Assembly: GCF_051216495.1 (NCBI RefSeq)
Contig: NZ_JBPKAM010000019.1
Coordinates: 1 to 40,000 of the forward strand
Direction of reading: 5' to 3'
Length of the DNA: 40,000 nucleotides
Origin: Pseudomonas baetica
GTDB lineage: Bacteria > Pseudomonadota > Gammaproteobacteria > Pseudomonadales > Pseudomonadaceae
Shown: positions 1 to 40,000 of the stretch, one piece after another
How the letters are laid out: every line of letters begins with the position of its first letter
How positions within the stretch are numbered: position 1 is the stretch's first letter
Notes under the pieces: model-generated
What the model was told of the DNA's origin: nothing
What the model saw: the letters and a program-made list of their open reading frames with translations, nothing else
The model's database searches: none
Made by a program: the position numbers and the translations under genes

Positions 1-13
1 CCCCACACAACCC

Positions 14-102
14 CTGTGGGATCGATCCTCCCCGCGAAAGGGGTAGGTCAGTAACTGAATTGTCGCCTGACACACTGCATTCGCGAGCAGGCTCGCTCCC
101 AC
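14..102. repeat. REP doublet (REPIN-like): degenerate copy at 14-38 facing a canonical copy at 81-102
   Basis: CTGTGGGATCGATCCTCCCCGCGAA matches the window consensus CTGTGGGAGCGAGCCTGCTCGCGAA at 21/25. The inverted TCGCGAGCAGGCTCGCTCCCAC lies about 45 nt away. The 22-mer recurs at 10 further sites in the window. Confidence 0.75.
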
Positions 103-125
103 AGGTTTTTCACAGTTCCTCTAAT

Positions 126-347
126 CTAAGCCTCCCAACCCGCCCCACTGACCGCCTCTTGCGCCAGTGGATGCAAGTCCGCTCCCTGATGCTCCGTCTG
201 CCAGGCCAGCAACTCCTTGCGCATGCCCGGCGTCCAATACATCTGCAGATGATTGCGCACACCGAGCACCGCCAGTTGCCGGTCCGGCTCGCTGGCGAAG
301 TACTGGGCGATCTGGTTGGCCATCTTGATCAGGTTGGCAGTGCTCAT
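126..347 (-). CDS. fdsD: Formate dehydrogenase delta subunit (FdsD-like small subunit)
   Basis: 73-aa ORF. Its ATG overlaps the fdsA stop (ATGA at 344-347). It is the last gene of the fdsGBA operon and its size and position match FdsD. Confidence 0.75.
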   Translation of the reverse strand: MSTANLIKMANQIAQYFASEPDRQLAVLGVRNHLQMYWTPGMRKELLAWQTEHQGADLHPLAQEAVSGAGWEA

Positions 348-3220
348 CGGCGCACCTCCGCCTTGGCTGCTTGACGGCGTTCCTTGAGCAAACGGTGCTG
401 TTCTTCAGTGAATTCCTGGAAGCGTTTTTGCCACTCCGAAGGGTGGTAGACGCGGCTGACTTCCACGGCCGTGACCTTGTACTCCGGGCAGTTGGTGGCC
501 CAGTCGGAGTTGTCGGTGGTGATCACGTTGGCCCCCGATTCCGGGAAGTGGAAAGTGGTGTACACCACGCCCGGGGCGACCCGTTCGGTGACCCGCGCCC
601 GCAGCACGGTCTGGCCGGCGCGGCTGCCGATGCCGACCCAGTCGCCTTCGTTGATGCCACGGCTCTCGGCGTCGGTCGGGTGGATTTCCAGGCGGTCTTC
701 ATCGTGCCAGGCGACGTTCTCGGTACGCCGGGTCTGGGCGCCGACGTTGTACTGGCTGAGGATACGCCCGGTGGTCAGCAATAGCGGATAACGACTGTTG
801 ACCTTCTCCTCGGTGGGCACGTAGCCGGTGAGCATGAAGCGCCCCTTGCCGCGCACGAATTGCTCGATGTGCATGGTCGGCGTGCCGTCCGGTGCGCCAG
901 CGTTGCACGGCCATTGCAGGCTGCCGTGGCGTTCCAGTTCCGCGTAGCTGACGTTGGTGAAGGTCGGTGTCAGGCGGGCGATTTCATCCATGATCTCCGA
1001 TGGATGCTTGTAGTCCATCCGGTAGCCGAGGGCATTGGCCAGCGCCACCGTGCCTTCCCAGTCGGCCTTGCCGCCCAGGGGATCCATCACCTTGCGTACC
1101 CGGGAAATGCGTCGCTCAGCGTTGGTGAAAGTACCGTCTTTTTCCAGGAATGAAGCGCCCGGCAGGAACACGTGGGCGAACTTGGCGGTTTCGTTGAGGA
1201 AAATGTCCTGCACCACCACGCACTCCATGGCCGACAGGGCCGCGGTGACGTGCTGGGTATTCGGGTCACTCTGGGCGATGTCCTCGCCCTGGCAGTACAG
1301 GCCCTTGAAGCTGCCGGCCAGCGCCGACTCGAACATGTTGGGAATGCGCAAGCCCGGATCGGGTTGCAGGGTGACGTTCCACGCCTGTTCGAATTGCGCC
1401 CGCACCGTTTCGTTGGAAATGTGCCGATAGCCGGGCAGTTCGTGGGGGAAGGAGCCCATGTCGCAGGAACCCTGCACGTTGTTCTGCCCCCGCAGCGGGT
1501 TCACGCCCACGCCTTCACGGCCGATGTTGCCGGTGGCCATGGCGAGGTTGGCGATGCCCATTACCGAAGTACTGCCCTGGCTGTGTTCGGTGACGCCCAG
1601 GCCGTAGTAGATCGCCGCGTTGCCGCCGGTGGCGTACAGCCGGGCAGCGGCGCGAATGTCGGCCGCGGGAACTCCGCAGATTGGGCCAATCACTTCCGGC
1701 GAGTTATCCGCACGGCTGACGAACTCGCTCCATCGGGCGAAATCGTTGCCCTCGCAGCGGGCGTCGATAAAGGCCTGGTCTTGCAGGCCTTCGGTGATGA
1801 TGGTGTGGGCCAGCGCATTGAGCATGGCGACATTGGTGCCGGGGCGCAGGGCCAAGTGATATTCAGCGCGGGCGTGTACCGAATCCACCAGATCGATGCG
1901 CCGTGGGTCGATGACGATCAGCCGCGCGCCTTCACGCAGACGACGCTTGAGTTGCGAAGCGAACACCGGATGCGCATCGCTGGGGTTGGCGCCCATCACC
2001 AGAATCACGTCGGCTTGCATCACCGAATCGAAACTCTGGGTGCCGGCGGACTCGCCCAACGTTTGCTTCAAGCCGTAACCGGTCGGCGAGTGACAGACCC
2101 GCGCACAGGTGTCGACGTTGTTGTTGCCGAACGCGGCGCGCACCAGTTTTTGCACCAGATAGGTTTCTTCGTTGGTGCAACGGCTGGAAGTAATGCCACC
2201 GATGGAATCTCGACCATATTTTTGCTGCAGGCGACGGAATTCGCTGGCGGCGTAGGTCACCGCTTCATCCCAACTGACTTCCTGCCATGGATCGTTGATG
2301 TGCTTGCGGATCATCGGTTTCGTGATGCGATCCGGGTGGGTGGCGTAACCCCAGGCAAAGCGGCCCTTGACGCAGGAGTGGCCGTGGTTGGCCTGGCCGT
2401 TCTTGTCCGGCACCATGCGCACCAATTGGTCGCCTTTCATCTCGGCGCGGAACGAGCAACCCACGCCGCAATAGGCGCAGGTGGTGATCACCGCGTGTTC
2501 GGGCTGACCCATCTCGACGACGTTTTTTTCCATCAGGGTCGCGGTGGGGCAGGCCTGCACGCAGGCGCCGCAGGACACGCATTCCGAGTCGAGGAAGTTC
2601 TCGCCACCCGCCGCAGCTACTCGGGATTCAAAACCGCGCCCGGTGATGGTCAGGGCAAAGGTGCCTTGGGTTTCTTCGCAGGCGCGCACGCAGCGGTTGC
2701 AGACGATGCACTTGCTTGGGTCGTAATCGAAATACGGGTTGGAGGTGTCTTTCACGTCCTCCAGATGGTTCTCGCCTTCATAGCCGTAACGCACTTCCCG
2801 CAGACCGACCTGGCCGGCCACGGTTTGCAGTTCGCAGTTGCCGTTGGCCGAGCAGGTCAGGCAATCCAGCGGGTGATCGGAGATGTACAACTCCATCACG
2901 TTTCGGCGCAGGGTGGCGAGCTTCGGCGTCTGGGTGTGCACGGTCATGCCTTCAGTGACCGGTGTGGTGCAGGACGCCGGATAGCCGCGCATGCCGTCGA
3001 TCTCCACCAGGCACATGCGGCAGGAGCCGAAGGCTTCGAGGCTGTCGGTGGCGCAGAGCTTGGGAATGGTGGTGCCCATCAGCGCGGCGGCGCGCATCAC
3101 CGAGGTGCCTTCGGGCACGGTGATGCTGCGGCCGTCGATGTTCAGGGTGATTTGCACATCGCTTTCGCGGGCCGGCGTGCCCAAATCGATATCGGTTTTC
3201 GGGTCGAAGAGCGTGATCAT
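344..3220 (-). CDS. fdsA: NAD-dependent formate dehydrogenase alpha (molybdopterin catalytic) subunit
   Basis: N-terminal Fe-S cysteine clusters (CRMCLVEI, CIVCNRCVRACEE, CVSCGACVQACPT) and a molybdopterin domain with VDTCARVCHSPTGYG. The start is taken at MITLFDPK (ATG 3218-3220), which overlaps the fdsB stop. The 40 upstream codons in the ORF track lie inside fdsB and are rejected. Confidence 0.95.
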   Translation of the reverse strand: MITLFDPKTDIDLGTPARESDVQITLNIDGRSITVPEGTSVMRAAALMGTTIPKLCATDSLEAFGSCRMCLVEIDGMRGYPASCTTPVTEGMTVHTQTPKLATLRRNVMELYISDHPLDCLTCSANGNCELQTVAGQVGLREVRYGYEGENHLEDVKDTSNPYFDYDPSKCIVCNRCVRACEETQGTFALTITGRGFESRVAAAGGENFLDSECVSCGACVQACPTATLMEKNVVEMGQPEHAVITTCAYCGVGCSFRAEMKGDQLVRMVPDKNGQANHGHSCVKGRFAWGYATHPDRITKPMIRKHINDPWQEVSWDEAVTYAASEFRRLQQKYGRDSIGGITSSRCTNEETYLVQKLVRAAFGNNNVDTCARVCHSPTGYGLKQTLGESAGTQSFDSVMQADVILVMGANPSDAHPVFASQLKRRLREGARLIVIDPRRIDLVDSVHARAEYHLALRPGTNVAMLNALAHTIITEGLQDQAFIDARCEGNDFARWSEFVSRADNSPEVIGPICGVPAADIRAAARLYATGGNAAIYYGLGVTEHSQGSTSVMGIANLAMATGNIGREGVGVNPLRGQNNVQGSCDMGSFPHELPGYRHISNETVRAQFEQAWNVTLQPDPGLRIPNMFESALAGSFKGLYCQGEDIAQSDPNTQHVTAALSAMECVVVQDIFLNETAKFAHVFLPGASFLEKDGTFTNAERRISRVRKVMDPLGGKADWEGTVALANALGYRMDYKHPSEIMDEIARLTPTFTNVSYAELERHGSLQWPCNAGAPDGTPTMHIEQFVRGKGRFMLTGYVPTEEKVNSRYPLLLTTGRILSQYNVGAQTRRTENVAWHDEDRLEIHPTDAESRGINEGDWVGIGSRAGQTVLRARVTERVAPGVVYTTFHFPESGANVITTDNSDWATNCPEYKVTAVEVSRVYHPSEWQKRFQEFTEEQHRLLKERRQAAKAEVRR

Positions 3221-4776
3221 TGTTCGGCCTCCGAGGCTTGCAGACCGAAGTCGGCGGGGAAATGTTTGAGGGCGCTGGCCACCGGGTAGGAGGTCATGCC
3301 GCCCAAGGCGCAGAGCGAGCCGTATTGCAGCGTGTCGCACAGGTCCTTGAGGATAATTACTTGCTCATCGCGAGCACTCTGATTCGGCGCGGCCAGCAGG
3401 CGGTCGATCACCTCCACGCCACGGGTCGAGCCGATGCGGCACGGGGTGCATTTGCCACAGGATTCTTCTGCGCAGAACTGCATGGCGAAGCGCGCCATGT
3501 GCGCCATGTCGAGGCTGTCGTCAGCCACCACCACACCGCCGTGACCGAGCATCGCGCCAATCGAGGCGAAGGCTTCGTAATCCAGCGGTGTGTCGAATTG
3601 CGAAGGCGGTACCCAGGCGCCCAACGGACCGCCCACTTGTGCGGCCTTCAGCGGCCGGCCACTGGCGGTCCCGCCGCCGTAGTCTTCCACCAGCTCGCGC
3701 AGGGTCAGGCCAAAGGCCCGTTCCACCAGTCCGCCGTGACGAATGTTGCCCGCCAGTTGGAAGGGCATGGTGCCCAGGGAGCGGCCCATGCCGTAATCGC
3801 GATAGAACTGCGCGCCCTTGGCCAGAATCAGTGGGACCGAGGCCAGGGTCAGTACGTTGTGTACCAGCGTTGGTTGGCCGAACAGGCCCTGCAACGCGGG
3901 GATCGGCGGCTTGGCGCGGACGATCCCGCGTTTGCCTTCCAGCGAATCCAGCAGTGCGGTTTCTTCACCGCAGATGTACGCACCGGCGCCCACTCGCACT
4001 TCCATATCGAATGCCTGACCGCTGCCGCCAACATTGGCACCCAGATAACCGGCATCACGGGCAATGGTCAGCGCCTGGCGCAAGGTGGCCACGGCATCCG
4101 GATATTCCGAGCGCACATAGATGTAGCCGAAGGTGGCGCCGGTGCAGAGACCGGCAATGGCCATGCCTTCGATCAGCAGGAAGGGGTCGCCTTCCATCAG
4201 CATGCGGTCGGCGAAAGTGCCGGAGTCGCCTTCGTCGGCGTTGCACACGATGTACTTTTGCGCAGCCTGAGTACCGCGCACCGTGCGCCATTTGATCCCG
4301 GCGGGGAAGGCTGCGCCGCCACGGCCACGCAGGCCGGAATCGAACACGGCGGTCGCGGTTTGTTCGCCGCCAATGGCGATGGCCCGTTTCAGACCTTCGA
4401 AACCGCCGTGGGCTTGATAATCGTCCAGCGACAGGGGCCGGGTGATGCCGGCGCGGGCGAACAGCAGGCGTTGTTGGGATTTGAGATAAGGCAGCTCTTC
4501 CACAAGGCCCAGGGCCAGTGGATGTGCTGTTGGGTTTTGGAGGGCTTCGAGTACGGACGGCACATCGTCTGCGGTCAACGGACCGAAGCCGATCCGGCCT
4601 TGCGGGCTGTCCACTTCCAGCAGCGGCTCCAGCCAATACAGGCCACGGGAACTGGTGCGCTGTAGCTCCAGCGGCAGATTAAGTGCCTTGGCCTGAGTGA
4701 TCAGCGCCGTGGAAACGTCATCGGCACCCACGGCACGGGCCAGCGAATCACAGGACAGATAAAGCGCCGGCATCAT
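3217..4776 (-). CDS. fdsB: Formate dehydrogenase beta subunit (NuoF/51-kDa-like, FMN/NAD-binding, 4Fe-4S)
   Basis: GRGGAAFPAG and ESCGKCTPCR motifs typical of NuoF-family proteins. The start is taken at the ATGATG at 4771-4776, which overlaps the fdsG stop (TGA 4773-4775). Confidence 0.92.
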   Translation of the reverse strand: MMPALYLSCDSLARAVGADDVSTALITQAKALNLPLELQRTSSRGLYWLEPLLEVDSPQGRIGFGPLTADDVPSVLEALQNPTAHPLALGLVEELPYLKSQQRLLFARAGITRPLSLDDYQAHGGFEGLKRAIAIGGEQTATAVFDSGLRGRGGAAFPAGIKWRTVRGTQAAQKYIVCNADEGDSGTFADRMLMEGDPFLLIEGMAIAGLCTGATFGYIYVRSEYPDAVATLRQALTIARDAGYLGANVGGSGQAFDMEVRVGAGAYICGEETALLDSLEGKRGIVRAKPPIPALQGLFGQPTLVHNVLTLASVPLILAKGAQFYRDYGMGRSLGTMPFQLAGNIRHGGLVERAFGLTLRELVEDYGGGTASGRPLKAAQVGGPLGAWVPPSQFDTPLDYEAFASIGAMLGHGGVVVADDSLDMAHMARFAMQFCAEESCGKCTPCRIGSTRGVEVIDRLLAAPNQSARDEQVIILKDLCDTLQYGSLCALGGMTSYPVASALKHFPADFGLQASEAEQ

Positions 4777-5249
4777 GCGTCCTCCTGGCAAGCATCGAGC
4801 AACGCATCCAGCCGCTCGGCACTGAGCCGCGCATGCACCCGACCATCCAGCTCCAGCGCCGGCGAACACGCGCAGGCACCGAGGCAATACACCGGGCGCA
4901 AACTGATGCTGCCATCGGCGCTACTGCCGTGATCATCCAGTTGCAGTCGATCGCGCAACTGCGCCGCCAACTGCTCGGCCCCACGGCTCTGGCAAGACTC
5001 GGCGCGGCACAAACGCAGAATATGGCGGGCCGGCGGCGAGGTACGGAAGTCATGGTAAAAACTGATCACCCCGCGAACCTCGGCCTGACTCAGGTTCAGC
5101 GCATGGGCAATCTCGGGGACAGCAACATCGGGGACATAACCGATGCGCTCCTGAATATCATGAAGAATCGGCAACAGCGCGCCGGGAGTGCCCTTATGGC
5201 GCTCCAGCAGCGTGTTGACCACAGGCAGGTGCAACTCAACATCAGGCAT
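4773..5249 (-). CDS. fdsG: Formate dehydrogenase gamma subunit (NuoE-like 2Fe-2S)
   Basis: 158 aa with the CRAESCQSRG ... CLGACACSPA cysteine pattern of NuoE-type ferredoxin subunits. First gene of the operon. Confidence 0.9.
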   Translation of the reverse strand: MPDVELHLPVVNTLLERHKGTPGALLPILHDIQERIGYVPDVAVPEIAHALNLSQAEVRGVISFYHDFRTSPPARHILRLCRAESCQSRGAEQLAAQLRDRLQLDDHGSSADGSISLRPVYCLGACACSPALELDGRVHARLSAERLDALLDACQEDA

Positions 5250-5709
5250 TCAGCAATCCTCACGGTCACGGACACACCAGGTGGTTGTCGGTTGTCCGAA
5301 AGTGTCGGCTGTGGCACTCACACCACGTCACGGTATCGTGGCATTGGCCGTTGGCCAGGGTGCCCTTGGCGGGCATCTTGTTGTGCCCGATGCGATCTTC
5401 GTCGCACCTCTACCGGGCATAAAGGGCAGCTTGCCACGCGGCTATTGATCGAACTGCACCAAAGCGACGTGTTCGGTTCTGCCTACGACTCTCCATTAAG
5501 TCTAGTAGAGCGGGGCGCGGGAGCCTCGGTCGGTGGCTTAATGCCTCTATGGGCTTGTCGTGGGGGATGTATAGCAAGCATTACCGGTGAGAAGAAGCAT
5601 CAGAACCCTGGGTAATTCTACGGAGCAGATGCAGGGGGGCTGACTCTGCAATCTCGATCGAGTATGAAGTCAGACTCAAGCCGTTCATTTGATAAACAGG
5701 GAAAGACCG

Positions 5710-6078
5710 ATGATTGATTTCAACAACAAAGGATTCTTCAAGCTCAAGCAAAACGACGAATACGCCGAACGCGTCTCCGCCCTGTTGATCGACGGCGAAC
5801 ACGTCATCGACGCCTACAAATCCATGCGCGACGGCGTGGTCTTTACCAACAAACGCATCATCTCGGTCAACGTCCAGGGCATTACCGGCAGCAAAAAAGA
5901 CTTCACTTCGTTGCCGTACAAAAACATCGTGGCGTACTCGGTGGAAACTTCAGGCACCTTCGACCTGGATTCCGAGTTGGAGATTTACTTCTCATCACTT
6001 GGTAAAGTGAAATTCGAATTCACCGGCAAGACGTCGATGGTGGAAGTTTCAAAGCTGATTTCCCAGCATTTGCTCTGA
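5710..6078 (+). CDS. Bacterial PH (YokE-like) domain protein
   Basis: 122 aa from MIDFNNKGFFKLKQ, with AGGGAAAG upstream of the ATG at 5710. The pattern ...DGVVFTNKRIISVNVQGITG...YKNIVAYSVETSG resembles bacterial pleckstrin-homology family proteins (from memory). Confidence 0.65.
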   Translation: MIDFNNKGFFKLKQNDEYAERVSALLIDGEHVIDAYKSMRDGVVFTNKRIISVNVQGITGSKKDFTSLPYKNIVAYSVETSGTFDLDSELEIYFSSLGKVKFEFTGKTSMVEVSKLISQHLL

Positions 6079-6127
6079 CCCCGTAACTCAAACGCCCCAA
6101 AAAAATCGGAGTTAACGCACATCCCTT

Positions 6128-6149
6128 GTGGGAGCGAGCCTGCTCGCGA
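6128..6149 (+). repeat. Single REP element
   Basis: Exact GTGGGAGCGAGCCTGCTCGCGA. Confidence 0.85.
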
Positions 6150-6175
6150 TTACGCCAGCCCAATCAACATCAATG

Positions 6176-6216
6176 CTGAATTCCGGTGAAGGATGCCCAT
6201 CCCCATTCAGTTTTTT
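6176..6216 (+). terminator. Possible intrinsic terminator after the PH-domain gene
   Basis: CTGAAT ... ATTCAG arms enclose an inner GGAT-GCCC-ATCC hairpin, followed by T6 (6211-6216). The outer loop is large, so the call is weak. Confidence 0.35.
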
Positions 6217-6218
6217 AT

Positions 6219-6719
6219 CTAAGAATGTTCACCAAGAACAAGCCTAGCATTCAGCGTATCCAGCAGATCAAAGGCGCTGACATACGGCACATTGAACTGC
6301 CGACAGATGTTGGGGATCTTGATTTTCTGACTGACGGGAGGCACCAGAACCTCATGGGTGACCACGGTCTGGCCGGTTGCGCTCGCCTTGGCAATCAACC
6401 ATGGATCGGCGCCTTCGAGAAATCGTGTTTTTTCGGTATCCCTGGGTAAAGGCAGGCTCATGACAAACCTGGTGATCTGCGCATAGGCATCCTGTGTACT
6501 GGAATCTTCGACTGGTAAGAAGTGGTTTGGTCTTTCTTTGGCCCAGTCGGATAGCTCGTCGCCGTAGTCGATCAATTCCCTGTACACGAGAGAAACGCTG
6601 GAAATTTTTCCGGCGTCATACGCACTGTCCAGCCAGTCCCAGAAGCCGGGACAGAAGCCCATCCGGTAGTGCGTGTTTTTTGCCTGTATATAGGAGGTTG
6701 TATCCAGCAGATAACTCAC
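6219..6719 (-). CDS. DUF4411-family (PIN-like) protein, putative nuclease/toxin partner
   Basis: 166 aa. The motif GADPWLIAKASATGQTVVTHE...KIKIPNICRQFNVPYV matches my recollection of DUF4411. Its ATG overlaps the stop of the upstream ImmA/IrrE gene by 4 nt (6716-6719). Confidence 0.65.
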   Translation of the reverse strand: MSYLLDTTSYIQAKNTHYRMGFCPGFWDWLDSAYDAGKISSVSLVYRELIDYGDELSDWAKERPNHFLPVEDSSTQDAYAQITRFVMSLPLPRDTEKTRFLEGADPWLIAKASATGQTVVTHEVLVPPVSQKIKIPNICRQFNVPYVSAFDLLDTLNARLVLGEHS

Positions 6720-7852
6720 AATCCAAGTTCCTTCTTAGAGTATTCAGCTAATTTGTGCGGCTTCACGCCAATCAGGCGTGCGGCGTCTCGGTAAAGCATT
6801 CTTCCGCTTAATGCTTCAGTGGCCACTGCTGTAGCGAAGGTCTTGCTGACTCGCGCAGTCTGCAACCGGTTATAGGGCGGGGTTCCGTTCTTGCTACGTG
6901 CCTTGTGCTCGGCGACTTTTTGGCTGATGTACGCGCCGTATTCGGACACTGTGATGAGGTTGAAGGTCAGGGCGCGCCTGGCGATGACCCAACCGCTCAC
7001 ATGGAACAATGTTGTCAGTGGAAAGACGTTGTCCTCCCACTCAATATTGGCATCCCAAGTGGAAAGGAATTCGCGCTCAGGCGTTAATAGCTCAGCCGCG
7101 ACCGCATTACAGAGGACTTCTTCCGCCCTGTGATTGGCGGGTTCGCCATCGGACACACCAGAGCGGCCTATCCAAATGTGAGCCAATTCGTGTGCCAAGG
7201 TGAACAGCCTTGCCTCGGGGCAATCGGCAGTATTGATGAAGATGACGGGGGCTAATTCGTCGCAGAGGGCAAAGCCTCGAAACTCCTCTATCAGCAACGG
7301 CCTGCTTGTATTGTTGTTGACAACACTGCTGCGCATGACCAGTACGCCGACCGTCTCGATTTTACTGATCAGGGTTTTGAAGTAAGCATCAAAATCGCCG
7401 CGATCGGGTTTTGGGGGCAGGTTCAAGGTGGATCGAATATCAGCGACGATCAGGTTGGGACTGTCGCTCAGCGAAAACTTTCCCATGACTCCATTTTCAG
7501 CAATGCCTTGGCTGATCAGATAGTCGCGATACCATTCCTGCCTTTCCTGAGCCCACCGAATGGTATCTAACAGGGCGAGACTGTACCCGTTGTCGCGCTT
7601 GCCATTGACCGTTCTAAGGTCCGGCAGAGGAAGGCTTTCCTCTGGAGGCTGGGAAAGATAAAGGTAACCAAAGGGGATGTAGGTCTGCCGGGCGTAATTC
7701 ATCGCCTGATTGAAGGAGGGTCTTTTCTTGCCTTGCTCCCATGCCAGCACATTGTCTTCCCGCGTACCCAGGCTTTTCGCCAGAGTGCTGGTGCTGAGGG
7801 ATGCCCGTTCACGCGCCCACCGCAGGACGTGCGGATTGATCAACGCTTCCAT
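6716..7852 (-). CDS. Fused XRE-type HTH / ImmA-IrrE (M78, COG2856) zinc metallopeptidase
   Basis: The N-terminus LRWARERASLSTSTLAKSLGTREDNVLAWEQGKKRPSFNQ is a Cro/C1-like HTH. HELAHIW (HEXXH) is followed by EVLCNAVAAELLTPE, which is typical of ImmA/IrrE. Confidence 0.85.
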   Translation of the reverse strand: MEALINPHVLRWARERASLSTSTLAKSLGTREDNVLAWEQGKKRPSFNQAMNYARQTYIPFGYLYLSQPPEESLPLPDLRTVNGKRDNGYSLALLDTIRWAQERQEWYRDYLISQGIAENGVMGKFSLSDSPNLIVADIRSTLNLPPKPDRGDFDAYFKTLISKIETVGVLVMRSSVVNNNTSRPLLIEEFRGFALCDELAPVIFINTADCPEARLFTLAHELAHIWIGRSGVSDGEPANHRAEEVLCNAVAAELLTPEREFLSTWDANIEWEDNVFPLTTLFHVSGWVIARRALTFNLITVSEYGAYISQKVAEHKARSKNGTPPYNRLQTARVSKTFATAVATEALSGRMLYRDAARLIGVKPHKLAEYSKKELGL

Positions 7853-7984
7853 GTGCGATTCCGTTTCGGTGTCATAACCATTTCAGAAAATGCGTCTACG
7901 CAGCTGATCCGAACGATAGCGGCATCTGACAGCAAGGGAAGGGCACGGTCGCGTGTAATTCGTCTCTAAATGCTGCGTATTGGA

Positions 7985-8005
7985 AGCCCCGATTGACTCG
8001 GGGCT
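7985..8005 (-). terminator. Hairpin downstream of the DUF3077-like gene (no U-tract)
   Basis: AGCCCCG-ATTGACT-CGGGGCT, a 7-bp GC-rich stem about 20 nt after the stop at 8027. There is no T run, so the call is weak. Confidence 0.3.
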
Positions 8006-8026
8006 GGCCTCACAGTCTTGCGGCAA

Positions 8027-8338
8027 CTACTCCTCAGCCCTCGCCGCCGCCCGTTTTGACATCGGCACAACCGTCCGATCCCGCGTCAGCACCTTCACCG
8101 CATCATCCACCACCGCCTTACTCATCGCCGTCAAATAATGCGCCGCCCAAGCGTGGTAATCCGTGTCCCGGGCATAGGCCGCATCCTTGGTCAGCGCCTT
8201 GGCGAGAAACAGAAAGTCAGAAGCCATGGCCAACGCATCGCCGAGCGGGACATCGCGGGTGACGTGGAATAGAGGTTGATCAGAGCAGTAAATGGCGGGG
8301 GTTAAACCGATGGTTTTGAATTCGGGTTGTTCGGTCAT
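8027..8338 (-). CDS. DUF3077-like small Pseudomonas protein
   Basis: 103 aa from MTEQPEFKT (ATG 8336-8338), with GGAGGTGG 5 nt upstream. PLFHVTRDVPLGDALAMASDFL fits the LF.V...DAL..AS.LL pattern I associate with DUF3077. Confidence 0.55.
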   Translation of the reverse strand: MTEQPEFKTIGLTPAIYCSDQPLFHVTRDVPLGDALAMASDFLFLAKALTKDAAYARDTDYHAWAAHYLTAMSKAVVDDAVKVLTRDRTVVPMSKRAAARAEE

Positions 8339-8950
8339 TGGCCACCTCCGAGGAGGGAGGGGCAATGGGGGAGGGGGTTACGCGATTGGGAGTTGCGTAG
8401 AGGGGAAGGCCAAGTTTTGTACGGATTTCTACTGCGCATGATCTAACTCCTTGATACGAAACTTCAGGAGCTGCCACGTACGTTACCACACGAATGGGTG
8501 ACAGCTGTGCGCAGGGTGGTAAACCGGGTATCAAGGAAACCGGCACGCCCGAGGGCGTCCCACGCACAGCCGCCATAACTCACGTGTGCGGGCATAAAAA
8601 AACGCCTGCATACGTGATGGGGGCGCTGTAGCGCCTTAATACATCGGGTTACCACACCCGGTCGCTGAATTGGCAGCGACGGGTGGGAGGGTATCGTGCG
8701 GATTTTCTTCCTGCAACCCTCAAAAGTCCTAGTTGCAGATCACCCTAGACGAAAAGTTTCATGTTCTCGACGTGTTCGTTGCGCGTTCAAGAGCAGCTAC
8801 GCTCATAGATCGCTTTCGGCTGATTGTGTTGAAAAAGTCGGTCCTTCCAGACTGTCCTCATACTGGCGAACCGCATTTGGCTCAAAGCTAGGCTATTGGA
8901 TCTTTTTGATACATCCTGACCTAATGGCGAATTGATATAGGGGACATGGA

Positions 8951-10255
8951 ATGCACGAAGCGTTGACAACCATTCAAACCCAGCTAGAAGCTGTGATTGC
9001 GCAGATAAAGGCCACAGTGCCTAACGACGAGCCGTTCGGGATCGCTCATGGCAACTGGTCGTTCCCTGGACTTACGAGATCGGAACTCATCGAAGAAGCA
9101 CAATCAATCATTGAGTTGATTGATGATAACGGTCCTGATGAATTGGGGAGTTCGGAAGACCGGATTAAGGATTATGCTCGGCGCATTACCTATTTGCACG
9201 GAGCCACCGTTCCGAATATTTGGGGTAGCGCAGCCACTGCAATTCCTACATATATGTTCACGCTTGGGGGACTGCGCAAAGCCCTTGAGCCGGTCTTGAA
9301 GGCCGACGAACGTGCGGAGGCACAAGCAAAAATCCGTAGGCTGACTTTGCAACTACGGGCTATGGAGGCGCGAATTAAGGGGTTAGAACCGCGCACTGCT
9401 GACCTAAGTTCAATGGTGGAGAGGATTGAGCAGGCATACAACGCGGCTGATCAGCTTCCTGCCGACTTGGAGCAGTTGTCAGAGGCGAAAAAGACGATAG
9501 ATGACCTTGCTCAATCGGCAACCAAAGACCAAGCCCGTATCCTGACGCTTCGAGAGCACGCCGACGAAATTGATGCTCTGCTGAAAATAAGTGCGGAGGA
9601 CGCGGAAGCGGTGCTAAAACGCTGCGAGACAGCCTATTCGGCGGCGACAAGCGTTGGGTTGGCGGCCGCATTCAGCGAGCGCTCTATAGCTCTATCCAAG
9701 TCGATGTGGTTCTGGGTTGCTGGACTTGCCGTTGCCCTTGTGGGGGGGAGTTATTTCGGCTCCAATCAGCTTCACACGCTTTCAGAGCTTTTCCGAATTC
9801 CAAACATATCGACATCGGTGGTGACTCTGAATTTGCTACTGTCGCTGCTTTCCGTTGGCGCTCCTGTTTGGTTTTCATGGCTGGCTACAAAGCAGATAGG
9901 ACAAAGATTCAGGCTTGCTGAAGATTATGCCTTCAAGGCATCCATTTCACGCGCGTATGAGGGTTTCCGGCGAGAAGCTGCTGGATTTGACAAAGAAATG
10001 GAAGCGAAACTACTTTCATCTGCACTTGCTCGGTTCGATGAGCTTCCTCTCCGACTGGTAGAACCTGATAGCCATGGAAGTCCTTGGCATGAACTTGCTT
10101 CGTCGGATGTTGTTAAGCAAGCACTCAAAGCCGTACCAGGTTTTACTGAGCAAATAAAAGATCTCGCGGGCAAAGCTGTTGATACCGTGACGCCTTCAAA
10201 AGCGAAACCAGCACCAACACCCACTGCAGCACCTGCATCTTTACCGATTGAGTAG
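8951..10255 (+). CDS. Orphan coiled-coil protein with a 2-TM hairpin (unknown function)
   Basis: 434-aa uninterrupted ORF. It has heptad-like charged helices (about residues 120-240), two hydrophobic segments (MWFWVAGLAVALVGGSYFG and VVTLNLLLSLLSVGAPVWFSWLA), then ATKQIGQRFRLAEDYAFKASISRAYEGF and a Pro/Ala/Thr-rich tail. I recognise no family. Confidence 0.75.
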   Translation: MHEALTTIQTQLEAVIAQIKATVPNDEPFGIAHGNWSFPGLTRSELIEEAQSIIELIDDNGPDELGSSEDRIKDYARRITYLHGATVPNIWGSAATAIPTYMFTLGGLRKALEPVLKADERAEAQAKIRRLTLQLRAMEARIKGLEPRTADLSSMVERIEQAYNAADQLPADLEQLSEAKKTIDDLAQSATKDQARILTLREHADEIDALLKISAEDAEAVLKRCETAYSAATSVGLAAAFSERSIALSKSMWFWVAGLAVALVGGSYFGSNQLHTLSELFRIPNISTSVVTLNLLLSLLSVGAPVWFSWLATKQIGQRFRLAEDYAFKASISRAYEGFRREAAGFDKEMEAKLLSSALARFDELPLRLVEPDSHGSPWHELASSDVVKQALKAVPGFTEQIKDLAGKAVDTVTPSKAKPAPTPTAAPASLPIE

Positions 10256-10294
10256 TCACAGTTGCACCTTATGCAATGCTACATACCGCGTAAC

Positions 10295-10386
10295 AAAAAG
10301 GGGACAACAAAAAAGGTACAGGTTTATTTTCTTTAAAATAAGTCTGTACCCTTTTTGCCGCTTTTGTCCGAAAATAAATCGTTCCC
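10295..10386. repeat. Hairpin-family copy A (nested imperfect palindrome)
   Basis: AAAAAGGGGACAAC ... AAAAGGTACAGGTTTATTTT / AAAATAAGTCTGTACCCTTTTT ... TTGTCCGAAAATAAATCGTTCCC. It lies just 3' of the 434-aa gene. Confidence 0.7.
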
Positions 10387-10792
10387 ATCTTTAGTCCATC
10401 TTCAGCCAAATTTTTATTAATTATGATTCTGGGTAGTATGGTTGGTGCAGCGGGCGAATGATGAGGTGACATAAGCTATGGAGGACACGAAGAGAAGAGC
10501 TCAGTCTGAATCCGCAACGAGCAAGCCCGGAGCGTGCCTTCTCTGAGCCCCCCAGAAAACTGATCATTGGGCGATAGGAGAAATGAAAGGGAGCTTAAAG
10601 GCTATGAATCCAATGAAGGGCTAACCCAACTATATGATGCACATAGAGCGCATGAGCATATCAGGGGCTAGCAAAGCAAAATCAGGTTCAATCTAGAAAC
10701 TTTTGAAGATTATCAGTAAATTTAAGCAGTTATGGCGGTTAGCATATTCGACTTCTTCGCGACCTCCGCTTACTCACAGGACTAACAAAATA

Positions 10793-11605
10793 ATGCGGGC
10801 AGCAGCGCTTGTCTTCTTGGTTTTTTCTACCATCATAGTAATTATCACCGGCTTTTGGGGGTGGGTATCAAGCAGCATATTCCCAAGCCAGACTTGGGGT
10901 TTATACTCTCGCTCTTTCTTTGAAGACATACTGGCAAACGCTCACGGAACAATAATAGACCTTTTTGTAGTCGGCCTGATCCTCTACTGGTTTGAGCAAC
11001 GCCGGAACGAAAGAGATGAAGCTGAACGTTCTCGTCGCCTTCGCGAAGATAAAGCGAGAAGGAATCGTGAGGATCTGGCTGACTTACGTTACGATCGCTC
11101 AACTGATGCACCATACAAAGTGCTTGGGACAATTCGACGTCTTCTTGATCTTGAAGAGAAAAAGTTAAAACTTTCAGAGGTAAATCTTTCAAGGTTAGAA
11201 ATAAGAGACCTAAAATTAGAGCATGGTGATCTTCATGCGGCGATATTCAAAGGCAGTCGATTGCTTCGCGTAAGCATTGATAACTGCAGATGTGAAGCTG
11301 CGATATTCATTGATGCGCAACTTGAACATACAACATTCTCTAAAACCGATTTGCGTCGCGCAAAATTTCAAAACGCCACGCTAAAAGGAATGGATTTCAC
11401 CAGTTGTGATGTCGCTCACGCGGACTTCAGTGGGGCGGACTTGAGTAGTGCAAATTTCCGAGGTGTCGATTGCAAAGGGGTTAAGTTCACTAATGCCATT
11501 CTTCGATCGACAAATTTCATTGACGCTAAAAATTTAGATCCGTACGTAATCGAGCTTGAAAAGCGTCCTAAGGGACCAAAAGTTACGTCTTACAAGGCCC
11601 CATAG
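10793..11605 (+). CDS. Membrane-anchored pentapeptide-repeat protein
   Basis: Two N-terminal hydrophobic helices (AAALVFLVFSTIIVIITGFWGWV, GTIIDLFVVGLILYWF), a highly charged linker (EQRRNERDEAERSRRLREDKARRNRED), and C-terminal A(D/N)LXX-type repeats (ADFSG ADLSS ANFRG VDCKG VKFTN AILRS TNFID). The ATG at 10793 is preferred; an in-frame TTG at 10703 is possible. Confidence 0.8.
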   Translation: MRAAALVFLVFSTIIVIITGFWGWVSSSIFPSQTWGLYSRSFFEDILANAHGTIIDLFVVGLILYWFEQRRNERDEAERSRRLREDKARRNREDLADLRYDRSTDAPYKVLGTIRRLLDLEEKKLKLSEVNLSRLEIRDLKLEHGDLHAAIFKGSRLLRVSIDNCRCEAAIFIDAQLEHTTFSKTDLRRAKFQNATLKGMDFTSCDVAHADFSGADLSSANFRGVDCKGVKFTNAILRSTNFIDAKNLDPYVIELEKRPKGPKVTSYKAP

Positions 11606-11796
11606 TACGTAGAAAATAAAAACTGGGGGGGAATCCAACCACCCTCTCTGGGGGTTTCCCCCTCCTCAGCAGCAGCCAGTTGATCTTCAGATTAACATGA
11701 AGACGATGGACACAGTCAAGCCTACCGGCCGCCCATGGCGTCTAGGTTTATAGCTTCGACGACAGGAAAAAAAGAAAAAGTAAGAAAAAATAAGAA

Positions 11797-11850
11797 AAAA
11801 GGGGGCAGATTTATTTTAGTGGAATGTCTAGACAGAAAAAATCTGTCCCC
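11797..11850. repeat. Hairpin-family copy B
   Basis: AAAAGGGGGCAGATTT (arm 11801-11812) ... AAATCTGTCCCC (11839-11850), with one arm mismatch and a 26-nt loop containing GTCTAGAC. It is preceded by a roughly 40-nt A/G-rich tract. Confidence 0.7.
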
Positions 11851-11954
11851 TTTGCCCGGTCCTTCAACGTTCACAATACCTATGAACAGCGAGATTCCCG
11901 TTGCTAAAACAAATTCTGACCCAAGCAAAACTACCGAAAGACAAAACCACCATC

Positions 11955-12734
11955 ATGTCTGGGATCAAAGCCGTGCTGGCATTTCTCTCCCTGGGTACGG
12001 TCCACTATATTGGATTTCTTATGGAGATACCCTTCGAGATAGTTTCCATAGTATCGCTTAAGTTTCTGACAAATTTTGTCGCCACCTTTACCTTCTACCT
12101 CACATTCTGCTATATGGCCACGAAAGTGTTCGCCTTTGTGATATCACAGCTTTACTACTCTGCGCTAGCACCTCTTGCAGCTTTAACCTTTGCTGCTAGT
12201 AGAAAATTTCCTGAACGGCTAAGAAAGCCTGCGAGGCGAATGCACAGAGAAACCAATATCGCAGAAAAGCTCATTTATTGGGTGTTTTTCCTAGTTATAT
12301 TCAGCTTTATGTTCAATTTTTCGTACTTGAAGTTTGACTATTCTACTGTTGGTAGAATGACATGGATGTGGGTGGGTGGCATAAGTTTTGCCGCAATACT
12401 GAAATCCGGGATAATGATTCGCCCGACCACGCAGATCAAACGAATCCTTGATAAGAAAAGAATAGCTTTAAGAAGGTCTCTCATACGAGATTATATCTAT
12501 CTGCTTACAGGTTCAGCCGTAGCGCTTTCATTTTATACAGGCATGCTAAGATTTGAAAAAATAATGACCGAAGATGTAGTTAATTTCAGAAGCGAACAGT
12601 ACCAAGGGCAAGCCCGTGTTCTTTTGAGTATCGACGATGCTTATTTGTTAGTCGAAAGCAGTTTCAGAAAGCAAACATTTTTTTATCTGGTAGATACGAT
12701 AATGATACGATTGCCAACCGATCGCAATAAGTAG
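11955..12734 (+). CDS. Orphan polytopic membrane protein
   Basis: 259 aa from MSGIKAVLAF (ATG 11955; an in-frame TTG at 11901 is also possible). It has about 6-7 hydrophobic segments, basic loops (RKFPERLRKPARRMHRE, KRILDKKRIALRRS) and a roughly 55-aa soluble C-terminus. I recognise no family. Confidence 0.65.
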   Translation: MSGIKAVLAFLSLGTVHYIGFLMEIPFEIVSIVSLKFLTNFVATFTFYLTFCYMATKVFAFVISQLYYSALAPLAALTFAASRKFPERLRKPARRMHRETNIAEKLIYWVFFLVIFSFMFNFSYLKFDYSTVGRMTWMWVGGISFAAILKSGIMIRPTTQIKRILDKKRIALRRSLIRDYIYLLTGSAVALSFYTGMLRFEKIMTEDVVNFRSEQYQGQARVLLSIDDAYLLVESSFRKQTFFYLVDTIMIRLPTDRNK

Positions 12735-12750
12735 CTAAATTTTTATTCAT

Positions 12751-12895
12751 GCAGACGCTAGCGCAAAAAAGTGACGGCACAAAAACACAAAAAAGGGGGC
12801 AGCAAAAAGGAGCAAAAAGGGAGCAAAAAGGGACAGCAAAAAGGGGACAGATTTATTTGAAATCAAATCTGTCCCCTTTTTGCTGAAGCGTCTGC
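12751..12895. repeat. Hairpin-family copy C, a composite element
   Basis: Outer inverted repeat GCAGACGCT (12751-12759) / AGCGTCTGC (12887-12895). Internal tandem AGCAAAAAGG-type units (about 12795-12842). Perfect 20-bp stem AGCAAAAAGGGGACAGATTT (12835-12854) / AAATCTGTCCCCTTTTTGCT (12865-12884). Confidence 0.8.
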
Positions 12896-13063
12896 CCAAG
12901 ACGTAACCTGCTTGGGATCACTAAGTAAAGTTTACTAAGGATTCAATTTTTTAATGGCTGCCTTGAATAAAGCTTATCTTCATTTATTGCCGCTGATAGC
13001 CTGCTTTCGACTGATGTCGTTAAGCTTTGAAATAGAGAAGATGCATTACATTGTAAAGAGAAT

Positions 13064-13111
13064 AAAAAAGGGGAAGGTTTATTTTTTAAATAAACCTTCC
13101 CAATTTTTTTT
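13064..13111. terminator. Bidirectional intrinsic terminator (hairpin-family copy D) after the rexB-like gene
   Basis: Perfect 14-bp stem GGGAAGGTTTATTT (13071-13084) / AAATAAACCTTCCC (13088-13101) with a 3-nt loop, A6 upstream and T8 downstream. It lies 26 nt beyond the stop at 13137. Confidence 0.8.
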
Positions 13112-13136
13112 GCTTTTAATTCCTAAAAAAGTAAGA

Positions 13137-13613
13137 TTAGTGTGAGGAGGACTTGTTGTGCAATGTTAAGAATGCAAATAATAGAATTAATATGTGGAAC
13201 ATGCTGTTAATGCTCATAACCATTGAGCTATTGAAGAATAGCTCCGGTCTGGAAGAAAGCATTAATATAGAAATGAAGAAATTCACTGCAAGGCATAATA
13301 TTGCAAAAAAATACATTCCCATTAAAATTGAAAAATATCCGTGTGCTTTGTAGCGTTCATAAAAGCTACTTTTGCCAATGCTTAGAATTATTACAACTGA
13401 TCCGGCGAGGAGGGTCATCATCGTAAAACAAAATGTTGCCATGATAACGGCAACATTGCCATTTTGCTTTAAAAGGCTAAGCGATACTCCTAGCTTTGGA
13501 ACTAACAGCCAGTGATAGATTGCCCAGCAAAATAGTCCAGGCAGGGTCATGATTGTAAGCAGTAATAGCGATATTAGGATCTTTTTCGATTTTGACAGCG
13601 CTCTTGAGCTCAT
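13137..13613 (-). CDS. RexB-like four-helix membrane protein
   Basis: 158 aa with four hydrophobic segments. It is co-linear with lambda RexB as I recall it: FYERYKAHGYFS vs LAKIREYGYMTS, ILMLSS vs LLLLSS, and the C-terminal HILILLFAFLTL vs HICILVFQLYNL. It sits immediately 3' of the rexA-like gene. Confidence 0.65.
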   Translation of the reverse strand: MSSRALSKSKKILISLLLLTIMTLPGLFCWAIYHWLLVPKLGVSLSLLKQNGNVAVIMATFCFTMMTLLAGSVVIILSIGKSSFYERYKAHGYFSILMGMYFFAILCLAVNFFISILMLSSRPELFFNSSMVMSINSMFHILILLFAFLTLHNKSSSH

Positions 13614-14448
13614 TTAAACGCCCCGCAAGATATTTGTTTTGAACAATGAGTTTTTGCATCAGGCTCGGTATTTCGTTTTCCGTCCTGTAGCTGAATTCAT
13701 CGTAAATTGCGCTATTTTCGCTCAAATAGAAATCTGTCAGGGTGTCTTTAATGAACTCTTTTGCTCTGATTTTTACTGCGACGTCAGAGCTTCCGCTAAC
13801 CTTTTCAATAAGGGTCGAGACAATTGGCTTAATGTTTCCTCTTTTAGTAGGCTTAAATATTATTTCCACCGAATCCATAGATAGGTCGTTGGAAATATCA
13901 AGCCCGAAAACATTCCCAAGTTCTTGGGCGAGAGTATTTTCTCGGGATAGTTCTATGCTTGTTCGACCAACGACATTTAGAGTCATTACATCTTTTGCAT
14001 TTGCTTCCATCATAACCGGGTTAACTCGAAAATCAAGATGATTGATTCCGAGGCTGGCTAGGATGTCATTTACGAAGACACTAAACGGCGATACGCCAGG
14101 AGCCATAAATGTCGAAGAAATTCCAAAGTGATCTTCTCCGAAAACGATGTAAGATGCGTAACCTAGTTCGCTTTCGTTATCAATTTTGTTTCTGAGGTCG
14201 TCAAAGGTCATATTGCCTTTGTTTATTTGTTTAAAGAAGTCAGTGTTTCTAGTTTCTAAAAACAAAAATATATTCTCTGTGGATGGCACTGAAAATAAGT
14301 ACAGGTTCTCTCCGTTGTAAGAGAACGTGCTTTTGTATTCTGGATTTTTAATTAGTGAGAAATTCAGAAGAAAATCTCGCATGTCAAATTCTAGATTTTT
14401 GCCAGAATTTCTATCTTTGAAGTAGTAACTAAAATACTTGATCTTCAC
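13477..14448 (-). CDS. RexA-like protein
   Basis: 323 aa with a GTG start at 14446-14448. It is co-linear with lambda RexA from memory: NLYLF..FLFLETRN..FKQINKG..DDLRNKI..ESELGYASYIVFGEDHFGIS vs YLYIH..FLFTKTND..VQKINRS..EDIKNSL..DESLGFPSFLFVEGDTIGFA; VGRTSIEL vs IGRTTVKV; VEIIFKPTKRGNIK vs LDIVIKPKFKRDIK; VKIRAKEFIKDTLTDFYLSE vs ISLRAKDEAGDILTEHYLSE. Confidence 0.72.
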   Translation of the reverse strand: MKIKYFSYYFKDRNSGKNLEFDMRDFLLNFSLIKNPEYKSTFSYNGENLYLFSVPSTENIFLFLETRNTDFFKQINKGNMTFDDLRNKIDNESELGYASYIVFGEDHFGISSTFMAPGVSPFSVFVNDILASLGINHLDFRVNPVMMEANAKDVMTLNVVGRTSIELSRENTLAQELGNVFGLDISNDLSMDSVEIIFKPTKRGNIKPIVSTLIEKVSGSSDVAVKIRAKEFIKDTLTDFYLSENSAIYDEFSYRTENEIPSLMQKLIVQNKYLAGRLNELKSAVKIEKDPNIAITAYNHDPAWTILLGNLSLAVSSKARSIA

Positions 14449-14748
14449 CTTAAGTCCCTTTTTGGATGTTTGATAGCATTTTGCTATAAATCCATTTGTT
14501 GCACAATATCTTGTTTAGTCGCGTTTTGCTGATTGCCGAGACAAGGTCGGGTTGATTTGATGGGAGCGCTTGTTGGGTAGGGGGAAGGCAGGTCGAAGTC
14601 AAATTACCAGCGAAGTGTGGAGATGAGCTATGGAATTCATTCGGTCAAGATTTCTCTACCTGCTCTCCTTGCGAACCTAAAGCTTTTCTATTCAGAGGGA
14701 TCTCCGCTGATGGGGTCCCCTAGCTCTACGTTGTCATCCACATAGACG

Positions 14749-14770
14749 GAAAGGGGGCGGATTTATTATT
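14749..14770. repeat. Hairpin-family half-copy E (no partner arm)
   Basis: GAAAGGGGGCGGATTTATTATT matches the AAAGGGG.C.GATTTATT core. I found no inverted partner nearby. It sits at the right edge of the low-GC DNA. Confidence 0.5.
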
Positions 14771-14833
14771 GGGTTAGGCGTGGCGAATTACGCCGTTCCA
14801 TGGGCCCTCCCGCTTCAGGCACCCTTGCTGACA

Positions 14834-15163
14834 TCATTGGATGTCTTTCAGATATTCCTTGAGTGCAATGAGTGGGTCATCAAGCAGCGCCAGCGTCTGA
14901 GCACTAGAAAACTCCCCCACCAACCTCCCCAACTCCCGCCCCAACGGCTTATCCACACCCCCAACAGCCTCCAGCGCCAACCCCACACACTCACCCACCT
15001 TCACCTGAATCCCCTCGACATCCCCCCGTCGCACCAGCAACTCAAACACATCCCGCTGGTAATCGCCCATCACCAGGTCATCGCGCAGGATCGGGCTTTG
15101 GTCTTCGGTTTCGTAGGCGAGTTTGAGGGAGTAGAGGGCGATGGTTTCCAGTTGCGATTCCAT
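14834..15163 (-). CDS. Hypothetical protein (109 aa, native GC)
   Basis: Clean ORF with host-like GC and codon usage. I recognise no family. Confidence 0.55.
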   Translation of the reverse strand: MESQLETIALYSLKLAYETEDQSPILRDDLVMGDYQRDVFELLVRRGDVEGIQVKVGECVGLALEAVGGVDKPLGRELGRLVGEFSSAQTLALLDDPLIALKEYLKDIQ

Positions 15164-15223
15164 GGGGGAGTCCTTGTGAAAGGGTTTAATCCGGTGAAGA
15201 GCAAAAGAAGAAGAGCAAGATCA

Positions 15224-15254
15224 AAAGATCGCAGCCTTCGGCAGCTCCTACAGG
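15224..15254. repeat. Second REP family, single copy
   Basis: AAAAGATCGCAGCCTTCGGCAGCTCCTACAGG is a GC-rich imperfect palindrome (CAGCCTTCGGCAG). It is distinct from the GTGGGAGCGAGCC family and resembles another Pseudomonas REP type I recall. Confidence 0.55.
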
Positions 15255-15307
15255 TCTGGGCGTTGTCAGGGGGTTGCCGGTGGGGTGTCGGCGGCTTTTC
15301 TGTGGGC

Positions 15308-15337
15308 GAAAAAAAAGGCCTTGCTAAGCAAGACCTT
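15308..15337 (-). terminator. Intrinsic terminator of tRNA-Leu
   Basis: Minus strand: AGGTCTTGC-TTA-GCAAGGCCT followed by T9, about 10 nt after the tRNA 3' end. Confidence 0.85.
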
Positions 15338-15346
15338 TCTTAATTT

Positions 15347-15431
15347 TGGTGCCCCGAGGGAGACTCGAACTCCCACTCCTTTCGAAAACGGATTTTGAAT
15401 CCGCCGCGTCTACCAATTCCGCCATCAGGGC
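15347..15431 (-). tRNA. tRNA-Leu (anticodon CAA), class II with long variable arm
   Basis: Minus strand: GCCCTGATGGCGGAATTGGTAGACGCGGCGGATTCAAAATCCGTTTTCGAAAGGAGTGGGAGTTCGAGTCTCCCTCGGGGCACCA. It has a 7-bp acceptor stem, anticodon loop TTCAAAA, T-arm GGGAGTTCGAGTCTCCC and an encoded CCA. Confidence 0.95.
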
Positions 15432-15442
15432 AATGGCCGCGG

Positions 15443-15471
15443 AGTATAAAGATGAGATAACCGCTGGTCAA
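15443..15471 (-). promoter_or_regulatory. Sigma70-type promoter for tRNA-Leu
   Basis: Minus strand: TTGACC, 17 nt, TATACT. The -10 element ends 11 nt before the mature tRNA 5' end. Confidence 0.6.
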
Positions 15472-15536
15472 TCAGGTACATGGAGAATTTTTGATATTTC
15501 CGCTAGACTTCCCGGCCCTGCTAGACGAACCCCATC

Positions 15537-17716
<2,180 letters not shown>

Positions 17717-17759
17717 GTTTTCTGACCCCAAGATTCAACATTTGCAACTGGAGTGCTAA

Positions 17760-18098
17760 ATGAGCTTTTTTATCTCTAATGCCATGGCTGACGCTGCTGC
17801 ACCGGCAGCTGCAGCCCCAATGGGTGGCGGCTTTGAGTGGATTTTCCTGGTCGGTTTCCTGGTCATCTTCTACCTGATGATCTGGCGTCCACAGGCCAAA
17901 CGCGCCAAAGAGCAGAAGAATCTGCTGAGCAGCCTGCAAAAAGGCGACGAAGTTGTGACCACCGGCGGCATCGCTGGCAAGATCACCAAGGTTGCTGACG
18001 ATTTCGTCGTTCTGGAAGTGTCCGACACCGTCGAAATGAAGTTCCAGAAAGGCGCCATCGCCGCCACGCTGCCAAAAGGCACGCTGAAAGCGATCTAA
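17760..18098 (+). CDS. yajC: Preprotein translocase subunit YajC
   Basis: 112 aa with a single TM followed by RPQAKRAKEQKNLLSSLQKGDEVVTTGGIAGKI. Confidence 0.95.
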   Translation: MSFFISNAMADAAAPAAAAPMGGGFEWIFLVGFLVIFYLMIWRPQAKRAKEQKNLLSSLQKGDEVVTTGGIAGKITKVADDFVVLEVSDTVEMKFQKGAIAATLPKGTLKAI

Positions 18099-18161
18099 GT
18101 TTCAACTTCTACTCAATCGACGGGGCGCGCAAGGCGCCCCGCGTCATAAACGGGCGGCGTG

Positions 18162-20030
18162 ATGCTGAACAAATATCCTCTGTGGAAATACATTCTGATC
18201 CTGGCGGTGCTGGCGATCGGTCTGATTTATTCCGCTCCCAATCTGTATCCTGATGACCCGGCGATTCAAATCAGCGGCGCGAGCACTGCTTTGCAGGTCA
18301 ATCAGGCCGATCTCGATCGCGTGAGCACGGCGCTCAAGGAATCCGGGATCGACGTCAAGGCGGCTTCGCTGGCTGCCGGCGGCAAGGGCGGTCTGATTCG
18401 CCTGGTCAAGGCTGAAGATCAGTTGCCTGCCAAGGACGTTGTACGCAAGGCGTTGGGTGATGACTACGTCGTCGCGCTGAACCTGGCACAAACCACCCCG
18501 CAATGGCTGCGTAGCCTGGCCGCGCACCCGATGAAGCTGGGTCTGGACTTGTCCGGTGGTGTGCACTTCCTGCTGGAAGTGGACATGGAAAAAGCCCTCG
18601 ATGCACGCCTGAAAGTCTACGAAGGTGACGTCAAGAGCCTGTTGCGTAAAGAGAAACTGCGCTATCGCAGCCTGCCGCAACTGGGCGGTGCCATTCAGCT
18701 GGGCTTCGCCGATGAAGCGGCCCGCGAACAGGCCCGTACCATCATTCGCAAGAACTTCAACGATTTCGACATTGTTCCGGCCGACCTGAACGGTCAACCG
18801 GTGCTGCGTCTGGCGATGACCCCGGCCAAGCTGGCGGAAATCCGCGAATACTCCATCAAGCAGAACTTGACCACGGTCCGTAACCGCGTCAACGAGCTGG
18901 GTGTTGCCGAACCGATCGTCCAGCGTCAGGGCGCCAACCGCATCGTGGTTGAGCTGCCGGGCGTGCAGGACACCGCAGAAGCCAAGCGTATCCTCGGCAA
19001 GACGGCCAACCTGGAGTTCCGTCTGGCGGCCGAGCCGGGTGCTTCGAAAGCCACTTCCGAATCCTTCGAGTTCCGTGAAGGCAAGCGTCCTCCGGCTCTG
19101 ATCGAGCGCGGCCTGATCATCACCGGTGACCAGGTGACTGATGCCAAGGCTGGCTTCGGCGAACATGGCACCCCGGAAGTGAACATTCGTCTGGACGGCC
19201 ACGGCGGCGAGCTGATGAGTCGTGCGACCCGTTCGAACGTCGGTCGCAGCATGGCGGTGATCTTCATCGAGCAACGTCCTGTCACCACTTACACCAAGCA
19301 AGTGGTCGACGGCGTCGAAAAAGACGTGGCGGTTCAGTCGTTCAAGGAAGAGAAGAAGATCATCAGCCTGGCGACCATTCAGTCGCCGCTGGGTGCTCAG
19401 TTCCGTATCACCGGCCTGAACGGCCAGGGCGAGTCGTCCGAACTGGCGTTGCTGCTGCGTGCTGGTGGTCTGGCCGCACCGATGTACTTCGCTGAAGAGC
19501 GCACCATCGGCCCGAGCCTGGGTGCGGACAACATCGTCAAGGGTATCGATGCTTCGCTGTGGGGCATGCTGTTCGTCTCGCTGTTCATCATCGCCATCTA
19601 TCGCTTCTTCGGCATCATCGCCACCGTCGCGCTGGCGGTGAACATGGTGCTGCTGCTGGCCTTGATGTCGCTGTTGGGTGCCACGCTGACCCTGCCGGGT
19701 ATCGCCGGTATCGTGTTGACCATGGGTATGGCGGTCGACGCCAACGTACTGATCTTCTCGCGGATTCGTGAAGAAATCGCGGCAGGCATGAGCGTACAAC
19801 GGGCAATCAACGAAGGTTTCGGTCGCGCATTCACGGCGATTCTCGACGCCAACCTGACCACCTTGCTGGTGGGCGGGATCCTGTTTGCCATGGGTACAGG
19901 TCCGGTCAAGGGCTTCGCCGTGACCATGTCCCTCGGGGTTCTGACCTCGATGTTCACGGCCATCATGGTCACCCGCGCGATGGTCAACCTGATCTTCGGC
20001 GGTCGTGACTTCAAGAAGTTGTGGATTTAA
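18162..20030 (+). CDS. secD: Protein translocase subunit SecD
   Basis: MLNKYPLWKY... with a large periplasmic domain and a C-terminal 5-TM bundle. The ATG at 18162 is preferred over the adjacent GTG at 18159. Confidence 0.96.
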   Translation: MLNKYPLWKYILILAVLAIGLIYSAPNLYPDDPAIQISGASTALQVNQADLDRVSTALKESGIDVKAASLAAGGKGGLIRLVKAEDQLPAKDVVRKALGDDYVVALNLAQTTPQWLRSLAAHPMKLGLDLSGGVHFLLEVDMEKALDARLKVYEGDVKSLLRKEKLRYRSLPQLGGAIQLGFADEAAREQARTIIRKNFNDFDIVPADLNGQPVLRLAMTPAKLAEIREYSIKQNLTTVRNRVNELGVAEPIVQRQGANRIVVELPGVQDTAEAKRILGKTANLEFRLAAEPGASKATSESFEFREGKRPPALIERGLIITGDQVTDAKAGFGEHGTPEVNIRLDGHGGELMSRATRSNVGRSMAVIFIEQRPVTTYTKQVVDGVEKDVAVQSFKEEKKIISLATIQSPLGAQFRITGLNGQGESSELALLLRAGGLAAPMYFAEERTIGPSLGADNIVKGIDASLWGMLFVSLFIIAIYRFFGIIATVALAVNMVLLLALMSLLGATLTLPGIAGIVLTMGMAVDANVLIFSRIREEIAAGMSVQRAINEGFGRAFTAILDANLTTLLVGGILFAMGTGPVKGFAVTMSLGVLTSMFTAIMVTRAMVNLIFGGRDFKKLWI

Positions 20031-20039
20031 GGGGCTGCC

Positions 20040-20954
20040 ATGTTACGTACAATCAACTTCATGGGCGTTCGCAACTTCGCGTTCGGCGTCACATTGTTCC
20101 TTACCGCGCTGGCAATTTTCAGCGTCTTCCATAAGGGCATGAACTGGGGCCTGGACTTCACCGGCGGTACGCTCATCGAGCTGACCTACGAGCGTCCGGC
20201 CGATGTCACCAAGGTGCGTGAGCAGCTGGTGACCGCGGGTTATCACGAGGCTATCGTGCAGAACTTCGGTGCAACCACCGACCTGCTGGTGCGTATGCCG
20301 GGTGAAGATCCTCAATTGGGTCACCAGGTGGCTGACGCGCTGCAGAAGGTCGGCGGCGAGAACCCGGCGACCGTCAAGCGCGTGGAGTTCGTCGGCCCGC
20401 AGGTGGGTGAAGAGCTGCGCGACCAGGGCGGCCTCGGCATGCTGATGGCGCTGGGCGGTATCCTGATCTACCTGGCGTTCCGCTTTCAGTGGAAGTTCGC
20501 TGTCGGTGCCATCGTTTCGCTGATCCACGACGTGATCGTGACCATTGGTATCCTGTCGTTCTTCCAGATCACCTTCGACCTGACGGTGCTGGCGGCGGTA
20601 CTGGCGATCATCGGTTACTCGCTCAACGACACCATCGTGGTATTCGACCGGGTTCGCGAGAACTTCCGCGTACTGCGCAAGGCCAGCCTGATCGAGAACA
20701 TCAACATCTCGACCACGCAAACCCTGCTGCGGACCATCGCGACCTCGGTGTCCACCTTGCTGGCGATCCTGGCGCTGCTGTTCTTCGGTGGCGACAACCT
20801 GCACGGTTTCTCCCTGGCGTTGCTGGTGGGTGTTCTGGCGGGTACTTACTCGTCGATCTACATCGCCAACGTGGTGCTGATCTGGCTGAATCTGAGCTCC
20901 GAAGACCTGATTCCTCCGGTCAATACTGAGAAGGAAGTCGACGACCGTCCTTGA
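20040..20954 (+). CDS. secF: Protein translocase subunit SecF
   Basis: 304 aa, 9 nt after secD, with the typical SecF TM pattern (GYSLNDTIVVFDRVREN). Confidence 0.96.
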   Translation: MLRTINFMGVRNFAFGVTLFLTALAIFSVFHKGMNWGLDFTGGTLIELTYERPADVTKVREQLVTAGYHEAIVQNFGATTDLLVRMPGEDPQLGHQVADALQKVGGENPATVKRVEFVGPQVGEELRDQGGLGMLMALGGILIYLAFRFQWKFAVGAIVSLIHDVIVTIGILSFFQITFDLTVLAAVLAIIGYSLNDTIVVFDRVRENFRVLRKASLIENINISTTQTLLRTIATSVSTLLAILALLFFGGDNLHGFSLALLVGVLAGTYSSIYIANVVLIWLNLSSEDLIPPVNTEKEVDDRP

Positions 20955-20987
20955 AGGAAGTTTCTCTCCGAGGCGTAGTCCAAAAAA

Positions 20988-21016
20988 GGCGCGAGTTGAA
21001 CTCGCGCCTTTTTTTA
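20988..21016 (+). terminator. Intrinsic terminator after secF
   Basis: GGCGCGAGTT-GAACTCGCGCC followed by T7. Confidence 0.85.
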
Positions 21017-21074
21017 TGCTCCAAGGCTGGGAGAAGCGCGGGTTTATCCCGCATGAGATGGTCAGGAGGTTCAT

Positions 21075-21626
21075 GTGAACAAGTCGATGCTGGTTGGTGC
21101 TGTGCTGGGTGCTGTCGGTGTGACTGCCGGAGGCGCTTTTGCCACCTACAGCCTGGTTAAAAAAAGCGGTCCAGAGTATGCGCAAGTACTCGCCGTTGAA
21201 CCGGTCAAGACACAAATCAAGACTCCACGTGAAGTGTGCAAGGATGTCGCGGTCACCCGGCAAGCGCCGGTGAAAGATCAGCACCAGATCGCCGGTACGG
21301 TGGTTGGTGCATTGGCTGGTGGTCTGCTGGGTAACCAGATCGGCGGCGGTACCGGCAAGAAAATTGCCACGGTGGCGGGCGCGGTCGGTGGTGGCTATGC
21401 CGGCAACAAGGTTCAGGAGGGCATGCAGGAGCGTGACACCTACACCACGACTGAGACCCGTTGCAATACGGTGAATGACATCAGTGACAAGGTCGTGGGT
21501 TACGACGTGCGGTATTCGCTGGACGGTAAAGAGGGGAAAGTGCGAATGGATCGCGATCCTGGTAACCAGATTCCGGTGGATAAAGAGGGGCAGCTGATCC
21601 TCTCGAATAATGATCAGGCACATTGA
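21075..21626 (+). CDS. Glycine-zipper 2TM domain protein (17-kDa-antigen/YcfJ-like)
   Basis: GTG start 5 nt after AGGAGG. N-terminal signal/anchor, then AGTVVGALAGGLLGNQIGGGTGKKIATVAGAVGGGYAGNKV (glycine zipper). Confidence 0.8.
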   Translation: MNKSMLVGAVLGAVGVTAGGAFATYSLVKKSGPEYAQVLAVEPVKTQIKTPREVCKDVAVTRQAPVKDQHQIAGTVVGALAGGLLGNQIGGGTGKKIATVAGAVGGGYAGNKVQEGMQERDTYTTTETRCNTVNDISDKVVGYDVRYSLDGKEGKVRMDRDPGNQIPVDKEGQLILSNNDQAH

Positions 21627-21649
21627 GCCGCTGAAACCAGTTCAAAAAG

Positions 21650-21674
21650 AAGCACCCTGCGGGGTGCTTTTTTG
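21650..21674 (+). terminator. Intrinsic terminator
   Basis: AGCACCC-TGC-GGGGTGCT followed by T6. Confidence 0.8.
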
Positions 21675-21707
21675 TGCCTGGTGAATTGTAATTCGCCAGC
21701 AATCCTT

Positions 21708-21729
21708 GTGGGAGCGAGCCTGCTCGCGA
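21708..21729 (+). repeat. Single REP element
   Basis: Exact GTGGGAGCGAGCCTGCTCGCGA. Confidence 0.85.
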
Positions 21730-21762
21730 AGACGTCAGTTCAGTCAGCACAAATCGCCAGGA

Positions 21763-22155
21763 TCACCCTCGCGACTCAACCCCCAACTCATCCCACACCG
21801 ACTCCGCCAGGTGGAACGTCGCGTTGGCCGCCGGAATCCCGCAGTAGATCGCGCTTTGCATGATCACTTCCTTGATCTCGCCACGGCTCACGCCGTTGTT
21901 GGCGGCGGCGCGCAGGTGCAGTTTGAGTTCCCCTTCGCGGTTCATGCCGATCAGCATGGCGATGGTGATCAGGCTGCGGGTGTGGCGCGGCAGGCCCGGG
22001 CGGGTCCAGATGTCACCCCAGGCGTGGCGGGTGATCATTTCCTGGAACTCCGAGTTGAACTCGGTCAGGGTGGTCAGGCTGCGGTCGACGTGTGCATCGC
22101 CCAGTACAGCGCGACGAACGCTCATGCCCTCGTCGTAACGTTGTTTCTCGTCCAC
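21763..22155 (-). CDS. pcaC: 4-carboxymuconolactone decarboxylase
   Basis: 130 aa, MDEKQRYDEGMSVRRAVLGDAHVD... (CMD family). Last gene of pcaTBDC. Confidence 0.9.
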   Translation of the reverse strand: MDEKQRYDEGMSVRRAVLGDAHVDRSLTTLTEFNSEFQEMITRHAWGDIWTRPGLPRHTRSLITIAMLIGMNREGELKLHLRAAANNGVSRGEIKEVIMQSAIYCGIPAANATFHLAESVWDELGVESRG

Positions 22156-22164
22156 GGGTTGTCC

Positions 22165-22956
22165 TCAACGAGCCTTCAGGAAGGCCAGCACGCGTTCGCT
22201 GAAAGCGTTGCCGGCCTGAACGTTGGACAGGTGCGCGGCATAGAACTCGGCGTACTCGGCGCCCGGCACATGCTCCTGAATGAAGTGCCCGCCGGACGGT
22301 GGCGTGACGGCATCCTGAGCGCCAGCGATCACCAGCAGCGGCGCCTTGATCGAGGACAATTGGTCGCGGAAATCGGCGTCGCGCACCGCCGCGCAATTGG
22401 CCGCGTAGCCTTCAGGCGAAGTGGCCGCCAGCATGTCGGTGATCTGCTTGGCCGCTGCCGGATTGGCTTCGGAGAAGTCCGGGGTGAACCAGCGCGCAAT
22501 CGATGCATCGCGCAAGGCAACCATGGCCGCCGGACCATCGCGCAGTACGGTTTCGATGCGTGGGTTCCAGATCGACGGATCGCCAATTTTCGCCGCGGTG
22601 TTGCAGACGATCAGTTTGTTCAGGCGTTCACCGGCGTTGATGCCCAGCCATTGGCCGATCAGCCCGCCCATGGACAGACCGCAGAAATGCGCACGATCGA
22701 TGTGCAGCGCATCCAGCAGCGCCAGCACGTCGCGGCCCAGTTGTTCGATGCTGTAAGGCCCTGGTGTCACCAGCGATTGGCCGTGGCCACGGGTGTCGAA
22801 GCGCAGCACGCGGAAATGCTCGCTGAACGCCGGAATTTGCGCATCCCACATGTGCAGGTCGGTGCCCAGGGAGTTGGACAGCACCAGCACCGGCGCATCC
22901 ACCGGGCCGTCTATTTGGTAATGCAGTTCGCCATCGGCGAGTTGTACGAAAGCCAC
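22165..22956 (-). CDS. pcaD: 3-oxoadipate enol-lactonase
   Basis: 263-aa alpha/beta hydrolase with the GLSMGG nucleophile elbow, located between pcaB and pcaC. Confidence 0.9.
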   Translation of the reverse strand: MAFVQLADGELHYQIDGPVDAPVLVLSNSLGTDLHMWDAQIPAFSEHFRVLRFDTRGHGQSLVTPGPYSIEQLGRDVLALLDALHIDRAHFCGLSMGGLIGQWLGINAGERLNKLIVCNTAAKIGDPSIWNPRIETVLRDGPAAMVALRDASIARWFTPDFSEANPAAAKQITDMLAATSPEGYAANCAAVRDADFRDQLSSIKAPLLVIAGAQDAVTPPSGGHFIQEHVPGAEYAEFYAAHLSNVQAGNAFSERVLAFLKAR

Positions 22957-22967
22957 AGCAGTCTCCT

Positions 22968-24332
22968 TCAGGCAGTCAATGCAGAATGTTCAGCCACCGC
23001 ACGCTCGACCCAGGTACGGGCCTGGCCGAGATAATGAGCGGGGTCCAACAGATGATCGAGTTCGTCCGCCGCCAGTTCGGCGGTCACTTGCGGCTCGTCG
23101 CCGAGCACCGCGCGCAGATGACGCTGTTCGGCCACGGCGCGTTTGCAGCATTGCTCCAGCAGGTGATGCGCGGTGTCGCGCCCGACCCGTTGAGCCAGCA
23201 CGATGCTCACCGCTTCGGCGAGTACCAGGCCTTGAGTCAAATCCAGATTGCGGGACATGCGCTCGGCATCCACTTCCAAGCCGCCGGCCACCAGCAGCGC
23301 CTGCTTCAGGCTGCCGGACACCAGGCAGCAAATCTCCGGCAGAGTCTCCCACTCGGCATGCCACAACCCAAGGCTGCGCTCGTGCTCTTGAGGCATGGCG
23401 CTGAACAGTGTGGAGAGCAGACCGGGAACACGGGTCGCTGCGCCGATCAATACCGCTGCGCCGACCGGATTGCGTTTATGCGGCATGGTCGAGGAACCGC
23501 CCTTGCCCGGTGCCGAGGGTTCGAACACTTCACCCGCTTCGGTTTGCATCAACAGGCTGATGTCGCGACCGAGTTTTCCCAAACTGCCGGCGATCAAGCC
23601 CAGAACAGAGCCGAACTCCACCAGACGATCACGCTGGGTATGCCAGGGCTGATCGGGCAAGGTCAGTTGCAGTTCTTCGGCCAGTGCTTGGGCAATCGGC
23701 ATCGCCTTGTCACCGAGGGCCGCGAGGGTGCCGGAAGCGCCGCCGAACTGCAGCACCAGCAGACGCGGCTTGAGTTCGAGCAAACGCTGGCGACTGCGAG
23801 TCACCGCCCCCAGCCACCCGGCAATCTTCATGCCGAGGGTGACCGGTGTCGCATGTTGCAGCCAGGTACGTCCGGCCAATGGCGTGGCCACATAACGTTG
23901 AGCCTGGGTGGCGAGGGTTTGGCCCAGTTGCGCCAGATCGTTGTCGATCAGCTCCAGCGCCCGGCGCAGTTGCAGCACCAGACCGCTGTCCATCACGTCC
24001 TGACTGGTTGCTCCCAGATGCACATAGCGTTCGGCCTCTGCATCCTTGGTCGCGATCTGCTTGCCCAACGCCTTGACCAGCGGAATCGCCGAGTTGCCGG
24101 CGGTGGCAATCGCGTCGCCGAGAGCGGCAAAGTCGAAATGTCCGGCCTGGCAGGCCGCTTCAATCGGCGCCACGGCGCTGTGCGGAATCAAACCGACCCG
24201 CGCTTCGGCCCGGGCCAGTGCCGCCTCGAAATCGAGCATGGCCTGGACGCGGCCCTGATCGCAGAACACGTCGCGCATATCGCGGGCAGTGAAATAGGCA
24301 TCGAACAATTGATTGCCCGGTCGCTCGTTCAT
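22968..24332 (-). CDS. pcaB: 3-carboxy-cis,cis-muconate cycloisomerase
   Basis: 454 aa, fumarase/lyase class II fold with GSSTMPHKRNP. Confidence 0.92.
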   Translation of the reverse strand: MNERPGNQLFDAYFTARDMRDVFCDQGRVQAMLDFEAALARAEARVGLIPHSAVAPIEAACQAGHFDFAALGDAIATAGNSAIPLVKALGKQIATKDAEAERYVHLGATSQDVMDSGLVLQLRRALELIDNDLAQLGQTLATQAQRYVATPLAGRTWLQHATPVTLGMKIAGWLGAVTRSRQRLLELKPRLLVLQFGGASGTLAALGDKAMPIAQALAEELQLTLPDQPWHTQRDRLVEFGSVLGLIAGSLGKLGRDISLLMQTEAGEVFEPSAPGKGGSSTMPHKRNPVGAAVLIGAATRVPGLLSTLFSAMPQEHERSLGLWHAEWETLPEICCLVSGSLKQALLVAGGLEVDAERMSRNLDLTQGLVLAEAVSIVLAQRVGRDTAHHLLEQCCKRAVAEQRHLRAVLGDEPQVTAELAADELDHLLDPAHYLGQARTWVERAVAEHSALTA

Positions 24333-24377
24333 AAACAGTCCCTGGAGGCGCGGGCCGCTTGGGCCCGCGTGTGTGGA

Positions 24378-25682
24378 TCAAAGGTCGTTTTCTAGATACT
24401 TCGCCTGTTTGGGCAGACGCAGGCTGAACAGGAACGCTATTGCCATCATCACCGTCACGTACCAGTAGAAGGAGTTTTCCATACCCACGGCCTTGAGGCT
24501 CAACGCTACATATTCTGCCGAACCGCCGAAGATCGCATTCGCCACCGCATACGCCAGGCCGACGCCCAGGGCGCGCACTTCTGGTGGGAACATTTCGGCT
24601 TTTACCAGGCCACTGATCGATGTGTAGAAACTGACAATCGCCAGCGCCAGGGTAATCAGCACGAAGGCCAGGAACGGACTGGTGACGCTTTTCAGGCTGA
24701 GCAGAATCGGCACGGTGCACAGCGTGCCGAGTGCGCCAAACCACAACATCGAGTTCCGGCGGCCGATCTTGTCCGAGAGCATGCCGAAAATCGGCTGCAT
24801 GCACATATAAAGGAAGAGCGCGCCGGTCATGATGTAGCTGGCGGTCTTGGCTTGCATGCCGGCGGTGTTCACCAGGTACTTCTGCATATAAGTGGTGAAG
24901 GTGTAGAAAATCAGCGAACCACCGGCGGTGTAACCCAGCACGGTAATGAACGCAGCCTTATGATCGCGGAACAGCGCACTGATGCTGCCAGCGTCCTTGC
25001 TCTCGCGCATTTCCTTGCTCGTGGTTTCTTTCAGCGAGCGACGCAGGTACAGCGAAATCAACGCCGCACACGCACCGACTACAAATGGAATCCGCCAACC
25101 GTAGGCACGCAGGTCATCCTCGGTGAGGAACTGCTGCAAGATCACCACCAGCGACACCGCCAGCAACTGTCCGCCAATCAGCGTCACGTATTGGAACGAC
25201 GCGAAGAAACCGCGCTGGCCCTTGAGCGCGACTTCGCTCATGTAGGTCGCTGTAGTGCCGTACTCGCCCCCCACCGACAGGCCCTGGAGCAAGCGGGCGA
25301 ACAACAGCAGGATCGGCGCCCAGACCCCGATGCTGGCGTAGGTCGGCAGGCAGGCAATCAGCAGCGAGCCGAAACACATCATCAGAATCGAGATCAACAT
25401 CGAATTCTTGCGCCCGTGCTTGTCCGCCAAACGGCCGAAGATCCAGCCGCCAATCGGTCGCATCAGGAACCCGGCGGCAAACACGCCAGCCGTGTTTACC
25501 AGCTGTACCGTGGGGTTATCGGACGGGAAAAAGGCCGGCGCGAAATAGATCGCACAGAAGGCATAAACGTAGAAATCGAACCATTCGACGAGGTTGCCGG
25601 ACGATGCACCGACAATGGCAAAAATCCGTTTGCTGCGCTCTTCGCCGGTATAAAGCGCGGGTGTAGCGGTTGGCGTTGTCAT
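24378..25682 (-). CDS. pcaT: MFS metabolite:H+ symporter-family dicarboxylate transporter
   Basis: [14 protein letters not shown] is typical of the MHS (KgtP/ProP-like) family. Its position upstream of pcaBDC matches P. putida pcaT. The start is taken at MTTPTATP (25682). Confidence 0.82.
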
Positions 25683-25771
25683 TGTTTTTTCACTCAATGG
25701 GGACAGTGAGAGTCTAGACACACTTTGCAACAGTCCCGTTCCACAGATCCATCAGCAACACGATTCCCCTT

Positions 25772-25859
25772 GTGGGAGCGAGCCTGCTCGCGAATGCGGT
25801 ATGTCAGTCGACATATTTGTTGTCTGACACTACGTCATCGCGAGCAGGCTCGCTCCTAC
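25772..25859. repeat. REP doublet (REPIN-like)
   Basis: Forward copy at 25772-25793 and inverted copy at 25838-25859 (1 mismatch), lying between pcaG and pcaT. Confidence 0.85.
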
Positions 25860-25876
25860 AGGGTTTTGCGATGTTC

Positions 25877-26443
25877 TCAGTAATCGAAGAACACCGTCTC
25901 CGCATCGGTGCCCTGCAGAATCACATTCCACTGGTAAACACCGCTCGCATCTTTTTTCGCCAGCAAGGTGCCACGACGCTCGGCCGGTACGCATTCGAGC
26001 AACGGATCGTTGACGTTGGCCGGCTCGCCCTCGAAGTAAATCCGCGTCATCAGGTGTTTCACCAGGCCACGGGCGAACACCAGCACCACCAGATGCGGGG
26101 CCTGGGTCGTGCCTTTGAGGCCCTCGACCGTGCCCGGCTTGATCGTGGTGAAACGGAAACGCCCTTCGGCATCCACTGGCACCCGACCAAAGCCTTCGAA
26201 GTTCGGATCAAGGGGCTTGTCCTGATCGTCTTCCGGGTGGTCGTATTTGCCGGCGGCGTTGGCCTGCCAGACTTCCAGCATCGCGTCGTTGACGATATCG
26301 CCGTTGCCATCGACCACTTGCCCGGTGATCGCCACGCGTTCGCCCAGGGTTTGCTCGACGGTCAGGTTTTCGCGGTTCAGCCAGGTCAGCCCGATGTGGT
26401 AGTAGGGTCCGACGGTGTGGGACGTGGTCGCTGTCAGCGTCAT
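25877..26443 (-). CDS. pcaG: Protocatechuate 3,4-dioxygenase alpha subunit
   Basis: MTLTATTSHTVGPYYHIGL ... ETVFFDY, co-linear with P. putida PcaG. The ATG at 26443 is 1 nt after the pcaH stop. Confidence 0.9.
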   Translation of the reverse strand: MTLTATTSHTVGPYYHIGLTWLNRENLTVEQTLGERVAITGQVVDGNGDIVNDAMLEVWQANAAGKYDHPEDDQDKPLDPNFEGFGRVPVDAEGRFRFTTIKPGTVEGLKGTTQAPHLVVLVFARGLVKHLMTRIYFEGEPANVNDPLLECVPAERRGTLLAKKDASGVYQWNVILQGTDAETVFFDY

Positions 26444-26444
26444 C

Positions 26445-27149
26445 TTATTTCTCCATCGGCGTGGCATCGCGGCCGCGCAATACGATGTCCCAGCGATAAC
26501 CGAGGGCATAGGAAGGGATGGTTTTTTCCAGGTCGAAGCTGGCGATCAAGCGCTCTTTGGCGCTGGTATCAGGTACGCAGTTGTAGATCGGGTCGTACGC
26601 CAACAGCGGATCGCCCGGGAAATACATCTGGGTGACCAGGCGCGTCAGGATGCTCGGCCCGAACAGCGAGAAATGGATATGCGCCGGACGCCAGGCGTTG
26701 TGGTGGTTACCCCACGGATAAGCGCCGGGCTTGATGGTCTGGAACTGATACCAGCCATCAGCGTCGGTCACGGTACGGCCGGTGCCGGTGAAGTTCGGGT
26801 CCAGCGGCGCGTCGTGCAGGTCGCGGGCATGGGCGTAGCGACCGGCAGCGTTTGCCTGCCAGATCTCCACCAGAATGCCTGGCACCGGCAAACCGTTTTC
26901 ATCCAGCACGCGGCCATGGATGATGATGCGCTCGCCCTGAGGCTGCCCTTCGTGCTGGGCAGTCAGGTCGTTGTCCTTCTCATTGACGCGCTCGGCGCCA
27001 ATGGTCGGACCGGTGATTTCCGACAACGAATGCGGCAGGAACACCAACGGCTTGGACGGCGAGCGCAGGTTGGTGGATTGGTAAGCCGGGTGCAGATACT
27101 CGGGCTGGGTGCCTTCCTGCGGGCGACGGTAACCAGGCTTGTCAGTCAT
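26445..27149 (-). CDS. pcaH: Protocatechuate 3,4-dioxygenase beta subunit
   Basis: EIWQANAAGRYAH...WRPAHIHFSLFG (iron ligands). ATG at 27149 with GAGGAAA upstream. Confidence 0.92.
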   Translation of the reverse strand: MTDKPGYRRPQEGTQPEYLHPAYQSTNLRSPSKPLVFLPHSLSEITGPTIGAERVNEKDNDLTAQHEGQPQGERIIIHGRVLDENGLPVPGILVEIWQANAAGRYAHARDLHDAPLDPNFTGTGRTVTDADGWYQFQTIKPGAYPWGNHHNAWRPAHIHFSLFGPSILTRLVTQMYFPGDPLLAYDPIYNCVPDTSAKERLIASFDLEKTIPSYALGYRWDIVLRGRDATPMEK

Positions 27150-27188
27150 GAACACTTTCCTCAGTTCTTATCAGTCTTTTCGAGCGCG

Positions 27189-28391
27189 TCAGACGCGCTC
27201 GATCGCCAAGGCCAGACCCTGACCGACACCGACGCACATGGTCGCCAGACCTTTCTTGCCACCGGTTTTTTCCAGTTGGTGCAGTGCCGTCAGCACCAGA
27301 CGCGCACCGCTCATGCCCAGCGGGTGACCCAAGGCAATGGCGCCACCGTTCGGGTTGACCTGAGGCGCGTCGTCGGCAATACCCAGTTCACGCAGCACCG
27401 CCAGGCCCTGGCTGGCGAAGGCTTCGTTGAGTTCGATTACATCGAAATCACTGACCGCCACACCCAGGCGTTCGGTCAACTTGCGCACCGCCGGGACCGG
27501 GCCGATGCCCATCACCCGTGGTGCCACACCGGCGCTGGCCATGCCCAGCACTTTGGCGCGCGGGGTCAGGCCGTGTTTTTTCACCGCTTCGGCCGAGGCC
27601 AGGATCAGCGCGGCCGCGCCGTCGTTCACGCCCGACGCGTTGCCAGCGGTGACGGTTTTGTCCGGGCCGTTGACCGGCTTGAGTTTAGTCAGGGCTTCCA
27701 GGGTGGTGTCAGCGCGCGGATGTTCGTCCTGGCTGACCACGGTTTCACCCTTTTTGTGGGCAATGCGCACTTCGACGATTTCTTCGGCGAAGAAGCCAGC
27801 GGCCTGGGCGACGGCGGTGCGTTGCTGGCTGCGCAGGGCGAAGGCGTCCTGGTCGGCGCGAGAGACTTTGTAATCATCGGCGACGTTGTCAGCGGTCTGC
27901 GGCATCGCATCCACGCCGTACTGGGCTTTCATCAACGGGTTGATAAAGCGCCAGCCGATGGTGGTGTCTTCCAGTTTCATGTTGCGTGAGAACGCAGCGT
28001 CTGCCTTGCCCATCACGAACGGTGCGCGGGACATCGACTCGACGCCGCCGGCTATCGCCAGCTCCATTTCGCCGCTGGCGATGGCGCGAAACGCCGTGCC
28101 GATGGCGTCCATGCCCGAAGCGCAGAGGCGATTGAGGGTGACGCCAGGAATGGTGTCCGGCAGCCCGGCCAGCAGCAGCGCCATGCGCGCCACGTTGCGG
28201 TTGTCTTCACCGGCCTGGTTGGCGCAGCCGAGGAACACCTCGTCCACCGCCGTCCAGTCCACCGACGGGTTGCGCTCTATCAACGCCTTGATCGGCACGG
28301 CGGCCAGGTCATCGGCACGAACCGTCGACAGGCCACCGCCGAAGCGGCCGATGGGGGTGCGAATCGCGTCGCAGATATAAACGTCACGCAT
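27189..28391 (-). CDS. pcaF: Beta-ketoadipyl-CoA thiolase
   Basis: MRDVYICDAIRTPIGRFGG, active-site NRLCASG and the C-terminal thiolase signature. The ATG overlaps the pcaJ stop by 1 nt. Confidence 0.93.
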   Translation of the reverse strand: MRDVYICDAIRTPIGRFGGGLSTVRADDLAAVPIKALIERNPSVDWTAVDEVFLGCANQAGEDNRNVARMALLLAGLPDTIPGVTLNRLCASGMDAIGTAFRAIASGEMELAIAGGVESMSRAPFVMGKADAAFSRNMKLEDTTIGWRFINPLMKAQYGVDAMPQTADNVADDYKVSRADQDAFALRSQQRTAVAQAAGFFAEEIVEVRIAHKKGETVVSQDEHPRADTTLEALTKLKPVNGPDKTVTAGNASGVNDGAAALILASAEAVKKHGLTPRAKVLGMASAGVAPRVMGIGPVPAVRKLTERLGVAVSDFDVIELNEAFASQGLAVLRELGIADDAPQVNPNGGAIALGHPLGMSGARLVLTALHQLEKTGGKKGLATMCVGVGQGLALAIERV

Positions 28392-29170
28392 CACGCTTCT
28401 CCGGGGGCTTGGCCATGGGCTGCGGCGGTACGGGCTTCCAGATCACGCAGCGCGGTCAGTTCGACTTCAGTCGGCTCGGCGGTGACGTCGACGCTGTCGG
28501 CAAAGCGGATCGGCCAACCGGTGGCGGCGACCACCTGCTCGCGGGTCACGCCCGGGTGCAGTGCGGTGACCACGAATTCGTTGGTGCCGGCTTCCGGCTC
28601 CATGATGCACAGGTCGGTAATGATGCCGACCGGACCCGCACCTGGCAGACCGAGACGCTTGCGCGAATCGCCGCCCTCGCCGTGGCCGACCGAGGTAATG
28701 AAGTCGAGCTTGTCGACAAACGAACGCGCCGATTGCTTGAGGATGATCAGCACGCTCTTGGCGGAACCGGCGATCTCCGGTGCACCGCCGGCGCCCGGCA
28801 GACGGACTTTCGGCGCGTGATAATCGCCGACCACGGTGGTGTTGATGTTGCCGAAACGGTCGACCTGGGCCGCGCCGAGGAAACCGACGTCAATACGACC
28901 GCCCTGCAGCCAGTAACGGAAAATCTCGCCGGTCGGGACCACGGTGTCGGCGGTTTCCGCCAGCTCGCCGTCACCGATCGACAGTGGCAGTACGCTCGGC
29001 TTGGCGCCGATCGGGCCCGATTCGTAGATCAGGACCACGTCTGGCGAGGAGGTCAGGCGCGCCAGGTTGGCCGCTTTCGATGGCAGGCCAATGCCCACGA
29101 AGCACACCGAGCCGTTCTTCAGGCGACGGGCAGCGGCAACGGTCATCATTTCATTGGTGGTGTAAGTCAT
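28391..29170 (-). CDS. pcaJ: 3-oxoadipate CoA-transferase subunit B
   Basis: 259 aa, CoA-transferase family I beta subunit (ESGPIG). TAATG junction with pcaI. Confidence 0.92.
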   Translation of the reverse strand: MTYTTNEMMTVAAARRLKNGSVCFVGIGLPSKAANLARLTSSPDVVLIYESGPIGAKPSVLPLSIGDGELAETADTVVPTGEIFRYWLQGGRIDVGFLGAAQVDRFGNINTTVVGDYHAPKVRLPGAGGAPEIAGSAKSVLIILKQSARSFVDKLDFITSVGHGEGGDSRKRLGLPGAGPVGIITDLCIMEPEAGTNEFVVTALHPGVTREQVVAATGWPIRFADSVDVTAEPTEVELTALRDLEARTAAAHGQAPGEA

Positions 29171-30027
29171 TACTTCGCCTCCGAAGCGGCGGCCAGTTTG
29201 GCCTGGAACTCGCTGAAGTCAGCGCTGCCATGGATGTACTCGTTGATCCACGCGGTGAAGGTTTCACGGTCGCGGGCAATCGGGTCCCAGGCCTGGTAGA
29301 AGCGGTTGTCACGTTCGGTGTAACCGTGGGCGTAGGACGGATGCGCACCGCCAGGAACATGGCAGACCGCGCTCAAGGCCCAGGTTGGCAGCACGCAGGC
29401 GTTCATCGGCGCCTTGAGGTCGTCGACGATTTCCTCGACGGTGACGATGCAACGCTTGGCAGCCAATGCAGCTTCTTTCTGCACGCCAAGGATGCCCCAC
29501 AGCAGCACGTTGCCCTTGCGGTCGGCTTTCTGCGCGTGAATCACGGTGACGTCCGGACGCACCGAAGGCACCGCGGCCAATACTTCACCGGTGAACGGGC
29601 AGGTGACGGACTTGATCAGCGGGTTGACCTTCGGCAGGTCGGAGCCGGCATAGGCGCGCAGCACCGCGAACGGCAGGCCGGAAGCGCCCGCGACGTAGGC
29701 GTTGGCCAGGTCAGCGTGGCTGTGTTCTTCGATTTCCATGGCATGGGGCCACTGCTTCTCGACCGCATCGCGCAGACGGTGCAGCGAACCCACACCCGGG
29801 TTACCGCCCCAGGAGAAAATCAGCTTGCGGGCACAACCGGCACCGATCAACTGGTCGTAGATCAGGTCAGGCGTCATCCGTACCAGGGTCAGGTCTTTCT
29901 TGCCCTGACGAATGATTTCGTGACCCGCCGCCGTCGGGATCAGGTGGGTGAAGCCTTCGAGCGCGACAGTATCGCCGTCGTTCACGAATTGCTTCACCGC
30001 GTCGTGCAGCGAAAGAATCTCAGCCAT
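29170..30027 (-). CDS. pcaI: 3-oxoadipate CoA-transferase subunit A
   Basis: Start at MAEILSLHDAVKQF (ATG 30025-30027) with GGGAG upstream. CoA-transferase alpha subunit. Confidence 0.92.
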   Translation of the reverse strand: MAEILSLHDAVKQFVNDGDTVALEGFTHLIPTAAGHEIIRQGKKDLTLVRMTPDLIYDQLIGAGCARKLIFSWGGNPGVGSLHRLRDAVEKQWPHAMEIEEHSHADLANAYVAGASGLPFAVLRAYAGSDLPKVNPLIKSVTCPFTGEVLAAVPSVRPDVTVIHAQKADRKGNVLLWGILGVQKEAALAAKRCIVTVEEIVDDLKAPMNACVLPTWALSAVCHVPGGAHPSYAHGYTERDNRFYQAWDPIARDRETFTAWINEYIHGSADFSEFQAKLAAASEAK

Positions 30028-30193
30028 TTGGGGCAGGCTCCCATTTGTTATTAACCAACAGTGGAAAAAGGCGCCGATGCGCAGCGCCGCAGTCACTGAA
30101 GATTAAGCCTGTGAAAAACGCCAAACAATCCGATAATCGACTGAGTGTTCGTTTATCGAACACATTGTTGCCTGGCTACCGACCTCAAAAGCT

Positions 30194-30256
30194 TCGCGAG
30201 CAGGCTCGCTCCCACAAGGATTACGTGTATCCCTGTGGGAGCGAGCCTGCTCGCGA
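30194..30256. repeat. REP doublet (REPIN-like, opposite arm order)
   Basis: Inverted copy at 30194-30215 and forward copy at 30235-30256, lying between pcaK and pcaI. Confidence 0.85.
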
Positions 30257-30295
30257 AGAGACCATCAAAATCACCTGGGATTCTGAATCAGCCCC

Positions 30296-31642
30296 TCAGG
30301 TCGCATCCGCATGACTGACCATACCCTTGATCACTACCGCCGTGGTCGCCAGCGCTGCCGGAATCACCAGCGCCGTCAGCACCTGCTCGAAGTTCCAGCC
30401 CAAACCGAGCAACGTCGCCCCCATCCAGGCGCCAAGAATCGCGCCGAAGCGGCCAATCCCGAGCATCCACGACACACCAGTGGCACGCCCCTGGGTCGGA
30501 TAAAAACGCGCGGCCAGCGAGGGCATTGCCGATTGCGCGCCGTTGACACACATCCCGGCCACCAGCACCAGGGTCGCCAGCAACGTGATGCTGCCCAGGC
30601 TCTGGCCCACCGAGTAGGCAAACACCCCGGCCAACAGGTAGAAAGTGCCGATGACCTTGTGCGGATTGAACCGGTCCATCGCCCAACCGACACCCACCGC
30701 GCTCAGCACACCACCGAACTGGAACAGCGCACCGATAAACGCGGCCTGCTCCATACTCGCGCCACTGTCACGCATCAGGGTCGGCAGCCAACTGGTCAGC
30801 AGATAAACGATCACCAACCCCATGAAATAAGTCAGCCACAGCAGCAAGGTGCCGACGCTGTAGGTGCCAGAGAAGATCACCGCAAACACATTGCGCGCCT
30901 TCACGGTTTTCTGTTCCGGCACACTGAAGCTGGCGGCCTGGGCGACTACGCTCGGGTCGATCGGTGCCAGCGTCTTGCGCACTTTGTCGGTGCCACGATT
31001 ACGCACGACCAGGTAGCGCGCCGATTCCGGCAGCCAGAACAGCAAAACGATGGCCAGGATCAACGGCAAAATCCCGCCGATCAGCAACAGGCTGTGCCAA
31101 CCGAACGCAGGAATCAGCTTGGCCGAAATAAATCCGCCGCCGGCCATGCCCAGGTTGAATCCACAGAACATGCTGGTCACCAGCAGGGACTTCTTGCGTT
31201 CCGGGGTGTATTCCGACAACAGTGTGGTGGCATTCGGCATCCCGGCCCCCAGCCCCAGGCCCGTAAGGAAGCGCAGCACCAGCAATTGATCGACATTGGT
31301 GCTGTAAGCCGAGGCGAGGCTGAACGCACCGAACAACAGCACGGCCCCCACCAGAACGACTTTTCGCCCGAAGCGGTCAGCCAAAGGGCCGGAACCCAGT
31401 GCGCCGAACACCATGCCGATCAGCGCTGCACTCATCACCGGACCCAGGCTGGCACGGTCGATGCCCCAATCCTGTGACAACGCCGGGGCGATAAAGCCCA
31501 TGGCTGCGGTGTCGAGGCCATCGAGGAAGACAATCAGAAAACACAGAATCACCACGCGCCACTGATAGCGCGAAATGGGTTGAGCATTGATAAAGGACTG
31601 CACGTCGAGGCAGTTCCCTACAGCGGACTGGGGCTGGTTCAT
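30296..31642 (-). CDS. pcaK: 4-hydroxybenzoate/protocatechuate MFS transporter
   Basis: MNQPQSAVGNCLDVQSFINAQPISRYQWRVVILCFLIVFLDGLDTAAMGFIAPALSQDWGIDRASLGPV is nearly co-linear with P. putida PcaK as recalled. Confidence 0.9.
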   Translation of the reverse strand: MNQPQSAVGNCLDVQSFINAQPISRYQWRVVILCFLIVFLDGLDTAAMGFIAPALSQDWGIDRASLGPVMSAALIGMVFGALGSGPLADRFGRKVVLVGAVLLFGAFSLASAYSTNVDQLLVLRFLTGLGLGAGMPNATTLLSEYTPERKKSLLVTSMFCGFNLGMAGGGFISAKLIPAFGWHSLLLIGGILPLILAIVLLFWLPESARYLVVRNRGTDKVRKTLAPIDPSVVAQAASFSVPEQKTVKARNVFAVIFSGTYSVGTLLLWLTYFMGLVIVYLLTSWLPTLMRDSGASMEQAAFIGALFQFGGVLSAVGVGWAMDRFNPHKVIGTFYLLAGVFAYSVGQSLGSITLLATLVLVAGMCVNGAQSAMPSLAARFYPTQGRATGVSWMLGIGRFGAILGAWMGATLLGLGWNFEQVLTALVIPAALATTAVVIKGMVSHADAT

Positions 31643-31765
31643 TATTTTTATTCCATGGATCACAGTCGAACGGGGCCGGCCAATGCCGGCGCAGCCGCGA
31701 CAGTAATGATCCAAAGGAAACAGCGTCAATTCGCCAGAAACGACTCTGTGCGATTATCGAACAGC

Positions 31766-32608
31766 TTAGGCGAACAGCTGAGCACTGAGGTCGCGACTGG
31801 CACTTAACAGGCCAGGCAGAAAGCGCTGCTCCAGTTCGTTGCGACTGACCCGACCCGCATGGGTGCTGACGTTGAGGGCCGCGACCACCTGACCGGAAGC
31901 GTCGTACACCGGGACGGCAATGGAACGCAGGCCCTGCTCCAGTTCCTGATCGACGATGCACCACCCTTGTTGTCGCACTTCCTGCAGGCATTCGAGCAAG
32001 GCCTCGGGAGTGTGAATGGTACGACTGGTCTTGGCCTGCAGGTCGGCATGATCCAGGTATTCACGCAGCGACGTGTCATCCAGGGCGGCCAGCAGAATCC
32101 TGCCCATTGACGTGCAATAGGCCGGCAGGCGCCCGCCCACTGAAAGGTCCACCGAGATCAGGCGCTGGGTAGTCGCCGAGCGGGCGATGTACAGGATGTC
32201 ATCCCCTTCCAGCGTGGCCATGTTGCAGGCCTCGTGCAGTTGCTCGCTCATGCGGTCCAGGTAAGGCTGGGCAGAAACCGCCAGCGGAGTCGAGGAGACA
32301 TAGGCATGGCCAAGGGTCAGCACCTTGGGCAGCAAGGAATAAGTGCGACCGTCCGTAGTGGCGTAGCCAAGCTTGATCAGGGTATGCAGGCAACGTCTGA
32401 CCGCAGCGCGGGGAATTTCCGTGCGATGGCTGATCTGGGCGATCGTCAAGTGCCGCTTGCGCTCCTGGAACGCTTGCACGACAGCCAGCCCGCGGGCCAG
32501 CGAGGTCATGAAATCGGGGTCACCGGTCAAGGCCTGAATCCGCTTGGCGGGCGACGCGACGATCGGCGGAGCCACGGAGGCGAAGGAATTGCGCAGTTGA
32601 TCGTTCAT
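31766..32608 (-). CDS. pcaR: IclR-family transcriptional regulator of pca genes
   Basis: Start at MNDQLRNSF (32608). IclR HTH (LTIAQISHRTEIPRAAVRRCLHTL) plus effector domain. Located at the head of the pca cluster. Confidence 0.9.
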   Translation of the reverse strand: MNDQLRNSFASVAPPIVASPAKRIQALTGDPDFMTSLARGLAVVQAFQERKRHLTIAQISHRTEIPRAAVRRCLHTLIKLGYATTDGRTYSLLPKVLTLGHAYVSSTPLAVSAQPYLDRMSEQLHEACNMATLEGDDILYIARSATTQRLISVDLSVGGRLPAYCTSMGRILLAALDDTSLREYLDHADLQAKTSRTIHTPEALLECLQEVRQQGWCIVDQELEQGLRSIAVPVYDASGQVVAALNVSTHAGRVSRNELEQRFLPGLLSASRDLSAQLFA

Positions 32609-33294
32609 ATAAGGTCTTTTTCCCACACGGATCAGCGATCTATTACAAGCGGCATCGGCCCGGCAAACAAGCCCGGCCGAGCAGGATCGGGCGATTATCG
32701 AACCATCGACCGATAATCGCAATCCTGCTTTCGACCTCGCGCCTGCCGACAGACCGGGCTACGTATCCTTCCTTATATGTATTCGTACCGGCCCGAGTAC
32801 GGAATTAAAGGTGGATGTAGTTGCCCTAAGTTGTTCGACTTAATGGCGCCAGAAAGGCATCACTGCAAAGTGACATCAAGCAACGCATTAGTTGGCAGTA
32901 AAAGTTGCAGGTCACAAAACAATCACACACCGATATCTACTTTTAGCACTTTGACGATAGTGTTCTCTGAATCGCTCGCTATAATAGAAATCAGTAGCCA
33001 GGCGGTTTCTTATTCGCCGATCCCGCTACCCGGTGGCGCGATACTTCATCGCCGTCACCCTCGGCAAGCGTGCGACGCTGACTGCAATTGCATCGCCGAC
33101 GCGCTGGCTGAAACAGGAATCTGATGCTACGTCAGCTATTGACCTCTGGTGCCGTGGCCGCCTGCAACATGGACGTACTGATCGCCCTGCCGTAAACGAT
33201 GCCTTCTTGGGCCTTGTCCTCTCGACGGGCGTGATCAATATATTGAACGCAGCGTGTTTCACCAGAATTTATCTCAACTCAATCAGGTATCACT

Positions 33295-33495
33295 GTGACG
33301 AAAGACGAACTGCGCGCGGAACTTGAGCGCCAGGAACAACGTTACAAGGAAGTTTACGGCGGGGAAGTCACCACCTACGCCGCCCAACCCGAACCGGAAC
33401 GCAAACCCTGGCGTAAACGCGCCACCGTTCAGGATCAGGTTTTCAAGCAAGAACTGGAAAAAATGGAAAAGGAACTCAAAGCCGAAGAGCCTTGA
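33295..33495 (+). CDS. Possible small charged hypothetical protein (66 aa)
   Basis: GTG-start ORF with host-like codon usage and a weak ribosome-binding site. I recognise no family. Confidence 0.35.
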
Positions 33496-33872
33496 CCGCC
33501 CAGGCTTGCCTCCTTTAAAGGGTCTGCGTTTACACCCGTTAAAAGCGGGATGTATTGATGTTGCCTTTTGCGCCCGCTATCAGCGGGCAGCGGCCACCCT
33601 GCCCATTTGACAGGGTAAAAGGCTCATATCTGACTCCCCTTTCAGAAATTTCATACAAGCATTCAGAGCACGCCCTCAGGCGAGCGGAACCCTTGTGGCA
33701 GAAGGGTTTTCAAAGAAATTCAATGACTTGCAAACACCGAAAAAACATCTGCTTTGACGGTGCGATCGCAAAAAAATTCATTGAAGAATGTTACCGATGA
33801 GCAGCTAGTGCATCGATTGACAGTCTTTTCTGGCATAATCGCGCCCCCTTATGACCGGGTCAGAAAACCTTC

Positions 33873-35348
33873 ATGATCGATTTATTCAGCGGACTGGATG
33901 CTTGGGTGCTTGTGAGCCTCTTGCTCGCCCTGGCTTTTGTCCTCGCCTTCGAGTTCATCAATGGATTTCATGACACCGCTAACGCGGTAGCCACTGTTAT
34001 CTACACCAAAGCGATGCCACCTCATCTGGCGGTCTTCTTTTCCGGTGTGTTCAATTTCCTCGGCGTCTTGCTGGGTGGCGTTGGCGTGGCGTATGCCATT
34101 GTCCACCTGCTGCCGGTAGAACTGCTGATCAACGTGAATACCGGCCATGGCCTGGCAATGGTGTTCTCGTTGCTCGCCGCAGCCATCACCTGGAACCTGG
34201 GCACCTGGTACTTTGGTATCCCCGCTTCCAGCTCCCACACGCTGATCGGCTCGATCCTTGGCGTGGGCCTGGCCAATGCCCTGATCAACGATATTCCATT
34301 GGGAGACGGGGTGAACTGGCAGAAGGCGATCGATATCGCCATGTCGCTGGTGTTCTCGCCAATGGCGGGTTTCCTGATCGCCGCGCTGGTGCTGATAGGC
34401 CTTAAATGGTGGCGCCCGCTGTCGAAGATGCACAAGACGCCGGAACAACGTCGCAAGATCGACGACAAGAAACACCCGCCGTTCTGGAACCGCCTGGTGC
34501 TGGTGATCTCGGCCATGGCCGTAAGCTTCGTGCACGGTTCCAACGATGGCCAGAAAGGTATCGGCCTGATCATGCTGGTGCTGATCGGTATCGTGCCGGC
34601 GCAATTCGTGCTCGACCTGAACAGCACCACCTACCAGATCGAGCGTACCCGCGACGCCACTTTGCACTTGAGCCAGTTCTACAAGCGCAATGCCGACTCC
34701 CTGGGTGAGTTCCTGGCCCTGGGTAAAAGCGTGGAAGGCGATCTGCCGGAGAAGTTTCGTTGCAACCCGCAACAGACCGAACCGACTATCAATGCCCTGC
34801 TTGGCACCCTGAAAGGCGTTGCGGATTACCACTCGCTGTCGTCGGAAAGCCGCATCGAAGTGCGTCGCTACCTGCTGTGCCTGGACGACACCGCGAAGAA
34901 AGTCGCCAAGTTGCCTGGCCTCGCCGCACGTGAAAAAGCTGACCTGGACAAACTGCGCAAGGACCTGACCACCACCACCGAGTACGCCCCGTTCTGGGTG
35001 ATTCTGGCGGTCGCCCTGGCCCTCGGCCTGGGTACCATGGTGGGCTGGAAACGCGTGGTACTGACCATCGGCGAGAAAATCGGCAAGCAAGGCATGACTT
35101 ACGCCCAAGGCATGTCGGCCCAAATCACTGCCGCGTGCATGATCGGCATGGCCAACATCTTCAGCCTGCCGGTGTCCACCACCCACGTCCTGTCCTCGGG
35201 TGTGGCGGGGACCATGGTCGCGAACAAAAGCGGCCTGCAAGGCGGCACCGTCAAGACAATCCTTCTGGCCTGGGTCCTGACCCTGCCGGCCACCGTGGCC
35301 CTGTCGGCCGGCCTGTTCTGGATGGCGTCGAAGGCGCTGGGTAGCTGA
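33873..35348 (+). CDS. pitA: Low-affinity inorganic phosphate transporter (PiT family)
   Basis: FEFINGFHDTANAVAT and FVHGSNDGQKGIG are the duplicated PiT signature motifs. 491 aa. Confidence 0.95.
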   Translation: MIDLFSGLDAWVLVSLLLALAFVLAFEFINGFHDTANAVATVIYTKAMPPHLAVFFSGVFNFLGVLLGGVGVAYAIVHLLPVELLINVNTGHGLAMVFSLLAAAITWNLGTWYFGIPASSSHTLIGSILGVGLANALINDIPLGDGVNWQKAIDIAMSLVFSPMAGFLIAALVLIGLKWWRPLSKMHKTPEQRRKIDDKKHPPFWNRLVLVISAMAVSFVHGSNDGQKGIGLIMLVLIGIVPAQFVLDLNSTTYQIERTRDATLHLSQFYKRNADSLGEFLALGKSVEGDLPEKFRCNPQQTEPTINALLGTLKGVADYHSLSSESRIEVRRYLLCLDDTAKKVAKLPGLAAREKADLDKLRKDLTTTTEYAPFWVILAVALALGLGTMVGWKRVVLTIGEKIGKQGMTYAQGMSAQITAACMIGMANIFSLPVSTTHVLSSGVAGTMVANKSGLQGGTVKTILLAWVLTLPATVALSAGLFWMASKALGS

Positions 35349-35367
35349 TACACAGTCGAATGAAAAA

Positions 35368-35398
35368 GGCGCGCTCCGCAAGGACCGCGCCTTTTTTA
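35368..35398 (+). terminator. Intrinsic terminator after pitA
   Basis: GGCGCG-CTCCGCAAGGAC-CGCGCC followed by T6. Confidence 0.8.
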
Positions 35399-35424
35399 TT
35401 ACTGCCAATCACCACAAATCAACT

Positions 35425-35512
35425 GTGGGAGCGAGCCTGCTCGCGAAAGCGGCAAACCTATCGCCATTTTCATCGCGACGACCACCGTCTTCGCGAGCAG
35501 GCTCGCTCCCAC
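35425..35512. repeat. REP doublet (REPIN-like)
   Basis: Exact forward copy at 35425-35446 and exact inverted copy at 35491-35512. Confidence 0.9.
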
Positions 35513-35608
35513 ATTGGGTTTGCTGCGCCAGAATAGAAATCGCAGGCAAAAAAAAGGGCAACCGAAGTTGCCCAAAATGCCTTGCGTGCTCATTACATCC
35601 CGAAGGAA

Positions 35609-35725
35609 CTACGGTTTTTCCCGCTTGTGCGAGTCCTTCCAGATAAAAACTCCCAATCCTGCAAAAAACATCAGCATGAGGCTGACGGTCAGCACTCCGG
35701 CGATCACCACGTTGTCGAAAAACAT
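35609..35725 (-). CDS. 38-aa single-TM micro-protein, CcoM-like (cbb3 oxidase small subunit?)
   Basis: Hand translation gives MFFDNVVIAGVLTVSLMLMFFAGLGVFIWKDSHKREKP*. AGGAGA lies 6 nt upstream of the ATG at 35723-35725. It is below the ORF-track cutoff. The resemblance to the Pseudomonas CcoM peptide is from memory only. Confidence 0.45.
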   Translation of the reverse strand: MFFDNVVIAGVLTVSLMLMFFAGLGVFIWKDSHKREKP

Positions 35726-35868
35726 GACGCGTCTCCTGCGGTTGCCTTGTTGCGATGGAGCTAAGTTAACCAATCAGGCAGGAGCGAATATTGACCGGGA
35801 TCAATGTTGCCCGGGGCCGGGCATAGAAGGAGGGAAAAACTGACCTGCATCAATCGATGCAGGTGGGT

Positions 35869-36042
35869 TCAGCGCTTTTTCGGCTTGTTCTTCGATTTGG
35901 CTTTCGGAGCTTTCTTCGTTTTGCCCAGAGGCATGGCCTGCTCGAACGCCTGGCGCACTTCGTTAAGGCGCTTTTCGTTAAGGTCATGGACACGCTTGGC
36001 GCGTTCGGCGTTGAGGTCGATCAGCTTGTCGTCTTGGCTCAT
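35869..36042 (-). CDS. Small lysine-rich hypothetical protein (57 aa)
   Basis: MSQDDKLIDLNAERAKRVHDLNEKRL...KTKKAPKAKSKNKPKKR. The start is uncertain because there is no clear SD; the longer ORF-track call (to 36186) overlaps the upstream gene. Confidence 0.4.
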   Translation of the reverse strand: MSQDDKLIDLNAERAKRVHDLNEKRLNEVRQAFEQAMPLGKTKKAPKAKSKNKPKKR

Positions 36043-36142
36043 GGCATTCGGTGCATCGCTTGAAATGAAATTCAGCTGCCGCATCAATGGGCAGGATTGC
36101 ACCCATAATGCGGTCTGGCGACGACGCTGACCAGTCGCGACC

Positions 36143-36484
36143 TCAAATCTCGATATCGACCCACAAGCCCTGGCGCGGCTGGTCATCCATCAACGGCGCC
36201 ACCGGCACGGTGTTGTCGGCATTGAGTTCAGTGCCGGGAATCGCCAGGTGAGCCTCGGGATCCTCATCGGCTTCACGACGGCGTCGCTCGCGCTCCTGCT
36301 TTCGGCGCTGTTCCTCACGCAACAGCAGAACAGCTTCTTCGGGGTCGCGATTTTTCAGGTCAATGGTGCTGTCGGTGGAGCTCTCCTGCATCGGCACCAC
36401 CGGCGCAATGTCCGGACGCGGACGGACCGGGTCATGCTGGGAAGTGATGGGCACGGCACTCAAGGGGAGCATCGGTGGCAGCAT
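36143..36484 (-). CDS. Hypothetical protein (113 aa, charged/Pro-rich)
   Basis: Start at MLPPMLPLS (ATG 36484) with AGGAGA upstream. Divergent from rapA. Confidence 0.55.
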   Translation of the reverse strand: MLPPMLPLSAVPITSQHDPVRPRPDIAPVVPMQESSTDSTIDLKNRDPEEAVLLLREEQRRKQERERRRREADEDPEAHLAIPGTELNADNTVPVAPLMDDQPRQGLWVDIEI

Positions 36485-36702
36485 AGTTATTGGTCTCCTG
36501 TCAGCAGGCTGTCGGCTGCGGGGATGGCGACTTGAGCCATCGGTCGCAAACTGTGACCCATTTAGCACTCGTTGGTGCCGTAACCCACGCACCGGGCATA
36601 AGTGGGCTAACGTAAAGCCGAGAGTTTTTCTGAGAGTCTTTTGGCCCTGAAGCCCTCATTCCGTTAAGATAGCCCGCTTTTTCAAGGTGGGAGTCAGGCA
36701 GC

Positions 36703-39549
36703 ATGGCGCAGCAGTATCAACCGGGGCAACGCTGGATTAGTGACAGCGAAGCCGAGCTGGGATTGGGCACCGTTCTGGCACAGGACGGCCGCTTGCTGAC
36801 CGTGCTCTATCCGGCCACTGGCGACACCCGCCAGTACGCGCTACGGAATGCGCCCCTCACTCGCGTGCGGTTTTCGCCGGGTGACACCATCACTCACTTT
36901 GAAGGCTGGAAGCTGACCGTTCGCGAAGTCGACGACATGGATGGCCTGCTGGTTTACCACGGCCTCAATGCACAGAACGAAGTGGTCACCCTGCCGGAAA
37001 CCCAACTGTCCAACTTTATCCAGTTCCGCTTGGCCAGCGACCGTCTGTTCGCCGGCCAGATCGACCCGCTGGCCTGGTTCTCCCTGCGCTACCACACCCT
37101 GGAACACACCAGTCGCCAGTTGCAATCTTCGCTGTGGGGCCTGGGTGGCGTTCGTGCGCAACCGATCGCTCACCAGCTGCACATCGCCCGCGAAGTTGCC
37201 GACCGTATCGCGCCACGGGTACTGCTGGCGGACGAAGTTGGCCTGGGCAAAACCATCGAAGCCGGCCTGGTCATCCATCGCCAATTGCTCTCGGGGCGCG
37301 CCAATCGCGTGCTGATCCTGGTACCGGAAAACCTCCAGCACCAGTGGCTGGTGGAAATGCGTCGTCGCTTCAACCTGCAAGTCGCACTCTTCGACGAAGA
37401 ACGTTTCATCGAAAGTGATGCCTCCAACCCGTTCGAAGATACCCAGCTTGCGCTGGTTGCACTGGAATGGCTGGTAGACGATGAAAAAGCCCAGGACGCG
37501 CTGTTCGCGGCCGGTTGGGACTTGCTGGTGGTCGACGAAGCGCACCACCTGGTATGGCACGAAGATCAAGTCAGCCCTGAGTATTCGCTGGTCGAGCAAC
37601 TCGCCGAAACCATTCCCGGCGTGCTGCTGTTGACCGCGACCCCGGAACAACTGGGCCAGGACAGCCACTTCGCCCGTCTGCGCCTGCTCGACCCGAACCG
37701 CTTTCATGACCTGCAGGCCTTCCGCGCCGAGAGCGAAAACTATCGCCCGGTGGCCGAGGCCGTTCAGGAGCTGCTGGACCAGGGACGCCTGTCGCCACAA
37801 GCGCACAAAACCATCCATGGCTTCCTCGGCGACGAAGGCGAAGCCCTGCTGACCGCGGTCAACGATGGCGACACCGAAGCCAGCGCTCGCCTGGTGCGCG
37901 AGCTGCTGGACCGCCACGGTACCGGCCGCGTGCTGTTCCGAAATACCCGTGCCGCCGTGCAAGGTTTCCCGGAGCGCAAACTGCATCCGTACCCGCTGCC
38001 GTGCCCGGACGAATACCTCGAACTGCCGTTGGGCGATCACGCCGAGCTGTATCCGGAAGTCAGCTTCCAGGCCCAGCCGGAGGCCAACGAAGACGAGCGC
38101 TGGTGGAAATTCGACCCCCGCGTCGAGTGGCTGATCGATCAGCTGAAAATGCTCAAGCGCACCAAAGTGCTGGTGATCTGCGCCCACGCCGAAACCGCCA
38201 TGGACCTGGAAGACGCCCTGCGCGTGCGTTCCGGCATTCCGGCCACGGTGTTCCACGAGGGCATGAATATCCTTGAGCGTGACCGCGCCGCCGCTTACTT
38301 CGCCGACGAAGAATTCGGTGCACAAGTGCTGATCTGTTCGGAAATCGGCAGTGAAGGCCGCAACTTCCAGTTTGCTCATCACCTGGTGCTGTTCGACCTG
38401 CCGTCCCACCCGGACTTGCTCGAACAACGTATCGGTCGCCTGGACCGGATCGGCCAGAAGCACACCATCGAACTGCATGTGCCGTACCTGGAAACCAGCC
38501 CGCAAGAGCGCCTGTTCCAGTGGTATCACGAAGCGTTGAATGCATTCCTCAACACCTGCCCGACCGGCAACGCCTTGCAGCATCAGTTCGGCCCACGCCT
38601 GCTGCCGCTGCTGGAAGAGGCTGACGAGGGCGAATGGCAGACGCTGATCGACGAAGCACGCACCGAGCGCGAGCGCCTGGAAGCCGAACTGCACACCGGC
38701 CGCGACCGCTTGCTGGAACTCAACTCCGGCGGTGCCGGCGAAGGCGAGGCACTGGTCGAAGCAATTCTGGAGCAAGATGACCAGTTCACCCTGCCGATTT
38801 ACATGGAAACCCTGTTCGACGCCTTCGGCATCGACAGCGAGGACCATTCGGAAAACGCCCTCATCCTTAAACCGAGCGAAAAAATGCTCGATGCCAGCTT
38901 CCCGCTGGGTGACGACGAAGGCGTGACCATCACCTACGACCGCAACCAGGCGCTGTCCCGTGAGGACATGCAGTTCATCACCTGGGAACACCCGATGGTG
39001 CAAGGCGGCATGGACCTGGTGCTGTCCGGCTCGATGGGCAACACCGCGGTGGCATTGATCAAGAACAAGGCGCTGAAACCCGGCACCGTGTTGCTGGAGC
39101 TGCTTTACGTCAGCGAAGTGGTTGCCCCGCGCTCGCTGCAACTGGGCCGCTACCTGCCGCCGGCCGCCCTGCGCTGCCTGCTCGACGCCAATGGCAATGA
39201 TCTGTCCGCCCGCGTTGCGTTCGAGACCTTGAACGATCAACTCGAAAGCGTACCGCGCGCCAGCGCCAACAAGTTCATCCAGGCCCAGCGTGATCAGCTG
39301 ACACCACGGATCAACGCCGGCGAAGACAAAATCTACCCGCGTCATGCCGAGCGTGTCGCAGAGGCGCAACGTCGTCTGGCGGCCGATACCGATGAAGAAC
39401 TGGCACGCCTGACCGCGCTGCAAGCGGTCAACCCGACCGTACGCGACAGCGAACTGGTCGCCCTGCGCAAACAACGCGAACAAGGCCTGGCCATGCTCGA
39501 CAAGGCTGCGCTGCGACTGGAAGCGATCCGGGTGCTGGTGGCGGGTTAA
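36703..39549 (+). CDS. rapA: RNA polymerase-associated SNF2-family ATPase RapA (HepA)
   Basis: 948 aa, [24 protein letters not shown]. Helicase motifs [14 protein letters not shown] and DEAHH, plus a C-terminal RapA domain. Confidence 0.96.
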
Positions 39550-39578
39550 TCCCCCTGCTCCACCGCTATATAAAAAGA

Positions 39579-39609
39579 AGGCCCGCAGCGATGCGGGCCT
39601 TTCTTTTTG
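39579..39609 (+). terminator. Intrinsic terminator after rapA
   Basis: AGGCCCGC-AGCGAT-GCGGGCCT followed by TTCTTTTT. Confidence 0.85.
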
Positions 39610-39642
39610 TCCGTTCCAATTGTGGTGATCTTTATGGCCTCA

Positions 39643-39729
39643 TCGCGGGCAAGCCCGCTCCCACAGAGCCCGTGTCGAACACATAATCCATGAACACCAC
39701 AAAACCTGTGGGAGCGAGCCTGCTCGCGA
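39643..39729. repeat. REP doublet (variant + canonical)
   Basis: Variant TCGCGGGCAAGCCCGCTCCCAC (39643-39664) and exact forward copy at 39708-39729. Confidence 0.8.
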
Positions 39730-39735
39730 AAGCGA

Positions 39736-40000
39736 TTATGCAGTCGCCGCAGAACCGGCAGGCTCAACCACCACCCCCAACCCCTCCTTCATCCGCTTGG
39801 CATCGCGCACAAAACACCGTGACGCCAACACCAGAAACACCATGGTGAAAAACAGCGCCACCGGGATCAGGTACATCGCGTCATGCAGGCCGACGGCCTT
39901 GAACGCTTCGGTCATCTGCTCGGCACCCGCCGCCAGCATTGCCATATGTGCAAAGTGATCCGACAAGGCACCGACCACCACGGGCCCCAGACCACCACCC
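39736..40000 (-). CDS. C-terminal fragment of a membrane (probably MFS) transporter, truncated by the window edge
   Basis: The reading frame stays open to position 40000 (...GGGLGPVVVGALSDHF...). It has hydrophobic helices and ends at 39736. Confidence 0.5.
   Translation of the reverse strand, partial: GGGLGPVVVGALSDHFAHMAMLAAGAEQMTEAFKAVGLHDAMYLIPVALFFTMVFLVLASRCFVRDAKRMKEGLGVVVEPAGSAATA

Follow-up and report, generated by a model that had tools for sequence, protein, structure and literature searches.

In the Rex system of phage lambda, a cytoplasmic sensor activates a membrane effector. The accessory abortive-infection genes PrrC/EcoprrI and RloC are embedded in type I restriction-modification (R-M) operons. 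A RexAB-type system has been tested in Pseudomonas putida and damages the membrane (PMC12894663). In Pseudomonas aeruginosa, hotspots flanked by core genes have a lowered GC content and often lack mobility genes (PMC10250203).

We analyzed a 40,000-nt stretch of Pseudomonas baetica DNA (the window). An initial annotation, made from the sequence, had marked a low-GC island in it beside tRNA-Leu(CAA), with a Rex-like pair and three orphan membrane proteins (here A, B, and C) as candidates for phage exclusion. We found that the region from 8722 to 14833 is probably the present cargo of a chromosomal defense hotspot in P. baetica and consists of four separately acquired cassettes. The features are as follows.

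5689 to 7852, unstranded: acquired genes further left, comprising a bPH gene (5689 to 6078, plus), a DUF4411 gene (6219 to 6719, minus), and an HTH/M78-peptidase ImmA-like gene (6716 to 7852, minus)
8027 to 8720, minus strand: left anchor, with the c4-a1b1 target (8641 to 8694), the C4 antisense RNA (8494 to 8580), and the DUF3077 gene (8027 to 8365)
8722 to 14833, unstranded: variable slot (cargo) between two blocks conserved across species, from blastn against 9 related loci
8951 to 10255, plus strand: gene A, 434 aa; helical domain at the N terminus, long coiled coil, two transmembrane (TM) helices, and conserved C-terminal region
10485 to 10655, plus strand: small-gene remnant that precedes B in another context, 77% identical to positions 1242 to 1413 of locus L093
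10714 to 11746, plus strand: B cassette, about 1.03 kb, with gene B at 10793 to 11605
11901 to 12734, plus strand: gene C, 277 aa from a TTG start; several TM helices, with a small beta domain at the C terminus
13137 to 13613, minus strand: rexB, 158 aa, four TM segments; PADLOC RexB 1.2e-19, model positions 3 to 140 of 141
13477 to 14448, minus strand: rexA, 323 aa; Pfam RexA 8.7e-52, PADLOC RexA 2.3e-48, PDB 8TWQ 6.4e-20
14834 to 15431, minus strand: right anchor, with a 109-aa gene (14834 to 15163) and tRNA-Leu(CAA) (15347 to 15431)

The low GC content of the island was confirmed when the two 60-nt samples on which it had been based were recomputed (31.7% and 33.3%). The 6.1-kb slot has 43.7% GC, versus 63.0% at 1 to 5300 and 60.3% at 15500 to 40000. 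In 500-nt windows, GC falls to 34 to 45% within 10001 to 14500 and is 57 to 68% across most of the window. All five annotated genes are present as open reading frames (ORFs), with three corrections, to the start of C, the rexA/rexB split, and the spacer lengths. The minus-strand block at 13137 to 14448 resolved into two overlapping genes, rexA and rexB. A 19-residue hydropathy scan called TM segments in four of the five proteins, as annotated (two in A, two in B, at least three in C, four in RexB, and none in RexA).

We found by blastn against the nine related loci that similarity stops at about 8718 to 8730 on the left and restarts at 14833 to 14839 on the right. Both flanks are common to nine related Pseudomonas species, and the cargo is replaced in all nine. 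The left anchor is 79 to 88% identical in DNA in these species and has Rfam matches to RF01695 (84 bits; gathering score, 45) and RF03163 (50.1 bits; gathering score, 46.7); its DUF3077 gene matches Pfam DUF3077 at 2.2e-26. Both flanks had been described as native, which holds only partly on the left: the DUF3077 side is a phage-type C4-antisense-RNA module, not plain housekeeping DNA. The left stretch from 5500 to 8720 has 54% GC and contains more variable DNA. Its acquired genes are present, absent, or rearranged between related species, with Pfam matches to bPH_1 (1.1e-38), DUF4411 (3.4e-45), and Peptidase_M78 (7e-15) and a PADLOC match to RmrA (1.4e-19). The DUF4411 and HTH-ImmA pair occupies a second variable slot, left of the C4/DUF3077 module.

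Aligning the fdsG-to-queA interval across Pseudomonas, a check that the initial annotation had proposed, showed a variable hotspot, occupied in other species by known defense systems. The slot carries NsnABC in L007, Hachiman HamAB in L017, AbiD in L008, NsnA/NsnB-like genes in L003, and a defense-type AAA ATPase in L009. In a collection with one genome per species, A, B, C, and RexAB were found at the homologous locus in 0 of 80 species.

The 3' side of tRNA-Leu(CAA), where the island lies, is the kind of site that P4 uses, and the region could be read as a decayed integrative element (a P4-like satellite or prophage) that entered there and left its genes as morons. A C4-type antisense RNA and its a1b1 target, an immunity RNA of P1/P7-type phages, precede the DUF3077 gene. 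Moreover, A, B, RexA, and the DUF3077 and bPH proteins each have a match among phage protein families, and A also occurs in a P2-like prophage and a Providencia phage. We nevertheless consider such an origin unlikely. The reported lack of an integrase was upheld, as the scanned ORFs of 5300 to 15500 include neither integrase nor transposase and no structural, replication, or packaging genes, and a search for a direct repeat of the tRNA 3' end found none. In addition, nine species keep the C4/DUF3077 block and the 109-aa gene, and the DNA between them is entirely different. Thus, cargo exchange between fixed anchors fits better than decay. We infer that this exchange proceeds by homologous recombination in the conserved flanks, which would require no resident integrase.

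The Rex-like pair proved real. Judged by the Pfam, PADLOC, and PDB scores listed above, the pair is truly homologous to lambda RexA and RexB; 8TWQ is the structure of lambda RexA, to which the island RexA is 26% identical (tblastn to phage lambda). The island Rex protein was a singleton in clustering at 90% identity. RexA continues about 44 aa past its expected end, and the two genes overlap by 137 nt; this C-terminal extension, which reaches into rexB, could be a frameshift that impairs rexA. By homology, RexA would be a cytoplasmic DNA-binding sensor and RexB a four-TM effector, which when activated would damage or depolarize the membrane and so abort infection.

Gene A is the best candidate for a new defense gene, and the contextual evidence is strong. 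It had no significant match in Pfam, NCBIfam, or PADLOC, with weak coiled-coil matches only. It matches the phage protein family phrog_34659 at 1.8e-69, and its own family holds more than 2,000 homologous clusters, all unnamed. In two separate lineages, A lies between hsdS and hsdR with a 4-nt overlap with hsdR, and BrxR, GmrSD, or SMODS/SLATT genes are close to these loci. Another homologue adjoins ThsB/ThsA (Thoeris). In the P2-like prophage, the homologue has the replication genes on one side and the portal gene on the other, the interval where P2 carries old and tin. Some contexts of A were uninformative. Distant homologues can be aligned only from about residue 135 onward, and the N-terminal domain is thus swapped between lineages. 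We propose that A may be a single-gene membrane effector made up of a variable sensor domain at the N terminus, a coiled coil, and a two-TM module that is conserved. Its position inside hsdM-hsdS-A-hsdR operons suggests a back-up that would fire when restriction fails; in the island, A stands alone. The AF2 models of A and C were poor (mean pLDDT, 64 and 54), and no fold matched either of them; residues 1 to 115 of A reached about 88.

Gene B had been called unrecognizable, and we found that it instead encodes a pentapeptide-repeat protein (Pfam PF00805, 1.7e-21). The 270-aa product, a length on which NCBI agrees, combines two TM helices with a charged helix and a beta-helix of pentapeptide repeats. 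It matches phrog_12514 at 7.9e-34, and its PDB matches include QnrB1 and MfpA. In distant relatives, the repeats are fused with ion-channel or TIR domains, and the domain order differs. The B cassette is 89% identical in DNA to L093 and L224, with the identity confined to the 1.03-kb unit. The L093 counterpart of the remnant upstream of B lies inside an 85-aa gene, and an intact ORF is missing at 10485 to 10655. Elsewhere, B neighbors a retron-like RT/STM3845 pair and toxin-antitoxin genes, and in P. lini it directly follows a type VI secretion system (T6SS) PAAR-amidase-immunity module. The context argues weakly for a defense role of B. B may tether a DNA-mimicking pentapeptide-repeat domain to the membrane and may trap a DNA-binding phage or toxin protein at the inner membrane.

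The start of gene C, annotated at 11955, was corrected to the TTG at 11901, the point from which homologues align; this gives 277 aa, as in the NCBI annotation. The family of C is a rare orphan, with 16 homologues and 67 representative clusters in a profile search. In one context, C shares its island with GmrSD and a helicase; in P. baltica, it was inserted alone, with housekeeping genes on either side. Contextual support for a defense role is almost absent, and we describe C as the cassette of a multi-TM protein. The initial annotation had allowed that A, B, and C act together. This is unlikely, because each occurs without the other two in every other locus examined, and the three are thus separate cassettes.

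B, C, and possibly A could also be orphan immunity proteins against toxins (T6SS, CDI, or bacteriocins) or other prophage-type membrane proteins, which would leave RexAB as the sole phage defense. A, B, and C are unmatched by any defense model (no PADLOC 2.0 match and no significant match to an NCBIfam 2026 defense family), and C has no defense-specific neighbors in P. baltica. Pentapeptide-repeat proteins such as Qnr, MfpA, and McbG shield gyrase against toxins, and a small multi-TM protein like C is the typical form of an immunity protein for pore-forming toxins. In P. lini, the B cassette comes directly after two PAAR/Amidase_2/small secreted-protein modules, near a Tai4 immunity gene; since B adjoins an effector/immunity module, immunity against competing bacteria is a live alternative for B. 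However, the shared B cassette begins only 78 nt upstream of B and is therefore an independent insertion beside the T6SS module and not part of it. By the positive-inside rule applied to the sequence, a cytoplasmic location is expected for the repeat domain of B, and this would exclude immunity to a periplasmic amidase. The contexts of A, moreover, are overwhelmingly antiphage (R-M, Thoeris, BrxR, GmrSD, CBASS-type genes, and a P2-like prophage). We regard this explanation as possible but less likely.

The hairpin variants noted in the spacers were borne out, and the spacer lengths, given as 300 to 450 bp, were replaced by 537, 295, and 402 bp. The hairpins are as follows.

10306 to 10359, unstranded: palindrome H1 at the A/B junction; -27 kcal/mol, z-score -4.1, 52.8 bits
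11765 to 11862, unstranded: A-rich tandem repeats and then palindrome H2, at the B/C junction
12750 to 12897, unstranded: composite palindrome H3; -53.4 kcal/mol, z-score -6.2, 54.2 bits
13054 to 13118, unstranded: palindrome H4, terminator-like on both strands, 20 nt downstream of rexB
14738 to 14785, plus strand: half-site H5, GGGGGCGGATTTATT and then GGTTAGG, near the right edge of the slot; z-score -0.7

The island hairpins belong to a widespread palindrome family with the core AAAAGGGGACAGATTTATTT. With up to 3 mismatches, AAAGGGGACAGATTTATTT has seven copies in the window, all within the island, versus 0.01 expected. The four full palindromes have folding energies of -21 to -53 kcal/mol (z-scores, -3.2 to -6.2) and combine an A-tract with a G+C-rich stem base and a T-tract. 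H3 is made up of five tandem left-arm fragments, a perfect core with a 21-bp stem (12834 to 12885), and an outer inverted repeat. The fifth copy, H5 (14738 to 14769), is a half-site only, with no hairpin; L003 and L034 have similar half-sites near the right edge of the slot. The palindromes at the cassette junctions look like bidirectional terminators and, bounding each cassette, should insulate the cassettes as such.

The palindromes sit where the DNA common to each cassette's other contexts stops, within about 30 nt of its end (similarity to other B contexts ends where the H2 element starts), and five sites bound four cassettes. This raises the alternative that they are recombination sites, either of an integrase-less integron-like array (CALIN) or of an unknown recombinase inserting at GGGGACAGATTT hairpins. 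As with integron attC sites in CALINs, several imperfect or perfect palindromes follow one another, each 3' of a cassette unrelated to the others, and the neighborhood lacks an integrase. Six copies of the motif fall in the 35 kb of unrelated cargo from nine sister slots (0.05 expected) and just 6 in the other 1.49 Mb, and the half-site shares its GGTTAGG tail near the right slot edge between the window and L003. The stem covaries, with 11 of 25 pairs changed on both sides and 0 of 500 shuffles reaching the observed score, and the tandem arm-end fragments resemble scars of repeated events. In contrast to attC, the R''/L''/L'/R' boxes (RYYYAAC ... GTTRRRY) and extrahelical bases are absent by inspection, the core sequence is strongly conserved, and most palindrome copies are perfect. 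The palindrome matches no Rfam family, and there is no recombinase gene nearby. The cassettes bring their own long upstream regions and point in both directions, and elsewhere B and C occur without the palindrome. Metagenome copies follow housekeeping genes, a few bases past the stop codons of response regulators, PhoH, SurA, and LspA, and a covariance model found full palindromes in just one other Pseudomonas slot. We consider a role in recombination improbable and favor terminators.

Compared with known systems, the island RexA is homologous in sequence to its lambda counterpart, and the island RexB, with four TM segments, matches the RexB profile over the full length. The order, rexA and then rexB on one strand, is that of lambda and of P. 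putida prophage P1 (PP_5643/PP_5644). Unlike lambda RexAB, the pair lies outside a prophage with no cI repressor upstream, as a free-standing cassette in a chromosomal hotspot, and its RexA differs by the low identity, the run-on, and the overlap with rexB. The expected mechanism, from cytoplasmic sensor to membrane effector, is as in lambda and P. putida (PMC12894663).

Gene A shares with PrrC-type guards a place between hsdS and hsdR. Unlike PrrC and RloC, A has a coiled coil and two TM helices with no nuclease or ATPase domain, it is also found alone, and its link to restriction is one of position. B resembles Qnr, MfpA, McbG/AlbG, and HalA in its right-handed beta-helix repeat region of about 120 residues and differs from them in its N-terminal two-TM anchor and charged linker. 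Its match to HalA (Hailong) scores 15.8 bits where the cutoff is 250, and B has no HalB nucleotidyltransferase gene beside it.

The slot as a whole resembles cDHS1 and cDHS2 of P. aeruginosa (Johnson et al. 2023, PMC10250203) in its conserved core flanks, its hypervariable low-GC cargo, the diverse defense systems across genomes, often with no mobility gene, and the many genes of unknown function. It differs from them in locus (fds operon and C4-DUF3077 on one side, 109-aa gene, tRNA-Leu, and queA on the other) and in host, here of the P. fluorescens/putida-type lineage. Its cargo is small (2.8 to 6.3 kb), a C4 RNA module of phage type serves as one anchor, and a shared palindrome marks the cassette junctions.

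We found that the cargo slot (8722-14833) has a GC content of 43.7%, compared with 63.0% and 60.3% in the outer flanks. In the composition profile, 500-nt windows across 10001-14500 have 34 to 45% GC, and most of the 40 kb has 57 to 68%. The two 60-nt samples that the initial annotation had counted by hand at about 32 to 33% GC gave 31.7% and 33.3% on recount. The genes and RNAs of the slot and its surroundings are as follows:

5689-6078, plus strand: bacterial PH-domain gene, beside a DUF4411/ImmA pair
6219-7852, minus strand: DUF4411 gene and HTH/M78-peptidase (ImmA-like) gene, overlapping by 4 nt; second variable slot
8494-8694, minus strand: C4 antisense RNA and a1b1 target (Rfam), upstream of the DUF3077 gene (8027-8365)
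8951-10255, plus strand: gene A, 434 aa
10793-11605, plus strand: gene B, 270 aa
11901-12734, plus strand: gene C
13613-13137, minus strand: rexB, on the same strand as rexA
14448-13477, minus strand: rexA, directly upstream of rexB
15347-15431, minus strand: tRNA-Leu(CAA) (ARAGORN)

The reading frames lie where they had first been placed, except that the start of C, the minus-strand block, and the spacer lengths needed correction. C starts at a TTG at 11901, which yields 277 aa; homologues align from there, and the NCBI annotation agrees. The minus-strand block is two overlapping genes (rexA and rexB), and the spacers measure 537, 295, and 402 bp. A hydropathy scan bore out the prediction that four of the five proteins have transmembrane segments, with two in A, two in B, at least three in C, four in RexB, and none in RexA. 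Database entries identical to A, B, C, and RexA come from Pseudomonas baetica.

We fetched the region via queA from 80 Pseudomonas species, in a collection holding one genome per species. None of the 80 encodes A, B, C, RexA, or RexB at this region. Both flanks are common to nine species, in which the blocks at 8023-8720 and from 14833 onward are 79 to 93% identical. In all nine, DNA similarity to the window ends at 8718-8730 and restarts at 14833-14839, and the restart coincides with the stop codon of a 109-aa gene. The 2.8 to 6.3 kb between these anchors (42 to 52% GC) is unrelated to the window's cargo in every one of the nine. Among these nine slots, L007 carries NsnABC, L003 NsnA/NsnB-like genes, L017 Hachiman HamA/HamB, L008 AbiD, and L009 a large AAA ATPase of defense type. 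L005 carries a 549-aa protein with a merely borderline ThsA (STALD) match, beside a second ImmA/DUF4411 pair, and L001 carries apparent insertion-sequence open reading frames, judged by their translations alone. Because the nine species share flanks and differ in their defense-bearing cargo, we favor a variable defense hotspot. The alignment of the fdsG-to-queA interval across Pseudomonas that the initial annotation had proposed thus revealed a variable locus that holds known defense systems in other species.

The left flank had been regarded as native. We found instead that the DUF3077 gene is preceded by a C4 RNA module and is not ordinary housekeeping DNA. The C4 antisense RNA (RF01695) scored 84 bits against a gathering score of 45, and the a1b1 target (RF03163) scored 50 bits; an isrK-like match within the module was subthreshold. 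These elements form an immunity-RNA module of the P1/P7 type ahead of the DUF3077 gene. The 700-bp block is kept in the nine species, and the variable slot begins exactly where it ends. The stretch at 5500-8720 has 54% GC and carries the PH-domain gene and the DUF4411/HTH-ImmA pair, whose presence and order vary among species. Variable DNA thus lies to the left of DUF3077 as well as in the cargo slot, and the fdsG-to-tRNA interval therefore holds nested variable slots. Because the HTH/M78-peptidase gene matches PADLOC RmrA (1.4e-19), the pair looks RosmerTA- or toxin-antitoxin-like; the partner matches DUF4411 (3.4e-45), and no PADLOC RmrT model matched it. In L005 and L015, a 45 to 48% identical DUF4411/ImmA pair lies on the opposite side of DUF3077.

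We also considered an element integrated at the tRNA, such as a P4-like satellite, a prophage, or an ICE, which would bring an integrase and att repeats. As the initial annotation had stated, there is no integrase or transposase among the open reading frames scanned in 5300-15500. No tRNA-derived att repeats were found, the 28-nt 3' end of the tRNA being unique in the window at up to three mismatches. We consider this reading unlikely.

The pair first described as Rex-like is a bona fide RexAB pair by every sequence comparison made. RexA matches Pfam PF15969 (8.7e-52, profile positions 1 to 234 of 235), PADLOC RexA (2.3e-48), the PHROG "RexA-like exclusion protein" (1.1e-28), and the lambda RexA structure PDB 8TWQ (6.4e-20), and it is 26% identical to its phage lambda counterpart by tblastn. 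RexB matches PADLOC RexB (1.2e-19, positions 3 to 140 of 141) and has four hydrophobic segments. In contrast to lambda-type RexAB, the pair here has no cI-type repressor or prophage setting, and neither a repressor nor prophage genes lie in the slot. The difference concerns the context and not the Rex proteins. A more distant RexAB-type pair from a P. putida prophage provides phage defense with RexB-dependent membrane damage (PMC12894663). The window adds a chromosomal RexAB relative that resembles the lambda pair more closely than does the P. putida system studied to date. At 90% identity clustering, RexA is a singleton.

The 3' end of rexA (13477-13661) is atypical. The gene extends about 44 codons beyond its expected end, giving a 137-nt overlap with rexB. 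Directly next to the start codon (ATG) of rexB is a TAA that lies one base out of frame, shortly past a GGGG run at 13621-13624. The alternative rexA frame stays open for 14 codons only, and the gene may therefore carry a 1-nt indel close to its 3' end. The overrun may be a frameshift or a natural extension.

Searches of Pfam, NCBIfam, and PADLOC gave no significant match to protein A, and PDB sequences gave none; by exact look-up, neither A as encoded in the window nor protein P0122 was on record. Its family comprises more than 2,000 clusters, with members 65 to 70% identical across Beta- and Gammaproteobacteria, all labeled hypothetical. A also matches phrog_34659 (1.8e-69), which has no function assigned. 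In a Klebsiella Tn7-like element, A lies between hsdS and hsdR of a type I restriction-modification (R-M) operon, overlapping hsdR by 4 nt, with BrxR and GmrSD alongside. A gammaproteobacterial MAG has A in the same hsdS-A-hsdR place, with BrxR upstream and SMODS/SLATT downstream. These homologues of A, at 8001-9323 of L081-L084 (the Klebsiella pneumoniae loci) and at 8001-9323 of L221 (the MAG, which is unrelated), lie in operons of the order hsdM-hsdS-A-hsdR, and both overlap hsdR by 4 nt. In metagenomic contigs, A lies directly upstream of ThsB/ThsA. A 34% identical homologue sits between the replication genes and the portal gene of a P2-like prophage on a Klebsiella plasmid, the position that old and tin occupy in P2. 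A is also found in an Aeromonas integrase-trio element, in a Providencia phage where hypothetical genes surround it, and in further, uninformative contexts.

The AlphaFold2 (AF2) model of A (overall pLDDT, 64) has a helical domain at residues 1 to 115 (pLDDT, about 88), followed by long helices that include two transmembrane helices. A Foldseek search of the PDB with this model gave no match with an E value below 0.1. Residues 225 to 385 are nearly invariant, with an invariant motif past the second transmembrane helix (residues 313 to 342), and the alignment with distant plasmid homologues begins only at about residue 135. The sequence suggests that A is a variable sensor domain fused to a conserved membrane module. 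Judged by its contexts, A is probably a single-gene membrane effector, and where it is embedded in type I R-M operons it may act as a back-up to restriction. Should A turn out to be a membrane effector linked to type I restriction, failed restriction would have a second kind of back-up beside the PrrC-type nucleases. A is one strong, easily tested candidate for a new defense gene, from a nameless family whose members recur within R-M operons, beside Thoeris, and in a P2-like prophage.

B had been called unrecognizable. We found that it is a pentapeptide-repeat protein above the Pfam threshold (PF00805, 1.7e-21, 75.8 bits against a cutoff of 20.2; PF13599, 66.2 bits against 38). It has two N-terminal transmembrane helices, a highly charged linker, and tandem A(D/N)LXX repeats, and about 40 full-length homologues were found. 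We rejected B as a Hailong HalA (15.8 bits against a cutoff of 250; no HalB NTase gene in the slot) and its transmembrane domain as an ion-channel relative, alignments to Ion_trans_2-containing proteins spanning the repeats only. Our best guess is that B mimics DNA and, from its anchor in the membrane, captures a DNA-binding protein as it enters the cell.

A serious rival is that B confers immunity against competing bacteria. In P. lini (L224), the B cassette lies beside a type VI secretion (T6SS) module of PAAR, Amidase_2, and small secreted-protein genes. However, the cassette boundary lies just 78 nt upstream of B, which weakens the T6SS-immunity reading. The unit common to contexts is about 1.03 kb (10714-11746 in the window; 89% identical to L093 and L224). 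One other context places B near an IS3-type transposase (HTH_Tnp_1/rve open reading frames) and a retron-like RT/STM3845 pair, and another places it near toxin-antitoxin genes.

L224 has two tandem PAAR/Amidase_2/95-aa secreted-protein modules at 3915-10813, near a Tai4 gene; a 264-aa protein follows the first module and the B cassette follows the second. This T6SS effector locus seems to be a collector of inserted genes. In the window, 10485-10655 is a remnant of the 85-aa gene that precedes B in L093, and the 80-aa gene that follows it there (a weak DUF805 match) is deleted.

C has 16 word-indexed homologues, and a profile search of 1.84 billion representatives returned 67 clusters, none of which differs much in length or carries an additional domain. 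There was no match in Pfam, PHROG, PADLOC, or PDB sequences, and the AF2 model (pLDDT, 54) was too poor for a structure search. In P. baltica, C is a lone low-GC insertion with ppa on one side and an esterase gene on the other; a second Pseudomonas carries it on an island together with GmrSD, a helicase, and MvaT. We class C only as an acquired membrane protein. A, B, and C occur together at no other locus examined, so the initial suggestion that they might act jointly is without support.

The hairpin motif said to recur in the spacers is real. We found seven AAAGGGGACAGATTTATTT matches with up to three mismatches, all inside the island, where 0.01 was expected. The copies are as follows:

10306-10359: palindrome H1
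within 11765-11862: palindrome H2
12750-12897: palindrome H3
13054-13118: palindrome H4
14738-14769: half-site only

The four full palindromes fold stably, at -21 to -53 kcal/mol with z-scores of -3.2 to -6.2. They lie between the segments of DNA that the cassettes have in common with their other contexts. Where B adjoins C, the match to both other B contexts ends at the start of A-rich repeats and H2, and the palindrome is absent from B and C in their other contexts. A terminator consensus scan called H1, H3, and H4, the last on both strands. With a G+C-rich stem and a T-run, placed after a stop codon, the palindromes are predicted intrinsic (rho-independent) terminators.

Five tandem, progressively shorter copies of the palindrome's left arm (CAAAAAGGGGACAG and shorter) lie at 12781-12834 and yield a run of A(N)GGA-like motifs ahead of the H3 terminator. 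In Rfam, the only match to this stretch was a weak CsrC-like one on the other strand, at 22.6 bits where the gathering score is 61.

We searched metagenomes for the exact arms GGGGACAGATTT and AAATCTGTCCCC separated by 4 to 24 nt. Among the matches listed, the GGGGACAGATTT palindrome occurs in at least 120 contigs (L095-L214; 43 to 70% GC), with a core made up of AAAAGGGGACAGATTTATTT and its complement. Both the inner and the outer stem vary in sequence yet keep their pairing: in 11 of 25 pairs both sides have changed, 95.5% of cells are paired, and none of 500 shuffles reached the covariation score. Among these listed matches, the inner sequence is the same in copies within one contig, genome-specific, and found in both orientations; the palindromes lie a few bases past stop codons, and tandem fragments of arm ends are common. 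A Pfam scan of 150 adjoining genes gave housekeeping families, with no enrichment of transposases or defense genes. Examples of the palindrome lie in L124 (positions 359, 8723, and 9667), L154 (2308), and L110 (1712). A second class consists of arrays of bare, iteron-like half-sites. In L138 (5887-5994) and L181 (1698-1820), the palindrome is centered in a perfect inverted repeat of at least 40 nt per side, which may be either natural, as a palindrome of great length, or an artifact of fold-back in the assembly.

The palindrome was absent from 2.9 million viral contigs and matched no Rfam family. A blastn search of plasmids gave no match, possibly owing to the low-complexity filter, and a full-text literature search for the sequence returned unrelated eukaryotic primers and no bacterial context. 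The nine sister slots (35 kb) hold six copies of the motif, where 0.05 was expected, and the remaining 1.49 Mb of Pseudomonas DNA holds six. In at least L003, L007, and L017, the motif lies within about 70 nt downstream of a defense-gene stop codon. With a covariance model, full palindromes turned up in two places only: the L017 Hachiman slot and this window, whose four are found by construction.

An integron or CALIN array was rejected. By inspection, we found no RYYYAAC/GTTRRRY pair and no extrahelical bases, the palindromes are mostly perfect, and no Rfam family matched. Nor do short, promoterless cassettes in one orientation fit, with spacers of 295 to 537 bp and rexAB pointing the opposite way from A, B, and C. 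Read most simply, the palindromes are a family of bidirectional terminators that either moves by some means or is favored in acquired DNA. The palindromes may also be a recombination site, though one without attC features. We consider improbable the combined proposal that the GGGGACAGATTT palindromes are an undescribed, widespread mobile element and serve as the joining sites at which unrelated defense cassettes are stitched into this Pseudomonas hotspot without a resident integrase, and that A founds a family of single-gene membrane effectors, unnamed though very widespread, that type I R-M operons have incorporated as a back-up in case restriction fails. A conserved palindrome at cassette junctions is a small, real puzzle about how hotspots assemble.

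The island first described is confirmed, and its sequence indicates a RexAB pair, one strong defense-gene candidate in A, and, in B and C, two further candidates whose role is uncertain. The variable defense hotspot and the Rex pair stood from the original interpretation; the unrecognizable B and the joint action of the three membrane proteins did not. The hotspot is precisely bounded and lies in plant- and soil-associated Pseudomonas, and its anchors could serve to collect cargo across hundreds of genomes. The core defense hotspots described in P. aeruginosa often lack mobility genes and have lowered GC (PMC10250203). As in that type, the flanks here are conserved, and the cargo differs between genomes and includes known defense systems. 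We concluded that the locus is a further example of an already known kind, the core-gene-flanked defense hotspot.
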